Shown: positions 1 through 51,534 of the stretch, piece by piece
How positions within the stretch are numbered: position 1 is the first letter of the stretch
How the letters are laid out: every line of letters starts with the position of its first letter
Sequence record: OQ850291
Source: Escherichia phage vB_EcoS_ULIM2
Reading direction: 5' to 3' (one strand)
DNA length: 51,534 nt
Translations under genes and position numbers: made by a program
Notes under the pieces: generated by a model
The model's input: only the letters and a program-made list of their open reading frames with translations
What the model was told of the DNA's origin: nothing
Database searches by the model: none

Positions 1-127
1 GATTGATGGCATTCGTCATGTTGTCGTTGATGCTCGCCCGGTTCAGGCGTCACTGGAACCAATCGCCTATCGTCCAGTATTGCGGAGGGTATCAGTAGGT
101 GGCTAATTATCAAATTCGTAGATTTCA
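1..127. repeat. Terminal direct repeat; 1-127 is identical to 51408-51534 (circular or terminally redundant genome)
   Basis: Exact 127-nt identity between the two window ends, read directly; the upstream extent is unknown because the window begins here. Confidence 0.9.
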
Positions 128-542
128 AGGTGAGATTGATGCGTGGATTAAGGCCGCAGAAAGCACGTTAGAACATGCTATTGAGATATTCGTAAGGGAT
201 GTTCACAACGCTCTTGTTAGTCGATCTCCTGTCGATACAGGTCGTTTCAAGGGCAACTGGCAGATAACCTTTAACGAGATACCTAACCACGCATTAAACC
301 GATACGATAAAACTGGCGGTGTCGTCAGAGGTGAGGAGCAAGCCAAAACTTATGGCATGTTCAGCCGTGGCGGCGCGATAACATCAGTTCACTTTTCAAA
401 CATGTTGATTTATGCAAACGCTCTTGAGTACGGTCATTCACAGCAAGCACCGAGCGGCGTTGTCGGTCTTGTGGCATTAAGGCTGAGATCATATATGGCT
501 GACGCAATCAAGCAGGCAAGGAGACAGCAAAATGCACTATGA
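99..542 (+). CDS. Putative head-tail joining/neck protein (147 aa)
   Basis: GTG start with GGAGGG 9 nt upstream, overlapping the stop of the preceding gene; lies between capsid and major tail genes. Function inferred from position only. Confidence 0.4.
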   Translation: MANYQIRRFQGEIDAWIKAAESTLEHAIEIFVRDVHNALVSRSPVDTGRFKGNWQITFNEIPNHALNRYDKTGGVVRGEEQAKTYGMFSRGGAITSVHFSNMLIYANALEYGHSQQAPSGVVGLVALRLRSYMADAIKQARRQQNAL

Positions 543-930
543 GTTATCAGCGGCGGCGCGATCCGCTTTTCTATCAAAGTACAGAGACTTTCCTCACTAC
601 ATGGAAAACAGAAATTTCACACCGCCTAAGGATGGCGGTATGTGGCTGAGGTTCAACTACATTGAAGGGGACACGCTTTATATATCCATTGACAGAAAGT
701 GTAAATCTTACATCGCAATCGTTCAGATCGGCGTAGTGTTCCCTCCAGGCTCCGGCGTTGACGAGGCAAGATTGAAAGCAAAAGAGATTGCTGATTTTTT
801 CAAAGATGGTAAAATGCTTAACGTTGGTTATATTTTCGAGGGTGCAATCGTGCATCAAATTGTTAAACATGAAAGCGGGTGGATGATTCCGGTTCGCTTT
901 ACAGTACGAGTAGACACAAAGGAGACTTAA
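532..930 (+). CDS. Putative tail terminator/neck protein (132 aa)
   Basis: ATG at 532 with AAGGAG-like RBS; overlaps the upstream stop; immediately precedes the major tail gene. Confidence 0.4.
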   Translation: MHYELSAAARSAFLSKYRDFPHYMENRNFTPPKDGGMWLRFNYIEGDTLYISIDRKCKSYIAIVQIGVVFPPGSGVDEARLKAKEIADFFKDGKMLNVGYIFEGAIVHQIVKHESGWMIPVRFTVRVDTKET

Positions 931-932
931 TT

Positions 933-1601
933 ATGCACTTACCAAATGGCGCACAAATTTTCGTGGAAACCTCTCGCGGAGAAGAGATTGAGGCGACCGC
1001 TATCACTAACGCAAAAAATCCTGTTGCTACAGTTGCATCTAAAGGTGACTTAGTAAAAGGCGATTACGTTATTGTAACTCAGTCAACTTGGGCTAAGATG
1101 GCTAGTCGAGTGCTAATTGTTACTGAAGCTCAGGAAACAAGCATCACCCTTGCTGGAATTGACACCTCTGATACTCTTGTTTTTCCGGCTGGCGGTACGA
1201 TGAGCTTTGCAAAAATTACTGGCTGGACTGAGATTCCTTGCGTTCAGGAGATTGGTCAGGACGGCGGAGAGCAGCAGTATTACACTTATCAGTGTTTGTC
1301 CGACGATAAAGAGCAGCAGATCCCAACGTTTAAATCTGCGGTATCGCTAACGTACACTTTCGCGCACGAATTTGATAACCCTATCTACCCGATTCTGCGC
1401 AAGCTGGATTCGTCTGGTCAGGTAACAGCGGTTCGAATGTACGTTCCGAAAGCGAGCGAAATGCGTATGTGGGCTGGTATCTTGTCGTTTAACGATATTC
1501 CATCCACGCAGGTTAACGAAATGGAAACGGTGGAACTCGCCGTATCCCTGAAAGGTGACTTTACTTTCATTTCCTCCACTCTGGCATCGCCTGGTGCTTA
1601 A
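933..1601 (+). CDS. Major tail (tube) protein (222 aa)
   Basis: ATG at 933 preceded by AGGAG; directly upstream of the chaperone frameshift pair and tape measure gene; followed by a strong terminator. The track ORF starts at 879 inside the previous gene. Confidence 0.55.
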   Translation: MHLPNGAQIFVETSRGEEIEATAITNAKNPVATVASKGDLVKGDYVIVTQSTWAKMASRVLIVTEAQETSITLAGIDTSDTLVFPAGGTMSFAKITGWTEIPCVQEIGQDGGEQQYYTYQCLSDDKEQQIPTFKSAVSLTYTFAHEFDNPIYPILRKLDSSGQVTAVRMYVPKASEMRMWAGILSFNDIPSTQVNEMETVELAVSLKGDFTFISSTLASPGA

Positions 1602-1613
1602 ATCCTATCCATA

Positions 1614-1640
1614 GGGGGCTTGCGCCCCCTTATTCATTTC
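1614..1640 (+). terminator. Rho-independent terminator after the major tail gene
   Basis: GGGGGC-ttgc-GCCCCC hairpin followed by a T-rich tract. Confidence 0.6.
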
Positions 1641-1677
1641 TGTAAAATCATCCTATCAACTTTATTCACTTAACTTT

Positions 1678-1692
1678 TAACAAAAAGTGCTA
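1678..1692 (-). promoter_or_regulatory. Conserved palindromic box (TAGCAC-N4-TGTTA) in leftward orientation
   Basis: Reads TAACAAAAAGTGCTA on the plus strand, 24 nt before the chaperone ATG; a TAGGAT -10 candidate lies 22 bp to the left (1650-1655). Confidence 0.4.
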
Positions 1693-1714
1693 TCAACCAA
1701 TCAGGAGAAACATC

Positions 1715-2032
1715 ATGGCTAAATTCAATTTCGTGTTGGGCCAGCTTCCAGACTTCAAACTTCCGGTGACGTTCACCATGCCAAACGGCGAGGATGCGAC
1801 TATTATTTTTACAGTACGCCACCTTTCCAGTAAAGAAGTGCAAGATATGTATGCGAAGCAGGGCGAAATGAATGATAGCGATTTCATCACTAAGATCGCG
1901 TCAGGCTGGAATCTGGAAGAAGAATTTAACGAAGAGAATGCGCGTAAACTGGTGCAGTATTATCCTTCCGCAGCATACAATCTGACGGCAACTTACATCA
2001 AGGCGCTCGCCGGACACCGCGCAAAAAACTAA
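1715..2032 (+). CDS. Tail assembly chaperone (lambda G-like, 105 aa)
   Basis: ATG at 1715 with AGGAG RBS; located between major tail and tape measure genes; ends at TAA just after a slippery heptamer. Confidence 0.65.
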   Translation: MAKFNFVLGQLPDFKLPVTFTMPNGEDATIIFTVRHLSSKEVQDMYAKQGEMNDSDFITKIASGWNLEEEFNEENARKLVQYYPSAAYNLTATYIKALAGHRAKN

Positions 2033-2349
2033 AAAGGGCGGTTTATCTGTTATATCAGAAACCGCCGACAGAAGAGCAATTGCGATCGGTTGGCCTCAGT
2101 CTTTCTGACTATGAAGACGAGGAGCCGGAAACGATAATCGGCGATGCTGAAATGGTGAAGGCGTGGAATGTTTTTACGTCAATGCTCACTCAGTGGAGAA
2201 GTTCAGGCGCTGGAGCCTATGGTCTTGACTATAATGTTTTGCCTATGTTGTTCAAAATCTATAAAATAGAAGATGAAGAACTGGCATTGCAGGACGTTAG
2301 AATCATGGAAGCGAAAGCGCTTGAAATGATTGCTAAGCAAAACAACTAA
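1715..2349 (+). CDS. Tail assembly chaperone frameshift product (lambda GT-like), -1 shift at 2023-2029
   Basis: After a -1 slip at A_AAA_AAC the reading frame runs without stop into ORF 2080..2349; this is the conserved G/GT arrangement of tailed phages. Confidence 0.55.
2023..2066 (+). other. Programmed -1 ribosomal frameshift signal (slippery heptamer plus hairpin)
   Basis: A_AAA_AAC at 2023-2029 directly before the TAA at 2030-2032; 7-nt spacer; 8-bp stem GGCGGTTT/AAACCGCC at 2037-2044 and 2059-2066 with a 14-nt loop. Confidence 0.6.
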
Positions 2350-2370
2350 GCCGCCGTTTGGCGGTTTTTT
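2350..2370 (+). terminator. Terminator/attenuator hairpin between the chaperone genes and the tape measure gene
   Basis: CCGCC-gttt-GGCGG followed by TTTTTT, directly after the GT stop. Confidence 0.5.
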
Positions 2371-2387
2371 CGTATATAGGGGGTTAT

Positions 2388-5261
2388 ATGGTTGATAAGG
2401 TAGCAGGTCTGTCGCTTGACGTTGATGTGTCAACAGTGCAGCGCGCAGTCAAGTCACTGAAAGAGTTTTCAAAGGCCAACGACCAGGCCGCTGATTCTAT
2501 GGGTTCTTTAATCAATGAGTCAGAGGTTGCAAAACAGAAGGCCAAAGAACACGCTGAGCAACTTAAGCGCCAGCGCAAAGAGTACGAGGCTGTAGAGAAG
2601 GCAATCGATCCTACAGTATCAAAAATGGAAAGGTTGAAGATTGCATCTCAGCAGCTTGATAAACTCTGGCAGCAGGGAGTCGTTCCAGATGAGACTTTTT
2701 TCCGTTTGGGTGAAATGCTGGATCTGCAAAACGCAAAACTTGCTCGCAGCCGGGCTATGCTTACGGAAGAAGGTCAGGCGGCATTGCAGGAAGCGAAAGC
2801 AAAAGAGCAGGCGGCAGCACGAAGCAAGGCGTTCATGGATGCCCTGAATGGTCAAGTTAACGCGATCGGCAAGACTCATGCTGAATTGATGGAACTGAAA
2901 GCGGCTGAGCTTGGTTTATCGAAAGAAGCAGCACCACTAATCGCAAAACTTAAAGATCAAGGCCGGGCTATGAATGCAGCAGGTATTAGCGCCGGGGAAT
3001 ACAGGCAAGCAATGCGAATGCTTCCTGCACAGATTACCGACGTCGTTACATCACTTGCGTCAGGCATGCCAGTTTGGATGGTTGCCATCCAGCAAGGCGG
3101 TCAAATCAAGGACTCGTTCGGCGGGATCGGTAATACGTTTAAAGTGTTGCTGAGTTATATTAATCCAGTCACAGCAGGGGTTGGCGTTCTCGTTGGCTCG
3201 TTAGGTCTTCTGGCGAAAGCTGGTTATGACTCTTACAAGTCAATAACTGATATTCAGAATGCGCTTATTGAGACTGGCGGTTATGCAGGTGTTACGGCTG
3301 AAGATCTTGATTCAGTGTCTAAAAAGATCGCGCAGACAAGCAACTCAACCATTGGGAGTATTCGCGAGATTGTAACGGAGTTGGCGAGTTCTGGTAAGTA
3401 CACCCGCGAGCAGATCCAGAACATCACTAAGGCGACGGCAGAGTGGTCGGCAGCAACTGGAAAATCAGCAAGCCAAATCATTGCTGAGTTCGACAAAATC
3501 GCAAGCGATCCGGTCAAAGGTCTGGAGAAGTTAAACGAACAATATAACTTCCTTGAAAAAGGTCAACTGACCTATATCGACACGTTAAGCCGGACGAAGG
3601 GTGAAACCGAAGCAGTATCTGAAGCAACGAAATTATTCGCCGACGTAATGGAAAAGCGAATGAAGTCGATCGCGGATAACGCCACACCCCTGGAAAAAAT
3701 GTGGAGCGATATTAAACAATGGGCTTCGGACGCGTGGGGATGGGTTGGAGATCATACACTTGGGGCACTAAACCTGATTATCGACGTTGTTCAGGGTACA
3801 GTGATTCAGGTTAAAATGATTCTTGCGAAGGGTGATGAGTACATCTCAAACTTTATCGCCTCAGCCATAAAGGCAACTCAGTCACTGCCTGGAATGAGTG
3901 ATTTCGGCGCTGATATACTGAAGGAGCAGGAGAATATTGTAAAAAGTTCTCGCGACAACTACGATCAGTTGGCTTCAGAGCTTGATGCTATTAACGCTCG
4001 CGTAGAAAAAGGCGAGATGGGATACGTTGAAGCGATGAAGCAGCGTCGCACTCTTGAAAAGCAGTATAGTGAGGAAACTAAGGAGGCAATAAGGAAAGAA
4101 GCGGAGGAGATCGAGAAGCGAAACCGAGAAAGAAATAAGCAGTCGAAAATTGTCCGCTCGCCGACAGAGCAATTCGACAAGGAGTTAATTTCACTCAAGG
4201 CTCAACTTAAGGTACTGCAGGAGCACAAGGAGATCGGGCAAAAACTTTCTGCCCAGAGAAAGGCGCTGTTTACTACTGAGGCTACGATCGCTGTTCTTCG
4301 CGAAGCTAGTTCTAAGCGTCAGTTGTCTGCGGAAGAAAAAGCGTTGCTGGCAAGTCAGGAGAGAGTTGTAGAACTTGCTAAACAGAAGGCTGAGATTGGC
4401 GATCAGATTGTCAAGCAACAGCAGTTGAACGCACTTACCGACAAGTCACTGAAGTTTGTCAATGAGATGACGGCGGCGACGGAACAGCTTAACGCTTCAC
4501 GCGGTCTTAGCACGCGAGAAATGGAGCGACAAGCGGAATTAGCTAAAATAACCACTGATTATATCAATGCTGGCGGCGGTGAAGGAGACGAAAAACTACA
4601 GAACATGATCAAGGCGCAGAATGATTACTACGCTGCGGAAGATGCCAAACGCGCTGACTGGTTGGCTGGCGCTGAAAGCGCATTCGCTGATTACGGCGAC
4701 TCTGCAATGGATATGTACGGAAACGTTAATGAGATCGCATCAAGTGCTCTAAACGGTATGACGGACATGATGGTTCAGTTCCTCACTACCGGGAAAGCAA
4801 ACTTTGCTGACTTTGCTAAAAATATCATCAGCATGATTATAAAGATGATTGCTCAAATGGTAATCTTCAATACGATCTCAGGAATGATGGGCGGTAAGAC
4901 GTGGAGCTTTGCTGGAGGGGCTTCGTCTGGTGCTTCTGCGGCATCACAGGCAACCCCTGCGCCTGCTGCTTCTGTTTTTAGATCTGTATCTTCCGGCGGG
5001 GTCGCTGTATCACTTGCTGCCGCAGCGGGTAGCGTGGCAACATCTGGATTCAACGCATCAAACTCGGCTCCAAAGGTGGTAAACCATTCAGGAGGTGGAA
5101 CGGTCGTTGACGTTAGCGGAATGGAGGTGAAAGTTGACAACGGTTCAGATCCGAGGGGGATTTCTCATGGTGTAGAAATGATGTTCAAAAAAATGATTCG
5201 TGAGTCTTGTTCGCAGGGCGGCGAGGTTTATAATTACATTCAGGAAAAAACAGGAGGTTAA
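2388..5261 (+). CDS. Tail tape measure protein (957 aa)
   Basis: Largest tail-region ORF; long coiled-coil-like E/K/Q-rich middle and Gly/Ala/Ser-rich C-terminal part; ATG at 2388 with AGGGGG RBS. Confidence 0.8.
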
Positions 5262-5263
5262 TA

Positions 5264-5617
5264 ATGGCGACACTTGACACTTTCGGTTGGTGTACGCAGG
5301 TTCAAGGGGGCGGTGGCTCCCTTACCACTACCAATAATGACCGCTCTATCCAGTTCGGTAACGGGTACATGCAGCTTGCGTCATCTGGATTTAACACCAC
5401 GCGGCGTGAGTATTCAGTCGTCTATGCCGGGGAAGATTTCATGGCTGTTTACGACTTCTGCAACTCTCACCGCATAAAGCCGTTCGCATGGACTCCACCG
5501 GACGGTAAGATCGGGGTATGGGTAGTCAAGCCTAACAGCTTGGGTGCTAAGCCAGTATCACGCGACGTGATGGAGATTAACGTCACGTTTATGGAGCAGT
5601 TTACATCTATGGAGTAG
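5264..5617 (+). CDS. Minor tail protein (lambda M-like, 117 aa)
   Basis: Directly follows the tape measure gene; contains FGNGY and WTPPDG motifs like lambda gpM (WTPP). Confidence 0.7.
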   Translation: MATLDTFGWCTQVQGGGGSLTTTNNDRSIQFGNGYMQLASSGFNTTRREYSVVYAGEDFMAVYDFCNSHRIKPFAWTPPDGKIGVWVVKPNSLGAKPVSRDVMEINVTFMEQFTSME

Positions 5618-5633
5618 CACATCATGACAAAAG

Positions 5634-5655
5634 CCCGCCTTGCGCGGGTTTTTTT
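5634..5655 (+). terminator. Terminator hairpin inside the tail gene cluster
   Basis: CCCGC-cttgc-GCGGG followed by 7 T; the same hairpin recurs at 7813-7835; followed by TGTAGAAT -10-like element. Confidence 0.55.
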
Positions 5656-5696
5656 GTAGCTGTAGAATGGTTGCAGGCAAACAAGAGGAAAAATCA

Positions 5697-6479
5697 ATGA
5701 GAGAAAACAAAAAACTGTATGATGAAGAAAGCGGAAAGAGCCTGTTTCATAACTGCCTGCAATCACTGTATCCTGGAGAGATAATCACTCTGATCGAAGT
5801 GGATGGCAGCAAGTTCGGCGCTCAAGTGTACCGATTCCACGGGGAGAATATCCAGTACACTCCAGAAGAAATAATGCAGGCCCAGCAAACAGGAACACTG
5901 CCGCCGAAAGAAATTACATTCCGTGGCGAGCAATATGGGGCGAGGCCGTTCGGTATATCCGGTATCTCGTTCGACAGTTCCGGCAAGGCGACTAAACCAC
6001 AGTTGACAGTGGCAAATATTGATAGCAGAGTGTCGGCAATGATTCGCGCATATAACGGATTGATGCAGGCGAAGGTGACAATCTGGATCACTCAAAAGGA
6101 CTTAATTCAACCTGACGGCTCAATCGCTGATGGAGCTTACCGTAAACTGGTATACTATATCGAACGCCCGAGCTATGTCGATAAGAGTGTCGCTCGTTTC
6201 GATCTCACGTCTCCGTATGATATGGATGGCATCATGATACCATCTCGACTAACGCAAAGCGTTTGCTATTTTGCACAAAGAGGATGGTATAAAACCGGGA
6301 AAGGGTGCGGATACAACGGGCAAAATGGTTACTTCGATAAAGACAATAATCCTGTAGAAGATCCCGCGCTCGACTTCTGCCCGGGAACGGTAACTGCCTG
6401 CCGCCTGCGGTTCGGTGCAAACAATGAATTGGATTTTGGCGGCTGTGCTGTCGCTTCACTACAGAGGAAAAATCAATGA
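5697..6479 (+). CDS. Minor tail protein (lambda L-like, 260 aa)
   Basis: Synteny M-L-K-I-J; Cys-rich C-terminal region; ATG at 5697 with AGAGGA RBS (track ORF starts at TTG 5640 inside the terminator). Confidence 0.6.
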   Translation: MRENKKLYDEESGKSLFHNCLQSLYPGEIITLIEVDGSKFGAQVYRFHGENIQYTPEEIMQAQQTGTLPPKEITFRGEQYGARPFGISGISFDSSGKATKPQLTVANIDSRVSAMIRAYNGLMQAKVTIWITQKDLIQPDGSIADGAYRKLVYYIERPSYVDKSVARFDLTSPYDMDGIMIPSRLTQSVCYFAQRGWYKTGKGCGYNGQNGYFDKDNNPVEDPALDFCPGTVTACRLRFGANNELDFGGCAVASLQRKNQ

Positions 6480-7210
6480 TTAGTGCAAAAATTAAACTTG
6501 AAATCATGACCCACGCTCAAGAAGAATACCCACGAGAATGCTGCGGGGTAGTTACACAAAAGGGCCGTGTGCAAAAATACCACAGAGTCGATAATGTGCA
6601 TCGTGATCCTGAAAATCATTTCATGATGGATGCTGTGCAGTACGCATGCATTGAGGACGATGCGGAATCAACCACGATAGCAATTGTTCATAGTCATACC
6701 GGTGACGGAGCTACAACTCTTCCAAGCGCTCACGATACGTGCATGTGTAATGAGATGGAAGTGACCTGGATTATTGTTAGCGTACCGGAAGGAGATATGC
6801 GATTTGTGAAGCCTGAGAAATTACCTCTGATTGGTCGTCCGTGGTCGTTAGGCTCATTTGACTGTTACGGTCTTGTTATGGCTTGGCACAAAGAGCACGG
6901 CGTAGAATTGCGCGATCGAAGGTTGAATTTTGAATGGTGGAAACCTGAGTACGGAATTAATCTCTATCAGGACTATTACAGGAAAGATGGATTTGTTGAA
7001 ATTCCAGATCAGAATAATCCTTCATTTGGTGATATGGTAATCATGCAAATAGGGCAAAATGTTCCGGTGTGGAACCATGCAGGGATTTACCTGGGTGATA
7101 ATCAGATCTTGCATCACGCATTCGGAAAGCTATCACGTCGTGATATTTATTCCGGCTGGTATCAGGATCACACAGTTTTAATTGTTCGCCATAAGGATCT
7201 TAAATTATGA
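6476..7210 (+). CDS. Tail assembly protein (lambda K-like; JAB/MPN metalloprotease plus NlpC/P60-like domain)
   Basis: HSHTGDGATTLPSAHD matches the JAMM HxH...S..D motif; Cys (DCYGLV) and His (NHAGIY) later in the protein; overlapping starts and stops with neighbours. Confidence 0.75.
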   Translation: MISAKIKLEIMTHAQEEYPRECCGVVTQKGRVQKYHRVDNVHRDPENHFMMDAVQYACIEDDAESTTIAIVHSHTGDGATTLPSAHDTCMCNEMEVTWIIVSVPEGDMRFVKPEKLPLIGRPWSLGSFDCYGLVMAWHKEHGVELRDRRLNFEWWKPEYGINLYQDYYRKDGFVEIPDQNNPSFGDMVIMQIGQNVPVWNHAGIYLGDNQILHHAFGKLSRRDIYSGWYQDHTVLIVRHKDLKL

Positions 7211-7806
7211 ATGATGTAAAAGTAATCAAGTTATCCGGTTCGCTTGGTAGGCGCTTCGGTGTCTTTCACCGCTTTGCTGTTGACTCTTACCCGGAAGCCA
7301 TTCGTGCACTATCCAGTCAGGTAGATGGATTTAAAGAATACATGCAAAGCGAGGTAGGATCGCGCAGCAAGTTTGCAATATTTGTGGATGGCGTTAACGT
7401 GGGCCACCATGAAGAGGAAAAATTCAAGTGCGCGAAAGAGATAAGAATCGTACCGATACCTACTGGCTCTAAGACAGGAGGTCTATTCCAGGTTGTATTG
7501 GGCGCGGCAATAATGGTTGCAGCATTCTATACTGGCGGCGCGTCTCTGGCTTTAATGGGTACAATGTCCTCGTCTCTGTTTATGATGGGCGGCGCTATGG
7601 TGCTGGGCGGCGTGGTGCAGATGATTTCACCGCAGCCGGGTGGCGCAAACTTTGAAGTTCAATCAAGCAAGAATAAACCTTCGTACGCGTTCGGCGGTGC
7701 TGTCAATACGACGGCGGCGGGATACCCTCTCCCGGTCCCGTATGGATATCGCGCCGGAGGTGGCGCAACTTTCTCAGCAGGTTCTTATGCCGAGGATATG
7801 AGTTAA
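7207..7806 (+). CDS. Tail assembly protein (lambda I-like, 199 aa)
   Basis: Position between K-like and J-like genes; Gly/Ala-rich hydrophobic C-terminal half. Confidence 0.55.
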   Translation: MNDVKVIKLSGSLGRRFGVFHRFAVDSYPEAIRALSSQVDGFKEYMQSEVGSRSKFAIFVDGVNVGHHEEEKFKCAKEIRIVPIPTGSKTGGLFQVVLGAAIMVAAFYTGGASLALMGTMSSSLFMMGGAMVLGGVVQMISPQPGGANFEVQSSKNKPSYAFGGAVNTTAAGYPLPVPYGYRAGGGATFSAGSYAEDMS

Positions 7807-7812
7807 AATTAA

Positions 7813-7835
7813 CCCGCCTTGCGCGGGTTTTTTTT
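7813..7835 (+). terminator. Terminator hairpin before the tail tip gene (same sequence as at 5634)
   Basis: CCCGC-cttgc-GCGGG followed by 8 T; followed by TATAAT at 7842-7847 and a TAGCAC half-box at 7863-7868. Confidence 0.55.
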
Positions 7836-7883
7836 CGCCTGTATAATGAGTCCACCGATAAATAGCACAAAAAGGTAAACATC

Positions 7884-10800
7884 ATGATTCAAAAAGTGAT
7901 AAGCGGATCTAAAGGTGGGTCACAGAAGCCTCATAACCCAGTTGAGATGGAAGACAATCTAATCTCAATCAACAAAATCAAGATCCTGTTGGCTGTATCT
8001 GATGGTGAAATTGACGAAACATTCAACCTAAAGCAGTTGATGTTTAACTCAGTTCCGGTGCAAAACGAGGATGGATCGTTCAACTTCGAAGGGGTAAAGG
8101 CTGAATTCAGGCCGGGAACTCAGACGCAGGAATACATCAAGGGAATGGAAGATAGCTCTAGTGAGGTAACTGTAAATCGTGAGGTTACTACCGATAACCC
8201 ATACACGATCTCAGTAACCAACAAAACGCTGTCGGCAATCCGTATCAAGATGTTCATGCCTCGCGGCGTACGAATTGAAAGTAACGGTGATAAAAATGGC
8301 GTAAGAGTTGAGTATGAGGTGCAACAAGCTGTTGATGGCGGCTCGTTTGAGACGGTGCTCACCGATGTAATCGAAGGCAAAACAATGTCAGGTTACGATC
8401 GAAGCAGACGTGTAAACCTACCTAACTTCAACAATCAGGTGATATTCAGAGTGGTTCGGAAAACTCCAGACTCTAACGACTCGAACGTTGTTGACGCGAT
8501 TCAGGTAAAGAGCTATGCCGAGGTGATTGATGCTAAATTCCGTTATCCACTGACTGGTCTTCTTTTTGTCGAGTTTGATTCGAAGATGTTCCCAAACCAG
8601 TTACCTACGATCTCAATTCGTAAGCGCTGGAAGATTGTAAACGTTCCGTCAAACTATGATCCAGAATCACGAACTTATAACGGAAATTGGGATGGAACTT
8701 TTAAGAAGGCATGGACGAATAATCCGGCTTGGGTGCTTTATGACCTGATGATTAATCAGCGTTATGGACTGGATCAGAAAGAGCTTGGTATCGCTGTAGA
8801 CAAATGGGCGCTCTATGAGGCGGCGCAATATTGCGACCAGATGGTCCCTGACGGTAAAGGCGGCACTGAGCCTCGCTACCTTTGCGACGTGATAATTCAG
8901 TCACAGACTGATGCGTACAAGGTGATTCGAGATATTTGCTCAATCTTCCGTGGAATGAGCTTTTGGAATGGTGAAAGCATTTCGGTAATCATCGACAGGC
9001 CGCGTGAACCTGCGTACATCTTCACTAATGACAACGTGGTTAATGGTGACTTCTCCTACACGTTCGCAAGCGAAAAGAGCATGTACACGACGTGTAATGT
9101 GATGTTTGATGATGAACAGAACATGTATCAGCAGGACGTTGAGCCAGTATTCGATCGTGAGGCTACTCTACGGTTTGGTAACAACGTAACGAGCATTACA
9201 GCGATCGGTTGCACACGTCGAAGCGAGGCAAACCGACGCGGGAGGTGGATTCTGAAAACTAACCTCCGCAGCACTACGGTAAACTTCGCTACCGGACTTG
9301 AGGGCATGATCCCGACAATCGGAGATGTTGTGGCAATAGCTGATAATTTCTGGTCAAGTAACTTAACGATGAACCTGTCAGGGCGTTTGCTCGAAGTATC
9401 CGGTAGTCAGATTTTCCTGCCGTTCCGCGTTGATGCTCGCGCAGGTGACTTTATCATCTTAAATAAGCCCGATGGCAAGCCTGTGAAGCGCACAATCTCA
9501 AGTGTTAGTGCGGATGGTAAGACTATAGAGGTTAACATCGGCTTTGGCTTTCCTGTGAAGCCTAACACGGTATTTGCAATCGACCGTACCGACATTGCGT
9601 TGCAGCAGTACGTCGTGACCAAAATCGACAAGGGTGATGATGATGAGGAGTTTACCTACAAGATTACGGCGGTTGAGTACGATCCTAACAAGTATGATGA
9701 GATTGATTACGGAGTTAACATCGACGACCGACCGACGAGCATTGTTGAACCAAATCAGATACCTAGACCGGAAAATGTGCAAGTGTCCTCAGAGTCGAGA
9801 ATCGTTCAGGGGATGAGCGTAGAAACGATGATTGTTAGCTGGGATAAAGTGCCGTACGCAGTTTTCTATGACGTCCAGTGGCGAAAGGATAACGGCAACT
9901 GGCAAAATGTACCGCAGACGGCAAATAAAGAGGTATACGTTGAAGGTATTTACGCTGGCAACTATCAGGTTCGCGTTCGCTCTGTCGCTGGTTCCGGTAC
10001 GACTTCAGGATGGTCAAATATCGTAGCTGCGACGCTGACGGGTAAACAAGGTGAGCCGGGCCGACCGATTAACCTTACAGCTACGGATGATGTTGTTTTT
10101 GGTATCCGTACAAAATGGGGGTTCTCTGATGGTTCTGGAGATACGGCCTATACAGAGTTGCAACAGTCACCGGATGGAACAGTGGATAACGCAAGTTTGC
10201 TTTCTTTGATTCCGTACCCGCAGCATGAGTATTATCACTCACCGATGCCTGGAGGGAATATCGTGTGGTATCGGGTAAGGACGGTTGATAGGATCGGTAA
10301 CGTGTCTCAGTGGACTGATTTTGTCAGAGGTATGGCATCAACAAACGTTGACGATATCATTGGAGAGATTTCTGTCGATATCGAAAACTCGCCGGGTTAC
10401 GAGTGGCTTGTTGATAACGCAACCGACAACGCGGCGCAGAACGCAGCGAACGCAGAGGCAGCAATTGAGAACGCGCTAGCCAATGACAAAGACGCGATCT
10501 ACATGAAGAAGGAGAACGGAAAGCGAAAAGCTGAGTACACGAAATCACTTAAACTTATTGCTGATGAGACGCAGGCGCGAGTGACGTCGATCGAGCAATT
10601 GAAGGCAAGTTTTGGAGATCAGATTAGCGCGAGCAATAGTGAATTGCGCGAGGTTATCGCAACCGAGACTGAGGCACTATCTCGTGAGATTGACCAGCTT
10701 AAGGCTCAGATTGGAGACGATATTCAGGCAAGTTTAACAGATATCCGCAAGGCTATAGCAAACGAGACTGAGGCTAGAACGCAAGCTGATCTTACTTTGA

Positions 10801-11336
10801 GCGCAAAACTTGGGGAAAACGAGGCGGCACTTGCTCAAAAACTTGATTCGTGGAGTAATGCGAGTTCTACCGGGGCGATGTACGGCGTTAAGCTCGGGCT
10901 GAAATACAACGGGCAGGAATACAGCGCAGGAATGGCTATGTCCCTGATTGGTTCAGGCGCGGCTGTTAAGGCTCAGATTCTTTTTGAGGCTTCACGATTT
11001 GCAATCATGACCGGGATGAATGGAAGGACACAATACCCGTTTGTTGTTGAGAATGGTCAGGTTATTTTAAGTAGCGCGATCATTAAAAACGGATTCATCA
11101 CCAACGCAATGATTGGCGAGTTTATCCAGTCGAACAACTTCCAGTCCGGGAAGGAAGGGTGGAGAATCACGAAGAGCGGCGGCTCAGAGTTTAATAACGT
11201 AGTGGTAAGGGGTGAACTTTACGCAGCAGAAGGTAGGTTTGCATTCAACGGAACGGGTAACACCGTTCAGATTAACAATAACGGAATCACGGTAAACTTA
11301 CCCGGCGGCGGGAAAGTTGTAGTGGGGAGGTGGTAA
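7884..11336 (+). CDS. Tail tip / host-specificity protein (lambda J-like, 1150 aa)
   Basis: Size and position after the I-like gene; fibronectin-III-like segment; last gene of the tail block before a terminator. Confidence 0.8.
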   Translation: MIQKVISGSKGGSQKPHNPVEMEDNLISINKIKILLAVSDGEIDETFNLKQLMFNSVPVQNEDGSFNFEGVKAEFRPGTQTQEYIKGMEDSSSEVTVNREVTTDNPYTISVTNKTLSAIRIKMFMPRGVRIESNGDKNGVRVEYEVQQAVDGGSFETVLTDVIEGKTMSGYDRSRRVNLPNFNNQVIFRVVRKTPDSNDSNVVDAIQVKSYAEVIDAKFRYPLTGLLFVEFDSKMFPNQLPTISIRKRWKIVNVPSNYDPESRTYNGNWDGTFKKAWTNNPAWVLYDLMINQRYGLDQKELGIAVDKWALYEAAQYCDQMVPDGKGGTEPRYLCDVIIQSQTDAYKVIRDICSIFRGMSFWNGESISVIIDRPREPAYIFTNDNVVNGDFSYTFASEKSMYTTCNVMFDDEQNMYQQDVEPVFDREATLRFGNNVTSITAIGCTRRSEANRRGRWILKTNLRSTTVNFATGLEGMIPTIGDVVAIADNFWSSNLTMNLSGRLLEVSGSQIFLPFRVDARAGDFIILNKPDGKPVKRTISSVSADGKTIEVNIGFGFPVKPNTVFAIDRTDIALQQYVVTKIDKGDDDEEFTYKITAVEYDPNKYDEIDYGVNIDDRPTSIVEPNQIPRPENVQVSSESRIVQGMSVETMIVSWDKVPYAVFYDVQWRKDNGNWQNVPQTANKEVYVEGIYAGNYQVRVRSVAGSGTTSGWSNIVAATLTGKQGEPGRPINLTATDDVVFGIRTKWGFSDGSGDTAYTELQQSPDGTVDNASLLSLIPYPQHEYYHSPMPGGNIVWYRVRTVDRIGNVSQWTDFVRGMASTNVDDIIGEISVDIENSPGYEWLVDNATDNAAQNAANAEAAIENALANDKDAIYMKKENGKRKAEYTKSLKLIADETQARVTSIEQLKASFGDQISASNSELREVIATETEALSREIDQLKAQIGDDIQASLTDIRKAIANETEARTQADLTLSAKLGENEAALAQKLDSWSNASSTGAMYGVKLGLKYNGQEYSAGMAMSLIGSGAAVKAQILFEASRFAIMTGMNGRTQYPFVVENGQVILSSAIIKNGFITNAMIGEFIQSNNFQSGKEGWRITKSGGSEFNNVVVRGELYAAEGRFAFNGTGNTVQINNNGITVNLPGGGKVVVGRW

Positions 11337-11343
11337 AACATAA

Positions 11344-11365
11344 GGGGCCAATCGGCCCCTTTTTT
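11344..11365. terminator. Terminator between convergent J-like gene and minus-strand gene
   Basis: GGGGCC-aatc-GGCCCC followed by TTTTTT. Confidence 0.6.
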
Positions 11366-12329
11366 AATACATGTTTGGAAGAACTATCAACGGAGATTGA
11401 ATTGCTATGTTCCTGTTAGGCATCACGAATTGCTGGCGAGAGTAGTTGCCAACAACCTTATTTTTAGCAACTCTTACCTTGTTTCCAGCCATTCTGATCC
11501 CGTTCATCCTTACGTGGTTGTATCCTCCATTATTTTCAATAAGCGCTCCACAGTATGATAACTGAATCAAGCTGTTTCCTATATCCTGATCCCCTGTACC
11601 GATATTAATTACGCGATTGTAAACGAATGGTTTATTTACTGTAGAAAAAGTAACCTGACCTTGCTTGTTGGTCATGGTTATACCGTTACCGCCGCGAGGG
11701 GGAGTGTTATTGAATATTACCAAATCCATAGTAACAGAAGCCGTCACATCATCCCTTCCACCGTAGGATGCATTCCTTACTGTGATGTTTGAACCGTCAA
11801 ATCCGACGCTTACATTAGGATCATCCCATCTTGCGAATGGTATACCTCCAACTGGCAATCTCATGTTACCATTAACAGTTATTCGATTTGAATATTGGCA
11901 CGTCATTAATTTTGCCACGTTTGATATGGCGGTGAAATCAGTTGAGTTTGCAACAAGCAGACCCTCATTCCTTGTGCCTACTGGTAATATCTCCATGACA
12001 GTACCAGCCCATTGCGGTAAACCTTCGTAGGCGCTTAGTGCATCATCACCTCTGATTATCACTCCGTTGTTACCATTCCTTGACACTGTAGTAACATAAA
12101 ACGGATCTGGTATGACAAGTGTCTGGTCGAACACCTCAATAACGTCAACAGGCTTTGTGAAGACAACAACAACCTGAGATCCCGGAGTCAATGGAGTATT
12201 TATAGTCAACGTCTTATTTGATTGCGCCCTCTGGTTGAAGTTCGCGCAGAATGAAGGGGCGCGAAGACCAGCCGTGATTTGCATCGCAGGACGCCCGTCA
12301 TTGTAATTTACATATATTCCCTCCCCCAT
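11364..12329 (-). CDS. Hypothetical protein, possibly tail-associated/host-range (321 aa)
   Basis: ATG at 12329 with AAGGAG RBS formed by the last codons of the upstream lipoprotein gene; Gly/Asn-rich repetitive sequence. Function not established. Confidence 0.45.
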   Translation of the reverse strand: MGEGIYVNYNDGRPAMQITAGLRAPSFCANFNQRAQSNKTLTINTPLTPGSQVVVVFTKPVDVIEVFDQTLVIPDPFYVTTVSRNGNNGVIIRGDDALSAYEGLPQWAGTVMEILPVGTRNEGLLVANSTDFTAISNVAKLMTCQYSNRITVNGNMRLPVGGIPFARWDDPNVSVGFDGSNITVRNASYGGRDDVTASVTMDLVIFNNTPPRGGNGITMTNKQGQVTFSTVNKPFVYNRVINIGTGDQDIGNSLIQLSYCGALIENNGGYNHVRMNGIRMAGNKVRVAKNKVVGNYSRQQFVMPNRNIAIQSPLIVLPNMY

Positions 12330-12331
12330 AA

Positions 12332-12562
12332 TTACCACTCCTTAGTTTTAACTGACACCTTACCGCTAAAGTTTCCCTGGTTGTCGTCTGATGAAAGACC
12401 TTTGAATCGCATGTCAATCTCGCCAGACGGAATCTTATTGCCATCAACGAATCGCATCATGCAAGATCCGTAAGCGTAAGTAACGCAGTCTCCATTTTTA
12501 AGATTCTGGGCGCAACCAGTCAGGATGAATGCAGCAGCAATAATGGTGATTAACTTTTTCAT
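12332..12562 (-). CDS. cor: Small outer-membrane lipoprotein, Cor-like superinfection exclusion candidate (76 aa)
   Basis: Signal peptide with lipobox LTGC; placement next to tail genes as for Cor in T1-like and lambdoid phages; identity by analogy only. Confidence 0.45.
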   Translation of the reverse strand: MKKLITIIAAAFILTGCAQNLKNGDCVTYAYGSCMMRFVDGNKIPSGEIDMRFKGLSSDDNQGNFSGKVSVKTKEW

Positions 12563-12591
12563 TTGTATGTCCTCGTCGTTAGTGTGATTGC

Positions 12592-12620
12592 ATTGTATGT
12601 CGCATTTACTTTTATTGCAA
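12592..12620 (-). promoter_or_regulatory. Sigma70-type promoter for the lipoprotein operon (TTGCAA-17-TACAAT)
   Basis: Minus-strand -35 TTGCAA (12615-12620), 17-bp spacer, -10 TACAAT (12592-12597), then GAGGA RBS and ATG at 12562. Confidence 0.5.
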
Positions 12621-12641
12621 TAGCACGATTACAATTTTTTC

Positions 12642-12810
12642 GTGTAACAAGTGTCTATTTTTGTAACCGGAACGGGTGTTACAAAATCCACCCCATCCGA
12701 CCGCAGAGAGATATGATAAAAACTCTATATAATATATATAGATAGATAATATTTAATTTTAGCTTTATATATATAATTATTGTTGTGTAACAGTTGTCTA
12801 CCGTGTAACA
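12642..12810. repeat. Iteron-like repeats in an AT-rich divergent control region
   Basis: GTGTAACAAGTGTCTA (12642-12657) and GTGTAACAGTTGTCTA (12785-12800), further GTGTAACA at 12803, inverted repeat TTGTAAC-N10-GTTACAA (12661-12685), alternating TA tract 12724-12781. Confidence 0.5.
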
Positions 12811-13029
12811 GGTGATTTGATTGATTCGTCAAATTTCTATCACATATGTTCAAAATTTAATCAATCTTGATTCTATTTGTAGGTATCTCTGTATTTCTAA
12901 GAAAAAGCTGTTACAAGTATTACGCAATAGACACCACACAAAAATAGACTTAAGCCATTGATTACGTTGATGCTGGTTGTAACTTGAGCGATATAGACAC
13001 GCAATTACACACAAATTACATGTATCCGA

Positions 13030-13057
13030 TTGACTAAACGCTGTTAATGGCTATAAT
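13030..13057 (+). promoter_or_regulatory. Sigma70-type promoter for the recombination operon (TTGACT-16-TATAAT)
   Basis: TTGACT at 13030-13035 and TATAAT at 13052-13057; leader TTCATCGTAAACGAAGGAGA precedes the ATG at 13089. Confidence 0.6.
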
Positions 13058-13088
13058 GGATTCATCGTAAACGAAGGAGATAAACGCA

Positions 13089-14153
13089 ATGTTCCAAGTA
13101 TTCACGTCAAGCCAGCTTTCCAATGACGAGTATCACAGCAACGAAGGTTGGGCGGCAGAGTATGTAAGCGGATCGAGTCTTGCAGAAATCTATCAGACTT
13201 GTCCGGCTAACTGGCGATTCAAGAAGAACGAGACAACGAAAGCTCTGGAGTTCGGCACTCAGTCACACACCAACTTTGAGAGTCGCGATCTGTTTACTGC
13301 AACGTATGCTCGCTGCCCTGCTCCGTCAGAGTTTAAGGATCTGATTACTTCACAAACCGCTCTGGCTGCAAAATTAAAATCTTTTGGCCTGAAAGGTACA
13401 TCAGGAAAGCAGTACCCGGACCTCATAAAAATGATGGTTGATTGTGGTGAAGAACTCAACGTTCAATACCTCATTGAACTGATTGCTGAGGCTGAGGCGC
13501 GCGCTGAAGGAAAGAAATTGGTTGACGCTGACAAATACGATGCTTGCATGAAGATGAGAGCCATCCTTGAGCAGAATCCCGATCATGAAGCGTGCATTAA
13601 CAGCGAAACAGCTCAGCGTGAAATCTCAATCTTCGGTGAAATATCCGGAGTCAAGGTTAAGGTTCGACTCGATCACCTTGACTACAAAGAGAACGTGCCA
13701 GGTCGTGTGCTGACCGGTTATGATGAAAATGGTGATCCGGTATTCGAAGACGTAATTTTCCCGGAAGCACTAATTATCACAGACTTCAAAACTACGATGA
13801 GCGCCAACCCGTTAGAGTTCCCGAGACTGGCATACAATCACGGCTATTACCTGAAGATGGCATTGCAGCATGACCTGCTACGTCGCGCAATCCAGGCTGG
13901 CGCTTTTGAAGGAAACTTCCCGGAAGATATTCCGATCGTAGTTCGATTGCTTGCGCAGGAGAAAAAAGAGCCTTATATCGCACTGGCTTACCGTATGACA
14001 ATGGAGCAAATCAGGATCGGTCGTAACCAGTACATTAGCGTAGTCCACACTTACAAGGCTTGCTCTGAAATGGATGTTTGGCCTGGATACGCTGGCGACG
14101 CAAGCGAGATCGAACTTGAAACGCCATCATGGGTGCGTTACCAAAATAAGTAA
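13089..14153 (+). CDS. Putative PD-(D/E)XK exonuclease (recombination, 354 aa)
   Basis: IITDFKT nuclease-like motif; located directly upstream of Erf and SSB genes. Confidence 0.5.
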   Translation: MFQVFTSSQLSNDEYHSNEGWAAEYVSGSSLAEIYQTCPANWRFKKNETTKALEFGTQSHTNFESRDLFTATYARCPAPSEFKDLITSQTALAAKLKSFGLKGTSGKQYPDLIKMMVDCGEELNVQYLIELIAEAEARAEGKKLVDADKYDACMKMRAILEQNPDHEACINSETAQREISIFGEISGVKVKVRLDHLDYKENVPGRVLTGYDENGDPVFEDVIFPEALIITDFKTTMSANPLEFPRLAYNHGYYLKMALQHDLLRRAIQAGAFEGNFPEDIPIVVRLLAQEKKEPYIALAYRMTMEQIRIGRNQYISVVHTYKACSEMDVWPGYAGDASEIELETPSWVRYQNK

Positions 14154-14227
14154 ACGGCACAAATAGCTAAACAAATAATTAATGAGGTGTTATAATGCAC
14201 CTCATACACCAATCAGGAGAAGTTAAG

Positions 14228-14875
14228 ATGCAATTATCACCAGAAACAAACGAAATCCTTCCTGCCCTGTTTAACGCTCGCAACAAATTTGCGAAAGCAA
14301 AGAAGGACGCAAAAAACAATCACCTGAAAAATTCATACGCAACTCTTGATGCGATGATGGCAGCGGTTAGTCCGGCGCTAACCGACAACGATATTATGAT
14401 CCTGCAATCAATGCTTGATACAAGCACGGAAACGACCTTCCATCTTGAGACGATGTTGATTCATAAATCCGGGCAGTGGGCCAAATTCTTCATGATGATG
14501 CCGATTGCAAAACGCGATCCGCAAGGCGTAGGTTCCGCAATGACGTATGCTCGACGTTACTCATTAGCCGCAGCGCTGGGGATTAGCCAGAGTGATGACG
14601 ATGCTCAGCTTGCAGTGAAATCTGTCAAGGACTGGAAAAAAGAACTTGATGCGTGTGAAGATATCGAATCACTGAAAGAGGTATGGGCTAACGCTTACCG
14701 CCAGACGGACACGGCGAGCAAGTCAATCATTCAGGATCACTACAACGCATTAAAGGCTAAGTTTGAGATCGGTAAAGCTCGCGGCATTCGACCTGCACAA
14801 CCAGAACAGAAAAAACAGGTTGAAGCAACGAGCGCGAAGCCTGTAAAATCTCAATCAATCACAAACTTCGAATAA
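14228..14875 (+). CDS. erf: Erf-family single-strand annealing protein (215 aa)
   Basis: NARNKFAKAKKD...NSYATLD and GSAMTYARRYSLAAALGISQSDDDA resemble conserved Erf blocks (P22 Erf TSSYARKYCLNGLFGIDDAKD); ATG at 14228 with AGGAG RBS. Confidence 0.7.
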   Translation: MQLSPETNEILPALFNARNKFAKAKKDAKNNHLKNSYATLDAMMAAVSPALTDNDIMILQSMLDTSTETTFHLETMLIHKSGQWAKFFMMMPIAKRDPQGVGSAMTYARRYSLAAALGISQSDDDAQLAVKSVKDWKKELDACEDIESLKEVWANAYRQTDTASKSIIQDHYNALKAKFEIGKARGIRPAQPEQKKQVEATSAKPVKSQSITNFE

Positions 14876-14921
14876 TCATCAGGGCGGCTTCGGTCGCCCA
14901 TAAATTTTAGGAGAGAAAATT

Positions 14922-15347
14922 ATGCATATTATCACTGGCGAGATCCGTAAAGAACCTAAGATTCTTGAGCGTAACGGCGGCAATACTTACATCATTGAGC
15001 TGGCAGAAAGCTACAAACCGCGTGATGGCGATCGTGAATACACCAACTACACATTCTTTTTTAGCGATGGTGGAAAGCATGGCCTTGCTGACTGGTATCG
15101 TGAAGCGTTCCAGGTTGGTCGAGTAATCTCAGTATCGTGCGAGACTTTGAAGATCTCATCAAGAGAGCATAACGGAACGATCTACAATTCTTTGCAGGCG
15201 GCTGATTTCCCTAAGCTGATATTCAGCCAACGAGGCCAAAGCAATCAGCAACAACGAGCACCACAGCAACAGCAGCAGCGCACTCAACATCAGTCACAAC
15301 CTCAACCAAATCCTCAGTCAACATTCGACGACGACATTCCATTCTAA
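14922..15347 (+). CDS. ssb: Single-stranded DNA-binding protein (141 aa)
   Basis: Q/P-rich linker and acidic C-terminal tip DDDIPF, the canonical SSB tail. Confidence 0.8.
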   Translation: MHIITGEIRKEPKILERNGGNTYIIELAESYKPRDGDREYTNYTFFFSDGGKHGLADWYREAFQVGRVISVSCETLKISSREHNGTIYNSLQAADFPKLIFSQRGQSNQQQRAPQQQQQRTQHQSQPQPNPQSTFDDDIPF

Positions 15348-15353
15348 TAAAAA

Positions 15354-15380
15354 GCCCCGCATCAGCGGGGCATATTTTTA
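15354..15380. terminator. Bidirectional terminator between SSB and the convergent tail fibre gene
   Basis: GCCCCGC-atca-GCGGGGC with A-rich and T-rich flanks on either side. Confidence 0.6.
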
Positions 15381-17738
15381 CTTGCTCTCAAGTAATGATT
15401 TTACAATCAACTTCAATTCCTCAACATCATTCCTTAATGAAATAATTTCTTCCTCCTGCTCTTTACACACTTGCACCGCGTATGCGGCAATAGCACCATA
15501 ATCCACCTGGAAGAAGCGCTGACGCCCTACCAGTTCCTCGCCGTCTTGCGTTGGCCCCGCAAGGTGTTCGTAGTCTTCGAACGTACTCACCGCTTCCGGC
15601 ACAACGTCCATTACTTCCTGCGCAATAACCCCGGCGTAAGGCATGCCGTCTTTTTTCATGGTGTAGGTATAACCGCCCATCTTAGCAAGGCCAGCGCGGG
15701 CGTTCTCGATCGGCTTGATGTTATCCTTCAACTCGCGGTCAGACGACTGGTTTACCGTCGTACAGTTTACCGTTCCGTTAACGTTCATCTGTCTAGTGCC
15801 GTTGCCGTTATACTGGGCGTAAAAAAGCCACCCCGGACCATCTTCAAGCCCAAACTCAATAACCGACGCTCGATCTGACCCGTTGCCCCACAATTTGAAG
15901 GTTGCAGGGTGTGACGAGTTGCCGTCGTTAAGCATTTTGAAATACTTGCCACTTGGTCGACTGATCTCCAAGCTCGTCGCTTGAACGTATGCTTTTCCCG
16001 CGAAATTCTTAGTTCCGAGTACGACGCCGTCAGTTATCAATTCAACTTTAGAAGACGTTATATCGTTCAGGAATATCGCGCTCGTCCCGGTGTCCTTCCC
16101 TAAAAACCAAAGACGTTTTCCTGCGGAGTTGTACCCTGTTACGTGCAGTGGTTGGTTGTTTGTTGCGGCGGTGCCGTCGATACGAAATCCTCCATTGACT
16201 GTCGTAACTTTAATGCTAGGTACGGTCATAGCAAAAGTGCCACTGGCGGCAAGTCCATTATACGCGATCAGCTTGTTGTCATATGCAAGCTCACCATTGT
16301 CCCTTAATTGCAAGAATTTATTAGATGCCGAGTTGTGAATAACTACATCATTGGCGCCAGGTTCAATAGTTATGATCTTTCCGTCAACGGAAGCTCGCAC
16401 CGCAGGTCCAGTAATTACTCCGGAAAAAGTCGGCGACGACCCCGCGTTATACAATTCGTACCACTCTGACCAATTTCCAGTTGCCCCATTACTAATCCAG
16501 CGCATCCACCGACGCCCGTCTAAGTATGTTGTGTAAGTCTGCACGCAGCTTGTCACGACGTTAGCACCAGTACGCTGCACCAGCAAGCAACCAGCCGAGG
16601 CGACTGGATAGTTACGCTCAGGGGTGGCGTTCGACGACATGGACTGAAAGTAAAATCCAGCCTTATCCCCTTTCAATACGTTAAGGTCTTCGCTTACCAA
16701 CGTCGCCCGTCTTTCATGCATTGCCTGAAGGTTGGCGCGCGCTCCCTGGTCGTTAGATGCTCCCGTCCCGCCGTCCGCGATCGCCACGTCCCCGTTTGAC
16801 CCCAGCTTAGCCAGCTCGATAGCGCTCACATTCCCCGAGGAGCCGTTGATAGCGTTATTGTTTCCCGAGAAAACCTTCACGCGAGAGGTCTGGAAGTCAA
16901 CGTTAAACGCAAAAAATGTGTCACCAGCGCCACCGCAAATACCCGGACCGTATTTGAACGGGGTCATTTGCCCGGATGGAAACTGACTTATATCGTCAAC
17001 TCGCCAAAAACCGCCTTTGACCGAATCGCGCAACCTTTTTAGCATATCAGCAACGCTTGTTGGGGCGTTGATAGTGGCTCCAACTTTATCAACCTTTTTT
17101 GACGCATCAGCGCTATTCGCGAATTGCTCAGCTTCGTCTCGAAATCCTTTAGCCTGGTCTTTCGCGGTTATGGCCTGCGATCTAGCTGTCTCAGCGGCGG
17201 TCTTTGCGCTGTTGGCGTTCGTCTCACTGGTCTTTGCTGCATTCTTGCTTTGCTCTGCCGATGTTGCAAATTGACTTGCGGCATCACGGCTTGCAGCGGA
17301 TGCGTCGCGAGCAAGCTCAGCTTGATTCTGCGCAGCTTCTGCGGCTGATTTGTTCGCCTTAATTTCCTCAACGATACGGTTAAGGTTATCCATATCCAGA
17401 CTCGCAATGATATCCATTGCCCCGGCAATCTCAGTCTCTTTGCTCTGGTAGTACCGAAGCGTCTCAGCAACGTTTTGAGCCAACCCGTTAACGGTCAATG
17501 AATCGTTAAGCAAGATTACATACTTACCGTCAGCGGCAGTCTGACCATCCGTAGAGATAGCCTTTAACTCTGTGTCGCTCACAATATCGCTGATTACCGC
17601 CAGCTTAATTGGTTGCTCCAGGAATACGATAGTTGCACCGACTCGAATCAAAGCAAGCTGATCTTTCCATTTTGTGTCGGTTCCGTGAACCGTGCCGTCT
17701 GCATCCATTGATGCTGTACCGCGTCTATATAAAGCCAT
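15378..17738 (-). CDS. Tail fibre protein with C-terminal intramolecular chaperone domain (786 aa)
   Basis: Ala/Ser/Gln-rich coiled N-terminal region; C-terminal SSDRELKDNIKPIENARAGLAKMGGYTYTMK resembles the peptidase S74 autocleaving chaperone domain; ATG at 17738 with AAGGAG. Confidence 0.65.
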   Translation of the reverse strand: MALYRRGTASMDADGTVHGTDTKWKDQLALIRVGATIVFLEQPIKLAVISDIVSDTELKAISTDGQTAADGKYVILLNDSLTVNGLAQNVAETLRYYQSKETEIAGAMDIIASLDMDNLNRIVEEIKANKSAAEAAQNQAELARDASAASRDAASQFATSAEQSKNAAKTSETNANSAKTAAETARSQAITAKDQAKGFRDEAEQFANSADASKKVDKVGATINAPTSVADMLKRLRDSVKGGFWRVDDISQFPSGQMTPFKYGPGICGGAGDTFFAFNVDFQTSRVKVFSGNNNAINGSSGNVSAIELAKLGSNGDVAIADGGTGASNDQGARANLQAMHERRATLVSEDLNVLKGDKAGFYFQSMSSNATPERNYPVASAGCLLVQRTGANVVTSCVQTYTTYLDGRRWMRWISNGATGNWSEWYELYNAGSSPTFSGVITGPAVRASVDGKIITIEPGANDVVIHNSASNKFLQLRDNGELAYDNKLIAYNGLAASGTFAMTVPSIKVTTVNGGFRIDGTAATNNQPLHVTGYNSAGKRLWFLGKDTGTSAIFLNDITSSKVELITDGVVLGTKNFAGKAYVQATSLEISRPSGKYFKMLNDGNSSHPATFKLWGNGSDRASVIEFGLEDGPGWLFYAQYNGNGTRQMNVNGTVNCTTVNQSSDRELKDNIKPIENARAGLAKMGGYTYTMKKDGMPYAGVIAQEVMDVVPEAVSTFEDYEHLAGPTQDGEELVGRQRFFQVDYGAIAAYAVQVCKEQEEEIISLRNDVEELKLIVKSLLESK

Positions 17739-17814
17739 AGTATAAACTCCTTAAGTAAATAGCACGAATTGCTAAGCACTGATTTTATCATTGTGCTATG
17801 AGTCTTGCAATGGT

Positions 17815-17840
17815 CAACAAAAAACCGCCCGAAGGCGGTT
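17815..17840 (-). terminator. Leftward terminator after the primase-like gene
   Basis: CCGCC-cgaa-GGCGG hairpin with a U-run on the minus strand, immediately after the stop at 17839. Confidence 0.55.
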
Positions 17841-18774
17841 AGAGCAGGTCACTTGCTGAGAATAATTTGGCCTGCATTCCTGAACGGTATCCTCCAGGAT
17901 TCGGTATGATTATTTTTAATTGTCGGTCGTCTGCCATGTACAAGGTATCCTTGTCTGAAGGTTCGCACGCCACCCTTACTTCTCGATCACCTTTATACCT
18001 GTATGCAACCATTTCGAGGTTTTCAGGGGTGAAGCAGGCCCATACCTCTTGCTTTGTGTGAAATGCAATATGCTGAGCATCAATCCAGTTAAGGCATAAG
18101 TAGATCGCCTTTTCAGTTTTACCAGTCACGGCAACCGAACAACTCGTATATTTCTTCGCGTAAAATGACTCCCTCCCTTCCTCATCAATAATCAAAATAT
18201 TGCAAAACTCGTCATCAAGCCCATCCTCATGCACAAGTTGACACGGTATAGTGTGAAATACCGACTCACCGCCATCCTCGCTACGTTTTACGCCAACGTC
18301 GAACGATTCAGTGGGTAGAGACTCAAATATGCTTAGAGGCGTGTTTACGCGCTTCTCTGTGCGCTCCATAACTTTCATCACTGCTTCATGGTCTGCCATC
18401 ATAACATTGACGCCAGACACCGGAGTTCGGCGCGCTTTTTCATTGGCCTTGACAATGTATTCCTGCGGAACCTTTCCGAGAAATCTCCCCAGGATGTTTA
18501 TACATTCTCTGTACGGCATACCAGTTAATTTCATCAGCCAGCCAATACCAGAGTCGTTACCGCATGAGTTGCAGATCGCACCGCCGTCGCCCGGGGTGTT
18601 CAGGTTATCAGTCCAGCGAAAGCGGTCTTTACCGCCGCAGTTTGGGCAGGGTTGGTGCTTCTTATTAAAAACATCATTCGGCAATCCGCAGATTGATTGG
18701 AAAGCCTCGCGCCATAACCCCTTCATGTACGGTAAAACGTCCTCTTTCTGAAACATCATAAATTCTTCGTTCAC
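17839..18774 (-). CDS. Putative DNA primase-like protein with zinc ribbon (311 aa)
   Basis: CPNCGG-(16)-CNSCG Cys4 motif near the N-terminus; GTG start; adjacent to helicase. Catalytic motifs not confirmed. Confidence 0.4.
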   Translation of the reverse strand: MNEEFMMFQKEDVLPYMKGLWREAFQSICGLPNDVFNKKHQPCPNCGGKDRFRWTDNLNTPGDGGAICNSCGNDSGIGWLMKLTGMPYRECINILGRFLGKVPQEYIVKANEKARRTPVSGVNVMMADHEAVMKVMERTEKRVNTPLSIFESLPTESFDVGVKRSEDGGESVFHTIPCQLVHEDGLDDEFCNILIIDEEGRESFYAKKYTSCSVAVTGKTEKAIYLCLNWIDAQHIAFHTKQEVWACFTPENLEMVAYRYKGDREVRVACEPSDKDTLYMADDRQLKIIIPNPGGYRSGMQAKLFSASDLL

Positions 18775-18797
18775 TTCCAGATCTCCAAAATAAAAAA

Positions 18798-18826
18798 CGC
18801 GTAGAAGGATGTTAACCCGCTACGCG
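18798..18826 (-). terminator. Leftward terminator/attenuator between the HTH gene and the primase-like gene
   Basis: 7-bp stem CGCGTAG/CTACGCG with 15-nt loop, U-run on the minus strand. Confidence 0.45.
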
Positions 18827-18835
18827 TCGTTTGTT

Positions 18836-19288
18836 TTAACTAAAAATGCTATTGGTCGTTCCGATATCTTCCTTCTTCACAACCCGCATGAATTTCTTGT
18901 TCTTGCATCGCTTCTCAAGGCACTTGCCGTTACCATCAAACTTGAGGTCGAATCTCAGCCATGCTGCGCGGTATCCTTTACACCCCTGTCGGCGGTAAGC
19001 GCGATGCGCAGCCTCAGCACCTTGCCACGAAATCATGTTGCGTTCTTTCCAGCCTTGCACCGTCTGATTTGTTACTTTTAGTGCCTTTGCGCATGCCGCA
19101 GGGCCACCATAATATTCGATAAGCGCATCAAGTCGTGCTCGCAATCCAGCGCGTGTTTCTTCTTTATGAATATAGAATCCGCAGCGCTGTCGTGGCTTTT
19201 TGTCTTTACCGCGTCGAGTTCCGTTGTTACCATTGATGTGACGTTTATCGATTTCACCAGTTGACTCCGCGATGCGTTGAATACTCAT
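18836..19288 (-). CDS. Putative DNA-binding protein with Cro/YdaS-like helix-turn-helix (150 aa)
   Basis: AKALKVTNQTVQGWKERN resembles Cro/YdaS-type HTH; basic termini; a palindromic box lies in its leader. Confidence 0.45.
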   Translation of the reverse strand: MSIQRIAESTGEIDKRHINGNNGTRRGKDKKPRQRCGFYIHKEETRAGLRARLDALIEYYGGPAACAKALKVTNQTVQGWKERNMISWQGAEAAHRAYRRQGCKGYRAAWLRFDLKFDGNGKCLEKRCKNKKFMRVVKKEDIGTTNSIFS

Positions 19289-19301
19289 CTTGATTCTCCT
19301 A

Positions 19302-19344
19302 TAGCACTTTTTGCTAAAAACGTTTACTGTATGCCGTGTATTAT
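19302..19344 (+). promoter_or_regulatory. Box-type promoter for the helicase operon
   Basis: TAGCAC (19302-19307), TTGCTA (19311-19316), 22-bp spacer, TATTAT (19339-19344), enclosed by inverted repeat CGTTTAC/GTAAACG. Confidence 0.5.
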
Positions 19345-19368
19345 AGCGTAAACGCTACAATGATTCAA
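19340..19368 (-). promoter_or_regulatory. Sigma70-type promoter for the HTH gene, face-to-face with the helicase promoter
   Basis: Minus strand TTGAAT (19363-19368), 17-bp spacer, TATAAT (19340-19345); the -10 overlaps the plus-strand -10 by 5 bp. Confidence 0.5.
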
Positions 19369-19381
19369 AGGATTAATAGCC

Positions 19382-21400
19382 GTGACAATGAACATTAAAA
19401 AACAGATCGCATTACTTGGCGAGGACTACATAAAGCGAACTCAGGAGCGATTCACTGTCGGTGAGGTTGTTCCGTATCCGTATCAGGTTGTTGCTTACGC
19501 TGAGATCGCAAAACGCCTATCAAATTACGAGCATCCATTCTTTGTTAAAGCGTCAGTGTCTGCGGGTAAGACCATCATTTTTGCTATGGTTGCAAAGCAG
19601 TGTCAAAAAATGGGATTGAAAATGCTTGTGCTGGCACGTCAGGGTGAGATTGTCGATCAGGATAGCGAAGAGATCGACAACTTCGGGGTAACTAACTCCA
19701 TCTTCTCGGCGTCACTTGGAATAAAATCTTGCTACTTCCCGATCGTTGTCGGCTCTGAGGGTACTGTTGCAAATGGCTTAAACAATGAGTTGGCTGATTT
19801 TGTCCCGCACGTAATCGGAATCGATGAATGTCATCAGGTAGATTGGGAAGACCTTGCGCAAGCCATCGAAGGCAAGGAAACGATGGAACAGATGAGGGGC
19901 GAGAAAGGGAAAATTATCATGGACGGGGAGATTCCTCTGATTGGTAATGATGGAAAGCCTCTTCTTGGAACAAAGCGAAGCCAGTACACGATCGTAATCA
20001 TGGAGATGATGCGTCGATGTAAAGAGGTTCACGGGCATGACCTCAGAATATTTGGAATGACGGGATCTGAATTTAGGGGAGTTGTTCCAATCCTGGTTGA
20101 AAATCCAAAAGCATTGGGATTCTGGCGTGAGCGCGTAACTGATATCGACACAAACTATCTGATTGAGTTCGGCTCTGTTGTGCCGACGATATTCGGTTCA
20201 ACTGACGGCGTACACTACGATCTGGATAAGTTCAAGGCATCAAGCGAGGACGGCGTACAGGACTTTACAGAGAAAGATATGAAGGCAATGGAAGATGAGA
20301 TCCTTCATGATAAATCTCTTACTCAGCGAATCATGCAAATGGTCGCCAAAAAGGCTGAAGAACGTAACGCGGTTCTGATTACATGCGCTGGGGTGCGTCA
20401 CTGTAAAGAGGCGGCGGCGGCACTACCTCCAGGAAGCACCTATGCAATAATCACTGGCGACACAGACAACAAATCGCGCAAGAAGATTCTTGACGATGTA
20501 AGGGCCGGAAAAATTAAATACACCTTTCAGGTAATGGCGCTCACTACTGGTGTTAACGTTCCAAATTGGGATTTCAGTGTCATACTCCGCAAAATAGGGT
20601 CGCTCACACTGTTGATTCAACTTTTGGGTAGGGGTATGCGTCTGCTTAAATCCTGGCAGGTTGCTGAGGGAATGGTTAAGCAGGACCATCTTGTATGGGA
20701 TTTTGCAGGTACGATGGATGAGCTGGGTCAGCTTTATTTCGATCCGATACTTGAGCAGGCGCAATTCCAGAAGCGTTTTGAAAACGGCAAAGATCCGAAA
20801 ACATGTCCGAAATGCGGTTGCGTAAATAGCTTCTATGCTCGACGATGCGTTAATGTCATTGATGGTGAGCGTTGCGATCACTTCTGGACTTCTCAGATTT
20901 GCGAGGACCAGGTTGATGAGCGTACAGGAAAAATCCTTGTTAAAGGGTGTGGTGCAGAGAATGATGTTGTGGCACGAGTCTGTCGTTGCTGTGATGTTTC
21001 TCTTGTCGATCCTAACCTGAAGTTATCCGGTAAGGCGTACACTAAGAATGACTGGTATGAAGTAAAGAATTTTGAAGTTACTCTAACGAAGAACCAGAAA
21101 GGCATAATATACAAATACACGCTGATTAACGACGAAGGTGATGAGTTTAAGGCGTATGAAAAATTCTTCCCTGAGTCCGACTCTAAGATTTGCGGTACAC
21201 TATGGAAAACGAAAGGCGTACTTCCTCATGTGTCAGATCCTAAAATGCGTCGCTACTTTATCGGAATGAAGAATGCCATCAAGATCGTGCAGTACGCACA
21301 TCATATTGCTCACCCGGTGCGCGTAACTCATCGTCGCAACCAGAAGAAAGAGGATATTATCTCACGCAAAGATTTCGGCATGGAGGATATACCGCAATGA
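19382..21400 (+). CDS. SF2 (DEAH-type) DNA helicase with C-terminal Cys-rich zinc-binding region (672 aa)
   Basis: Motif I SVSAGKT, motif II GIDECH, motif III TGS, motif VI QLLGRGMR; several CxxC pairs near the C-terminus. Confidence 0.7.
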   Translation: MTMNIKKQIALLGEDYIKRTQERFTVGEVVPYPYQVVAYAEIAKRLSNYEHPFFVKASVSAGKTIIFAMVAKQCQKMGLKMLVLARQGEIVDQDSEEIDNFGVTNSIFSASLGIKSCYFPIVVGSEGTVANGLNNELADFVPHVIGIDECHQVDWEDLAQAIEGKETMEQMRGEKGKIIMDGEIPLIGNDGKPLLGTKRSQYTIVIMEMMRRCKEVHGHDLRIFGMTGSEFRGVVPILVENPKALGFWRERVTDIDTNYLIEFGSVVPTIFGSTDGVHYDLDKFKASSEDGVQDFTEKDMKAMEDEILHDKSLTQRIMQMVAKKAEERNAVLITCAGVRHCKEAAAALPPGSTYAIITGDTDNKSRKKILDDVRAGKIKYTFQVMALTTGVNVPNWDFSVILRKIGSLTLLIQLLGRGMRLLKSWQVAEGMVKQDHLVWDFAGTMDELGQLYFDPILEQAQFQKRFENGKDPKTCPKCGCVNSFYARRCVNVIDGERCDHFWTSQICEDQVDERTGKILVKGCGAENDVVARVCRCCDVSLVDPNLKLSGKAYTKNDWYEVKNFEVTLTKNQKGIIYKYTLINDEGDEFKAYEKFFPESDSKICGTLWKTKGVLPHVSDPKMRRYFIGMKNAIKIVQYAHHIAHPVRVTHRRNQKKEDIISRKDFGMEDIPQ

Positions 21401-21813
21401 TTACAGACAAAGGTGATTATTTAGAGTTTTACGAACGAGATCCTAGCGATACGAGAAAGGAGGATGCTCATCAAGTTGATTGTGTGTCTTGGCTGAAATA
21501 CAATTTCCCTCACCTTCTATTTTGGCACACAGTTAATGAAGGTGAAAAAACAATCACGTCGGCGCTCAGGGATGAGCAGGCCGGATTACTTAAAGGCGTG
21601 TCAGACTTCGTTATCCTGATTGGCGTCAACTCACGATACCCGTTTGCAGCAATCGAACTCAAGCGGGTTAATAAGTCAGGCAAAGGAAAGGCGTCACCAG
21701 TCAGCGACAAGCAAAGGGAATTTCTCCGAAAGGTCCGGGAGCGTGGCGGCTTCTCTGCCGTCGCATACGGATTCGAGCAATTCAAGATCGCAATTTACGA
21801 AATTATGAAATAG
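21397..21813 (+). CDS. VRR-NUC-like nuclease domain protein (138 aa)
   Basis: SDFVILIG ... AIELKR resembles the D..E.K core of VRR-NUC/PD-(D/E)XK domains; follows the helicase gene. Confidence 0.5.
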   Translation: MITDKGDYLEFYERDPSDTRKEDAHQVDCVSWLKYNFPHLLFWHTVNEGEKTITSALRDEQAGLLKGVSDFVILIGVNSRYPFAAIELKRVNKSGKGKASPVSDKQREFLRKVRERGGFSAVAYGFEQFKIAIYEIMK

Positions 21814-21853
21814 CACTTTTTGTTAAAACTGCCGGAATGGAATCTGGCATTAT
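21811..21853 (+). promoter_or_regulatory. Box-type promoter for the methyltransferase gene
   Basis: TAGCAC (21811-21816), TTGTTA (21820-21825), 22 bp, CATTAT (21848-21853). Confidence 0.45.
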
Positions 21854-21880
21854 TATTTCACCAAAACGAGAGGAATAAAA

Positions 21881-22594
21881 ATGAAAGACTTTAATGATAT
21901 CGAAACTGTCGACTTTGCAGAAACAGGTTGCTCATTCACTCGCGAAGCAATAGCGTCAGGCGGTTATTATCAAGCATTGAAAACGCCAACCTGCAAAGAG
22001 ATTTCAGGCCGTCGATACAAGGGAACCAATACACCTGACGCCGTTCGTGATTTATGGTCAACTCCACGCGAGGTTATTGCATACCTTGAGGGGCGTTATG
22101 GGAAATATGATCTCGACGCTGCTGCAAGCGAGGAAAATAAAGTTTGCGAGAAGTTTTACTCCCAGGAAACAAACTGCTTAAAGCGTTGGTGGGGAAAGAA
22201 TAAGCACGTTTGGTTAAATCCTCCTTATAGCCGACCTGATATATTCGTCAAGAAGGCCATTGAGCAAATGGAGCACAACAATCAGATCGATATGCTTTTA
22301 CCCGCAGATAACTCTACGGCGTGGTTTACTGAGGCGCGACAGAACGCAGCTGAAATCATCTGGATTGAAGCGGACTTGACTGAAGATATCGACGGGAATG
22401 AATACGCACGATCCGGTCGCCTGTCTTTCATATCCGGTGAAACTGGAAAGGCCGTAGATGGTAATAACAAAGGTTCGGTAATTTTTATCATGCGCGAACT
22501 TAAAGAGGGTGAGGTACAGCAAACTCACTATATCCCAATCACAAGCATTTGCCCTTCGGTTAAAAACAAACGAGCAAAGGTAAGGAAAGTATGA
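21881..22594 (+). CDS. dam: DNA N6-adenine methyltransferase (Dam-like, 237 aa)
   Basis: WLNPPY catalytic motif IV (NPPY) typical of phage N6-adenine methyltransferases. Confidence 0.7.
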   Translation: MKDFNDIETVDFAETGCSFTREAIASGGYYQALKTPTCKEISGRRYKGTNTPDAVRDLWSTPREVIAYLEGRYGKYDLDAAASEENKVCEKFYSQETNCLKRWWGKNKHVWLNPPYSRPDIFVKKAIEQMEHNNQIDMLLPADNSTAWFTEARQNAAEIIWIEADLTEDIDGNEYARSGRLSFISGETGKAVDGNNKGSVIFIMRELKEGEVQQTHYIPITSICPSVKNKRAKVRKV

Positions 22595-22842
22595 TGAGCG
22601 AAAAAATGGTTCCTGTTAAATTAACTGAGCAAGGTTTATGGCTTCTTTATCGCGCTACGTGCTGCGAAATTATGGAGCAAAACGGATTGACTCAGGATGT
22701 TATTGGTTGCGATCTGTGGGAGTTCACTATTTCTCTTGATATGTCTTTCGATGAGATAAAAAATGAATATATCGAGCGTTGGCCTTCAATTATCCAGAAA
22801 GACGTAGAGGAACTTAAAGCAGATACGATCGTACAGCACTAA
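22591..22842 (+). CDS. Hypothetical protein (83 aa)
   Basis: ATGA overlap with the methyltransferase stop; AAGGAAAG RBS. Confidence 0.5.
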   Translation: MMSEKMVPVKLTEQGLWLLYRATCCEIMEQNGLTQDVIGCDLWEFTISLDMSFDEIKNEYIERWPSIIQKDVEELKADTIVQH

Positions 22843-22876
22843 TTGCTAAAAATACCCGGCGAAAGTCGGGTATAGT
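22835..22876 (+). promoter_or_regulatory. Box-type promoter
   Basis: CAGCAC-N3-TTGCTA (22835-22848), 22 bp, TATAGT (22871-22876), leader CATCGAAACGAAATGAGGAA. Confidence 0.5.
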
Positions 22877-22908
22877 TATTTCATCGAAACGAAATGAGGA
22901 ATCAGAAG

Positions 22909-23118
22909 ATGGCACGCATTAACGCAAACTTTTTCAATATCGCTCAACAGTCCGCAAAAATGGCTGTTCACATTACGAACAAGCAAGGCGGCAACTTCGA
23001 TTGGGATATTGCTATGAACTTCCTTAAAATGTCTTATTACCGTTGCTCAGTTGAAGAAGTCGAAGGATTCATCTCTGACGTGGAGAAATTAACTAATGCT
23101 GATAAAAAAGCAAGGTAA
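22909..23118 (+). CDS. Hypothetical protein (69 aa)
   Basis: ATG at 22909 follows the conserved leader and GAGGAA RBS; the track ORF starts upstream in the leader. Confidence 0.5.
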   Translation: MARINANFFNIAQQSAKMAVHITNKQGGNFDWDIAMNFLKMSYYRCSVEEVEGFISDVEKLTNADKKAR

Positions 23119-23368
23119 GCGCGAAGTGTGGGAGCACGCAAAGGAATGCGGCATCTCAGACGATATAGCATTAATTGCTAAATACTTTGATATAAAGGAT
23201 GTTAGCATTATCTCAAACGGCAAGATTTCATTTATGGAAGATATGCCGAGAAAAATGCATAGAGTTCCAGCAACTCCATCACTTGAGTTTTACCGCGAAG
23301 AGGGAAAGAGAATTGAGAGAGAAAGAAAATCCACAAAAAACGGAAAGTCTTCCAGGCTTAAATATTAA
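23096..23368 (+). CDS. Hypothetical protein (90 aa), overlapping the next ORF
   Basis: ORF-track ORF; N-terminal half looks protein-like, C-terminal half is purine-rich low complexity. Confidence 0.3.
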   Translation: MLIKKQGKREVWEHAKECGISDDIALIAKYFDIKDVSIISNGKISFMEDMPRKMHRVPATPSLEFYREEGKRIERERKSTKNGKSSRLKY

Positions 23369-23600
23369 TGCGGACGACTACCAGACGATCTGGATTGGGA
23401 AAAAACAGGTTAAGCAAATCCCTTTCTCTGACTGGTTGCCACCTGACTTTGTTAATGTGCTTTGCACTATCGGTATTGAGCAGGAGTTGCATATAGGTTA
23501 CTACTCACCAGGCCGAAACAGTATGATGCTTGAGGTTGACGGAAAACTTGTTGAGCTTAAATCTTCGGATCTAGGATTCTGGTTAAAGGCTGTGGCATGA
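23199..23600 (+). CDS. Hypothetical protein (133 aa), overlapping the previous ORF in another frame
   Basis: ORF-track ORF; C-terminal half looks protein-like; true start unresolved. Confidence 0.35.
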   Translation: MLALSQTARFHLWKICREKCIEFQQLHHLSFTAKRERELREKENPQKTESLPGLNINADDYQTIWIGKKQVKQIPFSDWLPPDFVNVLCTIGIEQELHIGYYSPGRNSMMLEVDGKLVELKSSDLGFWLKAVA

Positions 23601-23678
23601 AACTTTATTTTGCTGTAGTATTAACACCGCTAATTTCATTTTCAGTAATGTATTTCATTATCATTTAAGGATTAAAAT

Positions 23679-24830
23679 ATGTCACAAGCTAAAATCACTA
23701 CCGAGCAACTCGTCGAAGAGCGCATGAACGGCCTTACACTTCGAGAGATCGCGGAAAAGTACGGTATGCACATTCGCACTGTCGAGGCGCGTCACGCAAA
23801 ACTTGCAAAAGAAGGCCACTTCCACGGTAACGAGCATGTTGCTAAAAACGTGCCGGAAGGATTCATGGTAAAAGGTACATCAACGATGATTCGCGGAGAT
23901 GGGACCGAGGTAGTTCGCTGGGTTAAGACCGATCAGGACCGTGAGAAGATTGCGGCAATGATGGAAGCGGCGCGTATTGCATTCTGTGAAGACCTGCCTC
24001 GAGCAAAACCAACTGAGCTACTAACATCGCAAGGACTTACGACAGCGATGGGTAAGCTGGCGCTCTATCCGGTATTCGATCTCCATATTGGCGCGCTTGC
24101 TCATAAGCATGAGTGCGGAGAGAACTACTCTACCGACGTAGCGGAAAAAGTGCTTGGCGACTTCTTCAATTATGCGATCGATATTGCGCCGAACGCAGAG
24201 AAGGCTGTTCTGTTAATCGGCGGCGACTTCCTTCACTCTGACGGCCTTGACGCTGTTACCCCGGCAAGTGGTCACGTTCTAGATCAGGATTCACGATATG
24301 CGAAATTAGTGCATGTTGCGATTCGTTCGGTACGCCGAGCCATCGACAAAATGCTTATGAAACACAAAGAAGTCGAGGTTCAGGTTATCGAAGGGAACCA
24401 CGATCAGTCTGGGATGATTTGGCTGCGCGCTGCAATGTCGGCATATTATGAAGACGAGCCGCGAGTATTCGTTGACGTTAGTCCTATGATTCTGCATAAG
24501 ACTCGTTGGGGAAATACCTTGTTGGGATACACTCACGGTCACACTATGAAAAAGGCAGACACGCGACTTGCGGCAATGGCGGCAGATTTCCGATCAGACT
24601 TCGGTGAGAGCAAGTATGTGTATACTCATAGCGGTCACTGGCATCACCAGACAATCACTGAGCACTCACTCGGTATTGATGAGGTTCACGGCCAGTTAGG
24701 CGCGAAAGATGCATACGCAGCACGCGGAGGGTGGCGCTCATATCGCCAGGCGGCTGTAATTGTTTACGATAAGCAGTTTGGGGAAATCGGTCGTTTCATC
24801 TATCGTCCAGAAATGACAGGATCGCACTAA
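23679..24830 (+). CDS. Calcineurin-like metallophosphoesterase (383 aa)
   Basis: Phosphoesterase motifs in order: DLH, GDFLHSDG, GNHD, GHT, GHWHH. Confidence 0.6.
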   Translation: MSQAKITTEQLVEERMNGLTLREIAEKYGMHIRTVEARHAKLAKEGHFHGNEHVAKNVPEGFMVKGTSTMIRGDGTEVVRWVKTDQDREKIAAMMEAARIAFCEDLPRAKPTELLTSQGLTTAMGKLALYPVFDLHIGALAHKHECGENYSTDVAEKVLGDFFNYAIDIAPNAEKAVLLIGGDFLHSDGLDAVTPASGHVLDQDSRYAKLVHVAIRSVRRAIDKMLMKHKEVEVQVIEGNHDQSGMIWLRAAMSAYYEDEPRVFVDVSPMILHKTRWGNTLLGYTHGHTMKKADTRLAAMAADFRSDFGESKYVYTHSGHWHHQTITEHSLGIDEVHGQLGAKDAYAARGGWRSYRQAAVIVYDKQFGEIGRFIYRPEMTGSH

Positions 24831-24864
24831 TTGATAAAAACGCCCGAATGGATTCGGGCATAGT
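24823..24864 (+). promoter_or_regulatory. Box-type promoter
   Basis: TCGCAC-N3-TTGATA (24823-24836), 22 bp, CATAGT (24859-24864) within inverted repeat CGCCCGAATGG/GATTCGGGC; leader CATCGAAAACGAAGAGG. Confidence 0.45.
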
Positions 24865-24893
24865 AACCACATCGAAAACGAAGAGGCTATATC

Positions 24894-24995
24894 ATGAAGC
24901 TAGTTAAGTGCATCCGAAATGACTCCCAAACACTTCCATTCCGCGTAAATCAGATCTATAGTGTTGGTTATGATTTCGGTGGGGGATTATTTTAG
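24894..24995 (+). CDS. Small ORF (33 aa), not in the ORF track
   Basis: ATG 7 nt after GAGG in the conserved leader; followed by a terminator at 25093. Confidence 0.3.
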   Translation: MKLVKCIRNDSQTLPFRVNQIYSVGYDFGGGLF

Positions 24996-25092
24996 ATTTA
25001 CGACGGTCGAGGTTCAGCAATCCAGGCTCCTCTGAACGGTAGCTATCTGGAATTTATTGAGATAGATTAATAATATCATTCATCACCTTACA

Positions 25093-25122
25093 GGCTGGCA
25101 TGATTTACATGCTGGCCTTTTT
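25093..25122 (+). terminator. Rho-independent terminator before the lysis cassette
   Basis: 10-bp stem (GGCTGGCATG/CATGCTGGCC with two G-U pairs) followed by TTTTT. Confidence 0.6.
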
Positions 25123-25188
25123 GCGTTGTATCAAGTAAATTTGAAGGTTAAAATCGACTCACTTGTTCAAAAAATATATGGTGAGATT

Positions 25189-25404
25189 ATGAAAGAATTT
25201 TTAACAGCAGCTACGTCAAGCACTGGCGGTGCTTCGTTGGTAGGGGCGGCGACAGGGCAACTTTATATTGCTGGCGCTACATTCATTTGCTTTTTGCTTT
25301 TTGGCGCCTGGGGCGCATACTGGAAGTATCGTGATAGTAAGGCAATTCAGGAAGCGTTAAACGATGGCGATCTAAATAAGGCACTTAAGATCAGGGGGAG
25401 ATAA
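25189..25404 (+). CDS. Holin, pinholin-like (71 aa)
   Basis: Small membrane protein with a Gly/Ala-rich first hydrophobic segment and a second TMD ([15 protein letters not shown]); directly upstream of the endolysin; ATG at 25189 with GGTGAG RBS. Confidence 0.55.
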
Positions 25405-25892
25405 TGAGTTTAAAAAATAACGTTATAGGCGCATCAATCGGGGCCGCTTTGACGTTGACACCTACCCTACTTGAACGAATCGAAGGTATAGAATACGAGG
25501 TGTATTACGATATCGCCGGAGTCCCTACCGTATGCAGCGGAATAACCGGGCCTGACGTCATACCTGGTAAGAAATACACTAAGCGAGAATGCGATGCATT
25601 GTTGATAAAACATATCGGCGTCGCTCAGCGATACGTAGACAAAAAGGTGAAGGTTGATATCCCGGTAACTATGCGCGCATCACTGTACAGCTTCACTTTC
25701 AACGTTGGTACTGGCGCGTTCGGATCTTCTACAATGCTTAAGCTAATAAATCAGAGTAAGCACAGGGAAGCGTGCAATCAGTTATGGCGATGGGTATACT
25801 ACTACAATCCAAAAACCAAAAAGCGCGAAGTGTCTAGAGGACTCAAGAACAGACGCGCTGAAGAATACGCGTATTGCGTTAAGGAATTATGA
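25404..25892 (+). CDS. Endolysin, T4-type lysozyme (GH24) with possible N-terminal SAR segment (162 aa)
   Basis: Catalytic E-x8-D-x5-T spacing in [19 protein letters not shown]; N-terminal [17 protein letters not shown] is a weakly hydrophobic Gly/Ala-rich stretch. Confidence 0.75.
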
Positions 25893-26293
25893 TGAAACTT
25901 AAGAAAACGTGCATTGCAATTACGGTTGCTGTTGGTGTGATTTCTCTATCCGGTTGCTCGACGGCATCTGCTCTGAGTGGTTTACTTTCTGACTCCCCGG
26001 ATGTTACGGCGCAGGTTGGCGCTGAGAACACAAAACAACTAGCAGGAGTCACAGCAAAGGCAGATGATAAGCGAGAAGTGAAGGTGAGTGATTCAAATAT
26101 TGGAAAGATTGACTCATCTGTCAAGAAGTCTGTGGAGGTATCAACCATTCAGGCCAATACGGTTAACGCTGAAAGCATCACAGTAACAAAACCGGAAAAC
26201 TGGTACGATGCAATTGTAGGATGGACTCTCGTTTTCATTGGCCTATTGCTGGTTTATTTTTCAATTCGTAAGGACGAAAAAAAGGAGGCGTAA
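25889..26293 (+). CDS. Unimolecular spanin candidate (134 aa)
   Basis: N-terminal lipoprotein signal with lipobox LSGC plus C-terminal TMD ([13 protein letters not shown]); last gene of the lysis cassette. Confidence 0.55.
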
Positions 26294-26307
26294 GCCTCCT
26301 TTCTTTT
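26284..26307. terminator. Bidirectional terminator between the lysis cassette and the minus-strand accessory block
   Basis: GGAGGC-gtaa-GCCTCC with A-run upstream and T-rich run downstream. Confidence 0.6.
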
Positions 26308-26521
26308 ATGCATCAGCCCACATGTAACTTTCGTTAGTGAGTTTTTCGTATTCGCGAACTTCAATTTCACAGGTGTCTCCGTACATCTCAGCTACCTTTT
26401 TCTCATTCGCTACCGCTGATTCCTCGGTCCATCCATCAGCCTTGCTGTAAAGGGTAGGAATCTCACTGCTAGTGCCGTTAGAGTGGTTGTAAACGCGAAC
26501 TACTAAAAATTTGTTAGCCAT
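26306..26521 (-). CDS. Hypothetical protein (71 aa)
   Basis: ATG at 26521 preceded by AAGGAAAG RBS and conserved leader; the track ORF (to 26647) runs through its own promoter. Confidence 0.5.
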   Translation of the reverse strand: MANKFLVVRVYNHSNGTSSEIPTLYSKADGWTEESAVANEKKVAEMYGDTCEIEVREYEKLTNESYMWADA

Positions 26522-26558
26522 GATGCTTTCCTTCATGTCGTTTCGTTTCGATGAAACA

Positions 26559-26601
26559 AATATACCCGATACGAGATCGGGTGTTTTAACAAAAAGTGCT
26601 A
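26559..26601 (-). promoter_or_regulatory. Box-type promoter (leftward)
   Basis: Minus strand TAGCAC-N4-TGTTA (26587-26601), 22 bp, TATATT (26559-26564) inside inverted repeat CCCGAT/ATCGGG. Confidence 0.5.
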
Positions 26602-26710
26602 TTTGTATCTTTTGACATGGAGAAGCAACTCCCCCTCCTGGTCGCAAAGATTATGCTCTCTGTCGCCGTTGGCCCTCATTGAAGTGAGCAGCAGACTCAA
26701 CAATCCTTGT

Positions 26711-27118
26711 TCAAATTCCTCTTTCGTAAGCTGGAGTCTTGCGCACAATTCGACGTTCCGATCTATCAATGTTTCTACGTTCGCCAAACAATTCTTCATC
26801 ACTCATTTCTCCAATGTGCATCATCTCCCACGTATACCGATTGTTGTAGCCATCAATACACATCAGCTTCATCATTACCGGGCGTTTGATCTTTCCCTTG
26901 CACCAGTAAAATCCATCCTTGCAATCAAGATACCCCTCAGTTACACAGCGTGAGCAAAACTCCTTAGATAGCGCACTTGTAAATTCACGGCGAGTCATCC
27001 CGGCGGCCTTAGCAAATCGCTCACTTTCCTTGTGGGCGTATATAAATTTCGCTATGTGCTGCCGAGTGTATTTGTCGTAACCTTCGCAGAACCGGAACAG
27101 ATCTAAAAGAAGAAGCAT
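26711..27118 (-). CDS. Hypothetical Cys-rich protein, possible zinc ribbon (135 aa)
   Basis: First ATG at 27118 just after the upstream stop; CSRC ... CKDGFYWC Cys pairs. Confidence 0.45.
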   Translation of the reverse strand: MLLLLDLFRFCEGYDKYTRQHIAKFIYAHKESERFAKAAGMTRREFTSALSKEFCSRCVTEGYLDCKDGFYWCKGKIKRPVMMKLMCIDGYNNRYTWEMMHIGEMSDEELFGERRNIDRSERRIVRKTPAYERGI

Positions 27119-27122
27119 ATTA

Positions 27123-28691
27123 TTAACCAATCAGTCGAGGATTGATGAAAACAATATCATCAATTCGGCAAGTGTAGTTCATCTCTTCGAGCGTTATAAG
27201 AAGGCTGTCGATTCTCTCAGCGACCTTCTGTTGCCCGTTGAACGGAGTAACGTTACGACACTTCGCTACAATGCTATGAATCGGTGCGCGGCCTTTGTTC
27301 TTCTTCGCGATCTCAGTGATAACATCAATCAGCTTACGAGATTCAGCCTCATCACCAGCATACCCGGCAGCGCTGGCAGACGACAGATAAGTCCTGGAAA
27401 GCTCATTGAAGATCATGATCGCTTCCTGCATTGTTTCAAGGTCAATCTCGCGATTTGCGCGGTTCGGTGATTCACCCTCCCAATTCTTGATCGTGTGAAG
27501 AACTGAAGCAATACGCAATGCGTGCTTATCGAACTTACCGAGATGACCGCGAAGCATTGAGTGAGAGTATTTCCCCCCAGCGGCGAAATCCGGTTCCATC
27601 GCCTGTCGTGCAAGGTTTAATTCACGCATAGCGTTACGGCTTACAGAGAGAACAACGTTATCCTCCTTCATGATGTTATGCACGAGTCTGTAATATTTGC
27701 TAACCAGTCCGCGATCGACTTCTTTATACAGTGCATCACCATTTTCATCACAAAGAATACGAGTACCTAAAAGCGGTTCCTCACGAACCAGAAGGAAGCG
27801 CTCAGATACACCGATACCGCGCTGGCCTGCGTCCATGATACCCTTGATTGTTTCATCCTGCGCAATGACGCAGATCGAACCGACCGGACACAGAGACAAG
27901 TTATTATCCTGGTTGGAACGCGCGACCTCCATATGGTTTTTATCCCAAGCCTTAAGGATAAGCTCACTGTTAGATTTCTTATCTGAGCCGCCATACGTAA
28001 GCCCGAGCAATGTATTGATTGCCGTTGCCTCGTCAGATATTACGGAAAAGTGACCTTGCACTGCCGCCACTTTCGCAAGACCTTCAGGTGTAGGATCTGA
28101 TACCGCGAAAACAATATCAGCCATCTTCTTGATCTTCTCTTCCAGTTTTTCTTTGTCCTCGTACAGAGCCGCCGTCGTGTTGCCTTTAGGATCGTTTTTT
28201 ATTTCCTTCTCGACCTGACGTAGCTGACTGGTTAAACGGATGCGTTCCTTTTTACGCTCTTCATTCAGTCGCTGAATCTCCGCACGCATAGGTGTAATCG
28301 CCGCTGAGTTAATCGCTGATTTACCTGTTGATGGTGGCTGACTGATTACCATGTAAAGCGCTGTCGGCTGTTCTTCTCCATGATATTGCACCCAAAACTT
28401 CCCGAGCATCGCGGCTGAGATGCAACCGATAAAATGAGCATACGCGGATGAAACCGGGAACTGGACTGATTCAGCTTTTGCTTTTGCATATTCGAATACC
28501 AGGTTATCGCCACCTAACGAAATCAGAGGGAACTTATCGTTTCCGCTGTTGATATCGATCGGATCTTGCCAAAAAGAAACTGAATCCCCATAACTGTTTT
28601 CACGAATTGCGATCGCCACCGGATTAACTCCAGTGCTATTTGCGATCTCAATAATCTGTTGGTAATTCAGTTTTGGCTTAATATTAAACAT
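27123..28691 (-). CDS. P-loop ATPase, possibly DUF3987-like replication-associated protein (522 aa)
   Basis: Walker A-like QPPSTGKSA and Walker B-like FSVISDEAT; ATG at 28691 with AAGGAG RBS. Family assignment is from memory. Confidence 0.45.
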   Translation of the reverse strand: MFNIKPKLNYQQIIEIANSTGVNPVAIAIRENSYGDSVSFWQDPIDINSGNDKFPLISLGGDNLVFEYAKAKAESVQFPVSSAYAHFIGCISAAMLGKFWVQYHGEEQPTALYMVISQPPSTGKSAINSAAITPMRAEIQRLNEERKKERIRLTSQLRQVEKEIKNDPKGNTTAALYEDKEKLEEKIKKMADIVFAVSDPTPEGLAKVAAVQGHFSVISDEATAINTLLGLTYGGSDKKSNSELILKAWDKNHMEVARSNQDNNLSLCPVGSICVIAQDETIKGIMDAGQRGIGVSERFLLVREEPLLGTRILCDENGDALYKEVDRGLVSKYYRLVHNIMKEDNVVLSVSRNAMRELNLARQAMEPDFAAGGKYSHSMLRGHLGKFDKHALRIASVLHTIKNWEGESPNRANREIDLETMQEAIMIFNELSRTYLSSASAAGYAGDEAESRKLIDVITEIAKKNKGRAPIHSIVAKCRNVTPFNGQQKVAERIDSLLITLEEMNYTCRIDDIVFINPRLIG

Positions 28692-28720
28692 CACAATAAA
28701 CTCCTTAGTTGACGGTGTGA

Positions 28721-28763
28721 ATGATACACCGCCAATGGTACACGCGTTTTGCAAAAAGTGCTA
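28721..28763 (-). promoter_or_regulatory. Box-type promoter (leftward) for the ATPase gene
   Basis: Minus strand TAGCAC-N3-TTGCAA (28749-28763), 22 bp, TATCAT (28721-28726). Confidence 0.45.
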
Positions 28764-28767
28764 TTGG

Positions 28768-29184
28768 TTATAAGTATTTGGCCTCAAAGGTTGTGCCGTC
28801 AGCAATACTAAAACCCACCTCTTCGCGGAATAAGGTCCAGCGGCAACCATCCTCATCAAAGATGTAACCAGCCACTCCACCGAGAGCGCGACCGCTTTCC
28901 ACCTGGTAGCGTTTGCCAACTTTGAATGATTTTTTCATTGGGTTGCGATGGTCAAGCCCGGTGCATTTTAGTGTCTTCGTTTTCAGTTCTACGAATGTTG
29001 CATTAAGCGGATTACCCAATGAGTCTTCACCATGTGCGGTCATTTTATCAAGCACATGCCAATGCTTAGGCGCGAACTGAACTGAGATATTACCCCCATC
29101 GTCTATGCGTCCTTTATAAAGTTTGTTTGCTTCAAAGAATAATTTCATGGTGGATGAGGTGCATTTGAGTTTGATACTTTTCAT
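28768..29184 (-). CDS. Hypothetical protein (138 aa)
   Basis: ATG at 29184 preceded by the conserved AACCAATCAGGAGA leader. Confidence 0.5.
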   Translation of the reverse strand: MKSIKLKCTSSTMKLFFEANKLYKGRIDDGGNISVQFAPKHWHVLDKMTAHGEDSLGNPLNATFVELKTKTLKCTGLDHRNPMKKSFKVGKRYQVESGRALGGVAGYIFDEDGCRWTLFREEVGFSIADGTTFEAKYL

Positions 29185-29263
29185 TGAATATCTCCTGATT
29201 GGTTATCTTGAACAAGGCCACTTTAACAAATGACCTTGCGGCAATATTAACAAATCGTGCTAT

Positions 29264-29476
29264 TTACCACGGGATATAATCGTCGTCTAAATCTTCGTTT
29301 TTTGGTTCTTCTGGTAATTCAAAGTCAGGATCAAACTCACTTTCTTCGTCCATATTCATATCACCCAAAGCCTCTTCAAGCGTTATTTCTTTATACGCTA
29401 CCTTGATACACCATTCAGCACTAAGACCAGCATCAAGAGCGCCAAAATAACGAGTCCAGAAATTATCCCGTTCCAT
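29264..29476 (-). CDS. Small highly acidic protein with SSB-tail-like C-terminus (70 aa)
   Basis: ATG at 29476 with GGAG 9 nt upstream, coupled to the upstream gene; C-terminal 35 residues are rich in D/E and end DDDYIPW. Confidence 0.5.
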   Translation of the reverse strand: MERDNFWTRYFGALDAGLSAEWCIKVAYKEITLEEALGDMNMDEESEFDPDFELPEEPKNEDLDDDYIPW

Positions 29477-29480
29477 TAAA

Positions 29481-29705
29481 TTAACTCCATGAATTAATGT
29501 AAATTGAGTTAGCCTCAAGAGTAGCGCGCACATCCGCATCTGTTGCATTTACTAAGCGCGAGCCTGGCGTGCTGCCAATAACGTTATTACCGTTACGAAC
29601 CTTAGTTACCGTCATTGAAACAAAACCGGAAGACTTATCCATTTTGATAACTACACGTCCTTTCGCGTTCAGGTGCTTGATGATATTCTCAGCTTTAATG
29701 CTCAT
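29481..29705 (-). CDS. Hypothetical basic protein (74 aa)
   Basis: ATG at 29705 with AAGGAA RBS downstream of a box-type promoter. Confidence 0.5.
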   Translation of the reverse strand: MSIKAENIIKHLNAKGRVVIKMDKSSGFVSMTVTKVRNGNNVIGSTPGSRLVNATDADVRATLEANSIYINSWS

Positions 29706-29738
29706 TTTTAATTCCTTTATTTCGTTTGGTGTAGGAGT

Positions 29739-29782
29739 AATATACCTTACTCCATATTTATTGTCTTTAGCAATTAGTGCTA
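29739..29782 (-). promoter_or_regulatory. Box-type promoter (leftward)
   Basis: Minus strand TAGCAC-N3-TTGCTA (29768-29782), then TATATT (29739-29744) within inverted repeat GGAGTA/TACTCC. Confidence 0.45.
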
Positions 29783-29922
29783 TCAGTACTCGGAAATTAC
29801 TTTACACTCTTTGATTGTTCCACCTAGAACTACTTTCTGCATCATTGCTTTTTGGTGGCTATCGTAAACGCGAACATTTTTTACGCTGTTAAATTTGCCA
29901 GTATAGAAAGTGTGAATATAAA

Positions 29923-30246
29923 TCATTTTTTACCGTCCCAGGTTTGATACGCCGTTACAAGGTTAATGCTATGGTCGAACTCGTCAATGCTAAGCGATCC
30001 GATTCGAACCAGTTCTTTGTCATGCTTGATATCAATCATCCGACTGTACGGATGGCCTGGCACGTATTTGAACAGTCGTTTGCTGTCGGCAATATCAGCG
30101 TTTATTCCGTAGAATCGGCCCACCGCCGCCTTAACGCGCTCCATGATGTTTTTTTCGTGGATTGCTGCCGCGTTATTCAGTGCGACTACCGTACTTCCGT
30201 TAATCTTCGGTGATTTCGTTGTGATTTTGTAAGTGTGGTTCATCAT
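29923..30246 (-). CDS. Hypothetical protein (107 aa)
   Basis: Tandem ATG ATG at 30246 preceded by AGGGGG RBS just after the upstream stop. Confidence 0.45.
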   Translation of the reverse strand: MMNHTYKITTKSPKINGSTVVALNNAAAIHEKNIMERVKAAVGRFYGINADIADSKRLFKYVPGHPYSRMIDIKHDKELVRIGSLSIDEFDHSINLVTAYQTWDGKK

Positions 30247-30259
30247 TCCCCCTAACCAG

Positions 30260-30460
30260 TCAGGATAGATTTCGCGCTTCATCAATGATAACAGGCTCAA
30301 GGCGTTCAAGTCGAACGCGGAACGAGTTCATAAATCCTTCGTTGTTCCTCAGTAGTTCGAATGCGTCTGTAGCTTCAATTGCGCTATTTCCCATGTAGGC
30401 AACTACGCTCTTTTGCGTCTTGCGTGAGATCGCCACAACGCGGTAAATATTATCACTCAT
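30260..30460 (-). CDS. Hypothetical protein (66 aa)
   Basis: ATG at 30460 overlaps the upstream gene's stop by 8 nt. Confidence 0.4.
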   Translation of the reverse strand: MSDNIYRVVAISRKTQKSVVAYMGNSAIEATDAFELLRNNEGFMNSFRVRLERLEPVIIDEARNLS

Positions 30461-30824
30461 ACAATGCCTCCTTGACTCGATCCGCAATGCGGGAGTTGAC
30501 GGTGATTGAGTAGTTAGCCACGCCCCATAATGCAATATTGCCAAGCTCGGTACGCATAGATGGATTGTTAAGTTGAATGATTGTCTCGCCAGTATCGTCA
30601 TCTACGAAACGAGACACGCCAAAACGGTCCACCACGCGCGTTACACGGTTCACGCACTCCATTGCATCACTTACGCCGTAATAAGCGCTCAGAGCGGCTC
30701 TCACGGCCTTCTCTTGCTTGTTGTAAATCTTGCGCGCGATGTTCTCGATCGCCACGCTTTCTTTCTCGTCAGTCTGGATTGCAGTGCTGGCTGAAAAGTC
30801 CAGATCTGTGAACTGATTAAACAT
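30453..30824 (-). CDS. Hypothetical protein (123 aa)
   Basis: ATG at 30824 preceded by leader CCATCAACAGCGAGCGAGGAAAG and a box-type promoter. Confidence 0.5.
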   Translation of the reverse strand: MFNQFTDLDFSASTAIQTDEKESVAIENIARKIYNKQEKAVRAALSAYYGVSDAMECVNRVTRVVDRFGVSRFVDDDTGETIIQLNNPSMRTELGNIALWGVANYSITVNSRIADRVKEALYE

Positions 30825-30855
30825 GATTCTTTCCTCGCTCGCTGTTGATGGGGTG

Positions 30856-30898
30856 ACTATACCAGCCATCCCGGATGCGCGTTTAGCAAAAAGTGCTA
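30856..30898 (-). promoter_or_regulatory. Box-type promoter (leftward)
   Basis: Minus strand TAGCAC-N3-TTGCTA (30884-30898), 22 bp, TATAGT (30856-30861). Confidence 0.5.
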
Positions 30899-31060
30899 TT
30901 CGATAACTTCCTTTGGAACGACCTTGATCTCATCAAAGAAGTTAGTCCTGTCATTCTCAGTGAGATTCTTGATCTCGTTAGCTTTGCTCTCGGTCGAGCA
31001 TATCTCGATCAGTTCGTCACCTTCATAGTAGATTGCTCCCACCACGCAATATACGATCAT
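30896..31060 (-). CDS. Hypothetical protein (54 aa)
   Basis: ATG at 31060 with AGGAG RBS; start uncertain because the predicted -10 of the box at 31085-31099 would overlap it. Confidence 0.35.
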   Translation of the reverse strand: MIVYCVVGAIYYEGDELIEICSTESKANEIKNLTENDRTNFFDEIKVVPKEVIE

Positions 31061-31102
31061 AAACTTTTCTCCTGGGTTAGTTATTAACAAAAAGTGCTAT
31101 AC

Positions 31103-31207
31103 TCAGCGACCAACTGCATCCATAATGATTAAGAACATGATCGCGACCAGGCATCCTGACAGAGAGAAAAGCACCGATCCCATTGCATAATTAAAAAACT
31201 TTGTCAT
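31103..31207 (-). CDS. Small hydrophobic membrane peptide (34 aa), not in the ORF track
   Basis: ATG at 31207 five nt after AGGTGG; translation MTKFFNYAMGSVLFSLSGCLVAIMFLIIMDAVGR; coupled to the upstream gene. Confidence 0.45.
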   Translation of the reverse strand: MTKFFNYAMGSVLFSLSGCLVAIMFLIIMDAVGR

Positions 31208-31209
31208 AA

Positions 31210-31440
31210 TTACCACCTGAAACTATCGATAGTGTCATTAATGTACTTCACCTGGGCCTCTACGTCGGACGTGGCAATGTACTGGAAAGTGTCGTAATCT
31301 TCCCAAAGGTCGACAATCTCAACCTTAGTATGATGCTCTTTCAAGCCTCCCATGTGACCATAATGCGTACGGTAGACGATGAATCCCTCATTACTTGCTC
31401 GCTGGATTGCTTTCTTTAAACCTGGGTGCTTTATTGCCAT
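31210..31440 (-). CDS. Hypothetical protein (76 aa)
   Basis: ATG at 31440 preceded by the AACCAATCAGGAGAA leader. Confidence 0.5.
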   Translation of the reverse strand: MAIKHPGLKKAIQRASNEGFIVYRTHYGHMGGLKEHHTKVEIVDLWEDYDTFQYIATSDVEAQVKYINDTIDSFRW

Positions 31441-31471
31441 CCTGTCATTCTCCTGATTGGTTGATGTGTTC

Positions 31472-31514
31472 ACTATACCCCGATTCCCTTCGGGGAGTTT
31501 AGCAATTCGTGCTA
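31472..31514 (-). promoter_or_regulatory. Box-type promoter (leftward)
   Basis: Minus strand TAGCAC-N3-TTGCTA (31500-31514), 22 bp, TATAGT (31472-31477) within inverted repeat CCCCGAAGGG/AATCGGGG. Confidence 0.5.
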
Positions 31515-31850
31515 TTAAGCAATGTCGAACTCAGCGGCATATGCTTCCTTGATGCCAGCTTCACGCATGGTGCGCTTGCTGATTTTGCGCGGGAATTTGT
31601 ACTGACTGTTAGGCATAACCCACCAGAAGCAGGCAGTTTCACGAACGATTTCATATTTACCGTAACGGGTGAATATATCGCGTTCTGAATCCGGCTGATT
31701 AACACAGGTCAGGAATTTAGCTGCCTTGTCTTCAGTTTTGATTTCTTCCCATACGAAAGAATCCATACCGTTAACATTGCAAGCTACCATGATGTACTCA
31801 ACGCCGTTTTCGATTTTGATGATTTCGTTACCGCGATTTTCGTATTTCAT
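31515..31850 (-). CDS. Hypothetical protein (111 aa)
   Basis: ATG at 31850 preceded by CAGGAGCAGGAAA RBS region and leader CATCGAAACGAG. Confidence 0.5.
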   Translation of the reverse strand: MKYENRGNEIIKIENGVEYIMVACNVNGMDSFVWEEIKTEDKAAKFLTCVNQPDSERDIFTRYGKYEIVRETACFWWVMPNSQYKFPRKISKRTMREAGIKEAYAAEFDIA

Positions 31851-31888
31851 TTTCCTGCTCCTGATGTTTATCTCGTTTCGATGAAGTA

Positions 31889-31931
31889 ATAATACCCCAT
31901 CGTGAGATCTGGCGTTTAGCAATTCGTGCTA
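31889..31931 (-). promoter_or_regulatory. Box-type promoter (leftward)
   Basis: Minus strand TAGCAC-N3-TTGCTA (31917-31931), 22 bp, TATTAT (31889-31894). Confidence 0.5.
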
Positions 31932-31932
31932 T

Positions 31933-32019
31933 TTAACCCATCCTTTCAATTACAAGGAGCATTACCCAAACCGCTAAGACTAACTGCATCATCATAGCTA
32001 ACAAAAAGAACTTATTCAT
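31933..32019 (-). CDS. Small hydrophobic membrane peptide (28 aa), not in the ORF track
   Basis: ATG overlaps the TGA of the upstream gene (ATGA); GAGGAA RBS 7 nt upstream; translation MNKFFLLAMMMQLVLAVWVMLLVIERMG. Confidence 0.4.
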   Translation of the reverse strand: MNKFFLLAMMMQLVLAVWVMLLVIERMG

Positions 32020-32831
32020 ACTGATTCCTCACTGGCGAATACCTCGCAAGATTCACTGCATGAGCCTGTGTCGAATGATTTTGCCCCACGAACCCTTGCG
32101 GCTACCTCATCCCTCGACTGTGGAAACATCTGTATAATGTCACCGAGTGAGCGCCTTCCTCTGTACATGTCAGATGAAGACTCTTTCTTGTTGTGCTCAC
32201 TGATTGTGTTAATGAATAGCCTTGCAAGCTCCGGCTCATCCTTACAAGCAAGAGCTAGCTTGAGTTCTGACTTCTTGATGCAGAAAACGCAGTTACCAAG
32301 GTGTTCATCAATCCCAAGATCGAAAGGCATGTCACGCCAGAAGTTGATAACGTCCTGCTTATCAAAGTCAGATATGTCTGCAAGGTAACTGAACCCATCA
32401 GCTGCCTTTAATCTCTTTGGCTCATCCGCACGAATGCCAATCCATCGCTGATAATTACCCTTGCCATACTTCTTCTCGCAATACTTTTCAAATGGCTTAG
32501 TCTTCATCCTGTTTGTACAGAATGCACCTCCCTGGTATGGATTTCCGTACTTCCTTAGCATTCTTATCCACCCAACAAGATCGTGATGAATATCGTCCAC
32601 GCTTACAACTTCGAATGATGGGGTTCCGCGGAACTTATCGCTTGGCAAGCATCTTAAGCAAGTTATACCCCTGGGAATCATTGACGATACATTTCGAATA
32701 AACTCATAAGTCATTGGATGTTCTGCGCCAGTGTCCATGTAAATAACCTCAGCGTCAGGATAAATCTTGAGAACCTCAAGTGTCATGTATGCCGAAGTCC
32801 TGCCACCACTAAAACTAATTACCTGATTCAT
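32016..32831 (-). CDS. PP-loop ATPase of the PAPS-reductase-like family (271 aa)
   Basis: N-terminal ISFSGGRTSAYM PP-loop (SGGxxS) motif; ATG at 32831 with AGGGG RBS; the track ORF (to 32900) runs through its promoter. Confidence 0.55.
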   Translation of the reverse strand: MNQVISFSGGRTSAYMTLEVLKIYPDAEVIYMDTGAEHPMTYEFIRNVSSMIPRGITCLRCLPSDKFRGTPSFEVVSVDDIHHDLVGWIRMLRKYGNPYQGGAFCTNRMKTKPFEKYCEKKYGKGNYQRWIGIRADEPKRLKAADGFSYLADISDFDKQDVINFWRDMPFDLGIDEHLGNCVFCIKKSELKLALACKDEPELARLFINTISEHNKKESSSDMYRGRRSLGDIIQMFPQSRDEVAARVRGAKSFDTGSCSESCEVFASEESV

Positions 32832-32865
32832 TTCGACCCCTATCTGTGAGCTAAATAACAACTGC

Positions 32866-32909
32866 ATAATAGCCAATCCTCCGCTACTGGTCGTTAGCAA
32901 AAAATGCTA
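32866..32909 (-). promoter_or_regulatory. Box-type promoter (leftward) for the PP-loop gene
   Basis: Minus strand TAGCAT-N4-TTGCTA (32895-32909), 23 bp, TATTAT (32866-32871). Confidence 0.45.
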
Positions 32910-33099
32910 TTCCAATAATTGCTCATTATTCCATCAATTGTGGAATATGTGGAATAATTCTGATTGTTATTGATTGCGAATGACGAAACGTGATTATTGC
33001 ATGATGTGCAACAGTTGGTTGATTTGTTGATGAGAACGCAATGATTGTTAGAGGGAGGATCTGGTGTTGCCCGGCTCGCCTGGTAGTCATCTCCATTTT

Positions 33100-33114
33100 T
33101 AGCAAAAAGTGCTA
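33100..33114 (-). promoter_or_regulatory. Second palindromic box upstream of the PP-loop gene, no obvious -10
   Basis: TAGCAC-N3-TTGCTA on the minus strand; the position 22 bp downstream is not -10-like. Confidence 0.35.
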
Positions 33115-33391
33115 TCGATTACGATTATGCTTGATTGTGTGTTAATCCATGTATATGATTTGCATAAATCGCAATCGTAGACAAAATTACACCAAATTAC
33201 GCCCTATAATATACATATAGATATATGTATATATATAATATATAAGTGTTTTTTTATTTATATATATAGATACTATTATTTGTAATATGGCTGTATAGCG
33301 TGTCTACTATGTTAATCGTTGGATGCTCTGGTTATGATATTCATGTTTATATATACAGTAGTTTTATCGGCTCATATTTATATGGGAAAAG

Positions 33392-33418
33392 CGATTAACA
33401 CGATTAACACGATTAACC
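33392..33418. repeat. Three tandem copies of a 9-bp unit (CGATTAACA)
   Basis: CGATTAACA CGATTAACA CGATTAACC read directly, inside the AT-rich divergent region. Confidence 0.6.
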
Positions 33419-33442
33419 ACACTTAAAATCGGCTCGCGAGCA

Positions 33443-33494
33443 TTGACACAAGCGGGTCGCCGTGTAACACTACGATTAGAGACACAGTGTTACA
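33443..33494 (+). promoter_or_regulatory. Candidate rightward promoter with operator-like inverted repeat
   Basis: TTGACA at 33443-33448; perfect inverted repeat TGTAACACT (33463-33471) / AGTGTTACA (33486-33494); the -10 is weak (TAACAC), so the promoter call is tentative. Confidence 0.35.
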
Positions 33495-33532
33495 TGTTAA
33501 TCATGGTGTATATTGAAAATGAGGAGAAAGAT

Positions 33533-34108
33533 ATGAGTTCTTACCAATCAGACGCAGTGCAGGCAGCAATTCAGGCGGCTTACGAGAAATCTGGCGTGAC
33601 CGTTGAGAAGCGCCAGGAGGCAAAAGTGACCGATGTTATCCGTGCCGCTTGCGATCAGCTTTATGGTGATGGCGAGAATACCGAGTTCACATTCGATGCT
33701 ATTCAGATGGCTGAGGCAGCAGTAAGAAAGTCAGTCCCTGACGCTGATGATGATACCGTTAGCGGATATGCCGAATCCTGGTTGCTCGGGAAGACGGAAG
33801 AGATTAACGAGAAGTTTAAATCATCATTCATCACCCCGATCGTATCGCGCCACTTCTCCAAGATCGGCAAGTCGGTCAAGGTGAGCGTAACCATGAACGA
33901 TGAGAAGTTGCGAGTCGTTACTATCTCAGTGAGTGACGAAGAAGTTCCGGTGAAGAAGCGCCGCAGTCGGAAAAAAGTTAGCCTGGCTGATTGCCTGGAT
34001 TCGTTTGTGGTTGATGTGGGTAAACTGGCTGATAGCGAATTGATGACTCGTGACGTAAACGAGATCGTTCGCCAGATGAAGGCGCATATCGAAAAATGTG
34101 GATTATAA
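33533..34108 (+). CDS. Hypothetical protein, first gene of the rightward accessory block (191 aa)
   Basis: ATG at 33533 with GAGGAG RBS; the track ORF (from 33443) overlaps the promoter region. Confidence 0.5.
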   Translation: MSSYQSDAVQAAIQAAYEKSGVTVEKRQEAKVTDVIRAACDQLYGDGENTEFTFDAIQMAEAAVRKSVPDADDDTVSGYAESWLLGKTEEINEKFKSSFITPIVSRHFSKIGKSVKVSVTMNDEKLRVVTISVSDEEVPVKKRRSRKKVSLADCLDSFVVDVGKLADSELMTRDVNEIVRQMKAHIEKCGL

Positions 34109-34120
34109 GGAGAGGTGACT

Positions 34121-34450
34121 ATGTTTACTAATATGTTTGATCCGAAGGTGATGGAAAGACGAAAACTGGAAAGTGAGAAGCAGGAAGAGAACATCAAGAA
34201 GATAGCTGATGCCGTGACTGGTAAAAAATTAATCAAAGTAAACCTTAATACCATTGGCTCAGCGTACGACGTAAGAGGTCTTGGCAAGAAAGAGGCGTCA
34301 GTGAAGGTTCTTAGGCTTATTCACGAAATTAAGAATCAGTACAAGATAACCCTAAAGATGAAAAGCCTTGAGGTTCCGCACTGTGAGCTTGTGAACATCA
34401 CGGAGCCGGAAGGGTGGGAAATAACCGACGTCGAGTTTATCGTAGAATAG
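34121..34450 (+). CDS. Hypothetical protein (110 aa)
   Basis: ATG at 34121 with AAGGAGAGG RBS. Confidence 0.5.
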   Translation: MFTNMFDPKVMERRKLESEKQEENIKKIADAVTGKKLIKVNLNTIGSAYDVRGLGKKEASVKVLRLIHEIKNQYKITLKMKSLEVPHCELVNITEPEGWEITDVEFIVE

Positions 34451-34490
34451 CACTTTTTGTTAAAACCGGATCGGGATAACCTGGTATAGT
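34448..34490 (+). promoter_or_regulatory. Box-type promoter
   Basis: TAGCAC (34448-34453), TTGTTA (34457-34462), 22 bp, TATAGT (34485-34490); perfect 8-bp inverted repeat GGGATAAC/GTTATCCC (34473-34496) around the -10. Confidence 0.55.
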
Positions 34491-34521
34491 TATCCCATCA
34501 ACAACGAATGAGGAAGCGAAG

Positions 34522-34716
34522 ATGGAAACGCAAATTGACGTAGTGGTTGTTCAGCGCGATTCAACTCACGAAAAGGGTCTGTTCAAGAAAGGAACCGAAA
34601 TCACGATCGACCTTGAGGACATGGTTGCGTATCACTCGGGTCTGACCTGGAATGTGGTGCGAGTTGGCAGCGACTACAAACTCAAAGGCTTTAACACTTA
34701 CTTTGCTGAGGCTTAA
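34522..34716 (+). CDS. Hypothetical protein (64 aa)
   Basis: ATG after leader CATCAACAACGAATGAGGAAGCGAAG. Confidence 0.5.
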   Translation: METQIDVVVVQRDSTHEKGLFKKGTEITIDLEDMVAYHSGLTWNVVRVGSDYKLKGFNTYFAEA

Positions 34717-34718
34717 TC

Positions 34719-35189
34719 ATGACGACCATTACCGTATTTCTGGCTAAAGATAATGTTGATGGCGCTATGTCATTCTTCGCGTTCGAGCATGAAGCCGGAT
34801 CGCACTGGCATATGTACACTCATTACACGGTCATCTCAATTGAGGCTTACGACGGCGATTTGCTCACTGACAAGCTGAGTAATTTTATTGATGTGGTTAA
34901 GGATAACGACGGCTGCGAATGGAAAGAAGATAACGAAGTTATGCGAATGTTTGATATGGTCAATCCGGTTCGCCTTGTATCTTTTGAGCTTGGTTCTGAT
35001 GTGACCGTTGAGGTGAGAAAGGCTGGTGAGTTATTGCCAGGAATGCGTGTGCTGACTGGTTACTCAGGTCGTAAGGTATGGCGCACTGTATCTAAGGTTC
35101 GCCAGCGTTCGGCAACTTGCTATAGCATACACTTTGAGGATGGTTGGAACGAGGTCGCCGGAAGCGGCGTGAAGTATCTCACCAAATAG
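34719..35189 (+). CDS. Hypothetical protein (156 aa)
   Basis: ATG 3 nt after the upstream stop. Confidence 0.5.
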   Translation: MTTITVFLAKDNVDGAMSFFAFEHEAGSHWHMYTHYTVISIEAYDGDLLTDKLSNFIDVVKDNDGCEWKEDNEVMRMFDMVNPVRLVSFELGSDVTVEVRKAGELLPGMRVLTGYSGRKVWRTVSKVRQRSATCYSIHFEDGWNEVAGSGVKYLTK

Positions 35190-35229
35190 CACGAATTGTT
35201 AAAACCGGATCGTGGCATCTTGATATAGT
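35187..35229 (+). promoter_or_regulatory. Box-type promoter with an unusually long leader
   Basis: TAGCAC (35187-35192), TTGTTA (35196-35201), 22 bp, TATAGT (35224-35229); about 170 nt of repeat-containing leader before the ATG at 35408. Confidence 0.5.
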
Positions 35230-35263
35230 TACTCCATCGAAACGCTTCGGGGCAAACCCAAAA

Positions 35264-35362
35264 GAAGGAAGCGGCAAACGTAGACCGGAGCCGTGCAAAC
35301 CTCGAAGCAAATTGACTTGGGAAAACCCATTAGGAAGGAAGGGGCAAACGTAGACCGGAGCC
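35264..35362 (+). repeat. Two direct repeats of about 29 bp in the leader
   Basis: GAAGGAAGCGGCAAACGTAGACCGGAGCC (35264-35292) and GAAGGAAGGGGCAAACGTAGACCGGAGCC (35334-35362); further GCAAAC copies at 35252 and 35295. Confidence 0.6.
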
Positions 35363-35407
35363 TCGTAACCCCAAGTTAAAAATGATGTACCAATCAGAGG
35401 AATCACC

Positions 35408-35671
35408 ATGTCAATCGTCAAGAACCGTAACGCAATAGAAGCAACACGCCACAACAAGCAACACGCGATATTCATTGCTCGCTACTGCTCAAACATCAAT
35501 GGTGGCGTGCAGTATCGCCGCTATGCAGTGATTGAGATTTCACCATACATTTACAAGGAGTATCTCGAAGAAAACGGTAAGTGGGTTGAGATCGAAGGTG
35601 TAACGAGCTTCTTGATCTGGAACGGTGAATTTCAGGGTTATGACGATATCAGCACTTTAATTGAGGAGTAA
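35408..35671 (+). CDS. Hypothetical protein (87 aa)
   Basis: ATG preceded by the ACCAATCAGAGGAATCA leader. Confidence 0.5.
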   Translation: MSIVKNRNAIEATRHNKQHAIFIARYCSNINGGVQYRRYAVIEISPYIYKEYLEENGKWVEIEGVTSFLIWNGEFQGYDDISTLIEE

Positions 35672-35676
35672 TAATC

Positions 35677-35904
35677 ATGCCACGTTACAGCAACCTAACT
35701 CAACTAACCCGCGTCAACGGGCACATGATTCCGGCAAAATCCACTCACTACGCAATTGGCGCAAAACACGGATTATATTTCAAGTGGCGCGGTCAATGGA
35801 ACTTCACAGCGGTGAGTAATTTCTACATGCGCGTTCCTGGCGATGACCCGCAATCGGTAGTAGAAAACTCAATCGGTGACAACAAGATCGAGGTGATGAA
35901 ATGA
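35677..35904 (+). CDS. Hypothetical protein (75 aa)
   Basis: ATG with GAGGAG RBS. Confidence 0.5.
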   Translation: MPRYSNLTQLTRVNGHMIPAKSTHYAIGAKHGLYFKWRGQWNFTAVSNFYMRVPGDDPQSVVENSIGDNKIEVMK

Positions 35905-36011
35905 ACTTCAATACAATTGCCTTATGGTCTGCCGTCTGGTTCTTCTGCATGGGTCATGCCATTGTTGGGATCGTAATCATGTTACTACTGTGTGCCGGAG
36001 CGTTTGAATGA
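35901..36011 (+). CDS. Small hydrophobic membrane peptide (36 aa), not in the ORF track
   Basis: ATGA overlap with the upstream stop; translation MNFNTIALWSAVWFFCMGHAIVGIVIMLLLCAGAFE. Confidence 0.4.
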   Translation: MNFNTIALWSAVWFFCMGHAIVGIVIMLLLCAGAFE

Positions 36012-36181
36012 TGCGCATTCTAATTTGCATGATGGCGGCAGTCGCCATAACTATCCTGGTTGTGTCCGGCTGCGGAGAGGTAAAAGAGCGATGTCATGAA
36101 ACCGGGAACCAGGTTACTACGTTCGTGATGGTCGGCAACGTATTGCTACCAATCACATCAAATGAAATCACTTGCGAATAG
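36008..36181 (+). CDS. Small putative lipoprotein (57 aa), not in the ORF track
   Basis: Overlaps the upstream stop; signal-like N-terminus MMRILICMMAAVAITILVVSGC with lipobox VSGC. Confidence 0.4.
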   Translation: MMRILICMMAAVAITILVVSGCGEVKERCHETGNQVTTFVMVGNVLLPITSNEITCE

Positions 36182-36221
36182 CACCTTTTGTTAAAACTCA
36201 ATTCCGGGGTTGCGATATAGT
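36179..36221 (+). promoter_or_regulatory. Box-type promoter
   Basis: TAGCAC (36179-36184), TTGTTA (36188-36193), 22 bp, TATAGT (36216-36221) within inverted repeat GGGGTT/AACCCC. Confidence 0.5.
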
Positions 36222-36252
36222 AACCCCATCGACAACGAACGAGGATACAAAC

Positions 36253-36741
36253 ATGAAAATCAAATTACTTTGCACTGGCGGTTACAAAGGCTTTACTCGC
36301 GACCTGGAAGCTGACCCTATCGTGGTTGACGCTGTGAAATGTGATGATAGCCTCGGCGGCTACCGTGTCAAAGTGGAAGACCTGGTGAAAGCTGGCGTGT
36401 ACGATCTGGACTATGGCCTATCGATTAGCCCGGTATTCGGTCCGGCAGACTTCAACGAGAAGGACGGAACTATGTTCTTTTTTGAATGGGAAGTTCAAGC
36501 GAACGTCAAGCCGCGCAAGGTTCGACTTCTCAACAATGGCGGCTACCCGATGATACCAGGTTATGAGAATCGCACGTTCCCAGTTATTGTGGACTTCACC
36601 GAAATCACTAACAACCTGGTCCGCGTCAGCAATGAGCATCTCAAGGCTGTAGGATTCACTGGCGGTATACATAAAGAGGGTTTGTGCTTCGTTCTCGAAG
36701 AAATGCACGGTTACTATCCTGAGTGCGAGTTAGTTTACTAA
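36253..36741 (+). CDS. Hypothetical protein (162 aa)
   Basis: ATG at 36253 after leader CATCGACAACGAACGAGGA. Confidence 0.5.
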   Translation: MKIKLLCTGGYKGFTRDLEADPIVVDAVKCDDSLGGYRVKVEDLVKAGVYDLDYGLSISPVFGPADFNEKDGTMFFFEWEVQANVKPRKVRLLNNGGYPMIPGYENRTFPVIVDFTEITNNLVRVSNEHLKAVGFTGGIHKEGLCFVLEEMHGYYPECELVY

Positions 36742-36782
36742 GCACGAATTGTTAAAAGGGGATTTGGCCTGACTGGTATAAT
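36740..36782 (+). promoter_or_regulatory. Box-type promoter
   Basis: AAGCAC-N3-TTGTTA (36740-36754), 22 bp, TATAAT (36777-36782) within inverted repeat GGGGAT/ATCCCC. Confidence 0.5.
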
Positions 36783-36812
36783 CCCCACATCAACCACTAA
36801 TAGGAAATCATC

Positions 36813-37319
36813 ATGTTAAAATTAGAAGACGTAAAATTCCCGATTAAGTTTATCAGCAATGGTTGCGGTGAAATTACATTCGCCAGTGAAGATAAGGGCA
36901 AATGGGCCACTGATGAGGTGTCTGAGCTTAAGTTGGATTGGTTTATCGCCAGACATAACGAAGTGAATCAAGAAAATTCACCCAATAAGGACTACTACTA
37001 CATTATGAGTGGCGGTCAGGGTGTGAAAGGCATGTTTGATGGCTGGAAGATTGAAGGCTCTGTTTTCCGTTCTGAAAAGCCAGAAATCAAGCCAATGCTA
37101 CAGTGTACTCAGATCGAGAACATGCCATTGAGCGCCACGATAAAAGGCGTTCAGATTAGCGATGAATCATGGATCGAGATTACCGCCACGCCTAAAACTA
37201 TTGAGGTACATGATGATGTGGTGATTCTCCTGTTGCATTACGGCAGCTTTAAGCACAAGACTGTATCAGGTGAAATCAGCATTAAGCGCGGAACGCTTGT
37301 ACGATACGAGGTGAAATAA
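36813..37319 (+). CDS. Hypothetical protein (168 aa)
   Basis: ATG with AGGAAA RBS. Confidence 0.5.
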   Translation: MLKLEDVKFPIKFISNGCGEITFASEDKGKWATDEVSELKLDWFIARHNEVNQENSPNKDYYYIMSGGQGVKGMFDGWKIEGSVFRSEKPEIKPMLQCTQIENMPLSATIKGVQISDESWIEITATPKTIEVHDDVVILLLHYGSFKHKTVSGEISIKRGTLVRYEVK

Positions 37320-37468
37320 TGACGGCGTGGATTTTGATTATCTTGATGAGTACCGGGGCGGATCACGTATACATGAACAGCCAGCAATCATGCAACGAGG
37401 CTCAGGCAGTTATTGCAGAGAATAAGCCGTTCGGGTACGAAGTGAAAACGATGTGTGTTAAAAAATAG
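37319..37468 (+). CDS. Small protein with hydrophobic N-terminus (49 aa), not in the ORF track
   Basis: TAATG overlap with the upstream stop; translation begins MTAWILIILMSTG. Confidence 0.35.
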   Translation: MTAWILIILMSTGADHVYMNSQQSCNEAQAVIAENKPFGYEVKTMCVKK

Positions 37469-37508
37469 CACGAATTGCTAAACCTTCCGCAAGGCCATTT
37501 GATACAGT
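37466..37508 (+). promoter_or_regulatory. Box-type promoter
   Basis: TAGCAC (37466-37471), TTGCTA (37475-37480), 22 bp, TACAGT (37503-37508) within inverted repeat GGCCA/TGGCC. Confidence 0.5.
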
Positions 37509-37548
37509 GGCCTTATTGAAGCAGAGCAACCAATCAGAGGAATCAGCT

Positions 37549-37836
37549 ATGAGAAAAACTCATAAGTTAAAAATCGCTCCGGTACATTTCATCGGAGTAA
37601 TGAACGGAACAAAAACGGCAGAGTTCCGCATCAATGACCGCAACTTCCAGGTTGGTGATATCCTTGAGCTACGCGAGTTCGATCGTGACGAGTTTACCGG
37701 GTGGGAAGTTCACGCCAGGGTGTCCGATGTTACAGACGTGACGCCATACATCAATCGCGGTTATGACGAGCAAGAATGCGACTTCACGCAATACGTGATG
37801 TTATCAATCAAGCCTTACAGGAAGGTTGGACCATGA
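37549..37836 (+). CDS. ASCH/PUA-like domain protein (DUF3850-like, 95 aa)
   Basis: KTHKLKIAPVHF...EFRINDRNFQVGDILELRE matches the pattern of small phage ASCH-like proteins from memory; ATG after the CCAATCAGAGGAATCA leader. Confidence 0.45.
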   Translation: MRKTHKLKIAPVHFIGVMNGTKTAEFRINDRNFQVGDILELREFDRDEFTGWEVHARVSDVTDVTPYINRGYDEQECDFTQYVMLSIKPYRKVGP

Positions 37837-38471
37837 AATTTGAGTGCGTATCAAGTAGCGGATCTGGTTTTAAGTTGGGAAAAACTTACAAAGGTGTTCG
37901 CGTAAATGATGACAGCTTCATCATTACTGATGAGAACGGTTGCAACGTGAACGTTGTACGGCGTCACGAATATCAGGAAATTTTCCTGCCTTATGGCGGT
38001 AGCTCAAAATATATCTTCCATCGAATCGTGGATGGTGTTAAATTTAACGACGTAATCGAAGCAATCAACCAACTGCATAATAAAGAGGTAAAATTTATGA
38101 AATTCGAATGTATCAGTGATAACACTAAAAAATTTACCGTTGGCAAAATCTACGACGTGCCTACTGAGCACGCAAAGCACACTGTAGCGCTGACCGACGA
38201 CACGGGCCGCCACCGAATTGCAACCGTAACGCATAATGGCGAAGGTCTTCGCTGGAACAGTGGTGGCACTAAGTTCGCAACGTTCGGCAAGAAGCGCAAG
38301 CGCACTTTCAGCGTCAATGGCAATGTTGCAGCTAACAAGATCCACAACGTCAAGCCGTCGGAAGTTGACCGTAAGCCAGCGCTGAAGTTTGAAGAGAAGG
38401 CAGATTTGTCTGGTCTAGCTATCGCTCTTGTTCTCCTGGTCGCTTCGATTTCGCTGTTGTTCATCATGTAA
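37833..38471 (+). CDS. Hypothetical protein with internal tandem duplication and C-terminal transmembrane anchor (212 aa)
   Basis: Two repeats beginning MKFECVSSSGSGFKLGKTYKG and MKFECISDNTKKFTVGKIYDV; C-terminal LSGLAIALVLLVASISLLFIM; the second repeat has its own in-frame AAGAGG RBS and ATG at 38097. Confidence 0.5.
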   Translation: MKFECVSSSGSGFKLGKTYKGVRVNDDSFIITDENGCNVNVVRRHEYQEIFLPYGGSSKYIFHRIVDGVKFNDVIEAINQLHNKEVKFMKFECISDNTKKFTVGKIYDVPTEHAKHTVALTDDTGRHRIATVTHNGEGLRWNSGGTKFATFGKKRKRTFSVNGNVAANKIHNVKPSEVDRKPALKFEEKADLSGLAIALVLLVASISLLFIM

Positions 38472-38478
38472 TGCTAAT

Positions 38479-38512
38479 GGGGAATCGGCTCTGAACGGTT
38501 CCCCTTTCTTTT
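38479..38512 (+). terminator. Rho-independent terminator
   Basis: GGGGAA-N14-TTCCCC followed by TTTCTTTT. Confidence 0.5.
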
Positions 38513-38524
38513 GGAGAAAACACT

Positions 38525-38635
38525 ATGCCAGACTTTTCTAATTGGAAAAACGAACCTCCATCATTTCAGGAGTTGTTATTCTGCCTCCTGGTTCTGACGC
38601 TATCTCTTAAGGGGGTGTTATGGCTACTATCATGA
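38525..38635 (+). CDS. Small peptide with hydrophobic C-terminus (36 aa), not in the ORF track
   Basis: ATG 7 nt after GGAG; translation MPDFSNWKNEPPSFQELLFCLLVLTLSLKGVLWLLS; overlaps the start of the next gene. Confidence 0.3.
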   Translation: MPDFSNWKNEPPSFQELLFCLLVLTLSLKGVLWLLS

Positions 38636-38838
38636 CCGCAGAAGATGCAGCACGTGACGCAGTGGAAGGAATGCGACCAAATACGTCCAGAATCGCCCAC
38701 TGCTACAAATTTGATGTGTCGGCAGTGCAGTTGGTACACGAAATTTTAAGGCTCCCACAAGTCGATTCAGCGCGCGTGGTGACGTGCTTAAAAAATTATT
38801 TTTGCATCACTATTAAAACGAATAGCACGAATTGCTAA
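38620..38838 (+). CDS. Hypothetical protein (72 aa)
   Basis: ORF-track ORF with GGGGG RBS; its 3' end runs into a box-type promoter. Confidence 0.4.
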   Translation: MATIMTAEDAARDAVEGMRPNTSRIAHCYKFDVSAVQLVHEILRLPQVDSARVVTCLKNYFCITIKTNSTNC

Positions 38839-38865
38839 AACTTACTCAAGGGTATTTGATAGAAT
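38823..38865 (+). promoter_or_regulatory. Box-type promoter
   Basis: TAGCAC (38823-38828), TTGCTA (38832-38837), 22 bp, TAGAAT (38860-38865). Confidence 0.5.
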
Positions 38866-38904
38866 GCCCTTCGTTGAGTTAAGCAACCAATCAGAGGAAT
38901 CACT

Positions 38905-39108
38905 ATGAAAACTATTACCGGAATGAGCGACGAAACGAGAACGCAGATCGTTAGCATGCTAATCGGCATGGCTGACGATATTCAGAATAGCCAAGTCGTT
39001 ATTGATTCATGCAATCAGACTCGTGAGAGTAAATTTGAATCATCCGGCTACAAAATTGTTGAAGAAGAATTAACCATCAAAATCATTCGCGTACAGGAGA
39101 AAGCATAA
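38905..39108 (+). CDS. Hypothetical protein (67 aa)
   Basis: ATG after the CAACCAATCAGAGGAATCA leader. Confidence 0.5.
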   Translation: MKTITGMSDETRTQIVSMLIGMADDIQNSQVVIDSCNQTRESKFESSGYKIVEEELTIKIIRVQEKA

Positions 39109-39641
39109 TGGATAAAATTACCATTTGGGGCCAGGCAATCAACCTATTTCTCGGCACGCGCCGCGTAGCAATCTTTGACTTTGACGGAACACTTAGCGAT
39201 GGATCTGGTCGACTTCACCTGCTACCTACAAAGGATTTGCACTTAACTGAAAGCTGGTCCGAGTTTAACCGCGCGGCAATATTTGACAACCCTATCCAAA
39301 GCACGATCGATGTGATGAACTCTATGTTTGCCGCTGGGTATCATGTAATAATTTTAACCGGGCGAAGTGATGAGGTGCGTTACGCATCTGAGTTATGGCT
39401 TAAGCATCACGGCGCTCGATATGATTACTTAGTCATGCGACCGCACACCGATAACCGCAAAGACACGGTAATGAAAGAAGAGGCGGTGCGCGCTATCGGC
39501 ATTGATAACATTCTGGCGGCCTGGGATGACTCACCGCAAATTATTCCATTATTCCGCTCGCTTGGAATAACCACTTACGCTGTAGTTGACTATGGCGATA
39601 AAGTTCACGAACATTTAAAATCTCACGGGGTAGATGAATGA
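39108..39641 (+). CDS. HAD-family phosphatase, nucleotidase-like (177 aa)
   Basis: FDFDGTL (HAD motif I, DxDGT) near the N-terminus; next to a nucleotide kinase gene. Confidence 0.55.
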   Translation: MDKITIWGQAINLFLGTRRVAIFDFDGTLSDGSGRLHLLPTKDLHLTESWSEFNRAAIFDNPIQSTIDVMNSMFAAGYHVIILTGRSDEVRYASELWLKHHGARYDYLVMRPHTDNRKDTVMKEEAVRAIGIDNILAAWDDSPQIIPLFRSLGITTYAVVDYGDKVHEHLKSHGVDE

Positions 39642-39748
39642 ACCTTTACGAATTTATTGCAGCACATCCGGTATTGACGGTTATCATCCTGTTAATCATC
39701 AATCACACAATCATCAATGTGGCAAAATTATTTTTAGGGAGATACTAA
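39638..39748 (+). CDS. Small hydrophobic membrane peptide (36 aa), not in the ORF track
   Basis: ATGA overlap with the phosphatase stop; translation MNLYEFIAAHPVLTVIILLIINHTIINVAKLFLGRY; stops 1 nt before the kinase ATG. Confidence 0.35.
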   Translation: MNLYEFIAAHPVLTVIILLIINHTIINVAKLFLGRY

Positions 39749-39749
39749 C

Positions 39750-40322
39750 ATGAAAACAGCTATCATTTTAAACGGCGCACCAGGAGTGGGTAAGGACACT
39801 ATCGGATGCATCCTGGCCGATACTTACGAGCACGTAGCGCTCCGCAGCTTCAAGGCTCCGATGTTTGATATTGCCCGAGCAATATTGGGTGAGGCTAATT
39901 TCGAATATTTCATGTTCTTGTATGAGGACCGTCGCTATAAAGAAGAACCAGCATCAATCCTGAACGGTAAAAGCCCGCGCCAGTTTATGATCTGGATTAG
40001 CGAAGAAGTCATCAAGCCGCAGTTCGGAAATCGCTTCTTCGGCATGCGAGCGGAAAGCAAGGTGAAAGAGTCTCACTCTCTTTCGGTATTTACTGACGGT
40101 GGATTCAAAGACGAAGTTTTGCAGATGATTGAAGGTGATATCCAGGTCAAGCTATGTCGAATCCATCGCAACGGTTGCAACTTTGACAACGACAGCCGCG
40201 ACTATATCTATCTTGACGATATGATTGGGGTCAACGGTTATCAGGAATGTGACTTCTTTTCTGTCGAAGGCCATCCAGAAATTACCGCTCAGCACATAGC
40301 CGCCACGTTCATCAATAAATAG
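39750..40322 (+). CDS. P-loop nucleotide kinase, dNMP kinase-like (190 aa)
   Basis: N-terminal GAPGVGKDT P-loop, as in phage deoxynucleoside monophosphate kinases (T4 gp1 has SGKDT). Confidence 0.5.
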   Translation: MKTAIILNGAPGVGKDTIGCILADTYEHVALRSFKAPMFDIARAILGEANFEYFMFLYEDRRYKEEPASILNGKSPRQFMIWISEEVIKPQFGNRFFGMRAESKVKESHSLSVFTDGGFKDEVLQMIEGDIQVKLCRIHRNGCNFDNDSRDYIYLDDMIGVNGYQECDFFSVEGHPEITAQHIAATFINK

Positions 40323-40362
40323 CACGAATTGCTAAAACGTCGGTGGGGTGATTTGATATAGT
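40320..40362 (+). promoter_or_regulatory. Box-type promoter
   Basis: TAGCAC (40320-40325), TTGCTA (40329-40334), 22 bp, TGATATAGT ending at 40362. Confidence 0.55.
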
Positions 40363-40394
40363 TACCTCATCGACAACGAAGAGAGAAAATCGAA

Positions 40395-40604
40395 ATGATG
40401 GTATCAACTGGTAAGTTTTTCACTTGCACCAAAACTTCTGAGGTATTCGAGCTGATTCATACTGACAACGGTGATTTCATGCATGACGGTTGCGATGTTT
40501 TCATTGAAGTGAAAGAAAGCGACTATGACGACGGAGTTTATTATAACCCGGCAGTGAACACTCAGTTTTTTACCCCGATCGAAGAGGAAGGAGAGGAAGC
40601 ATGA
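40395..40604 (+). CDS. Hypothetical acidic protein (69 aa)
   Basis: ATG after leader CATCGACAACGAAGAGAGAAA. Confidence 0.5.
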   Translation: MMVSTGKFFTCTKTSEVFELIHTDNGDFMHDGCDVFIEVKESDYDDGVYYNPAVNTQFFTPIEEEGEEA

Positions 40605-40924
40605 TAACGATTAACCTGTCAGATAAACAAGCGCGTGAAATCCTTGATACGATTGGCGATCAATTACACATCAAAGGCGCCACCTCTGAGCTGCTTAACC
40701 AGATCGAAAGGCAGCTTACCCCGACATCAACGAATCAATCTGAGTTTGCAGCCTGGAAGAGCGAGCGAACCCTGCCAAATATCATCAAGGCATGGAAGCG
40801 CAAGCATAAAAAAGAAATCAACGTGGAAGACAAGTTGACAGAGGTTTTGAATAACTTCACGCAATATCAGATCGCATACATGGAAAGAGTAACGGGATTT
40901 CATTTAATCAGTGGGGATAAATAA
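40601..40924 (+). CDS. Hypothetical protein (107 aa)
   Basis: ATGA overlap with the upstream stop. Confidence 0.5.
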   Translation: MITINLSDKQAREILDTIGDQLHIKGATSELLNQIERQLTPTSTNQSEFAAWKSERTLPNIIKAWKRKHKKEINVEDKLTEVLNNFTQYQIAYMERVTGFHLISGDK

Positions 40925-41154
40925 TGTTCGGTTTAAGCGAAGCGGAGTGGAATGTGGTAAAGCGTGCCGCGAAAGAATTAAACAAATTCGTTAGCGGAAT
41001 GAAGAAAGAAGATCGAAAAAACGACAAGATTATGATTGACGTAATATCGACTCACCACAAAAAGGTCGAGCTACTCATCGACCGCTACAAATTTGTCTGG
41101 ACTGCCGGGTATATTGCAGGGCGCGTAGGAAACAAAGAAGGGGATTACGAATAA
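40924..41154 (+). CDS. Hypothetical protein (76 aa)
   Basis: Overlapping stop/start with neighbours. Confidence 0.5.
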   Translation: MFGLSEAEWNVVKRAAKELNKFVSGMKKEDRKNDKIMIDVISTHHKKVELLIDRYKFVWTAGYIAGRVGNKEGDYE

Positions 41155-41357
41155 TGGCTAATTTACCGAAGAAAGGCGATCAGGTTCGGTGTGTCACCTC
41201 ACGCAATGGCGATGCTTTCTCAGCCGGGTGCGCGTACGACGTAGAAAAGGTTAGTAAATCAAAGAGACTTGTATTCGTGTACGGGGATGATGGAAATCTG
41301 CATGAGATTGACTACCCGCAGGATGTAACTAATGGTCAATTCGAAATTAATGATTGA
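41154..41357 (+). CDS. Hypothetical protein (67 aa)
   Basis: TAATG overlap with the upstream gene. Confidence 0.5.
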   Translation: MANLPKKGDQVRCVTSRNGDAFSAGCAYDVEKVSKSKRLVFVYGDDGNLHEIDYPQDVTNGQFEIND

Positions 41358-41522
41358 CCTACGTCACTGAGCGGTGATAGTATTAATCCCGTAGACAGAC
41401 GAGGCGCAATTAAGCGCAACGCGTGAGACGACTCTCACACTTCCAGCTAACAAGCTCGGTTGCATAGTGGTTAAGCAACGCCGCAGACCCGTAAGCGGCA
41501 ACAATTTAAAGAGGATTGCATA
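41358..41522 (+). other. GC-rich structured noncoding element with short palindromes and repeated motifs
   Basis: Palindromes GCGCAATTAAGCGC (41404-41417), GTGAGA-cgac-TCTCAC (41423-41438), GTTGC-N11-GCAAC (41459-41479), CCGC-N10-GCGG (41481-41498); repeated TTAAGC..CAAC at 41409, 41471, 41491; no ORF or promoter box. Confidence 0.4.
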
Positions 41523-41684
41523 ATGCAAAACACTAAAGACGAATCAGTTAAAATTGAAATTAAAGTAACTCGCAACGGTGAAACCACTCGTTATAAAAAA
41601 CGATTAAATCTTGGCGAGGCTGTTATTGGTCGCATTGCTGGCGTTATGATTAAGGCGCAGGAAGATGAAGCGATTCAAAGTTAA
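41523..41684 (+). CDS. Small protein (53 aa), not in the ORF track
   Basis: ATG 8 nt after AAGAGG. Confidence 0.35.
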   Translation: MQNTKDESVKIEIKVTRNGETTRYKKRLNLGEAVIGRIAGVMIKAQEDEAIQS

Positions 41685-41850
41685 ATTAATTATTCGAAAG
41701 ATGGGAATGTTTTGCCAGTCGTGCAAGCAATCTTTCGAAGCTGAATTATCAGCAACCAGTCAGGCAGAAGCCATCATGAAAGCAAAAAAACTTTCCGGCG
41801 CTAACCTTGACACTCACAAAATAAATATTGAATTAATCAAGGAGATTTAA
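41665..41850 (+). CDS. Hypothetical small protein (61 aa), start uncertain
   Basis: ORF-track ORF; overlaps the previous small ORF in another frame. Confidence 0.35.
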   Translation: MKRFKVKLIIRKMGMFCQSCKQSFEAELSATSQAEAIMKAKKLSGANLDTHKINIELIKEI

Positions 41851-41851
41851 C

Positions 41852-42079
41852 ATGACCATTTTTTTATTGATTATCGCTGGTATCGTTATTTTTGGTGCTG
41901 GTTTGTTTGCTGGGTTCGCACTTGTTGCGGCAGCGATTGCGATGGACGCGAAGGATAAAACTGGTGTATGGCTGACCTACTCACCTAAGAAGGACCAATG
42001 GGAAATGATTGGCGACCTTGCTCACTGCTACTCTAAAGCCAAGACCCACCCTAAAGGCATTAAACGACGATTATCGTGA
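41852..42079 (+). CDS. Small membrane protein (75 aa)
   Basis: AAGGAG RBS; N-terminal hydrophobic stretch IFLLIIAGIVIFGAGLFAGFALVAAAIA. Confidence 0.5.
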   Translation: MTIFLLIIAGIVIFGAGLFAGFALVAAAIAMDAKDKTGVWLTYSPKKDQWEMIGDLAHCYSKAKTHPKGIKRRLS

Positions 42080-42088
42080 TAAATACTA

Positions 42089-42109
42089 ACCCGCTTCGGC
42101 GGGTTTTTT
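42089..42109 (+). terminator. Rho-independent terminator before the packaging module
   Basis: CCCGC-ttcg-GCGGG followed by 7 T. Confidence 0.6.
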
Positions 42110-42122
42110 TATGTCTGCAATA

Positions 42123-42146
42123 TGGTAAAATAGCACTAAATGTTAA
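42123..42146 (+). promoter_or_regulatory. Late promoter candidate with the palindromic box downstream of the -10
   Basis: TGgTAAAAT at 42123-42131 followed immediately by TAGCAC-N4-TGTTA (42131-42146); TerS ATG at 42164. Confidence 0.4.
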
Positions 42147-42163
42147 ACAAAGAGGATGGATTT

Positions 42164-42688
42164 ATGAGTGAACCTAAGAACGCTCCCGTAGTCCAGGGTG
42201 GTAATTTCAAAGAGCTATACAAGAAAAAATTCGGCACTGTTCTTGCGAAGAACCGGGCAATGACGCCTGAACAATTGTTCGATCTGTCAGTGAAGTACTT
42301 TGAATGGGCCGAGGACAACGCGATCAAGGCGTCAGAATCAGCCAGCTTTCAGGGTGGCGTTTATGAATCGCTTGTTCATAAACCGCGCGTCTTCACCTGG
42401 ACCGGGTATCGACTATTTATCGGTGCAAGCGAGGCCGCAATCATTAAGTGGAAGCGTGAGGAAGAATACAGTGAGGTTATGGAGTTCGTGGAATCCGTAA
42501 TCAACGAGCAAAAATTTCAGCTTGCCGCAAACGGCGTTATTAACGCCTCATTTATCGGCAAAGATCTCGGAATAGACAAGCCAGCTTCAATCAACATCGA
42601 AAACTCAGCAGCTTCAGCGTCGACCACAGTCGCCACTACTGAGGACGCAATGAAAGAGGCTGTAAACAGTATTCTTGAAATGCTTTAA
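42164..42688 (+). CDS. Terminase small subunit candidate (174 aa)
   Basis: Immediately upstream of the large terminase gene; AAGAGGA RBS. Function from position only. Confidence 0.5.
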   Translation: MSEPKNAPVVQGGNFKELYKKKFGTVLAKNRAMTPEQLFDLSVKYFEWAEDNAIKASESASFQGGVYESLVHKPRVFTWTGYRLFIGASEAAIIKWKREEEYSEVMEFVESVINEQKFQLAANGVINASFIGKDLGIDKPASINIENSAASASTTVATTEDAMKEAVNSILEML

Positions 42689-42726
42689 CGTTACGGGCGC
42701 GCAAGCACCCATACAGGAGAATTGAT

Positions 42727-44295
42727 ATGATTCAATGGGAAGAACTCGACGCAACTCAGAAGTTGGCGATCAAAAAAATGAGCGAGGCCAATTTTGAAAA
42801 AATGATTCGGATCTGGTTCCAGCTTATGCAGGCGCAGCAGTTCCAGCCTAACTGGCATCACCTTTACCTCTGTCACGAAGTGGAGGAAATTATTGCAGGC
42901 CGACGCGGCAACACTATCTTTAACGTCACGCCAGGCTCCGGTAAAACTGAGGTGTTCTCAATTCACCTTCCGGTGTACGCAATGCTCAAGTGTAAAAAGG
43001 TGAGAAACCTTAACGTGTCGTTTGCCGACAGCTTAGTTAAGCGTAACAGTAAGCGTGTCCGTGAGATTATCAGCAGCAACGAATTTCAAGAGCTATGGCC
43101 TTGCAAGTTCGGTACATCGAAAGATGAGGAGATGCAGGTTCTTAACGAAGATGGAAAGGTTTGGTTTGAGTTGATATCCGCAGCGGCTGGCGGTCGTATT
43201 ACTGGTTCGCGTGGTGGCTACATGATGCCGGGATTCTCAGGGATGGTAATGCTCGACGACATCGACAAGCCTGATGATATGTTCTCAAAGGTTAAGCGTG
43301 AGCGTACGCACATGCTATTGAAAAACACCATCCGTTCCCGTCGTATGCATAACGAGACGCCTATTATTGCAATTCAGCAGCGACTACATGCCCAGGACTC
43401 AACCTGGTTCATGATGAATGGCGGCATGGGTATCGATTTCGACCAAATATCAATCCCGGCGCTTGTTACTGAAGAATACGGAAAGACGCTTCCTGACTGG
43501 TTGCAGCCTTACTTTGAGCGCGACGTTTTGTCGTCTGAGTATGTTGAATTGGACGGTGTTAAGCATTACTCTTTTTGGCCCAGCAAGGAAAGTGTGCACG
43601 ACCTGCTAGCTTTACGAGAAGCAGATCAGTATACCTTTGATTCTCAGTATCAGCAGAAGCCGATCGCGCTGGGTGGCTCCGTGTTTAACTCAGAGTGGTG
43701 GACTTATTACGGCAACAGCCTTGACGCTGACGAGCCAGATCCTGGTAAATATGATTACCGATTCATCACTGCCGATACCGCTCAGAAGACAGGCGAGCTA
43801 AACGACTACACGGTATTTTGTTTGTGGGGCAAGAAGAATGATAAGGTTTACTTTATCGACGGCATTCGCGGAAAGTGGGAAGCGCCGGATATGGAGAGGC
43901 AATTTACAGCTTTCGTCAATCAGGCATGGAGGCACAATAAATCAATGGGGGTACTTCGTAAAATCTATGTGGAAGATAAGGCGAGCGGTACGGGCTTAAT
44001 CCAGAACCTAAGGAAAAAGACTCCGATATCCATCACTCCATTGCAGCGTAACAAAGACAAAGTTACCCGAGCTATGGATGCTCAGCCAGTTATTAAAGCC
44101 GGGCGTGTGGTTCTGCCAGAAGAGCACCCTATGCTTGCTGAAATTATCGCTGAGCACAGCGCCTTTACTTACGATGACACCCACCCGCATGATGATATCG
44201 TCGATAACTTCATGGATGCGGCGAACATCGAATTGCTGACCATTGATGATCCTATCGAGAGAATGAAGCGACTCGCCGGGATGGTTAAGCGGTAA
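42727..44295 (+). CDS. Terminase large subunit (522 aa)
   Basis: Walker A VTPGSGKTEV near the N-terminus, acidic nuclease-type C-terminal half, followed by the portal gene. Confidence 0.8.
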   Translation: MIQWEELDATQKLAIKKMSEANFEKMIRIWFQLMQAQQFQPNWHHLYLCHEVEEIIAGRRGNTIFNVTPGSGKTEVFSIHLPVYAMLKCKKVRNLNVSFADSLVKRNSKRVREIISSNEFQELWPCKFGTSKDEEMQVLNEDGKVWFELISAAAGGRITGSRGGYMMPGFSGMVMLDDIDKPDDMFSKVKRERTHMLLKNTIRSRRMHNETPIIAIQQRLHAQDSTWFMMNGGMGIDFDQISIPALVTEEYGKTLPDWLQPYFERDVLSSEYVELDGVKHYSFWPSKESVHDLLALREADQYTFDSQYQQKPIALGGSVFNSEWWTYYGNSLDADEPDPGKYDYRFITADTAQKTGELNDYTVFCLWGKKNDKVYFIDGIRGKWEAPDMERQFTAFVNQAWRHNKSMGVLRKIYVEDKASGTGLIQNLRKKTPISITPLQRNKDKVTRAMDAQPVIKAGRVVLPEEHPMLAEIIAEHSAFTYDDTHPHDDIVDNFMDAANIELLTIDDPIERMKRLAGMVKR

Positions 44296-44312
44296 TAAAT
44301 GAGATATAATTA

Positions 44313-44337
44313 GGGCTGTCAATTGACGGCCCTTTTT
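44313..44337 (+). terminator. Terminator/attenuator between terminase and portal genes
   Basis: GGCTGTCAA/TTGACGGCC palindromic stem followed by TTTTT. Confidence 0.5.
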
Positions 44338-44349
44338 ATTGGAGGAAAC

Positions 44350-45633
44350 ATGAAAATTGTTAAGCATGATGGATATAACGATATCTTTAACGGCGGCGCG
44401 GACGGATCGCCTAAGCCATTCTTTATGTCTGATGCATCATATCACGTCGGTTCTTTCTACAACGACAACGCAACCGCTAAGCGAATTGTGGATGTTATCC
44501 CGGAAGAGATGGTGACGGCTGGTTTTAAAATGTCAGGCGTTAAGGATGAAAAAGAGTTCAAGTCTTTATGGGATAGCTACAAGCTTGATTCAAGTCTGGT
44601 GGATCTTCTTTGTTGGGCGCGACTTTACGGTGGCGCGGCGATGGTGGCAATCATCAAAGACAACCGGATGTTAACCAGTCAGGCAAAGCCTGGAGCCAAA
44701 CTTGAAGGCGTACGAGTTTACGATCGATTTGCTATCACTGTTGAAAAGCGAGTCACTAATGCAAGATCCCCTCGCTATGGTGAGCCTGAAATTTACAAGG
44801 TATCCCCTGGCGACAATATGCAGCCGTATCTGATTCATCACTCAAGAGTCTTTATTGCTGATGGTGAACGAGTAACGCAACAAGCAAGAAAGCAGAATCA
44901 AGGATGGGGAGCTTCGGTATTGAACAAGTCACTGATTGATGCAATCTGTGACTATGATTACTGTGAATCTCTGGCTACTCAGATCTTGCGACGTAAGCAA
45001 CAGGCTGTATGGAAGGTCAAAGGTCTTGCCGAAATGTGCGATGATGACGACGCTCAGTATGCGGCGCGCCTGCGACTTGCTCAGGTTGATGATAACTCCG
45101 GTGTAGGTCGCGCGATCGGTATCGACGCTGAGACGGAAGAATACGACGTTCTCAACTCTGATATCAGCGGAGTCCCTGAGTTCTTATCAAGCAAGATGGA
45201 CCGCATTGTCTCCCTATCCGGGATTCATGAGATTATCATCAAGAATAAGAACGTAGGCGGCGTATCAGCGAGCCAAAACACGGCGCTTGAGACTTTCTAT
45301 AAGTTAGTCGATCGCAAGCGCGAGGAAGATTACAGGCCGCTTCTTGAGTTCTTGTTGCCGTTCATTGTTGATGAGGAAGAGTGGTCGATCGAGTTTGAGC
45401 CTTTGTCTGTTCCTAGTAAGAAAGAGGAATCAGAGATCACGAAGAATAACGTTGAGTCAGTCACGAAGGCTATCACTGAGCAAATCATCGATCTGGAAGA
45501 AGCTCGCGACACATTGCGATCCATTGCCCCTGAGTTCAAACTCAAGGATGGTAATAACATCAACATTCGCGAACCGGAAGAAACAACCGAGCCGGAACCG
45601 GGGTTAGGGGAGAAGTTAGAAGATGAAAATTAA
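44350..45633 (+). CDS. Portal protein (427 aa)
   Basis: Size and position directly after TerL; GGAGG RBS and ATG at 44350; acidic C-terminus. Confidence 0.65.
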   Translation: MKIVKHDGYNDIFNGGADGSPKPFFMSDASYHVGSFYNDNATAKRIVDVIPEEMVTAGFKMSGVKDEKEFKSLWDSYKLDSSLVDLLCWARLYGGAAMVAIIKDNRMLTSQAKPGAKLEGVRVYDRFAITVEKRVTNARSPRYGEPEIYKVSPGDNMQPYLIHHSRVFIADGERVTQQARKQNQGWGASVLNKSLIDAICDYDYCESLATQILRRKQQAVWKVKGLAEMCDDDDAQYAARLRLAQVDDNSGVGRAIGIDAETEEYDVLNSDISGVPEFLSSKMDRIVSLSGIHEIIIKNKNVGGVSASQNTALETFYKLVDRKREEDYRPLLEFLLPFIVDEEEWSIEFEPLSVPSKKEESEITKNNVESVTKAITEQIIDLEEARDTLRSIAPEFKLKDGNNINIREPEETTEPEPGLGEKLEDEN

Positions 45634-46375
45634 TGGCGTTGCAACACAGTGGCGCTATCCTGAAATGAGCGAGCGCGCAATGTCGCGCTCCCTACAGGAT
45701 GTTGCAGCCAAACTAACTGAAAAAATGCGTGACGAATTAAAGCCGATGAAATTTGACGCTACCGACGAAGAGATAGATCAGGCAGAAAGGTCATTGCTTG
45801 ATTACGTTGAATCACTCATCGCTCCGATTATTGGTTCTCTATCATCCGTTGCGCTCACGATCTATAAATTCAACTCTAAGCAGTGGCTGCGTATCGCTCG
45901 CAATGCTGGAGGTAAGAAGAATCAAGCCGTGATGCTACTTTCCCTGATTGGTCCTACCGCTGCCGAAAGCTGGTACTCAGGACAATATAATCTGTGGCGA
46001 TCGCAGGTGACTACTTCTATCAGGAAATTTGCCGCCAACATGGTTACTGATTTCACTGATAAACTTCGTGCAGCATCCGGTCAGGGTAAAAGCAAGGATT
46101 TTGTTGTTGAACTGGCTAAGGAGCGATTTGGTATTTACCGAAGCTGGGCCAAAAACAGGGCGTCGGGAATTGTCGGAACATGGAACAGTAGACTGATGCG
46201 GCAGCGCATAAAAGACGCTGGTGTATCTTACTATTTCTGGCGCGGGGTGATGGATTTACGCGAACGTGAAAAACATGTAAGATGGGAAGGTAAGCGCATA
46301 GCGGTAGATTCCGATCATGTATTCCCGGGTGAGGAATACAATTGCCGCTGTTGGGCTGTTCCATCGTTCACATAA
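45623..46375 (+). CDS. Head morphogenesis protein (250 aa)
   Basis: Position after the portal gene with overlapping start; C-terminal CRCW motif. Family not verified. Confidence 0.45.
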   Translation: MKINGVATQWRYPEMSERAMSRSLQDVAAKLTEKMRDELKPMKFDATDEEIDQAERSLLDYVESLIAPIIGSLSSVALTIYKFNSKQWLRIARNAGGKKNQAVMLLSLIGPTAAESWYSGQYNLWRSQVTTSIRKFAANMVTDFTDKLRAASGQGKSKDFVVELAKERFGIYRSWAKNRASGIVGTWNSRLMRQRIKDAGVSYYFWRGVMDLREREKHVRWEGKRIAVDSDHVFPGEEYNCRCWAVPSFT

Positions 46376-46390
46376 AGGAGGTGATGAATA

Positions 46391-46873
46391 GTGAATTTTA
46401 ATGATTTGTTTTACCATGAAGGAAAGGATCTCATATGGAAGGTTAGCACATCAAGAAGGGTAAAGGTTGGTGATGTAGCAGGATGGAAGGATGAGCTAGG
46501 GTATGTTTATGTAAGAGTTAACGGTAAGCTAATTCCTGCTCATAGGATAATATGGGAGATGCACTACGGAAAAATTCCAGAAGGTATGGAGATAGACCAC
46601 ATAAATCATATAACCGACGATAACAGGATTGAAAACTTAAGACTGGTAACGAGGAAAGATAACTGCAAAAACGTATCCATGAGCAAATCTAACAAGAGCG
46701 GAGTGGTTGGAGTTAGCTGGTGCAAAAGGACTTGCAAATGGTTTGCATCAATTAGAGTTGATAGAAAGGAAAAGTTTTTGGGTAGATATGATAAAATTGA
46801 GGATGCAGCAGCAGCAAGAAAGGCGGCTGAGTTAAAATACAATTTTCACAAAAATCACGGGAGTAAAAAATGA
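46391..46873 (+). CDS. HNH homing endonuclease with AP2-type DNA-binding domain (160 aa)
   Basis: IDHINHITDDNRIENLRLVTRKDN HNH motif, then AP2-like SGVVGVSWCKRTCKWFASIRV...AAAARKAAE; AT-rich gene with AGG/AGA/ATA codons unlike its neighbours. Confidence 0.75.
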   Translation: MNFNDLFYHEGKDLIWKVSTSRRVKVGDVAGWKDELGYVYVRVNGKLIPAHRIIWEMHYGKIPEGMEIDHINHITDDNRIENLRLVTRKDNCKNVSMSKSNKSGVVGVSWCKRTCKWFASIRVDRKEKFLGRYDKIEDAAAARKAAELKYNFHKNHGSKK

Positions 46874-47982
46874 AGGCAAAGCAAAGATTCGATTCAGTAA
46901 AAATCAAGGCGCACTTTGATGATAACGGTTTTTTAGTTGACCGCCCAATCGTGGCGCGAATCGGCGCTCAGGTTTACAAAACGCCGCACGGCGATCGAGT
47001 TGAGTTCCGTCCGGCGTCCGAAGTTTTCAAGCAAGATTCCTTGCAAAGTTTTGCAGGCAAGCCGATCACAGTCGGTCACGTAACGGTAACTCCGCAGAAT
47101 GCTAAGGACGTTGTTGTCGGATCGTGTGCTGGCGCTGGTATTGCTTCAGGGGTTGGCGTTGAAGTTCCTTTGAGTATTTACAGCGACTACGCGATCAGCA
47201 AGGCTAAAGCAAAAGAAGCAGGTGAATTATCTGTTGGTTATACTTCGGTTGACATTGATAAGCCTGGTTGGGGTTCAAATGAGACTGGAGAATATATCTT
47301 CGAAGAGGATATGAAGCAGGACGAAGCGCCGCCTGAAGGCTGGGTGAAATTTGACGCGGTACAGACCAATATCAAGGTCAACCATATTGCCCTAGTTTTT
47401 AAAGGTCGTGCGGGAATTGCTAAATTAAATCTTGATGCCGAACAGGAGTTCCCGTATGATAATAACGTTCAATTAACTAACGAGGACAAGCAAATGAAAA
47501 AAATTAAGATCGACTCAGTTGATGTGGAAGTAACCGAAGACGTTGCGAACCATATCGAAAAATTAACCGCGCAGATTGCCACCATTCAGGGGAAAGCTGA
47601 TGGCTTCGAAGCTGAGCGCGATGCGCTGAAGGTTAAGGTTGACTCCCTGCCGGAACTGGTTAAGGCCGAGGTAGAGAAGCAAAAAGCCGATGCCGCCGCA
47701 CGCGCAGAAGTTACCGCAGTAGCAGAAACCGCAGGTGTCAAACATGATGGTCTTGATATCAAAGACGTCAAGATTGCCGTGGTTAAAGCCATGCTTGATA
47801 AAGATGTTAGTGAAAAATCAGACGCATATATCGACGCTATGTTTGATGTTGCTAAAGATTCTGATATCATGGCTATTCAGCGTAAAGCAGTAAAAGGCGA
47901 CTCTATCGAAGGCGGCAAGCCGGAAGAGAAAAACGACGCCGCTCCTGTTACGCCAAATTCACGTTTAAGCAAAGTAATGTAA
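46870..47982 (+). CDS. Putative head scaffolding protein (370 aa)
   Basis: Position between portal/morphogenesis and capsid genes; C-terminal half is a long E/K/A-rich coiled-coil-like region. Confidence 0.45.
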   Translation: MKAKQRFDSVKIKAHFDDNGFLVDRPIVARIGAQVYKTPHGDRVEFRPASEVFKQDSLQSFAGKPITVGHVTVTPQNAKDVVVGSCAGAGIASGVGVEVPLSIYSDYAISKAKAKEAGELSVGYTSVDIDKPGWGSNETGEYIFEEDMKQDEAPPEGWVKFDAVQTNIKVNHIALVFKGRAGIAKLNLDAEQEFPYDNNVQLTNEDKQMKKIKIDSVDVEVTEDVANHIEKLTAQIATIQGKADGFEAERDALKVKVDSLPELVKAEVEKQKADAAARAEVTAVAETAGVKHDGLDIKDVKIAVVKAMLDKDVSEKSDAYIDAMFDVAKDSDIMAIQRKAVKGDSIEGGKPEEKNDAAPVTPNSRLSKVM

Positions 47983-47993
47983 GGAGAAATATC

Positions 47994-48470
47994 ATGGCAC
48001 AGATTAACGCATCTTATCAGCGCGATATGGCGATCGCCCTTCCGGGTATGGTTGCCGATACTTCCAAGTACAATATTGACGGCGCCTGCGTCGTTAATGA
48101 AGGAGATGTTTTTGTTGGCGCTGCCGTACAGGTTGTTCAAGCTCAGGCGGTTGATGGTCATAAGTTAGTTAAGGCTCTTACTACCGGAACCACTCCTTAC
48201 GGCGTGGCAATCCGATCTCACTGGCAGACTGTTAATGCTCAAAATCAGATGGTTTACGAAGATGGCGGCGCTATCAACGTGATGACTTCAGGCCGAGTAT
48301 GGATGCTTTCCAAATCTACCGAAGCACCAACTTTCGGCTCTGCCGTTAAACTTGATGTTGATGGTCAAGAGAAATCTGATGGCACGATCGAAACAACCTG
48401 GACCTACGCTGGCGGCTGGACTAAATACAAAGATATTCAGCTTGTAGAGGTTCAGTTGCATCAACTGTAA
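47994..48470 (+). CDS. Capsid-associated protein, paralog A (158 aa), putative decoration protein
   Basis: N-terminal 100 residues align by eye with the next gene (ADTSKYNIDGACV / SDTSTYNIDGSCV; TTPYGVAIRS / GTPYGIAFRS). Confidence 0.45.
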   Translation: MAQINASYQRDMAIALPGMVADTSKYNIDGACVVNEGDVFVGAAVQVVQAQAVDGHKLVKALTTGTTPYGVAIRSHWQTVNAQNQMVYEDGGAINVMTSGRVWMLSKSTEAPTFGSAVKLDVDGQEKSDGTIETTWTYAGGWTKYKDIQLVEVQLHQL

Positions 48471-48485
48471 TTAGCATTTAATATA

Positions 48486-48515
48486 AGGACTATCCTTTTG
48501 GATAGTCCTTTTTTT
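48486..48515 (+). terminator. Strong rho-independent terminator between the two paralogs
   Basis: Perfect 10-bp stem AGGACTATCC/GGATAGTCCT followed by 7 T. Confidence 0.7.
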
Positions 48516-48529
48516 ATGGAGAAATTATT

Positions 48530-49297
48530 ATGGCTTACGAAAATTTGTTCTTGCGCCCAGCGTGTCCTGGCAATCTTTCTGATACTTCAACCTACAATAT
48601 TGATGGATCTTGTGTTGCTCAGGGTGATATTGAGTTCGGCGCTGCGGTTCAGGTTGCCGGGATCGTTGATGGAGTGAAGGTTGTAAAGGCTCTTGATGAT
48701 GGTGGAACTCCTTACGGTATCGCTTTCCGTTCTCAATATGAACACCTGAGCGGTAAAATCTTAGACGGTGAAGTTTGCAACGTCGTTTCTCATGGTCGCA
48801 TGTGGACCCTCACTTCTCTTGATGAATCTCCGGCCTTATTCTCAAAGTTACAATTTGGATCTGGTGGAGTTGTTACTGGTGGATCTGGTTCCGCAGGATG
48901 GACCTTTGCGGGTGGCTTTGTTAAGCACGAAGACGGTCACATTATTGAGGTTCAGGTGAAACAAAATGCTTTCATCGTTCCACCGCCGCCGCCCCCTGTC
49001 GTTCTTGTTGAATCCGCTACAATCACCACTAACAAGGAAAGTCCTCAGCCAAACAATGTTACGATCCAGTGTGTAGCTAATGTTCTTCCGGTTAATGCAA
49101 CTGACAAGACTGGTAAGTGGTCAATCGATGCCACCAATATCGCCACCATCGATCCGGACTCAGGTCTTGTGACTCCTGTTGGTGGAGAAACAGTCGGTGA
49201 TTTCAATATCACATGGACGGCTAACGATGACAGCAAGACGACGGCGACCATTGCTTATCGCGTAGAAGCAGTGCCAACGCCAGAGGTTGATGTATAA
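48530..49297 (+). CDS. Capsid-associated protein, paralog B, with poly-proline linker and Ig-like (Big_2-type) C-terminal domain (255 aa)
   Basis: Shared N-terminal domain with paralog A; PPPPPPVVLV linker; C-terminal region with alternating beta-like pattern typical of bacterial Ig-like domains. Confidence 0.45.
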   Translation: MAYENLFLRPACPGNLSDTSTYNIDGSCVAQGDIEFGAAVQVAGIVDGVKVVKALDDGGTPYGIAFRSQYEHLSGKILDGEVCNVVSHGRMWTLTSLDESPALFSKLQFGSGGVVTGGSGSAGWTFAGGFVKHEDGHIIEVQVKQNAFIVPPPPPPVVLVESATITTNKESPQPNNVTIQCVANVLPVNATDKTGKWSIDATNIATIDPDSGLVTPVGGETVGDFNITWTANDDSKTTATIAYRVEAVPTPEVDV

Positions 49298-49318
49298 CAT
49301 AAAAACACTTTAACGCTT

Positions 49319-49333
49319 TAACAAAAAGTGCTA
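49319..49333 (-). promoter_or_regulatory. Palindromic box in leftward orientation at the end of paralog B
   Basis: Reads TAACAAAAAGTGCTA on the plus strand; candidate -10 TATACA 22 bp to the left. Confidence 0.35.
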
Positions 49334-49341
49334 TTATTGAA

Positions 49342-49367
49342 GCCGTGAACATAATCACGGCTTTTTT
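49342..49367 (+). terminator. Rho-independent terminator before the major capsid gene
   Basis: GCCGTGA-acataa-TCACGGC followed by TTTTTT. Confidence 0.6.
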
Positions 49368-49388
49368 ATTAACTACGGAGAAGTAATC

Positions 49389-50348
49389 ATGACTACTAAA
49401 AAATTTGATGAAGCAGATAAAAGCAATGTTGAAATGTATCTGATCCAGGCTGGCGTAAAACAGGATGCAGCCGCAACGATGGGTATTTGGACCGCTCAGG
49501 AACTACACCGCATCAAAAGCCAGTCCTATGAAGAAGACTACCCGGTCGGCTCCGCTCTACGCGTATTCCCGGTTACAACCGATCTTTCTCCGACTGATAA
49601 GACGTTTGAATACATGACCTTTGATAAGGTTGGTACTGCGCAGATTATCGCGGACTACACTGACGACCTGCCGCTTGTTGATGCCCTGGGTACTTCTGAG
49701 TTCGGTAAAGTGTTCCGCCTGGGTAACGCGTACCTGATTTCAATTGACGAAATCAAAGCAGGTCAGGCAACTGGTCGTCCGCTGTCAACTCGTAAGGCAA
49801 GCGCATGTCAGTTAGCACACGACCAACTGGTTAACCGCCTGGTGTTCAAAGGTTCAGCGCCGCACAAGATCGTGTCCGTGTTCAATCATCCGAACATCAC
49901 CAAAATTACCTCCGGTAAGTGGATGGATGGCGCAACTCAGAAACCGGAAACGGCTGAAGCTGAATTGACTCAAGCGATCGAAACCATCGAGACGATTACT
50001 CGGGGCCAACACCGAGCAACCAACATCCTGATTCCGCCTTCCATGCGTAAGGTTTTGGCGATTCGTATGCCTGAGACTACTATGTCTTATCTGGACTATT
50101 TCAAGTCTCAGAACTCCGGTATCGAAATCGACTCTATCGCAGAGCTTGAGGATATCGACGGCGCAGGCACTAAAGGTGTGCTGGTGTACGAAAAGAATCC
50201 GATGAACATGTCCATCGAGATCCCGGAAGCATTTAACATGCTGCCAGCGCAGCCGAAAGACTTGCACTTTAAAGTGCCTTGCACCTCTAAATGTACTGGT
50301 CTTACAATTTATCGCCCGATGACTATTGTCTTAATCACTGGCGTGTAA
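49389..50348 (+). CDS. Major capsid protein (319 aa)
   Basis: Position in the head module, flanked by terminators on both sides, GGAG RBS; size typical of HK97-fold capsid proteins. Confidence 0.6.
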   Translation: MTTKKFDEADKSNVEMYLIQAGVKQDAAATMGIWTAQELHRIKSQSYEEDYPVGSALRVFPVTTDLSPTDKTFEYMTFDKVGTAQIIADYTDDLPLVDALGTSEFGKVFRLGNAYLISIDEIKAGQATGRPLSTRKASACQLAHDQLVNRLVFKGSAPHKIVSVFNHPNITKITSGKWMDGATQKPETAEAELTQAIETIETITRGQHRATNILIPPSMRKVLAIRMPETTMSYLDYFKSQNSGIEIDSIAELEDIDGAGTKGVLVYEKNPMNMSIEIPEAFNMLPAQPKDLHFKVPCTSKCTGLTIYRPMTIVLITGV

Positions 50349-50354
50349 TATTAT

Positions 50355-50383
50355 AGGGGCTAACTTAGTTAGTCCCTTTTTTT
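50355..50383 (+). terminator. Rho-independent terminator after the major capsid gene
   Basis: 10-bp stem AGGGGCTAAC/GTTAGTCCCT followed by 7 T. Confidence 0.7.
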
Positions 50384-50398
50384 ATTGGAGAAATCAAA

Positions 50399-50689
50399 AT
50401 GGCTAAAGAAAAAACTGTTGTTATCGTAAACGTTGGTGTAGCTCTTCAGATGTTCCGCATGGAAGATGGAACTTTCGCAAAGGTTCTCCCTGATCAGGAA
50501 ATCACCTTGCCTGCAAGTGTTCTTGATCTTCCAGGCATTCGGTGCTTGATTCACCGCGAAGAGTTGGAAGTAAAAGACAACAGTGCGCTAAACCGTGAGA
50601 TTCGTCAGGAAATGGAGAAGGCTAAAAAACCTGATCCGTGGGATAAGATGAGCGTAAAAGAGCTTGAAGACGGCGGCGAATACTATTAA
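50399..50689 (+). CDS. Hypothetical structural-module protein (96 aa)
   Basis: GGAG RBS; bracketed by two terminators. Confidence 0.45.
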   Translation: MAKEKTVVIVNVGVALQMFRMEDGTFAKVLPDQEITLPASVLDLPGIRCLIHREELEVKDNSALNREIRQEMEKAKKPDPWDKMSVKELEDGGEYY

Positions 50690-50695
50690 TCAACA

Positions 50696-50718
50696 AGGCG
50701 CTTAATGCGCCTTTTTTT
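50696..50718 (+). terminator. Rho-independent terminator
   Basis: AGGCGC-ttaat-GCGCCT followed by 7 T. Confidence 0.65.
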
Positions 50719-50731
50719 ATAGGTGGAAATT

Positions 50732-51142
50732 ATGGATCAAGAAACATTAAACAAAGTGGTTGAGCAAATGCGAAAGCTGGTTCCGGCACTTCGTAAGGTT
50801 CCAGACGAAACGCTTTATGCGTGGGTAGAAATGGCTGAGCTATTTGTATGTCAGAAGACCTTTAAAGATGCATACGTCAAGGCGCTTGCTCTTTATGCAT
50901 TGCACCTTGCTTTCCTTGATGGGGCGCTAAAAGGTGAAGATGAGGATCTTGAATCGTACTCACGACGCGTTACGTCATTCTCCCTGAACGGTGAATTTAG
51001 CCAGACTTTCGGAGAGGTGACGAAGAACCAGTCAGGAAACATGATGCTTTCGACGCCGTGGGGTAAGATGTTCGAACAGCTTAAAGCGCGACGCCGTGGT
51101 CGATTCGCATTAATGACAGGACTCCGTGGAGGATGCCACTAA
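50732..51142 (+). CDS. Putative head-tail connector/head completion protein (136 aa)
   Basis: ATG at 50732 with AGGTGG RBS; position after the capsid genes. Confidence 0.4.
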   Translation: MDQETLNKVVEQMRKLVPALRKVPDETLYAWVEMAELFVCQKTFKDAYVKALALYALHLAFLDGALKGEDEDLESYSRRVTSFSLNGEFSQTFGEVTKNQSGNMMLSTPWGKMFEQLKARRRGRFALMTGLRGGCH

Positions 51143-51513
51143 TGAACTACTCACAGATTGAAAGGATGGCTCGCAAAGGCGTTGCTTTCTTCACCGATCC
51201 GTCAAGACCTATGAACCTGATAAAACAAGGTGAATACGGATATGATGAAAACGGATTTGAGATCCCACCAATGGAACAGGTTATTCCAATATCCGGCGCG
51301 ACGCGAAGACCTAACGCGCGTGAGATTGACGGTGAAACTATCCGCGCCTCAGATATTTTGGGGATCTTCAATAATGATCATGAAATAAACGAAGGTGACT
51401 ATATAGAGATTGATGGCATTCGTCATGTTGTCGTTGATGCTCGCCCGGTTCAGGCGTCACTGGAACCAATCGCCTATCGTCCAGTATTGCGGAGGGTATC
51501 AGTAGGTGGCTAA
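51142..51513 (+). CDS. Putative head-tail adaptor protein (123 aa), crosses the repeat junction
   Basis: ATG at 51142 with GGAGG RBS; its last 106 nt lie inside the terminal repeat and are duplicated at positions 1-106. Confidence 0.4.
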   Translation: MNYSQIERMARKGVAFFTDPSRPMNLIKQGEYGYDENGFEIPPMEQVIPISGATRRPNAREIDGETIRASDILGIFNNDHEINEGDYIEIDGIRHVVVDARPVQASLEPIAYRPVLRRVSVGG

Positions 51514-51534
51514 TTATCAAATTCGTAGATTTCA

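Follow-up and report, generated by a model that had tools for sequence, protein, structure and literature searches.

The 127 nt shared by the two ends of the window, i.e., the whole stretch of 51,534 nt that was analyzed, are best explained as a de Bruijn-graph artefact, left on an assembly path that was closed by headful-type, T1-like DNA without a single fixed end; a probability of roughly 0.93 is assigned to this reading. The 127 bp are not the terminal redundancy of this phage, which is located elsewhere; among T1-like phages, the reported values of terminal redundancy are roughly 1 kb or larger. Removal of one of the two copies leaves a unit genome of 51,407 bp. The overlap is therefore a correct but ordinary finding, which holds nothing new, as this type of artefact is already known. 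Its practical meaning is that trimming of the second copy prevents genome length, gene count and the neck genes from being misreported, and that the contig is usable as a complete genome, which for comparisons should be re-opened according to the T1 convention, at approximately position 32,996 (Table 1).

Table 1. Positions of the end overlap, the neck genes at the join, the packaging genes and the candidate pac region in the window
Feature	Position	Strand	Comment
End overlap, first copy	1..127		Last 106 nt of neck gene, including the stop, and first 29 nt of the next gene
End overlap, second copy	51408..51534		Redundant; trimming gives the 51,407-bp unit genome
Join-crossing gene, 123-aa head-to-tail connector / head-closure protein, homologue of T1 CPTT1_034	51142..51513	+	PHROG and T1 match
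Next neck gene, 147 aa, tail completion / Neck1	99..542	+	PHROG 169 at 1e-51; 98.6% identical to T1 17256-17699
Candidate pac / first-headful-end region, noncoding, AT-rich, ~540 nt	32900..33440		Homology to T1 record start
Terminase small subunit TerS, 174 aa (longest ORF from 42140)	42164..42688	+	PHROG 606 at 1.5e-60; Pfam GP3_package (P22 gp3-like) at 8e-10; 98.3% identical to T1
Terminase large subunit TerL, 522 aa	42727..44295	+	PHROG 38 at 1e-116; Pfam Terminase_6C nuclease domain; 99.0% identical to T1
Portal, 427 aa	44350..45633	+	Pfam Phage_portal_3 at 4e-89; 99.8% identical to T1

The end overlap and its length

The initial annotation had claimed that the window ends are identical, and a comparison of prefix and suffix confirmed this base for base (127/127 nt). 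Across the whole window, no prefix longer than 127 nt equals a suffix. The 127-mer is present at exactly two places in the window and absent from its reverse complement, and a repeat scan of the window identified the end overlap as the sole long exact repeat, with a spacing of 51,407 between its copies; the remaining repeat families are at most 82 nt long and at most 91% identical. The probability that an exact match of 127 nt would arise by chance is approximately 1e-76.

A length of 127 nt equals the maximum k of SPAdes and metaSPAdes, for which a largest k value of 127 has been described (PMC5478533). End duplicates of exactly this size, equal to the k-mer size, have been found in SPAdes contigs of Psychrobacillus phage Spoks (PMC12007190) and of Butyrivibrio phages (PMC7372960), and were removed in both studies. 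In those circular phage contigs, as in the window, the contig end repeats the contig start exactly over 127 bp, with an arbitrary break point; in contrast to the published cases, the assembler of the window and its k are deduced from the overlap length alone. A SPAdes-type assembler with a final k of 127 would be expected to print a path that closes on itself as a contig whose last bases duplicate its first k-mer, and such a closed path would be broken at an arbitrary point. An exact k-sized overlap at an arbitrary point in a coding region therefore points to the print-out of a closed graph path and not to a feature of the DNA.

The join in related phages and the genes that cross it

The first and last positions of the window map to T1 17158 and 17284, respectively, which places the join within the neck gene module of T1. 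An 889-nt join sequence, in which the 127-mer was included once, could be aligned as a single piece in 60 deposited genomes with 80-99% identity; it corresponds to positions 16812-17700 of T1 and is covered unbroken by 59 further records. The position of the match differs among the records (17.5, 47, 8.4, 31, 25.8 and 14 kb, and others), which indicates that depositors opened these genomes at many arbitrary points. For example, the record of phage AV106 opens at the window equivalent of 21823|21824 and is contiguous at that point, and the record of phage Chapo opens at the equivalent of 32,996, as in the T1 convention. Neither Chapo nor AV106, which are the longest deposited relatives, carries an untrimmed end overlap.

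Metagenome contigs gave the same picture. The exact 123-aa and 147-aa proteins encoded at the join are adjacent in the 20 contigs displayed, which include metaSPAdes NODE_, MEGAHIT k141_, Logan and other contigs, and a 6-kb segment centred on the join aligned in one piece to each of these 20 contigs with 93-98.9% identity. The exact 123-aa protein is present in at least 23 public contigs. The join sequence is hence single-copy, contiguous and internal in all 80 comparators (60 deposited genomes and 20 metagenome contigs) and, as judged from these alignments, the join is an ordinary internal genome position and no real boundary. With the overlap length equal to the largest SPAdes k and the join internal in T1, 60 relatives and 20 contigs, the earlier claim that the window represents a circular assembly is well founded.

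The gene that was said to span the join does so, as the ORF at 51133-51513 crosses it and ends in a TAA stop at 51511-51513, which is equivalent to positions 104-106 of the first copy. The likely start of this gene is the ATG at 51142, which is preceded by GGAGGA as a putative ribosome-binding site and gives the 123-aa protein; on the circle, the gene occupies 51142-51407 plus 1-106. The protein matches PHROG 161 (head closure Hc1; 7e-23) and PHROG 169 (7e-25), and the gene is 99.2% identical to T1 16892-17263, annotated as "head-to-tail connector complex protein II". The 147-aa neck gene overlaps the 123-aa gene by 8 nt; its GTG start at position 99, equivalent to 51506, lies inside the end overlap, and its first 29 nt are therefore repeated at 51506-51534. 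Both genes match neck families, which agrees with the description in the initial annotation of an arbitrary start point inside a head-tail gene, and the pair is flanked by genes for a DUF4054 virion protein and a tail terminator.

The position of the overlap across these two genes bears on whether the 127 bp could be a genuine short DTR in the style of T7, T3 or SP6, with position 1 as a physical end. In such phages, an exact direct repeat of 100-250 bp is found at either end of the sequence, completeness tools count repeats of this kind as DTRs, and the perfect identity of the two 127-bp ends would fit this explanation. In T7-like phages the repeat is noncoding and located at conserved physical ends, and the terminase belongs to a different lineage. 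In the window, by comparison, the repeat is coding and extends across the 8-nt overlap of two neck genes, T1 as well as the deposited relatives and the metagenome contigs carry the sequence once, at an internal and contiguous position, the repeat is exactly as long as an assembler constant, and the terminase shares 99% identity with its counterpart in T1, which packages by a pac headful mechanism. Taking into consideration the coding character of the repeat, its internal single-copy state in relatives, its assembler-constant length and the headful-type terminase, a true 127-bp DTR is ruled out for practical purposes.

The closed path could also be the product of a mis-join, either a chimera of co-occurring T1-like strains or a path that is incomplete and was closed by a shared 127-mer. 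An exact look-up of the 786-aa tail fibre protein led to Logan contig SRR23097344_75 (40,843 bp), of which positions 29173-37533 are 100% identical to positions 12,378-20,738 of the window over 8,361 bp, indicating that the same phage is present in a public run. By arithmetic, this contig would span the window from approximately 9,068 to approximately 49,910, and it does not cross the join; a complementary Logan contig was not found. By the same arithmetic, the Logan assembly of this run would break on the two sides of the join, once within the J-like tail gene and once within the major capsid gene, which would be compatible with a mis-join, as would the fact that the genome is the longest of its group and that exact-protein look-ups gave no match on record for the J-like (1150 aa) and tape-measure (957 aa) proteins. 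Against this, T1 gene order and content are complete round the circle, the join and 3 kb on each side of it are contiguous in every relative examined, and the genome differs in length from T1 by discrete cassettes such as are common among T1-like phages. A mis-join is therefore considered very unlikely.

Packaging genes and the probable site of the first cut

The closure of the assembly path is attributed to T1-like packaging, since the sequenced DNA of this T1-like phage would have no single fixed end. [quoted passage not shown] In phage TLS, a submolar pac fragment was shown together with a series of three or four headfuls, each displaced by approximately 1 kb (PMC11447400). Moreover, PhageTerm gave no fixed termini for phage KanT1, and phage SU57 showed a circularly permuted restriction pattern and a circular map, without cos ends (PMC7718038). 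By homology to T1 and in line with this literature on T1 relatives, headful packaging, terminal redundancy and permutation are inferred for the phage analyzed here. T1-like replication would yield head-to-tail concatemers, on which TerS and TerL would make a first cut at or near the pac site; the DNA would then be reeled through the portal until the head is full, at slightly more than one genome length, and the next few headfuls would follow in series. The resulting virion DNAs would be terminally redundant and partly circularly permuted, and sequence reads would bridge all 51,407 positions, including the arbitrary join.

The headful call is based on the homology to T1, as an assembly graph would be closed in the same way by DNA with DTRs, by cos-ligated DNA or by truly circular DNA, and the 127-nt overlap alone cannot discriminate between packaging modes. 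Closure by a non-headful route, through a circular or replicative form, cohesive ends or a collapsed long DTR, would mean that the packaging inference is wrong. Any closed path yields a k-mer overlap, and PhageTerm analyses of T1-like phages have at times been ambiguous, with "type unknown" calls and several candidate ends. Set against this are packaging proteins 98-99% identical to those of T1, a TerS with a P22 gp3-type domain, and experiments on T1, TLS and SU57 that indicate pac headful packaging and exclude cos ends, which together make a non-headful route exceedingly improbable. The earlier claim of a terminally redundant, headful-packaged genome is thus supported, on the basis of homology, by the near identity of TerS, TerL and portal to those of a known pac headful packager. 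The overlap itself adds nothing new on packaging biology, and the headful mechanism represents knowledge inherited from T1.

Phage P22 provides a second point of comparison. TerS shares its gp3-type domain with P22, although there is no close sequence relation to P22 outside this domain, and the same mechanism would be expected in both phages, i.e., recognition of pac on concatemers followed by serial headfuls, with terminally redundant and partly permuted DNA as the result. The P22 pac site is located within the small-terminase gene, whereas in T1-like phages pac is placed in a terminal noncoding region approximately 9 kb from terS.

The counterpart of this region in the window was located by homology. 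The boundary T1 48836|1 corresponds to window 32995|32996, such that T1 position 1 maps to 32,996, and the circularised T1 junction (last 400 and first 700 nt) gave an unbroken alignment with 90% identity to window positions 32,890-33,694. The candidate pac region (Table 1) sits here, between the leftward and the rightward gene blocks. That terminal untranslated region has been described as the location of the pac site in T1 and in other T1-like phages (PMC7718038). Together with the convention followed in the T1 and Chapo records, this statement places the first packaging cut, with moderate confidence, near 33.0 kb of the window, which would be the likeliest area and lies approximately 18.4 kb upstream of the window start on the circle.

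Within the T1-start noncoding region, at 33,190-33,425, the window contains a TATATA-rich low-complexity tract (~33,205-33,300), which is nearly identical in T1, and three tandem CGATTAACA units at ~33,393-33,420. The tract and the CGATTAACA units may represent origin, pac or regulator-binding sequences; to our knowledge, no pac motif of T1 has been validated.

The unit genome exceeds all listed Tunavirus relatives (48,836-51,099 bp) in length, and despite this its capsid proteins are approximately 98-99% identical to those of T1, with 98.4% identity for the major capsid protein. For T1, the published packaged length is approximately 50.7 kb, or the redundancy approximately 6%. The combination of the longest genome with T1-like capsid proteins suggests that terminal redundancy would be small if headful size is conserved and may be unusually small, a point that speaks against the preferred reading. 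That redundancy is close to zero, as would follow from a T1-sized headful, is nevertheless regarded as unlikely. If it were true, the lineage would tolerate almost no redundancy, or its capsid would pack more DNA than that of T1, or the contig would contain a cassette that is absent from any single packaged genome.

Relationship to T1 and variable regions of the genome

In a megablast search against deposited phage genomes, the window matched T1-like coliphages and Shigella phages with approximately 90-93% identity over 86-93% of each half; the best matches were SA30RD, Chapo, SH6, Shfl1 and T1, and all best database matches were Tunavirus. No near-identical genome was found among the deposited phage genomes in this search. 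Relative to T1 (AY216660 / NC_005833), the window is circularly permuted and collinear; every T1 module is present once, and gene order and content match T1 round the whole circle, with no module missing or duplicated. Intergenomic similarity to T1 was approximately 0.80, with 85% of the genome aligned, a value that represents an own BLAST-based approximation and not the output of VIRIDIC itself. Judged by these sequence comparisons, the genome fits a new species-level relative of T1 within Tunavirus (Drexlerviridae), i.e., the same genus and a different species.

TerS, TerL, portal and major capsid protein are 98-99.8% identical between the two phages and the neck genes at the join 99%, and in both the conventional genome start is embedded in the same noncoding region. 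By contrast, the genome analyzed here is 2.6 kb longer than that of T1, lacks the three HNH genes of T1 and carries one HNH gene elsewhere, contains, beside the T1-start region, an extra 2-kb cassette in which a gene with a PAPS-reductase domain is found, and differs in its tail-fibre genes.

The gaps that correspond to the three absent T1 HNH endonuclease genes are located at ~24,815-24,857, 28,765-28,770 and 39,533-39,747. The single HNH_3 (+AP2-like) gene of the window (46,391-46,873) is inserted between the capsid morphogenesis and protease genes and differs from the HNH genes of T1. In related metagenome contigs, HNH genes are found at other sites, such as the terS-terL interval or the interval that separates tail genes L and K. 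Such shifting HNH sites are typical of homing-endonuclease mobility.

The cassette of approximately 2 kb without a T1 counterpart (30,902-32,889) adjoins the T1-start region; the ends of the T1 record map to 30.9-33.0 kb of the window, and copies of a promoter-like motif are found at the bounds of the cassette. It contains leftward ORFs, including one at 32016-32900 (- strand) with a PAPS-reductase domain (Pfam, 8e-08), for which an exact-protein look-up gave no match. Relatives carry a Dcm-like cytosine methyltransferase at this site. With a PAPS-reductase-domain gene in one phage and a Dcm-like methyltransferase in others, the cassette looks like a swappable DNA-modification or anti-defence locus.

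The host-range genes also differ from those of T1, at 10,650-12,562 and 15,378-17,738. The J-like protein (7884-11336) diverges from that of T1 at its C-terminal end, and a gene for a 324-aa DUF6453 protein (11364-12338, - strand) stands in place of the T1 genes downstream of J and is adjoined by a Cor-like lipoprotein gene (12332-12562, - strand). The 786-aa side tail fibre, which carries a Peptidase_S74 chaperone domain, is unrelated to that of T1 over most of its length.

A 17-nt motif, ATAGCAC-N3-TTG-N-TAA, was found at 25 sites in the window, compared with 0.1 expected. Examples include 19301-19317, 34447-34463, 37465-37481 and 40319-40335 on the + strand and 30883-30899, 31499-31515 and 33099-33115 on the - strand. 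The sites are mostly intergenic and oriented as the genes downstream of them, and they are often followed approximately 17 nt later by TATAGT or TATAAT; with this arrangement, the motif resembles a conserved phage promoter that has an upstream element. In phage TLS, 18 intergenic repeats of 21 nt have been described that form a similar set (PMC11447400).

Follow-up and report, generated by a model that had tools for sequence, protein, structure and literature searches.

Reversed copies of a marbox-like repeat at two late promoters of a T1-like phage: candidate sites of negative control

Introduction

Why would a phage carry a promoter element backwards inside operons that run the other way? 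The genome of Escherichia phage vB_EcoS_ULIM2 (record OQ850291; the window analysed here is the whole 51,534-nt sequence) contains a family of short boxes that read toward the genes they precede. Two exact plus-strand copies of the 15-mer TAACAAAAAGTGCTA, at 1678-1692 (site 1) and 49319-49333 (site 2), are reversed with respect to these gene-directed copies. An earlier note on this DNA had singled them out as boxes pointing leftward, each with a -10-like hexamer on the minus strand 22 nt from the 15-mer (TAGGAT at 1650-1655 and TATACA at 49291-49296) and neither with a leftward gene to serve. That description holds, and there is no leftward ORF of note downstream of either box. The note proposed that both sites start antisense RNAs or, alternatively, that a palindromic box binds its factor in either orientation as a roadblock or insulator at terminators.

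The evidence presented here assigns the two sites different roles. Our preferred reading, with a probability of roughly 0.55, is that both boxes would put late promoters under the negative control of a box-binding factor, and that antisense RNA would be made at site 1 only. Sequence architecture, spacing and conservation are observed directly, and from them we infer factor binding, the sign of regulation, start sites and timing.

The late structural block

By megablast, ULIM2 is a Tunavirus (Drexlerviridae) with 92-96% identity to T1, Eco_BIFF and similar phages. Bases 1-127 are an exact direct repeat of 51408-51534 (127 bp), and the 51,534-nt sequence is a circularly closed or assembled complete T1-like genome of about 51.4 kb. 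Because its ends are circular, sites 1 and 2 lie only about 3.7 kb apart, in a single late structural block. It runs from a cement protein and an Ig-like cement protein through the major capsid protein and the connectors to the major tail tube, the tail chaperone and the tape measure (Table 1). The gene upstream of site 2 (48530-49297), which the earlier note had called a capsid paralog, is a cement/decoration protein with a Big_2 Ig-like domain, and its paralogue is the cement/decoration protein at 47994-48470 (Pfam Phage_cement; T1 annotation).

Table 1. Features at the two reversed boxes and at related control regions of ULIM2 (window coordinates)
Feature	Position	Strand or direction	Details
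Major tail tube gene	933..1601	+	Pfam Phage_tail_3, E=9.6e-71; target of any leftward P_L transcript
Intrinsic terminator of major tail gene	1613..1630	+	Minus-strand RNA has the same hairpin, no U tract
P_R, sigma-70 promoter of the tail chaperone/tape-measure unit	1620..1648	+ (rightward)	TTGCGC (1620-1625)-17-TAAAAT (1643-1648); predicted TSS ~1655
P_L, candidate leftward extended -10	1650..1658	-	TGA-TAGGAT; exactly 18 bp from the 20-mer; predicted TSS ~1643
Site 1, 20-bp marbox-type box	1674..1693	-	ATAGCACTTTTTGTTAAAAG; core 1678-1692
Tail assembly chaperone gene	1715..2032	+	Pfam Phage_TAC_4, E=2.6e-37; T1 annotation; first gene 3' of P_R
Late-promoter box	7862..7881	+	About +9 to +28 of TTGCGC (7819-7824)-17-TATAAT (7842-7847), J-like tail fibre gene
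Box reversed relative to leftward fibre gene (15378-17738)	17759..17778	+	Just downstream of leftward TTGCAA-17-TAAAAT
Helicase box promoter	19301..19344	rightward	Box 19301-19320, 18 bp, TATTAT (19339-19344); with the pir promoter (together 19301-19368) an internal analogue of site 1
pir sigma-70 promoter	19340..19368	leftward	TTGAAT (19363-19368), 17 bp, TATAAT (19340-19345); overlaps helicase box promoter
Late-unit box	42130..42149	+	Right after TATGGT (42121-42126), before small-terminase ribosome-binding site; no -10 at 18 bp
Leftward -10 candidate at site 2	49291..49296	-	TATACA; no T at position 6; overlaps stop codon of upstream gene
P_MCP, sigma-70 promoter	49310..49337	+ (rightward)	TTAACG, 16-bp spacer, TGC-TATTAT (49329-49337); scanner 9/12 with TG
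Site 2, 20-bp marbox-type box	49315..49334	-	ATAGCACTTTTTGTTAAAGC; backward, about -29 to -10 of P_MCP
Terminator hairpin between P_MCP and capsid gene	49339..49364	+	Predicted P_MCP start 49344/5 in its 5' arm
Major capsid protein gene	49389..50348	+	Pfam Major_capside, E=4.8e-63

A repeat with marbox sequence and geometry

Allowing up to three mismatches, the motif family has 19 matches in ULIM2 against 1.97 expected. Some 23 gene-directed copies read TAGCACTTTTTGTTA (TAGCACnnnTTGyTA) toward their gene, so the copies at sites 1 and 2, which share a stretch of 18 nt (TTTAACAAAAAGTGCTAT), point leftward inside rightward late operons. The full conserved element is 20 bp long (ATAGCACnnnTTGyTAAAA) and occurs about 27 times per 51 kb. 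Its usual layout is the box, exactly 18 bp that often form a G+C hairpin, the hexamer TAnnnT, a conserved leader and the gene; TAnnnT stands at exactly 18 bp from 18 boxes and at 17-19 bp from several more.

Two features of these promoters are recorded for their own sake. In many genes the 5' leader that separates the -10 from the start codon is of a conserved type, CATCGAAACGA(A) / CATCAACAACGA and CAACCAATCAGGAG (for example at 34491-34510, 36222-36240 and 31450-31470); the second of these also directly follows the site-1 box. In many early promoters the 18-bp spacer holds a G+C-rich hairpin followed by a T-rich -10 (22853-22870, 26565-26582, 31478-31495 and 24841-24858), and these hairpins may be terminators of the upstream gene embedded in the next promoter.

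What kind of protein would bind such an element? The published 15-mer marbox consensus GCANNWWNTGNNAAA (gcannwwntgnnaaa; PMC12052159) has 23 exact matches in ULIM2 against 1.0 expected, and the 20-mer consensus of Martin and Rosner (A-notG-R-GCAC-R-WW-NN-R-YY-AAA-notG-N, as quoted in PMC2453137) has 22 matches with at most one mismatch against 0.5 expected. Exact matches number one in lambda and 20 in T1, and Rtp, which belongs to another subfamily, has 13 box promoters with the same 18-bp spacing. Class II marboxes are forward sites that overlap the -35 at -36 to -55, with their centre at -41.5 (PMC12052159; PMC9638938). The micF promoter of E. coli K-12 reads ACAGCACTGAATGTCAAAAC, 18 bp, TAGAAT, and the annotated 5' end of micF RNA lies 8 nt after the -10. 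Class II promoters of MarA, SoxS and Rob, with micF as the example, thus resemble the phage promoters point by point: an asymmetric site of 20 bp that contains GCAC and YAAA elements, a -35 that departs from consensus, a TAnnnT 18 bp away and a centre at about -41.5, which is exactly the arrangement of site 1, read leftward. The ULIM2 sites differ in belonging to a virulent phage and in being nearer the consensus than most host sites, and they are candidates for MarA/SoxS/Rob binding. By its class II marbox sequence and geometry, the box is a predicted activator site at about -41.5 of T1-like non-structural promoters.

The palindromy ascribed to the box by the earlier note is only partial. It is confined to TAGCA/TGCTA (5+5 bp), with asymmetric flanks (aaA on the 5' side, AAAA on the 3' side) and G/Y positions that differ between the halves, and this asymmetry is kept at site 2 too. 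The two-fold symmetry of half-sites and flanks that marks the palindromic operator of a dimeric helix-turn-helix protein such as Pir was looked for in the box and not found. Asymmetrically conserved flanks around a partial palindrome are more in keeping with a monomer of the marbox type than with a symmetric dimer, and it is the 20-mer (1674-1693 and 49315-49334), rather than the 15-mer, that forms the functional unit.

The same element is on record as a 21-nt direct repeat of open function in TLS, T1, Rtp and Rogue1 (aaATAGCACnnnTTGnTAAAA; Kropinski and co-workers, PMC11447400). These authors considered a stoperator, an enhancer or an UP-like element and described the repeats as following the direction of transcription. 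They did not discuss a reversed copy, although site 2 has its homologue in TLS DR7 (negative strand, 15044..15024, beside terminator T35), and they connected the repeats neither with marboxes nor with a -10 placed 18 bp away.

Site 1: two predicted opposed promoters on one stretch of DNA

Conservation was followed in relatives drawn from 63 IMG/VR loci, found with the capsid protein as query and with the chaperone gene located in each. At the site-1 locus, 32 distinct sequences carry the reversed box and 20, TLS among them, lack both the box and a segment of about 40 nt. The box, exactly 18 bp and TAnnnT recur in all 32 box-bearing relatives, with TGn ahead of the hexamer in 28 of them. Nine leftward hexamers are found (TAGGAT, TACGAT, TAAGAT, TAGCAT, TACAGT, TAGAGT, TATCAT, TATATT and TATCTT), and they vary at positions 3-5 only. 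The sequence of the 18-bp spacer has largely diverged between lineages, and the chaperone of some box-bearing relatives is only 53-63% identical to that of ULIM2. Between terminator and box the relatives show no indels; the box keeps a fixed distance from the leftward -10 but lies 12-23 nt from the rightward ATG. A leftward TAnnnT at the corresponding place occurs in none of the 20 box-lacking relatives. The ULIM2 box itself matches the 15-mer consensus exactly and the 20-mer with one mismatch; read leftward it lies forward over the -35, centred at about -41.5 and some 18 bp from the -10, as in class II. Site 1 is, on this pattern, a complete putative leftward activator-dependent promoter, P_L, with the conserved signature of a functional one.

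A rightward sigma-70 promoter, P_R, shares the same DNA. Its -35 sits in the loop of the major tail gene terminator, and the pattern TTGCGC-17-TAnAAT is kept in all lineages, box-bearing and box-lacking alike. It scores 8/12 in the promoter scan, below the threshold of 9/12, so its identification comes from conservation. A gap of 1 bp separates the -10 hexamers of P_L and P_R, which lie on opposite strands, and the box falls at about +20 to +39 of P_R; the two promoters cannot both hold polymerase at once. In the leftward -10, the three conserved positions are at the same time the discriminator and -1/+1 of P_R, and they may in part be conserved for the sake of that promoter.

Two rightward roles for the reversed boxes were tried and rejected. 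Site 1 might have been an extended -10 reading GTGC-TATCAA, but the corresponding hexamers (TATCAA, TATTAA, TATCGG, TATCAC, TATTTA, TATTCA, TATAAG and TATTAC among the relatives) never end in T. Class I action, from an upstream backward marbox, fails on geometry, since transcription would then begin within the chaperone gene or on the ribosome-binding site of the capsid gene.

Could the box be a leftover? One account needs no factor at all: site 2 would owe its conservation solely to serving a strong promoter as spacer and extended -10, and site 1 would be the decaying relic of a promoter for a lost leftward gene. Gene turnover does occur here, since in Rtp the site-1 position (16303-16322) is taken by a canonical box promoter that faces forward and drives an additional gene, rtp34. 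A relic, however, would not keep box, spacing and TAnnnT through nine different hexamers in genomes whose chaperones have diverged so far, and we hold this account, site 2 included, to be very unlikely.

Still more improbable, in our judgement, is an element acting at the RNA level, such as an A/U-rich translational enhancer or a protein-binding site in the 5' leader of the chaperone mRNA. The site-1 box does adjoin the ribosome-binding site, 21 nt before the chaperone ATG, and boxes 7862-7881 and 42130-42149 likewise adjoin ribosome-binding sites, as do those at 31081-31100 and 33096-33115. But it is the distance to the ATG that varies and the distance to the leftward -10 that is fixed; the site-2 box lies upstream of the predicted start, and the forward form and its reverse complement would be different RNAs. 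The boxes at 31081-31100 (-) and 33096-33115 (-) match the full consensus and sit so close to the ribosome-binding site or start codon that there is no room for a -10.

What would P_L transcribe? The predicted leftward RNA runs through the terminator hairpin, which lacks a U tract in this direction, and into the tail tube gene, and no minus-strand terminator for it was found. With the architecture of site 1 kept and no such terminator, one may reasonably predict that leftward transcripts enter the major tail gene from its 3' end, and to that extent the antisense proposal is partly supported. The RNA shows no ORF and no fold beyond the terminator hairpin (z = -1.24), and an Rfam search of ULIM2 returned no matches, so that neither a conserved structure nor a known family marks it as a cis-antisense RNA.

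Site 2: a box in the core of the capsid promoter

Site 2 has a different neighbour. P_MCP, already annotated as a promoter in the GenBank records of T1 and SA30RD, has the -35, the 16-18 bp spacing, the TGn and the TAnnnT of a sigma-70 extended -10 promoter, and the reversed box, kept in 58 distinct relatives, lies within it. Among these relatives the -35 is TTGnnn in 57 (TTGACG, TTGCAC, TTGAAC or TTGACC), the spacer is a constant 16 bp, TGC is present in all 58 and the -10 is TAnnnT in 55 (TATTAT, TATCAT, TATATT or TATTCT); the other three have a 1-nt insertion and still keep TATCAT. An A tract precedes the -35. The ULIM2 -35, TTAACG (49310-49315), is the sole exception and is weaker than TTGnnn; peculiar to ULIM2, it reflects either a down-mutation or an error of sequencing.

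Leftward, little is conserved. TAnnnT stands at the required offset in only 2 of 58 relatives, the others having TATGCA, TATGCG, TAGCAC and the like, and the class II layout was not found in this direction. This bears on the proposal that both boxes are leftward promoters whose antisense RNAs base-pair with the major tail and cement/capsid mRNAs. It draws on the complete, conserved site-1 promoter with no minus-strand terminator, where antisense RNA is likely, and on the TGn that precedes the candidate hexamer at both sites in ULIM2. Against it stand the TATACA of site 2 and its rarely conserved counterparts, the lack of any special fold, Rfam match or ORF in the site-1 RNA, and the 20 distinct relatives that do without site 1. 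As an explanation of both sites it is unlikely, and site 2, where it is the rightward promoter that is kept instead, does not support the antisense claim.

Is the box conserved at site 2 merely because it is promoter DNA? Its end, GTGCTAT, does supply the TGn-TAT of the extended -10, as the account without a factor would have it. Yet promoter spacers are not normally conserved, and here the positions that the marbox specifies are kept in 58 of 58 relatives while free positions change (TTT to GAA in the core, T to C), which argues that factor binding, and not promoter function alone, has been selected. The box matches the 15-mer marbox exactly and has two mismatches to the 20-mer (T at position 8, G at position 19), and it therefore lies outside the results of the one-mismatch 20-mer search.

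A marbox over a promoter spacer has a precedent in pbpG, where it leads to repression by MarA, SoxS and Rob (PMC12052159). Site 2 likewise overlaps spacer and -10: the box lies backward over the spacer and extended -10 of P_MCP, so a bound factor would compete with sigma-70 and, by analogy, repress. Further cases of repression from a marbox in the core promoter are reportedly rob, purA and hdeA (Schneiders and Levy, 2004/2006). What differs at site 2 is the target: a late phage promoter, and a strong one, preceded by an A tract and closely followed by a terminator. Site 2 thus appears to be a repressor-type position, and its annotation should assign it to the capsid promoter rather than to an antisense one.

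The terminator downstream of P_MCP folds at -15.2 kcal/mol when complete, as in read-through RNA, and at -5.3 or -3.3 kcal/mol in RNA starting at 49344 or 49345. The RNA made from P_MCP folds weakly, and therefore the terminator is predicted to stop transcripts from upstream and not those of P_MCP itself. The start-in-hairpin arrangement is kept in most relatives; in those whose capsid protein is only 57% identical to that of ULIM2, the terminator lies upstream instead.

Could the two boxes be roadblocks or insulators, at which a bound factor, with no promoter function, halts read-through or incoming polymerases at operon borders? Both lie within about 70 bp of intrinsic terminators, other late-unit boxes stand in leaders without a -10, and a stoperator-like role was raised by the TLS authors (PMC11447400). 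The idea nevertheless leaves the fixed 18 bp to TAnnnT at site 1 unexplained. Site 2, in a promoter core and upstream of the terminator, is placed for promoter occlusion and not for an elongation block, and a monomeric marbox-type binder would probably make a weak roadblock. We regard such a role as improbable for the pair, although factor binding as such, the alternative offered by the earlier note, comes nearer the truth for site 2, with the box as a putative operator in the promoter core and not as a terminator insulator.

The stoperators of mycobacteriophage L5 are another comparison: they have one orientation, block elongation and are bound by the prophage repressor. Like the ULIM2 boxes they are asymmetric sites present in many copies across a phage genome, some of them in transcribed late operons. 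They differ in that most ULIM2 copies lie at -41.5 of promoters, and the fixed orientation of L5 stoperators is not seen among the late boxes of ULIM2, which face both ways (1674 -, 49315 -, 7862 +, 42130 +).

Boxes at other control regions

Three further late units have boxes at operator-like positions, judged from their placement: 7862-7881, 42130-42149 and 17759-17778 (Table 1). The first, the homologue of TLS DR8, has no -10 at 18 bp, and the third has no conserved opposing -10. A separate regularity concerns the late promoters themselves. The module at 1620-1648 recurs at 5640-5668 and 7819-7847, with TTGCGC in a terminator loop, 17 bp that include the T tract and TAnAAT; in each, terminator and promoter are fused into one unit.

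The pir/helicase control region (19289-19381) offers an internal parallel to site 1, with the same topology: a strong sigma-70 promoter reads toward a box whose dependent promoter fires the opposite way. As at P_R and P_L the -10 regions of the T1 pair overlap, and the sigma-70 partner has been found experimentally to be down-regulated (PMC6737242). At pir/helicase, however, both promoters have genes and their hexamers (TATTAT at 19339-19344 and TATAAT at 19340-19345) overlap with a 1-bp offset, whereas at site 1 no gene belongs to the leftward promoter and the hexamers lie side by side, offset by 7 bp; binding of Pir to the box would be putative. The pir promoter also contains a unique perfect palindrome, TAGCGTAAACGCTA, at 19344-19357, which may be the Pir operator. 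As a general operator it was rejected, with 5 matches against 4 expected.

Rtp shows how far these rules extend. Its capsid promoter (12460-12576 region) reads TTGCGT-17-TATAAT and has no box. Within its late region, rtp20 and the structural gene rtp22 each have a forward box promoter ahead of them, so a logic in which the box means early expression only is not universal. With 20 distinct relatives lacking site 1 and Rtp lacking a box in the capsid promoter, the proposed control is therefore dispensable.

Candidates for the box-binding factor

If the box is a marbox, does the phage encode its own MarA? A phmmer search with MarA and SoxS against all six-frame ULIM2 ORFs gave a best E of 0.9. 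A Pfam search of 20 non-structural ORFs, which comprise every ORF of at least 95 aa with no assigned function, found no AraC-type helix-turn-helix, only a Cro-like one in Pir, and two 'RipR-like' ORFs had no match among PDB sequences. A phage-encoded MarA-like activator was accordingly set aside, no AraC/MarA-like protein being detectable in ULIM2.

Pir is another candidate. The ULIM2 protein is 98% identical to that of T1, a Cro-like regulator under which the dam and hol promoters are activated and those of recE and of pir itself are repressed; it affects some box promoters, but the canonical box promoter of T1 orf65 is Pir-independent (PMC6737242). The reported targets do not track the box: Pir activates T1 hol, which lacks a canonical box, and leaves the canonical orf65 promoter unaffected. 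Pir as box binder is left open and is not favoured. T1 orf65 is itself a regulator, reported to repress pir and to activate its own box promoter (PMC6737242); a homologue is absent from ULIM2, as judged over about 37465-38900 in comparison with T1 4344-4864. With no AraC/MarA-like phage protein and with Pir targets off the pattern, the candidates are therefore host MarA, SoxS or Rob, Pir, or another phage factor.

A model for the reversed boxes

How would one box act at both sites? In the model that we prefer, the active factor would switch on the -41.5 promoters of non-structural genes and, from the same kind of site, hold late promoters down. At site 1 it would draw RNA polymerase to P_L; polymerase bound there would cover roughly 1623-1698 and so occlude P_R (1620-1655). 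A non-coding RNA that runs antisense into the last part of the major tail gene would then be a by-product or an added layer of control. At site 2 the bound factor would compete with sigma-70 at the spacer and extended -10 and repress the capsid promoter.

Who would supply the factor is a more tentative matter. It is possible, at somewhat less than even odds, that near-consensus class II marbox promoters make up almost all T1-like non-structural promoters, that host MarA, SoxS or Rob (or RamA), or an unrecognised phage mimic of them, drives early and middle transcription, and that the same site acts negatively on late promoters. On that reading a single limiting factor could set the early-to-late switch, for example through its titration by replicating phage DNA or through the decay of unstable host activators.

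What is new here? The repeat itself and the rightward capsid promoter were already on record. The literature searched contained no T1-family transcriptome, start-site or binding reports and no link between marboxes and phages. Nor did it contain anything that equates the repeat with a marbox in class II geometry, tells the two reversed copies apart, describes a conserved promoter opposing P_R at site 1 or places the box of site 2 within a promoter core. As kinds of regulatory site, the reversed boxes belong with what is familiar: class II activator sites, repression by an operator within a promoter, and overlapping opposed promoters.

Significance

T1 is a classical phage; we know of no polymerase or sigma factor that it has of its own, and to our knowledge its transcription programme is still unexplained. 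In TLS few sigma-70 promoters were found, and the conserved repeat was left without a function. The present analysis offers three hypotheses: that the repeat is a look-alike of the class II marbox, that its reversed copies occupy repressor-type positions at late promoters, and that one of them forms a conserved opposing promoter. Together they suggest how the early genes are turned on and the late genes held back, and they bear on whether host stress regulators control a virulent phage. If host marbox activators do drive T1-like promoters, the development of these phages would be coupled to the stress and bile signals of the host.

Follow-up and report, generated by a model that had tools for sequence, protein, structure and literature searches.

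A probable programmed -1 frameshift and a putative leaky terminator between the tail chaperone and tape measure genes of a T1-like coliphage

The G/GT tail chaperone locus of phage lambda reportedly owes the description of its programmed -1 frameshift to Levin, Hendrix and Casjens in 1993 and to Xu, Hendrix and Duda in 2004, 2013 and 2014. To our knowledge, lambda needs no 3' structure for the slip and carries no terminator between T and H. In Escherichia coli dnaX, a stem-loop a few nucleotides downstream of the slip site acts as a stimulator, together with an upstream Shine-Dalgarno-like stimulator. Lambda encodes its chaperone between the tube and tape measure genes, slips at a low level near the end of the reading frame at a G:GT ratio of 30:1, and never makes T alone, an arrangement that the locus described here resembles (PMC5009743). 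The heptamer of dnaX is likewise A-rich, A_AAA_AAG there and A_AAA_AAC here, and the latter is much less shift-prone than the former in E. coli (PMC5009743). The insertion sequence IS1 carries the identical A_AAA_AAC in insAB', where a low-level -1 frameshift is proven in E. coli and synonymous variability around the site is reduced, but there the product is a transposase, not a phage tail chaperone, and IS1 has no established stimulator (PMC4066793). Hairpins with U-tracts between co-directional structural genes, at which partial read-through grades mRNA dosage, are a feature of phiX174 (TJ, TF, TG and TH) and of the late clusters of SPP1, whose stem-loop terminators delimit late gene clusters. 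The efficiencies of the phiX174 terminators have been measured, and they block only 20-40% of transcription (10.1101/2020.03.05.979765); no such measurement was found for T1-like phages.

Phage T1 provides the direct orthologue (CPTT1_038/039 and the terminator at 19508-19527; AY216660 / NC_005833), with the same heptamer, stop, hairpin and terminator. Only point differences separate the two loci, namely a single base immediately 3' to the frameshift hairpin and two fewer G in the tape measure ribosome binding site. AY216660 annotates CPTT1_039 as 'tape measure chaperone, frameshift product'; this CDS at 18872-19506 is joined from two pieces, and its length agrees with a 211-aa product. In the same record, the feature 'terminator, rho-independent' at 19508-19527 is the exact homologue of positions 2350-2370 of the present sequence. 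In NC_005833 this terminator is annotated as well, along with a second one behind the tail tube gene. Additionally, a genome announcement for a T1-like Klebsiella phage notes a G/GT-like frameshift (PMC6763657). Because the frameshift product and the terminator are already annotated in T1, the finding itself is an ordinary one. Many deposited T1-like genomes in GenBank nevertheless split the pair, entering G and T as independent reading frames labelled 'hypothetical protein' or 'tail length tape measure protein'. A literature search found no published detection of the T1 GT fusion and no mapped T1 3' ends, and a search for transcriptomics of Drexlerviridae or T1-like phages gave nothing relevant.

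The window, that is, the whole stretch of 51,534 nucleotides that was analysed, derives from Escherichia phage vB_EcoS_ULIM2 (OQ850291). Its open reading frame map is that of a complete, circularly permuted genome of ~51.5 kb in which the structural operon crosses the ends of the genome as written, running off the end of the window and on at its start. The phage is a T1-like coliphage (Tunavirus, Drexlerviridae); the stretch 1600-2500 shares 97-99% identity with many T1-like phages of Escherichia and Shigella and 96.9% with T1 itself. The region opens with the major tail tube protein gene (933-1601, + strand; PF08813 Phage_tail_3, E 9.6e-71), annotated as the major tail protein in T1. A terminator-like hairpin of 7 pairs, 6 of them G-C, follows its 3' end (1613-1630, +; -14.5 kcal/mol), and the homologue of this hairpin is the second terminator of NC_005833. 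The spacer that separates it from the G start (1631-1714) consists of 84 nt of AT-rich, untranslated DNA and contains no sigma-70-like promoter at a 9/12 threshold. The G-like tail assembly (tape measure) chaperone gene (1715-2032, +, TAA included) encodes 105 aa and matches PF08748 Phage_TAC_4 (E 2.6e-37; 128 bits against a cutoff of 21.1), in agreement with T1 CPTT1_038, a 'tape measure chaperone'. It is overlapped by the T-like -1 frame extension (2029-2349, +), which comprises 106 codons and a TAA and corresponds to CPTT1_039; PF08809 DUF1799 is matched on the fusion (E 1.3e-11). The tape measure protein gene begins at ATG 2388 (2388-5261, +; PF06791 TMP_2, E 6.4e-74; PF09718 Tape_meas_lam_C, E 3.4e-26; T1 CPTT1_040) behind a ribosome binding site read as AGGGGG (2378-2383, +), the homologue of which is annotated as a ribosome_binding_site in T1. 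By its Pfam matches, this tape measure gene is of the lambda type; the next gene encodes an M-like minor tail protein. Two overlapping reading frames thus lie between the tail tube and tape measure genes, as G/GT-type chaperones require. While the gene order is that of lambda, the Pfam families PF08748 and PF08809 are others than those of lambda G/GT, the heptamer is A_AAA_AAC as opposed to G_GGA_AAG, and a stop codon and a hairpin follow it closely. An Rfam search of the whole window matched no family.

Taken as a whole, a -1 frameshift on A_AAA_AAC that yields a GT fusion, combined with a leaky intrinsic terminator before the tape measure gene, is the account that we consider likely. On this account, most ribosomes translating 1715-2032 would stop at the TAA and release the 105-aa G-like chaperone. 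A minority would move back by one base on the heptamer at 2023-2029, where the tRNAs for Lys and Asn would pair anew with AAA_AAA; these ribosomes would then decode CTA at 2029 and go on to 2349. The resulting 211-aa GT-like fusion would be made at a low and fixed ratio, as lambda does with G and GT. The heptamer is intrinsically weak in E. coli, and its slip rate would probably be raised by the stop that adjoins it and, in this lineage, by the stem-loop that begins 7 nt further on. The hairpin and U-tract at 2348-2370, which come straight after the T stop, would act as a leaky intrinsic terminator for the host RNA polymerase, and the hairpin may also serve as a 3' stabiliser of the upstream mRNA. 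As a result, the tape measure and distal tail genes would have a smaller transcript dosage than the tube and chaperone genes.

The slip site is found in the phase and position expected of a ribosomal signal. The last zero-frame codons of the 105-codon G frame are GC_A AAA AAC, so that the heptamer (2023-2029, +) stands in X_XXY_YYZ phase with G and directly adjoins the TAA (2030-2032, +), a candidate 'shifty stop'. In the -1 frame, which is open from 1948, the part that starts with CTA at 2029 adds 106 further codons to give the 211-aa fusion and ends at TAA 2347-2349. A sequence-only reading of this DNA had placed the heptamer immediately before the G stop, had described the -1 frame as open through 2349 and had interpreted the pair as a G/GT frameshift; the coordinates, the phase and the open frame are confirmed, and the interpretation is well supported by the PF08748/PF08809 matches, the gene order and the family-wide conservation of the slip site. 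The heptamer by itself does not go beyond chance: AAAAAAC is present 27 times in the window against 16 +/- 4.3 expected, and AAAAAACTAA once against 0.32 expected. Its significance therefore comes from phase, position and conservation, and the occurrence count contributes none.

Conservation was assessed in 115 related loci from IMG/VR, which reduce to 75 distinct sequences with G identity down to ~31%. Two loci (L035 and L037) and their duplicates (L095 and L101) were left out as probable assembly errors, given the scattered indels in G; the indels of all four fall in the G region 2001-2420, and the slip site of L037 has A5 instead of A6. For L035 and L037, these indels are probably homopolymer sequencing errors rather than biology. 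A scan of bacterial genome contigs confirmed no prophage relatives. An in-phase slip site in some form is present in all 75 distinct loci. Specifically, 57 carry A_AAA_AAC with an abutting stop (54 TAA, 2 TGA and 1 TAG), while 12 belonging to a GC-rich clade carry G_GGA_AAC and TAG in the same phase. The four-base slip motif A_AAG is found in a further five (GCA_AAG_GTC TAA), and the four-base A_AAA in one (GCA_AAA_GCC TAA). The stop adjoins the slip motif in 70 of the 75, as TAA, TGA or TAG and across two different heptamers. This conserved position could simply reflect the need to end G there. The codon preceding the heptamer is Ala GCA or Val GTA, with Thr ACA in one locus, and its wobble A is always kept.

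Two groups of relatives differ from the window at the slip site. The distant GC-rich clade (L103-L115; e.g. L105:2790-3150), with G only ~32% identical, has G_GGA_AAC followed at once by TAG. Genomes of ~47 kb (L076-L080; e.g. L076:2800-2860) possess only the A_AAG slip within GCA_AAG_GTC TAA, with the stop one codon later; they have no downstream hairpin and retain a CCTCC/GGAGG terminator after T. Unlike dnaX, the phage slip site lacks a conserved upstream Shine-Dalgarno sequence, and a dnaX-like stimulator of this type is ruled out, with the Gly codon ~13 nt upstream using all four codons.

Downstream of the stop, a spacer of 7 nt (2030-2036), within the 5-9 nt range of 3' stimulators, leads to a stem-loop at 2037-2066 (+). 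The structure folds at -16.1 kcal/mol (z = -4.27; a stability reached by 1 of 200 shuffles), and its minimum-energy form contains 7 + 4 pairs interrupted by a 2-nt bulge. The position of this hairpin, 7 nt after the heptamer, had been read correctly from the sequence, while the plain 8-bp stem proposed for it gives way to the bulged fold. Across relatives, 88.7% of the cells of the structure are paired, versus 34-54% in slid controls. Moreover, the minor-codon frequency at fourfold and sixfold degenerate sites is 0.23 inside the stem-loop versus 0.46 outside it in G and T (permutation p ~0.006), in a test of 55 sequences unselected for the stem motif.

It is possible, though doubtful, that the frameshift is real and this stem-loop idle, a by-product of the peptide KRAVYLxYQKPP and codon preference, with the heptamer, with or without the stop, sufficing as in lambda. 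None of the 12 pairs shows a compensatory change in the alignment of relatives, as an idle structure would have it; among 44 distinct variants, 13 have the heptamer and stop but no stable structure, L027-type and Rtp-type phages being examples of lineages without the hairpin, and IS1 uses the same heptamer with no established stimulator. Against this stand the folding z-score and the reduced synonymous variation within the stem, and the next Pro codon, just outside, takes all four codons. Different stable hairpins also occupy the same position in two distant clades, at -18.5 kcal/mol in the GC-rich clade and -14.2 kcal/mol in L117. Since 13 of the 44 variants keep the slip site without it, the stem-loop is not required for the slip, and we regard the element at 2037-2066 as probably an optional, replaceable frameshift stimulator. 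A stimulatory role fits the site because, as noted above, A_AAA_AAC is much weaker in E. coli than A_AAA_AAG (PMC5009743). The reading of the hairpin as a stimulator is plausible, with partial support: the structure is stable and synonymously constrained, but it shows no covariation and is missing in several lineages.

The 5' arm of the stem-loop (2037-2044) consists of the octamer GGCGGTTT, which recurs as the 3' arm of the terminator hairpin (2360-2367). Long-range pairing or antitermination between the two structures is ruled out: elsewhere the terminator arm is GGCGCTTT or GGAGGTT while the stem-loop stays GGCGG/CCGCC. The shared octamer is probably a coincidence, because it is not conserved in other lineages.

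The intrinsic-terminator-type element (2348-2370, +) overlaps the T stop codon and reads AAGCCGCC GTTT GGCGGTTT followed by a U-tract. Its hairpin (2348-2367) comprises 8 pairs, 5 of them G-C, closed by the loop GTTT, with T6 at 2365-2370 (-12.6 kcal/mol, z = -2.9). It begins inside the T stop codon, ends 17 nt before the tape measure ATG and is co-directional with the flanking genes. Of 48 distinct variants, 39 have a hairpin with a U-tract after T, and in nearly all of them it starts at a distance of 1-5 nt from the T stop, counted from the first base of the codon. Every Drexlerviridae-like lineage sampled is represented among the 39. The single exception is L011, in which a missing G weakens the terminator stem. 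At least four stem cores are used (CCGCC/GGCGG, GCGCC/GGCGC, CCTCC/GGAGG and GCGCTC/GGGCGC). Among seven representative variants, 98.2% of cells are paired, as against 25-73% in slid controls, two pairs show compensatory changes, and the covariation score is reached by 3 of 500 shuffles. The wide presence, the different stem cores and the compensatory changes together make a real intrinsic terminator a fitting interpretation. In the distant GC-rich clade the post-T terminator is absent, and in most loci there a small reading frame (MRKILI...) follows T instead of the tape measure gene.

No promoter is predicted between the terminator and the tape measure gene, where only 17 nt are available. 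Because these 17 nt offer no predicted promoter, and because the element lies in the path of transcription to the tape measure gene and to the M, L, K, I and J-like genes, the terminator would have to be leaky. From its sequence and position, the most sensible reading of 2348-2370, and its likeliest role, is attenuation of transcription into the tape measure gene. In our assessment, termination efficiency is not reliably computable from folding energy, which also failed to predict it in phiX174 (10.1101/2020.03.05.979765).

We think it rather unlikely that the main role of the hairpin is to stabilise an mRNA 3' end, or to block processing, and so to protect the tube and chaperone mRNA, or that it is fully read through by phage antitermination. 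About ten such sites occupy one co-directional late operon whose downstream genes must still be expressed, and the hairpin is a modest one in both energy and G-C pairs, which suits such a role; the canonical U-tract that follows the stem in every lineage would, on the other hand, be needless for a hairpin of pure stability. The stabilising and terminating roles are compatible, because a partial terminator creates a protected 3' end.

Attenuation at 2348-2370 would be one step in a series. Hairpin and U-tract sites, about ten in number and all on the + strand, are placed between late-operon genes at 42088-42105, 44312-44333, 48485-48510, 49339-49364, 50355-50377 and 50695-50713 and, beyond the ends of the genome as written, at 1613-1630, 2348-2367, 7811-7829 and 11342-11361. 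They adjoin, for example, the 3' ends of the tail tube gene and of ORF 49389-50348, which is presumably a capsid gene. The first 12 kb of the window contain 22 terminator-like sites, compared with 10.7 +/- 2.9 expected, and T1-like genomes have been reported to carry 18-21 predicted rho-independent terminators each (PMC4070988). Since all downstream late genes must be transcribed through these sites, partial termination or antitermination is implied. The site at 11342-11361 is a symmetric hairpin between an A-run and a T-run that scores as a terminator on both strands, and it sits between the convergent J-like gene (7884-11336, +) and ORF 11364-12338 (-). As for the sequence-only reading, the hairpin and T6 that it noticed between the GT stop and the tape measure start are present at 2348-2370 and form a conserved, covarying element of terminator type. 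Its description of this arrangement as unusual does not stand: the terminator is annotated in both T1 records, occurs in all Drexlerviridae-like lineages sampled and is one of the roughly ten late-operon sites.

A fused product could also arise if RNA polymerase added an A within the A6 run, so that the mRNA reads ...AKK-LKR... in one frame; this is very improbable, and the six-A run that would favour it is short for efficient transcriptional slippage. Fusions of this origin are known in IS elements and phages (PMC5009743), but the relatives with G_GGA_AAC or the four-base A_AAG offer no long homopolymer at the same phased position, and both the strict X_XXY_YYZ phasing and the adjoining stop are typical of a ribosomal signal. 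The occurrence of G_GGA_AAC in the GC-rich clade favours tandem tRNA slippage over a homopolymer effect.

Translation of the -1 frame also agrees with the way in which the T frame evolves. The period-3 pattern of synonymous variation starts at the slip site, where the variable columns become the third positions of the -1 frame, and the peptide LKRAVYLxYQKPP is conserved in that frame right after it. Of 55 sequences, 53 have CTA and the remaining 2 have CTG as the -1 frame Leu codon overlapping the stop, while other conserved Leu positions employ 3-6 codon types. In the same 55 sequences, the downstream T frame has no conserved start codon of its own: at TTG 2080 (T codon 18), TTG is found in 23, TTA in 20, CTT in 10 and CTA in 2, amounting to replacement in 32 of 55. 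The G product matches PHROG 569 and 17368, the latter spanning both the G and T halves as a single profile. Scarcely credible is the view, reflected in several GenBank records that follow older annotation in showing a separate reading frame, that T is translated without a frameshift from an internal start at TTG 2080 or ATG 2182, for TTG 2080 is unconserved as a start and lacks a properly spaced Shine-Dalgarno sequence, the 17 to 51 codons upstream of the candidate starts show -1 frame coding conservation from the slip site onward, and both PHROG 17368 and the curated T1 record treat G and T as one product. The phased slip site, the restriction to CTA and CTG, the variation at -1 frame third positions and the unconserved TTG together indicate that ribosomes translate the -1 frame beginning at the slip site and that selection acts on the signal. 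From these patterns, we infer that T would be made solely within the 211-aa GT fusion, as its C-terminal portion.

At the family level, the observations are mildly new in three respects, namely the near-invariant adjacency of the stop, the dispensable and replaceable 3' hairpin, and the covarying terminator stem. There appears to be no earlier description of a phage G/GT signal in which an abutting stop is both obligatory and conserved. More tentatively, the signal of the PF08748 family may be a three-part cassette of heptamer, obligatory abutting stop and a hairpin gained or lost to tune the G:GT ratio, accompanied by covarying leaky terminators that would set a dosage of tube > chaperone > tape measure; this we advance as a conjecture that may well prove wrong. 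The comparative evidence supports annotation as a joined frameshift CDS across Drexlerviridae, and correct annotation is the main use of the finding, which matters little beyond it. With a near-invariant stop and a dispensable hairpin, the relatives would provide a natural series for separating the contributions of stop and structure at a heptamer that is weak in E. coli. Late transcription in this phage is poorly characterised, and the covarying terminator series would supply a testable model of how tail protein stoichiometry might be controlled at the transcript level.

Follow-up and report, generated by a model that had tools for sequence, protein, structure and literature searches.

Terminator hairpins overlapping putative sigma70-type promoters in the tail operon of a T1-like phage and its Drexlerviridae relatives

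Terminator/promoter units in phage operons

The closest known kind of composite terminator/promoter motif is the promoter-early stem-loop (PeSL) of T4-like phages, whose stem-loop is usually found in the interval separating the −35 and −10 boxes, or else overlapping the latter (PMC2839356, PMC4122927). These motifs occur in large numbers, measure about 100 bp, border early orphan genes within hyperplastic regions and mediate recombination. For T1, 2004 work as summarised in PMC11447400 describes the late region as a series of terminator-bounded "transcriptons" containing RpoD promoters. The curated records of T1 and TLS place no promoter at the terminators considered here, and the 2024 re-annotation of TLS accepts three sigma70 promoters genome-wide, none of them at the equivalent sites. 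In the accessible literature on T1-like phages we found no description of a −35 element within a terminator loop at a conserved 17-nt spacing; the literature searched yielded no usable transcriptome, transcription start site or Term-seq data for these phages, and the PhageExpressionAtlas paper does not mention them.

The tail cluster V-G-T-H-M-L-K-I-J of lambda and N15 has the same gene order and homologous proteins as the phage studied here. The lambda late genes form one Q-antiterminated transcript from pR′, which to our knowledge carries no internal terminator/promoter units, whereas T1-like phages, to judge from their sequences, would punctuate the tail operon.

Here, we analysed the complete genome of the T1-like Escherichia phage vB_EcoS_ULIM2 (Tunavirus; OQ850291, 51,534 nt, the window throughout), which is ~93% identical to T1 and carries every gene in positions 1–11336 on the + strand. 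Three junctions of its late operon (V-G, M-L and I-J; Table 1) probably each hold a composite unit of about 36–40 bp, termed a cassette, in which an intrinsic terminator overlaps a host sigma70-type promoter. Like PeSLs, these are small intergenic units pairing a predicted sigma70-type promoter with a stem-loop that would terminate upstream transcription, and they would be of an ordinary terminator/promoter kind, not a new system. Unlike PeSLs, they are short, number three or four, and keep fixed positions within a siphovirus's conserved late tail operon.

Hairpins and candidate promoters in the tail operon

The initial annotation had reported one exact hairpin with a T-run at two places, behind an M-like and an I-like gene, each followed by a −10-like element. 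All of this was borne out: the gene labels agree with the domain assignments (PF05939 and PF06805), the hairpin CCCGCCTTGCGCGGG stands at 5634–5648 and 7813–7827 and is followed by T7 and T8, and the −10-like elements TGTAGAAT (5661–5668) and TGTATAAT (7840–7847) come 5 nt after the T-run at the M-L site and 4 nt after it at the I-J site. Both copies of this 15-mer are on the + strand, and the genome contains no third one, even at up to two mismatches; shuffled sequences gave 0.05 matches on average and reached two copies in 1 of 100 shuffles. Likeness between the M-L and I-J sites extends over 36 nt in a single register, taking in CTGTAGAATG and CTGTATAATG, and a repeat finder returned one 36-nt family at 5634–5669, 7813–7848 (86% identical) and 42089–42124 (69%). 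The near-copy claimed before the packaging module is present (CCCGCTTCGGCGGG, then T7), but it occupies 42090–42103, and the start given for it, 42089, was one base too far left. The initial annotation had overlooked one more cassette with the same register, at 1613–1648 after the tail-tube gene.

Table 1. Genes, hairpins, promoter-like sequences and direct-repeat copies at the tail-operon junctions and before the small terminase gene (rank, position among 102,996 scored with a rough sigma70 matrix)
Feature	Position	Strand	Details
Tail tube gene (major tail, V-like)	879–1601	+	PF08813, E = 1e-70; upstream of cassette 0
Cassette 0 hairpin, AGGGGGCTTGCGCCCCCT	1613–1630	+	−14.5 kcal/mol; orthologous to T1 terminator 18770–18796; interrupted T-rich tail at 1631–1640
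Cassette 0 promoter-like TTGCGC-N17-TAAAAT	1620–1648	+	Rank 28; −35-like hexamer 1620–1625 in loop and 3′ stem; −10 at 1643–1648; predicted start about 1655
Inverted copy of 21-nt T1-like direct repeat, ATAGCACnnnTTGnTAAA	1675–1693	−	Between cassette 0 and chaperone gene
Tail assembly chaperone gene (G-like)	1715–2032	+	PF08748; first gene past cassette 0
Minor tail protein gene, M-like	5264–5617	+	PF05939
Cassette 1 intrinsic terminator	5629–5655	+	−13.7 kcal/mol; T1 terminator 22793–22816; stem CCCGC/GCGGG (5634–5648), loop CTTGC; A/G-U pairs extend from 5629; T7 at 5649–5655
Cassette 1 promoter-like TTGCGC (5640–5645)-17 nt-TAGAAT (5663–5668)	5640–5668	+	Rank 22; predicted start about 5675; Shine-Dalgarno AGAGGA at 5684–5689
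Minor tail protein gene, L-like	5697–6479	+	PF05100; ATG at 5697, start checked
Tail tip gene, K-like	6476–7210	+	JAB and NlpC/P60 domains
Tail assembly protein gene, I-like	7207–7806	+	PF06805 (lambda tail I)
Cassette 2 intrinsic terminator	7811–7835	+	−11.5 kcal/mol; T1 terminator 24972–24994; AA-CCCGC-CTTGC-GCGGG-TT, core 7813–7827; T8 at 7828–7835
Cassette 2 promoter-like TTGCGC (7819–7824)-17 nt-TATAAT (7842–7847)	7819–7847	+	Rank 9; predicted start about 7854
Degenerate copy of 21-nt direct repeat, AAATAGCACAAAAAGGTAAAC	7860–7880	+	Equivalent to DR8 of phage TLS; within predicted leader, 4 nt upstream of J start codon
Tail tip / central fibre gene, J-like	7884–11336	+	PF24801, PF13550, PF09327
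UNCG-loop hairpin CCCGC-TTCG-GCGGG + T7	42090–42110	+	−11.8 kcal/mol; T1 terminator 8322–8344
Weak −10-like CAATAT (42118–42123), then direct-repeat copy (42127–42147)	42118–42147	+	−10-like element in register as in the cassettes
Terminase small subunit gene	start 42164		

Folding energies of the four hairpins (1613, 5634, 7813 and 42090) range from −11.5 to −14.5 kcal/mol, with z scores of about −3.2. Their anatomy is that of intrinsic terminators, with G+C stems of 5–7 bp, loops of 4–5 nt and T7 or T8 directly after (an interrupted T-rich tail at 1613). All are on the coding strand in gaps between genes, those of cassettes 1 and 2 at 17 nt past the M stop and 7 nt past the I stop. Their reading as terminators agrees with T1, SA30RD, SA32RD and TLS, where hairpins at all four positions are annotated as rho-independent (T42, T46, T49 and T28 in TLS). 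In the T1 records (NC_005833 / AY216660) the orthologous terminators occupy the same junctions with identical hairpin sequences and no promoter annotated behind them, and the repeated pair is already known as two of these tail-operon terminators. The 100-nt I-J stretch is 100% identical to T1, and DNA identity to T1 at the L gene is 79–94%. An Rfam search of positions 1–12000 matched no family, its single hit, to an unrelated snoRNA model, being at chance level.

The pattern TTGCGC-N17-TAnAAT occurs three times in the genome, with 0.13 occurrences expected, and all three cassette promoters fall within the top 30 matrix-scored positions. The hexamers TAGAAT, TATAAT and TAAAAT fit the sigma70 −10 consensus TATAAT, including A2 and T6. 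TTGCGC agrees with TTGACA at 3/6 bases (TTG alone), at a 17-bp spacing that is conserved with compensation, and because of this weak −35 match a consensus promoter scan did not list the sites. A TG ahead of the −10 lies one base nearer than in a canonical extended −10. A strict scan for a hairpin with loop TTG, T5 and −10 returned only the M-L and I-J sites, missing 1613 because its T-run is interrupted. Five other late-operon terminators (2348, 44312, 48485, 50355 and 50695) adjoin a ribosome-binding site and leave no space for a promoter, so that the longer gaps are specific to the three cassette sites.

The 42090 site was also considered as a cassette promoter and rejected for its poor score (rank 4182). 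Its hairpin shares its stem with cassettes 1 and 2 but has a different loop, a UNCG tetraloop that reads TTCG, TACG, TCCG or CTCG in relatives. A plain terminator with a UNCG loop, behind which comes a copy of the 21-nt T1-like direct repeat, is the better description of the site. The hairpin cassettes themselves do not contain this repeat (aaATAGCACnnnTTGnTAAAA), whose copies near them lie separately (Table 1).

Conservation across Drexlerviridae

Across ~80 Drexlerviridae loci the hairpin is kept at the V-G, M-L and I-J sites, with stems that are lineage-specific yet complementary (CCCGC, CCCCGC, GCCGC, GGCCAGC, GCGCCC, GGGGC, GGGGAAGC and others). Also kept are the T-run, the TAnAAT hexamer and a loop TTG 17 nt upstream of it. 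The spacer between TTGnnn and the −10 was counted over distinct intergenic sequences in which the −10, the loop TTG and a T-run of five or more had each been located independently, leaving out roughly a third of the sequences per site in which one landmark was missing under these strict criteria; it measures 17 nt in 23/34 sequences at V-G (16 nt in the other 11), 30/32 at M-L and 32/34 at I-J. The residual stem, T-run and linker lengths vary (3/8/6, 4/6/7, 3/6/8, 2/6/9, 3/9/5, 2/5/10, 4/9/4 and 6/8/3) while their sum holds, a compensation that suggests the signature of a sigma70 promoter with its −35 inside the terminator loop. In a profile of 76 distinct cassettes, TTG and T-A-n-a-A-T are kept and the linker is variable, a conservation that is partly by construction, as fragments were selected for a hexamer with A2/T6 and for TT where the −35 would lie. 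When 22 hairpins from the three sites were aligned jointly with RNAalifold, double changes appeared in 8–10 of 22 at each of three pairs; these are the only consensus pairs, the alignment being poor because stems shift relative to the loop anchor, and we relied on inspection of each site. Some lineages deviate: the I-J loop is without TTG in one group (L059–L088) and the M-L site without a −10 in two relatives (L019 and L045). A link between TTG-less loops and a missing −10 was dropped, since the T-rich loops of promoter-less terminators hold TTG by chance.

The identical 21-mer of hairpin and T-run occurs in 76 distinct contexts in IMG/VR. A −10 follows at 17 nt in 23 of them, almost all Drexlerviridae M-L or I-J sites, and is absent in the other 53, which belong to unrelated phages. 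With the −10 conserved family-wide at a fixed 17 nt from the loop TTG, "terminator-promoter cassette", the term under which the two repeated sites had been proposed, appears a good description. The sites might instead be terminators or attenuators and nothing more, lowering downstream tail genes that are expressed by read-through, with TAnAAT being AT-rich sequence after the T-run or having an RNA-level role (RNase E site, leader element). T1, TLS and other records do annotate terminators alone, the −35 is weak and the sites escape a consensus scan, the five terminators noted above clearly function without a promoter, and late timing is simpler without constitutive promoters. We nevertheless consider this unlikely: T-A-n-a-A-T keeps its distance from the loop TTG despite lineage-varying T-run and linker lengths, the same hairpin lacks such a hexamer in the 53 unrelated contexts, and one relative (L016) has lost the I-J hairpin with the hexamer unchanged.

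The reuse of one sequence had also been taken to suggest duplication, and the identical copies could represent a recently duplicated or gene-converted, PeSL-like mobile regulatory cassette, its repeats serving as recombination points for module shuffling. The M-L and I-J sites share 22 identical bases and 31/36 overall; three genera (Tunavirus, L035 and L040) show identity between both sites; the TLS group has the same hairpin elsewhere, before the small terminase gene; and the stem-loops of PeSLs likewise lie between or overlap the −35 and −10 boxes (PMC2839356). Rearrangements also adjoin cassettes, with a deletion that begins directly after the M-L hairpin in L015 and an insertion of ~560 nt at the I-J junction in L023/L024. 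These are, however, isolated cases, and mobility of the PeSL type was not seen in the ~80 genomes, which hold just 2–4 copies (two identical plus one or two related) at fixed syntenic positions. Moreover, the likeness is limited to the functional parts, with unrelated flanks; most lineages carry different hairpins at the two sites; and recombination between copies would remove three presumably essential tail genes, L, K and I. The M-L and I-J hairpins of L029 are one compensatory base pair apart, so that identity could arise by convergence under dual constraint and needs no conversion, and the 21-mer has arisen independently in many unrelated phages. Its 53 contexts without a −10 mean that neither duplication nor a dedicated factor follows from identity by itself; together with L029 they leave the proposed duplication not demonstrable, and we regard a mobile cassette as very improbable. 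Recognition by one factor had likewise been put forward. A dedicated factor encoded by phage or host, such as an antiterminator or a protein that binds RNA or DNA, might read the identical hairpin and co-regulate L-K-I and J; in its favour, the stem-loop is the same at the M-L and I-J sites, and the 1613 hairpin also has the loop CTTGC(G). We find this barely credible: stems vary freely at the same sites in relatives, where TTG and the −10 alone are conserved, both of which are accounted for by host RNA polymerase with sigma70; the pre-terminase loop varies within the UNCG family; unrelated phages commonly carry this hairpin; and no RNA family matches the region. Hairpin identity most likely reflects a common, highly constrained type (a G+C stem with a TTG-bearing loop), inherited or converged within the family, and does not require a dedicated recognition factor.

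Proposed mechanism and significance

In the composite terminator/promoter that we favour, the terminator, with its 5–7-bp G+C stem, 4–5-nt loop and U7–8, would halt part of the transcription arriving from upstream, closing gene blocks that comprise the tail tube, then chaperone, tape measure and M, then L, K and I. The −35-like TTGCGC in the hairpin loop and descending stem would overlap the terminator at the DNA level, the remaining stem, T-tract and short linker would form the 17-bp spacer, and TAAAAT, TAGAAT or TATAAT would serve as the −10. Some 7 nt beyond it, transcription of the following gene block (G to M, L-K-I, or J) would begin anew, and the late region would be cut into transcription units that are dosed separately; a role of the cassettes in setting tail-protein stoichiometry, as first suggested, is plausible. 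The analysis shows the sequence anatomy, the predicted folding, the orthology to annotated T1 terminators, conservation throughout the family, covarying stems and compensated spacing; that transcription does end and start at the cassettes, and at what efficiency, we infer. Plain sigma70 promoters ahead of a virulent phage's tail genes would be expected to fire early, a poor fit with late timing unless the cassette promoters are weak, repressed or dosage dependent.

The overlap might also be functional beyond compaction: because the −35 and spacer are the terminator itself, polymerase would be released right on the promoter, favouring re-initiation by enzyme that remains on the DNA once it has terminated. 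We think this unlikely. If true, a promoter-bound polymerase could make termination sharper by serving as a roadblock; with the repeat-hairpin-(−10) promoters elsewhere in the genome, hairpin-in-promoter modules would form a general transcription grammar of the Drexlerviridae; and the long late operon run, for which no antiterminator or late sigma factor has been identified so far, would be explained.

The hairpins themselves matter little, being T1 terminators already annotated, and the terminator-promoter idea also predates the initial annotation, as the T1 transcriptons with RpoD promoters are, in the summary available, the same concept in the same phage group (PMC11447400). What is new is the third cassette, the retention of a hairpin with differing but complementary stems and of a T-run at all three sites in ~80 loci, the family-wide conserved geometry of −10 and TTG, and the compensating T-run and linker lengths. 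If confirmed, the cassettes would offer compact portable terminator-plus-promoter parts and a natural system for the coupling of termination and re-initiation. The annotation value is modest: the sequences lend support to internal promoters at the V-G, M-L and I-J junctions throughout the Drexlerviridae, candidate promoters that pattern-based annotation misses, and the comparative result backs the earlier view of the T1 late region as a set of transcriptons.

Terminators in the tail operon

The genome is colinear with that of coliphage T1 over its whole length, and the 3 kb around the repeated hairpins share 92-93% identity with T1 and many Tunavirus genomes. Positions 1-127 and 51408-51534 are identical (an assembly overlap), and the window is therefore an entire genome, circularly permuted and about 51.4 kb long (~51,407 bp), with its tail genes in the lambda/N15-type order. 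The hairpin CCCGCCTTGCGCGGG, reported twice in the initial annotation, is indeed present after both the M-like and the I-like gene, with no other copy in the window at up to two mismatches (shuffle expectation 0.05 matches). In ungapped register, the M-L and I-J sites share 22 identical bases, followed by 4 differing ones and CTGTA-n-AATG, and the repeat finder joined them in one 36-nt family. The proposed near-copy before the packaging module was recovered as a third, 69% member of this family; its loop is a UNCG tetraloop, and the -10 position of the shared register carries just a weak CAATAT. All hairpins have stable predicted folds (-11.5 to -14.5 kcal/mol).

T1 reference records list both hairpins as rho-independent terminators, part of a set of about 25 in T1 that also includes the one following the tail tube gene and the one preceding the small terminase gene. 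The records of SA30RD and SA32RD are annotated in the same way, and the equivalents in phage TLS are T42, T46, T49, and T28. The hairpin terminators are thus already known and annotated, and the terminator-promoter cassette idea already exists in the literature, in general form, for T1. In none of the phage records inspected is a promoter marked behind the hairpins; under stringent criteria, the TLS authors accepted only three sigma70 promoters genome-wide.

Features of the tail operon and other repeated signals in the window
Feature	Position	Strand	Detail
Tail tube gene (V)	879-1601		Pfam
V-G hairpin	1613-1630		TAAAAT at 1643-1648
Chaperone gene (G)	1715-2032		Pfam
Tape measure gene	2358-5261		Pfam
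M-like gene	5264-5617		Pfam
M-L hairpin	5634-5648		then T7
L-like gene	5697-6479		Pfam
K-like gene	6476-7210		Pfam
I-like gene	7207-7806		Pfam
I-J hairpin	7813-7827		then T8
J-like gene	7884-11336		Pfam
Hairpin before small terminase gene	42090-42110
Late-operon terminator	2348-2367		reaches SD and start codon of next gene
Late-operon terminator	44312-44333		same
Late-operon terminator	48485-48510		same
Late-operon terminator	50355-50377		same
Late-operon terminator	50695-50713		same
21-nt direct repeat (about 28 copies), e.g.	17759, 19301, 21810, 22833, 24821, 34447, 35186, 36178, 37465, 38822, 40319	+
21-nt direct repeat	26585-33115	-
Repeated leader	1696-1717, 35389-35410, 37529-37550, 38886-38907
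Promoter-like element before capsid gene	49310-49364		TTAACG-16-TATTAT
Major capsid gene	49389

A candidate promoter overlapping the hairpins

In the M-L and I-J cassettes, TTGCGC spans the loop and descending stem of the hairpin and lies exactly 17 nt 5' of TAGAAT or TATAAT. A third TTGCGC-N17-TAnAAT follows the tail tube gene, giving three matches in the window against 0.13 expected. A rough sigma70 matrix, for which we provided textbook base frequencies, ranks the three sites 9th, 22nd, and 28th among 102,996 positions on both strands; a consensus promoter scan did not list them because their -35 elements match at only 3/6 positions. Five other late-operon terminators have no space for a promoter, the ribosome-binding site adjoining them directly. 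These form a second class, presumably of pure attenuators, such as the one after the major capsid gene.

The comparison drew on about 80 Drexlerviridae loci surrounding the K-like gene (K protein identity 99% to 61%), from which the three intergenic regions V-G, M-L, and I-J were taken. With few exceptions, these regions combine a G+C hairpin with a T-run and a TAnAAT hexamer. The stems vary by lineage (e.g., CCCGC, CCCCGC, GCCGC, GGCCAGC, GCGCCC, GGGGC, GGGGAAGC) with complementarity kept, as predicted of a terminator, and the loops almost always carry TTG. When TTG in the loop, a run of five or more Ts, and the -10 hexamer were located independently in each distinct sequence, the spacer from TTGnnn to the -10 was 17 nt in 30/32 M-L and 32/34 I-J sequences, and 17 nt in 23/34 or 16 nt in 11/34 V-G sequences; these counts cover sequences with all three landmarks and leave out the roughly one third per site that miss one. 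A separate best-promoter scan, itself biased toward 17 nt, placed 136/153 at this distance. The lengths of residual stem, T-run, and linker vary while their total stays constant (e.g., 3/8/6, 4/6/7, 3/6/8, 2/6/9, 3/9/5, 2/5/10, 4/9/4, 6/8/3). Of all the evidence, this compensation argues most strongly for TTG and hexamer acting jointly as a promoter. The profile of 76 distinct cassettes, partly imposed by the selection rule, reads TTG, variable linker, T-A-n-a-A-T. One locus (IMGVR_UViG_2974611450_000001, about 7335-7415) has a broken I-J hairpin (CCCGCTCCGCATTCA) with the T-run, TGTATAAT, and the remaining intergenic region unchanged. Against promoter function stand the weak -35, a TG one base off the extended -10 register, and late timing, which is hard to square with constitutive promoters.

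Two rearrangements were also observed among the relatives. A Tunavirus locus (IMGVR_UViG_2974674285_000001, about 5300-5340) has a ~167-nt deletion, which could be real or an assembly error, starting directly 3' of the M-L hairpin and removing the T-run and promoter-like element together with the 5'-terminal part of the L gene. In loci L023 (5471-6041) and L024 (5455-6025), an insertion of ~560 nt separates the I-like from the J-like gene; here I is followed by a different hairpin, and a copy of the direct repeat, AGCAATTAGTGCTAT, lies just 5' of J.

Other repeated signals

The 21-nt direct repeat ATAGCACnnnTTGnTAAA (33 matches in the window versus 5.7 expected) is known from TLS, T1, and Rtp, with its function listed as unknown (PMC11447400). 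In 19/28 copies, TTGnTA is followed at exactly 22 nt by a -10-like hexamer that has a canonical extended -10 (TGnTAnnnT), and in a further 3/28 at 23 nt; in T1, the corresponding counts are 15/23 and 2/23. In between there is usually a G+C inverted repeat adjoining the -10. From this fixed distance and the inverted repeat, the direct repeat looks like the upstream half of a putative phage promoter class (repeat, hairpin, -10) before early and middle genes. The promoter-like element before the capsid gene overlaps an inverted copy of the repeat and lies directly 5' of a 10-bp hairpin and the gene itself; the hairpin would sit at the start of the capsid mRNA and not act as its terminator. The leader ACCAATCAG(A)GGA(A)... 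precedes several start codons as a conserved ribosome-binding context, kept also in the V-G region of relatives.

Hairpin identity and proposed composite units

Across IMG/VR, 103 stretches, representing 76 distinct contexts, contain the exact 21-mer of hairpin and T6. A -10-like hexamer follows at 17 nt in 23 of these, almost all Drexlerviridae M-L or I-J sites, and is absent at this distance from the other 53, which belong to unrelated phages. The hairpin is thus a generic terminator design that arises repeatedly; by itself, its reuse is no sign of either duplication or a special factor, and the hexamer is no automatic by-product of it. The M-L and I-J hairpins are the same in Tunavirus and in two further loci (L035, L040), one compensatory pair apart in L029, and more different or unrelated in the remaining lineages; in the TLS group, the very same hairpin is located before the terminase gene instead. 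Shared ancestry together with the dual constraint of a stable stem and a TTG-bearing loop is enough to explain the identity, and gene conversion between the sites is a possible alternative source. Recognition by one dedicated factor, as initially proposed, is unsupported, given the 21-mer in the 53 contexts of unrelated phages.

We conclude that the sites are composite terminator/promoter units, in which an intrinsic terminator would attenuate transcription derived from upstream and an overlapping sigma70-type promoter would restart it about 7 nt beyond the hexamer, thereby splitting the late operon into [..V], [G..M], [L-K-I], and [J..]. For the terminator half of the cassette interpretation, support is good (annotation, folding, position, covariation); the promoter half is a reasonable reading, to which comparative sequence evidence points. 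The closest described kind is the PeSL of T4-like phages, a composite of a sigma70 promoter and a terminating stem-loop (PMC2839356, PMC4122927) in which the stem-loop lies between the -35 and -10 boxes or overlaps them (PMC2839356); unlike PeSLs, the cassettes here show neither high copy number nor an association with gene shuffling. What the analysis modestly adds is a candidate promoter, conserved across the family, whose putative -35 lies inside the terminator loop.

Follow-up and report, generated by a model that had tools for sequence, protein, structure and literature searches.

What are the two long AT-rich noncoding regions of a T1-like phage for: do they start replication, control early transcription or serve some other purpose? 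T1 belongs to the seven classic T phages and, to our knowledge, its replication origin has never been defined. The window, which is the whole 51,534-nucleotide stretch analysed (Escherichia phage vB_EcoS_ULIM2, OQ850291), comes from a T1-like phage (Tunavirus, Drexlerviridae) with 90–96% identity to about 60 Tunavirus records. Nothing usable on transcript maps or origin mapping in the T1 family was found in the literature searched. A 2024 re-analysis of phage TLS reported no iterons anywhere in the TLS genome (PMC11447400), and other origin proposals for the family are guesses from GC skew only (PMC6714547, PMC10716491). A first-pass annotation of the window had proposed that two noncoding regions, each between divergent gene blocks, are early control hubs and candidate replication origins. 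The first of them and its neighbours are:

12332–12562, minus strand: Cor-type lipoprotein gene (Pfam Phage_lipoprotein)
12563–13088: region 1, flanked by the Cor-type lipoprotein gene and recE
13089–14153, plus strand: recE

Region 2 spans about 32832–33532. It is wider than first given, because the leftward PAPS-reductase-like gene begins at ATG 32831 and not at TTG 32900. The two regions had been called the two largest noncoding stretches; in a crude ORF-based scan, parts of them (12746–13088 and 33106–33442) come second and third among ORF-free gaps, the largest gap being partly occupied by an ORF that the scan dropped for overlap. Their AT-richness and TA tracts were readily verified: the GC content is 0.327 in region 1 and 0.350 in region 2, compared with 0.457 for the genome, and 18 of the 19 genomic copies of ATATATA lie inside the two regions, which together make up 2.4% of the genome. 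A cumulative GC-skew analysis, proposed earlier as a check of the origin, was run and proved uninformative for replication: the turning points, near 11.5, 19.5, 26.5 and 33 kb, coincide exactly with the flips of gene orientation, so that the skew only tracks gene orientation and cannot test an origin. The window contains no Rfam family and no tRNA. Neither region had a match in 72,556 plasmids, nor region 1 in an E. coli genome collection; no satellite or plasmid with the module was found in the plasmids or, for region 1, in the E. coli genomes.

Two paralogous copies of one noncoding module

Regions 1 and 2 are paralogous copies of one noncoding module of 0.35–0.45 kb, conserved across Drexlerviridae and located at about 12626–13029 and 33116–33443 in the window. 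This is a stronger relationship than the common motifs and 25-bp element first proposed. In four genera, local alignment of region 1 with the rest of the genome gives region 2 as the best match, both having the same orientation, with the following scores:

Window: score 58; genome-wide median 20, 95th percentile 26
TLS: score 63; genome-wide median 21, 95th percentile 26
Rtp: score 141; genome-wide median 20, 95th percentile 26
SRT8: score 96; genome-wide median 21, 95th percentile 27

The score of the window was above those of all 300 of 300 shuffles that keep local composition. From left to right, each module consists of a word cluster, a TA-rich imperfect palindrome, a second word cluster that is partly inverted relative to the first, and a sigma-70 immediate-early promoter. 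These promoters fire rightward, into recE-erf-ssb from region 1 and into the left-end early genes from region 2. The TA cores, both of which are imperfect palindromes, are:

12713–12783: TA core of module 1, imperfect AT-rich palindrome with arms 12733–12753 and 12755–12775, holding TATAAT-like blocks
33205–33290: TA core of module 2, which aligns with the region 1 core and is kept in both Tunavirus sub-lineages

With 60-bp windows, the core of module 2 is the least stable duplex segment of the genome (z 5.8) and that of module 1 the second least stable (z 5.6), the next window reaching 3.4. The two cores are likewise the two least stable windows in each of the three phages compared, i.e. the window phage, TLS and Rtp (z 4.3–5.8; next 3.4–3.6). 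In a 15-sequence Tunavirus alignment, 7% of the core columns are variable, compared with 20% in the flanking genes. Similarly, 57 of 61 matching records keep at least 95% identity over a 171-bp stretch (12700–12870), whereas identity is 90–95% for most of the 1.1 kb around the module 1 core. The 25-bp element (12994–13019 in region 1, 33178–33200 in region 2) does give the top alignment when the TA cores are masked, but its score of 29 was reached by 7 of 500 local-composition shuffles and is only marginally above chance.

Words, promoters and the composite nature of region 2

The words of the window are TGTAAC(A), TAGACA/TGTCTA and TTAACA. They are arranged as follows:

12642–12686, plus strand: left word cluster of module 1, GTGTAACAAGTGTCTA followed by TTTTGTAAC-N10-GTTACAAAA
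12785–12865, plus strand: right word cluster of module 1, GTGTAACAGTTGTCTA, then GTGTAACA again with a period of 18 bp, and the conserved block GGTGATTTGATTGATTCGTCAAATTTCTATCA
12907–13019, plus strand: promoter-proximal words of module 1, TGTTACA, two TAGACAC, TGTAAC and AATTACAC, including the shared element 12994–13019
33178–33200: TAGACAAAATTACACCAAATTAC element, just before the TA core of module 2
33299–33418, plus strand: right word clusters of module 2, GTGTCTAC-TA-TGTTAATCG, CATGTTTATATATACAGTA and three CGATTAACA

The shared vocabulary described in the first-pass annotation is concentrated in the two regions, which hold all four genomic copies of GTGTAACA and 7 of the 8 copies of TGTAACA. 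GTGTAACA-N2-TGTCTA occurs at 12642–12657 and 12785–12800, and a third GTGTAACA at 12803. The TGTAAC/GTTACA inverted repeats also proved to be present and exact, as TTTTGTAAC-N10-GTTACAAAA at 12659–12686 and as TGTAACACT-N14-AGTGTTACA at 33463–33494; in the first of these the arms are conserved and the 10-nt spacer is variable in the 15-sequence Tunavirus alignment. Seven TGTAAC copies flank the core of region 1, and an inverted pair (12677–12686 and 12783–12792) brackets it. Word orientation around this core is mixed: plus, plus, minus on the left and plus, plus, minus, plus on the right.

In module 2, CATGTTTATATATACAGTA (33343–33361) is kept in all aligned Tunavirus-type sequences, and partly in the most distant one, L061. 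It was rejected as a LexA box, since it reads xTGT-N8-ACAG, without the C of CTGT, and L061 keeps its right half only. The three tandem CGATTAACA units are where they had been described, at 33392, 33401 and 33410 (span 33392–33418), the third copy ending in C. They are inverted relative to 33310–33318. Within Tunavirus the triplet is present in the 'type A' sub-lineage only, and 'type B' has at that site TAGACAAATGTTACAC, the reverse complement of GTGTAACATTTGTCTA.

In related phages, with which a comparison had been suggested as a check, the module layout is kept across genera; the words are genus-specific and the CGATTAACA triplet belongs to one sub-lineage. The words are TGTAATC in SRT8, GTTCAC/GGAACA in TLS-like phages and GTTACG/GTATAC in Rtp. 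As they differ by genus while the layout remains constant, a co-evolving phage protein rather than a host factor is the probable reader. GTTC[AC]C words occupy stereotyped positions at 31 loci (30 outside Tunavirus) and point right in 15 of 19 cases left of the core and left in 22 of 23 cases right of it (Fisher P = 5e-7); only TLS-like phages show a clean convergence of words on the core. Upstream of recE the density of GTTCAC is 2.06 per kb, compared with 0.27 per kb elsewhere in the same loci. Strict word sharing between the two copies was rejected as a general rule, as it is moderately significant at most and uneven across genera: cross-genome word-sharing tests gave P = 1e-4 for the window, P = 0.04 for TLS and no significance for Rtp, and the SRT8 copies differ in part, with six TGTAATC in region 1 and one in region 2, and one TAGACA in region 1 and five in region 2.

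The promoters of the two regions are:

13030–13057, plus strand: sigma-70 promoter TTGACT-16-TATAAT for recE-erf-ssb, 11/12 matches
12620–12592, minus strand: sigma-70-like promoter TTGCAA-17-TACAAT for the Cor-type lipoprotein gene, 9/12 matches
12899–12870, minus strand: candidate promoter TAGAAA-18-TAGAAT, of putative function, reading into the TA core
33131–33159, plus strand: sigma-70-like promoter TTGATT-17-TATGAT, reading into the TA core, with GTGTTAATCCATGTATA in its spacer
33443–33471, plus strand: immediate-early promoter TTGACA-17-(TGT)AACACT for the left-end genes

The first two, already recognized in the first-pass annotation, are kept in 15 of 15 Tunavirus sequences. The promoter at 13030–13057 shows the lowest variation in the alignment (3% of columns) and is annotated as a promoter in the T1, SA32RD and Chapo records; that at 12592–12620 lies within a low-variation block (12590–12620), where the SA32RD record annotates a promoter. 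The candidate at 12899–12870 has conserved hexamers and a variable spacer in the 15 sequences. The hexamers of the 33131 promoter read TTGACC/TACAAT, TTGTCA/TAGAAT and TTGACT/TACAAT in relatives, at a constant 17-nt spacing. The 33443 promoter is overlapped at −10/+1 by the inverted repeat 33463–33494, a geometry kept in both sub-lineages. Both regions are divergent promoter regions, as first described. Three canonical intergenic sigma-70 promoters were noted in the genome; two lie in these regions, and the third (19368–19340) drives the HTH-primase operon. For phage TLS, too, only three such promoters are reported (PMC11447400). A −35 element for the TATAAT at 12728–12733, inside the region 1 core, was rejected; the −35 position falls in a variable stretch, so that, if a promoter, this TATAAT needs an activator. 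An annotated promoter of the Chapo record maps to about 12708–12733.

Among possible host-factor sites, region 1 contains a conserved IHF core, AATCAATGGCTTA (12951–12963, minus strand), and a conserved palindromic Fis-like site (12848–12862). There is no CRP site, and no terminator-like site was found in region 1. The consensus DnaA box TTWTNCACA is absent from both regions and occurs three times elsewhere in the genome. The two TGTGGAATA words that had been likened to DnaA boxes lie at 32939–32956, about 5 bp left of the positions first given; they have one mismatch at best and the first copy is not conserved, so this idea was abandoned. A DnaA-type (oriC-like) origin was rejected for want of consensus DnaA boxes in either region.

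Hidden genes were also considered. An ORF of 46 aa at 12821–12961 (CPTT1_049 of T1, AY216660) is open in 15 of 15 Tunavirus sequences, but its variable columns fall 8/15/12 on codon positions 1/2/3, which is not coding-like. ORF 32926–33105 is broken by 1-nt indels in relatives. ORF 12563–12745, which overlaps the variable spacer, is among the hidden genes rejected.

Region 2 is composite, with the T1-end position and two 21-nt repeats lying to the left of its module:

32892–32910, minus strand: 21-nt repeat promoter element, outside the duplicated module
32908–32958: inverted array of two ATTCCA and two TGGAAT, outside the duplicated module
32996–33115: conserved block rich in inverted repeats
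33097–33115, minus strand: exact 21-nt repeat, second copy in region 2

Neither the end position nor the repeats had been noticed in the first-pass annotation. The T1 record annotates a 2.8-kb terminal repeat (1–2800), and base 1, where this repeat starts, maps by homology to about 32996. The 21-nt repeat ATAGCACnnnTTGnTAAAA has 29 matches in the window, compared with 2 expected by chance, and corresponds to the intergenic repeat aaATAGCACnnnTTGnTAAAA already described in T1-like phages (PMC11447400). It differs from the words reported here in being conserved across genera and placed before most operons, where it is followed by an extended −10. As of the two regions only region 2 contains it, it was rejected as a shared element and is a different, known one.

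Candidate binders and the readings of the modules

Three proteins encoded in the window could act on the modules:

27123–28691, minus strand: DUF3987 MCM-like AAA+ helicase with a C-terminal winged helix, candidate initiator
17839–18774, minus strand: primase of the P4 alpha/T7 gp4 type (Zn ribbon), Pfam PF08273
18836–19288, minus strand: Cro-like HTH protein, expressed from promoter 19368–19340, alternative candidate word binder

By its structure model, the DUF3987 protein is an MCM-family helicase with a C-terminal winged helix, the architecture of Cch and SaPI Rep. The AlphaFold2 model (pLDDT 88.8), made from a 99%-identical homologue, retrieves MCM in Foldseek with probability 1.0 and shows an H-b-H-H-b-b topology at residues 447–516. 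The C-terminal segment of the helicase is its most divergent part in comparisons with SRT8 and TLS; in the comparison with Rtp, the N-terminal segment diverges slightly more than the C-terminal one. The primase matches P4 alpha over residues 27–92 by BLASTP (E 1e-11) and over residues 27–262 by tblastn (E 1e-9 to 4e-13). No similarity to the helicase or origin-binding domain of P4 alpha was found in any frame of the window, TLS, Rtp or SRT8, and no O-like initiator family among the replication-module proteins scanned. A lambda-type origin, with iterons inside an O-like gene, was rejected since both modules are noncoding.

The modules are the best candidates so far for the replication origins of the T1 family. 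We give an even chance to the reading that they are twin iteron origins of the SaPI/P4 type, each with an immediate-early promoter attached, and an MCM-like winged-helix helicase is a plausible initiator. The winged helix would bind words on both sides of the TA core; the helicase would then melt this core and self-load, with priming left to the separate P4-alpha-type primase (17839–18774). Transcription into or out of the core, from 33131–33159, 12899–12870 and the adjacent early promoters, may aid opening. A more tentative proposal, which may well be wrong, is that two paralogous origins, with a TA palindromic core and genus-specific iterons, are recognized by this self-loading helicase through a co-evolving winged helix. 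Both the identity of the word binder and a start of replication at the modules are what we infer from this arrangement. The first-pass proposal of early hubs and candidate origins stands for the divergent promoters, the shared words and an origin-like anatomy, and falls for the DnaA boxes.

Several observations count against the origin reading. A distance of 4–14 kb separates the modules from the helicase gene, in contrast to SaPI origins; the window has words of mixed orientation around its core; the word-sharing tests are moderately significant at most, and the SRT8 copies differ in part of their words; sequence similarity to the P4 alpha helicase or origin-binding domain was not found; the 33463–33494 repeat covers a promoter −10/+1 in the manner of an operator; a mere unwinding element would not have to be as nearly invariant as the TA core is; and the Cro-like HTH protein could be the word binder. 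The fixed orientation and distance to an immediate-early promoter are explained at least as naturally by a transcription-control module. In addition, T1 replication leans heavily on recombination, so that a defined origin may matter only early in infection.

The main rival is a second reading, which we consider unlikely, in which the modules are transcription-control hubs only and the words are operator or activator sites for a phage regulator. This would most plausibly be the immediate-early HTH protein, which would shut off or tune both immediate-early operons, possibly with looping across a bendable TA core. Every module does end in a canonical sigma-70 promoter, TGTAACACT-N14-AGTGTTACA lies over that at 33443, and the composite word GTGTTAATCCATGTATA sits within the spacer of the conserved 33131 promoter; duplication of a promoter with its control region would be a simple way to co-regulate two operons. 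The HTH protein, which has its own canonical promoter at 19368, is modelled as resembling the all-alpha Cro of Xfaso 1 and N15 (Foldseek probability about 1.0, target TM-score about 0.7), and, like the words, its putative recognition helix varies from genus to genus. However, the Foldseek E-values of this model are weak (0.02 or worse), and the half-site spacings, 19–23 bp centre to centre, misfit a simple Cro dimer. Moreover, the third canonical promoter (19368) has no module, its intergenic gap being only about 93 bp, and repression does not call for 300 bp of upstream DNA with the genome's least stable segment at its centre. The words extend up to 390 bp from the promoter, and most are far from any promoter. 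The combination of words converging on an AT-rich centre with an MCM-like winged-helix helicase fits origins better.

A quite improbable reading is that the modules serve strong early promoters as upstream activating or architectural DNA (curvature, UP-like tracts, IHF, Fis or H-NS), the shared words being merely inherited from the duplication, with no dedicated phage binder. Paralogy alone can account for sequences common to both copies, and the extreme AT-richness and the conserved IHF core and Fis-like site agree with such a role. Nevertheless, phages of the same host place different words at the same positions, an argument against host factors; the spacers vary but the word arms are conserved, word orientation is strongly biased around the core, and the core, 250–330 bp upstream of the promoter, is past the usual reach of UP elements and Fis.

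Still less probable is that the cores are transcribed into noncoding RNAs or long leaders, or encode the 46-aa CPTT1_049. Conserved promoters aim into both cores (33131–33159 rightward, 12899–12870 leftward), the ORF 12821–12961 is open in all 15 Tunavirus sequences and annotated in AY216660, and the Chapo promoter maps to about 12708–12733. Yet one candidate promoter reads its core rightward and the other reads the paralogous core leftward, no Rfam match or, in region 1, terminator-like site accompanies them, the substitution pattern of the first ORF is not coding-like, and 1-nt indels interrupt ORF 32926–33105.

Finally, it is very improbable indeed that the shared features serve DNA packaging as pac or small-terminase recognition sites: the T1 end position falls in region 2, next to conserved repeat arrays (32908–32958 and 32997–33090), and the SU57 paper places the pac site of T1 and other T1-like phages in this region, but the duplicated module begins about 120 bp right of 32996, region 1 has the same module and no known genome end, and the arrays nearest the T1 end (ATTCCA/TGGAAT and GCAATGATTG) are absent from region 1.

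The analysis pinpoints two modules of about 400 bp with their coordinates and names a candidate initiator, with the Cro-like HTH protein as the alternative. If the origin reading is correct, this would be the first defined origin–initiator pair for an original T-phage family and would exemplify, in a bacterial virus, MCM-type loading at a bipartite origin. The paradigm of the self-loading MCM-like initiator, known from SaPI and Cch on mobile islands of Gram-positive bacteria, would extend to a large family of virulent phages of enterobacteria. Decoding of the specificity of winged helices for iterons would find a natural series in the genus-specific words, and the design of T1-type phages and of dependent vectors or satellites would be informed. 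If the modules are control hubs instead, they would define a likewise undescribed immediate-early switch of the family.

Comparison with known operators and origins

The modules resemble the OR region of lambdoid phages (Cro/CI) in their divergent promoters, repeated (pseudo)palindromic sites and phage-encoded Cro-like HTH protein. They differ from it in that the phage is virulent and lacks a CI partner, the words extend over about 400 bp around a melt-prone core, and the half-site spacings do not suit Cro dimers.

In the primary origin of T7, oriF and oriG of T4 and the ori of lactococcal phage c2, a promoter reads into an AT-rich unwinding element, without flanking arrays of specific iterons. 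The 33131–33159 promoter of region 2 similarly reads into the TA core; inspection by eye of TLS and Rtp found no promoter reading into the core.

Bacillus phage SPP1 is a virulent siphovirus whose oriL and oriR share boxes for the initiator G38P beside AT-rich DNA. Two origin-like sites with common boxes beside AT-rich DNA are found in both virulent siphoviruses. The SPP1 initiator is a small origin-binding protein that works with a DnaB-type helicase and a loader, and one origin lies inside the initiator gene, whereas the candidate initiator here is the MCM-like helicase itself.

In P4 (NC_001609), the same 8-bp iterons, TGTTCACC, occur in both orientations in two separate elements, ori and crr, beside AT-rich DNA. 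The window also has two separate cis elements with common words, and the primase part of alpha has a homologue in the T1-like primase. The TLS-like word TGTTCAC shares 7 of 8 bases with the P4 iteron, which may be a coincidence, and the window words TGTAACA and TAGACA differ from it. In contrast to P4, primase and helicase are encoded by separate genes, with no similarity to the helicase/origin-binding domain of alpha.

SaPI origins comprise 6–12 iterons of 5–6 nt around an AT-rich centre, at least two per side and in opposite directions; an SF3 or MCM-like Rep binds the iterons through its winged helix, a separate gene encodes the primase, and Cch of SCCmec is related to the SaPI Rep initiator-helicases (PMC9371898). 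SaPI origins lie directly downstream of rep, unlike the two modules per genome found here at a distance from the helicase gene. The modules are also larger (350–450 bp), contain a near-invariant TA palindrome and are each joined to an immediate-early promoter, and in this phage the word orientation is mixed. As in SaPI and Cch, the words flank an AT-rich core in T1-like phages and converge on it in TLS-like relatives, and the phage encodes an AAA+ helicase with a predicted C-terminal winged helix, with the primase in a separate gene.

Two AT-rich regions of a T1-like genome

By its sequence the phage is a T1-like siphovirus (Tunavirus, Drexlerviridae). About 60 Tunavirus records are 90-96% identical to region 1 (12563-13088) and its flanks, AV106 being the best match (96%), and region 2 is matched by Lg3, ISF002, ADB-2 and T1. 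Both regions separate divergent gene blocks, as the first-pass annotation had proposed, but the limits it gave for region 2 (32910-33532) required correction, the true non-coding extent being about 32832-33532. The neighbouring genes are:

12332-12562, minus strand: Cor-type lipoprotein gene, left of region 1
13089-15347, plus strand: recE-erf-ssb, right of region 1
left border of region 2, leftward: PAPS-reductase-like gene
from 33533, rightward: first left-end gene, right border of region 2

The AT-richness reported earlier was confirmed (GC 0.33 in region 1 and 0.35 in region 2, vs 0.457 for the genome). Together the two regions account for 2.4% of the genome and contain 18 of the 19 genomic copies of ATATATA, 7/8 copies of TGTAACA, all four copies of GTGTAACA, 6/14 of TAGACA and 5/9 of GATTAACA. 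The composite GTGTAACA-N2-TGTCTA, both inverted repeats (9-bp arms) and the three CGATTAACA units are present as described; the two TGTGGAATA words also exist, but at 32939-32956, about 5 bp from their first placement. The presumed 25-bp shared element is the best inter-region alignment when the TA-rich cores are masked, with a score that was reached in 7 of 500 composition-preserving shuffles. The suggested DnaA boxes were not recovered, as neither region contains a match to the consensus, and the proposed GC-skew check is uninformative in this genome, where skew tracks gene orientation. GATC sites (245 in the genome, about one per 210 bp) are absent from the 706 bp around region 1 (12465-13171), and a single one (33058) lies in the 1.07 kb around region 2 (32579-33653). 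This scarcity is largely expected from AT-richness; an oriC-like origin, in contrast, is GATC-rich.

Region 1 was aligned to all 600-bp windows of the genome it comes from; each genome tested gave region 2 as the top match, with orientation preserved.

Alignment score of region 1 against region 2, with genome-wide median and 95th percentile
Window (Tunavirus): 58; 20; 26
TLS (Tlsvirus): 63; 21; 26
Rtp (Rtpvirus): 141; 20; 26
SRT8 (Sertoctavirus): 96; 21; 27

The score of 58 exceeded those of 300/300 shuffles preserving local composition, and in Rtp and TLS the alignments are collinear across 300-430 bp, from the left words (short repeated motifs) to the promoter. Regions 1 and 2 are paralogous copies of one module. 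Its shared plan consists of a left word cluster, a short GC-richer spacer, TA block 1 (consensus CTATATAAT), 20-30 bp, TA block 2 (TTATTATATATAT), a right word cluster, a sigma-70 promoter and the operon. The region upstream of recE is AT-rich in 46/46 loci (GC 0.34-0.40) over a RecE identity range of 42-99%, and for the majority of 31 measured loci the core centre lies 300-360 bp upstream of the recE ATG.

TA cores and words

Duplex stability is lowest at the two TA cores in each of three genomes, the window, TLS and Rtp (z 4.3-5.8; next least stable window, z 3.4-3.6). Each core of the window contains an imperfect AT-rich palindrome:

12733-12753 / 12755-12775: arms in region 1
33206-33235 / 33259-33288: arms in region 2

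The TA core is more strongly constrained than the adjacent genes, with 7% variable columns in 12710-12800 vs 20% in the flanking coding sequence of the lipoprotein gene and recE. Of 61 matching records, 57 are at least 95% identical over the segment 12700-12870 (171 bp), whereas the surrounding 1.1 kb is mostly 90-95% identical.

Within Tunavirus the word arms CGTGTAAC, TGTCTA and TTTTGTAAC / GTTACAAAA are conserved while the spacers between them vary, a footprint-like pattern. Words differ by genus, the module layout being unchanged.

Words by phage group
Tunavirus and IME347: TGTAAC, TGTCTA
SRT8: TGTAATC, TGTCTAA
TLS-like phages: TGTTCC, TGTTCAC, plus GGCGTAAA
Rtp: GTTACG, GTATAC, plus TCCGCGGAAA

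Since phages with different words share hosts, the word binder is more likely to be a co-evolving phage protein than a host factor. The orientation of GTTC[AC]C words was counted in 31 loci, all but one from outside Tunavirus: of the words left of the core 15/19 lie on the plus strand, and of those right of it 22/23 on the minus strand (Fisher P = 5e-7), at stereotyped positions (about -85 and +143 relative to the core centre). In the same loci, GTTCAC occurs at 2.06 per kb upstream of recE vs 0.27 per kb elsewhere. Orientations are mixed in the window itself, the two module copies of SRT8 favour different words, and word-sharing tests across genomes reached moderate significance only.

In type B, one of two Tunavirus sub-lineages, region 2 carries TAGACAAATGTTACAC, the reverse complement of the region 1 composite word GTGTAACATTTGTCTA, in the place of the three CGATTAACA units of the window (type A); on this comparison the composite word is a genuine unit and the CGATTAACA triplet lineage-specific. 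In T1, TGTCTA/TAGACA is altered to TGTATA, CGTATA or TATACA at the equivalents of 12652, 12795 and 33178, thus in both regions, and in JMPW2 the alteration is confined to region 2; word specificity may be drifting or changing in a co-ordinated manner. Separately, every Tunavirus-type relative aligned at 33343-33361, of either sub-lineage, retains CATGTTTATATATACAGTA, and the most distant relative retains half of it; this sequence is LexA-box-like, without the C of CTGT.

Promoters and the composite structure of region 2

The two promoters previously noted in region 1 were both recovered by a promoter scan and are conserved in 15 Tunavirus sequences (first and fourth lines below).

13030-13057, TTGACT-16-TATAAT: canonical sigma-70 promoter, serves recE
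19368: canonical sigma-70 promoter, serves the HTH-primase operon
33443-33471, TTGACA-17-TGT-AACACT: sigma-70 promoter, serves the left-end genes
12620-12592, leftward, TTGCAA-17-TACAAT
33131-33159: conserved promoter, reads into the region 2 TA core; 17-nt spacing kept, hexamers differing between lineages
12899-12870: weaker candidate, reads into the region 1 core from the opposite side

Canonical sigma-70 promoters are few in this genome, the intergenic set being the first three, and likewise only three were reported in TLS (PMC11447400). As most other operons are preceded by a known 21-nt repeat, the modules hold two of the three likely immediate-early promoters. This repeat, ATAGCACnnnTTGnTAAAA, has 27 good copies, for example 19301-19319(+), 21810-21828(+), 34447-34465(+) and 33097-33115(-). 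An extended -10 (consensus gGTATAGT) lies 19-20 nt past its 3' end, usually with a GC-rich inverted repeat CCCGA..TCGGG in between; TTGnTA of the repeat is therefore 22 nt from the -10. From its location, roughly -50 to -32, the repeat would seem to serve as an activator or UP-type element in a promoter class peculiar to the phage rather than as a -35. The 33097 copy has no downstream -10.

Region 1 also contains an exact IHF core consensus, AATCAATGGCTTA, at 12951-12963 (-), conserved inside an otherwise variable stretch, and a perfectly palindromic Fis-type consensus, GTTCAAAATTTAATC, at 12848-12862 in a conserved block. The T1 record (AY216660) annotates a 46-aa CDS, CPTT1_049, at window 12821-12961 (+), with a TTG start and AGGTGA upstream. 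This ORF is open in 15/15 Tunavirus sequences; protein-level selection is doubtful because variable columns number 8, 15 and 12 at codon positions 1, 2 and 3.

Region 2 is composite. The T1 record annotates a 2.8-kb terminal repeat from its base 1, which corresponds in the alignment to window position 32996; to the right of this position lies a conserved block with many inverted repeats. The module itself starts no earlier than about 33116.

32892-32910 and 33097-33115, both minus: 21-nt repeat copies
32908-32958: conserved inverted array, ATTCCA twice and TGGAAT twice, 40-90 bp left of the T1-base-1 position
32997-33050: TTGCA-N5-TGCAA and GCAATGATTG words, directly right of that position

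The SU57 paper placed the pac site of T1 and other T1-like phages in this region; the array and the words are candidates for pac sites or for recognition by the small terminase. GCAATGAT words were also found in the Rtp record, at its ends.

Trans factors and possible function of the modules

Three candidate trans factors are encoded:

27123-28691: MCM-like helicase (Pfam DUF3987, E 6e-42)
17839-18774: primase, with the Zn-ribbon/Toprim primase region common to P4 alpha
18836-19288, minus strand: Cro-like HTH protein

The model of a 99%-identical helicase homologue has pLDDT 88.8. It is in the C-terminal segment that the helicase has diverged most from SRT8 (66% identity; ATPase 86%) and TLS (47%; ATPase 66%); against Rtp, the N-terminal segment is slightly more divergent than the C-terminal one. 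The HTH protein matches Xfaso 1 and N15 Cro in Foldseek (probability about 1.0, TM-score on target ~0.7). Its basic N-terminal arm, NGNNGTRRGKDKKPRKR, is near-invariant across genera and its putative recognition helix varies between them; a speculative assignment is that the arm touches the TA-rich DNA, itself near-invariant, and that words specific to a genus are read by the helix.

Whether the modules are twin replication origins is, in our judgement, evenly balanced; we favour this reading for their SaPI-like anatomy and the two-element precedent of P4. Its chief rival, which we consider rather unlikely, has the Cro-like protein bind the modules as an operator or enhancer hub of the immediate-early promoters. 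It is supported by the fixed coupling of each module copy to a promoter, by the overlap of the inverted repeat 33463-33494 with the -10/+1 region, and by a word within the spacer of the 33131 promoter. Neither reading excludes the other. T7, T4 and lactococcal phage c2 have origins that adjacent early transcription activates.

No origin has been defined for T1-like phages in the searchable literature: iterons were not found in TLS (PMC11447400), and other papers inferred origins from GC skew (PMC6714547, PMC10716491). Nor, the 2004 T1 genome paper aside, did we find there a description of paralogous modules. The anatomy of the twin origins proposed here matches the published description of SaPI origins, which have 6-12 iterons of 5-6 nt, at least two per side in opposite directions, around an AT-rich centre; a self-loading Rep, SF3 or MCM-like, binds the iterons through its C-terminal winged helix, and the primase is encoded by a separate gene (PMC9371898). 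P4 provides the precedent for two modules, its iterons lying in two separate cis elements, ori and crr. Its type-1 iteron, TGTTCACC, has 7/8 bases in common with TLS-like words (TGTTCAC, e.g. CGTGAACACGTGAACAGCG):

413-440 and 28759-29012 (TLS): words
9310-9413 (P4, NC_001609): iterons

A sequence search for a homologue of the P4 alpha origin-binding domain detected none, and the likeness may be coincidental or reflect convergent recognition. As origins, the modules would be a variant of the iteron/AT-rich type, and a new one in that there are two copies, each coupled to a promoter, with an MCM-like initiator acting on them.
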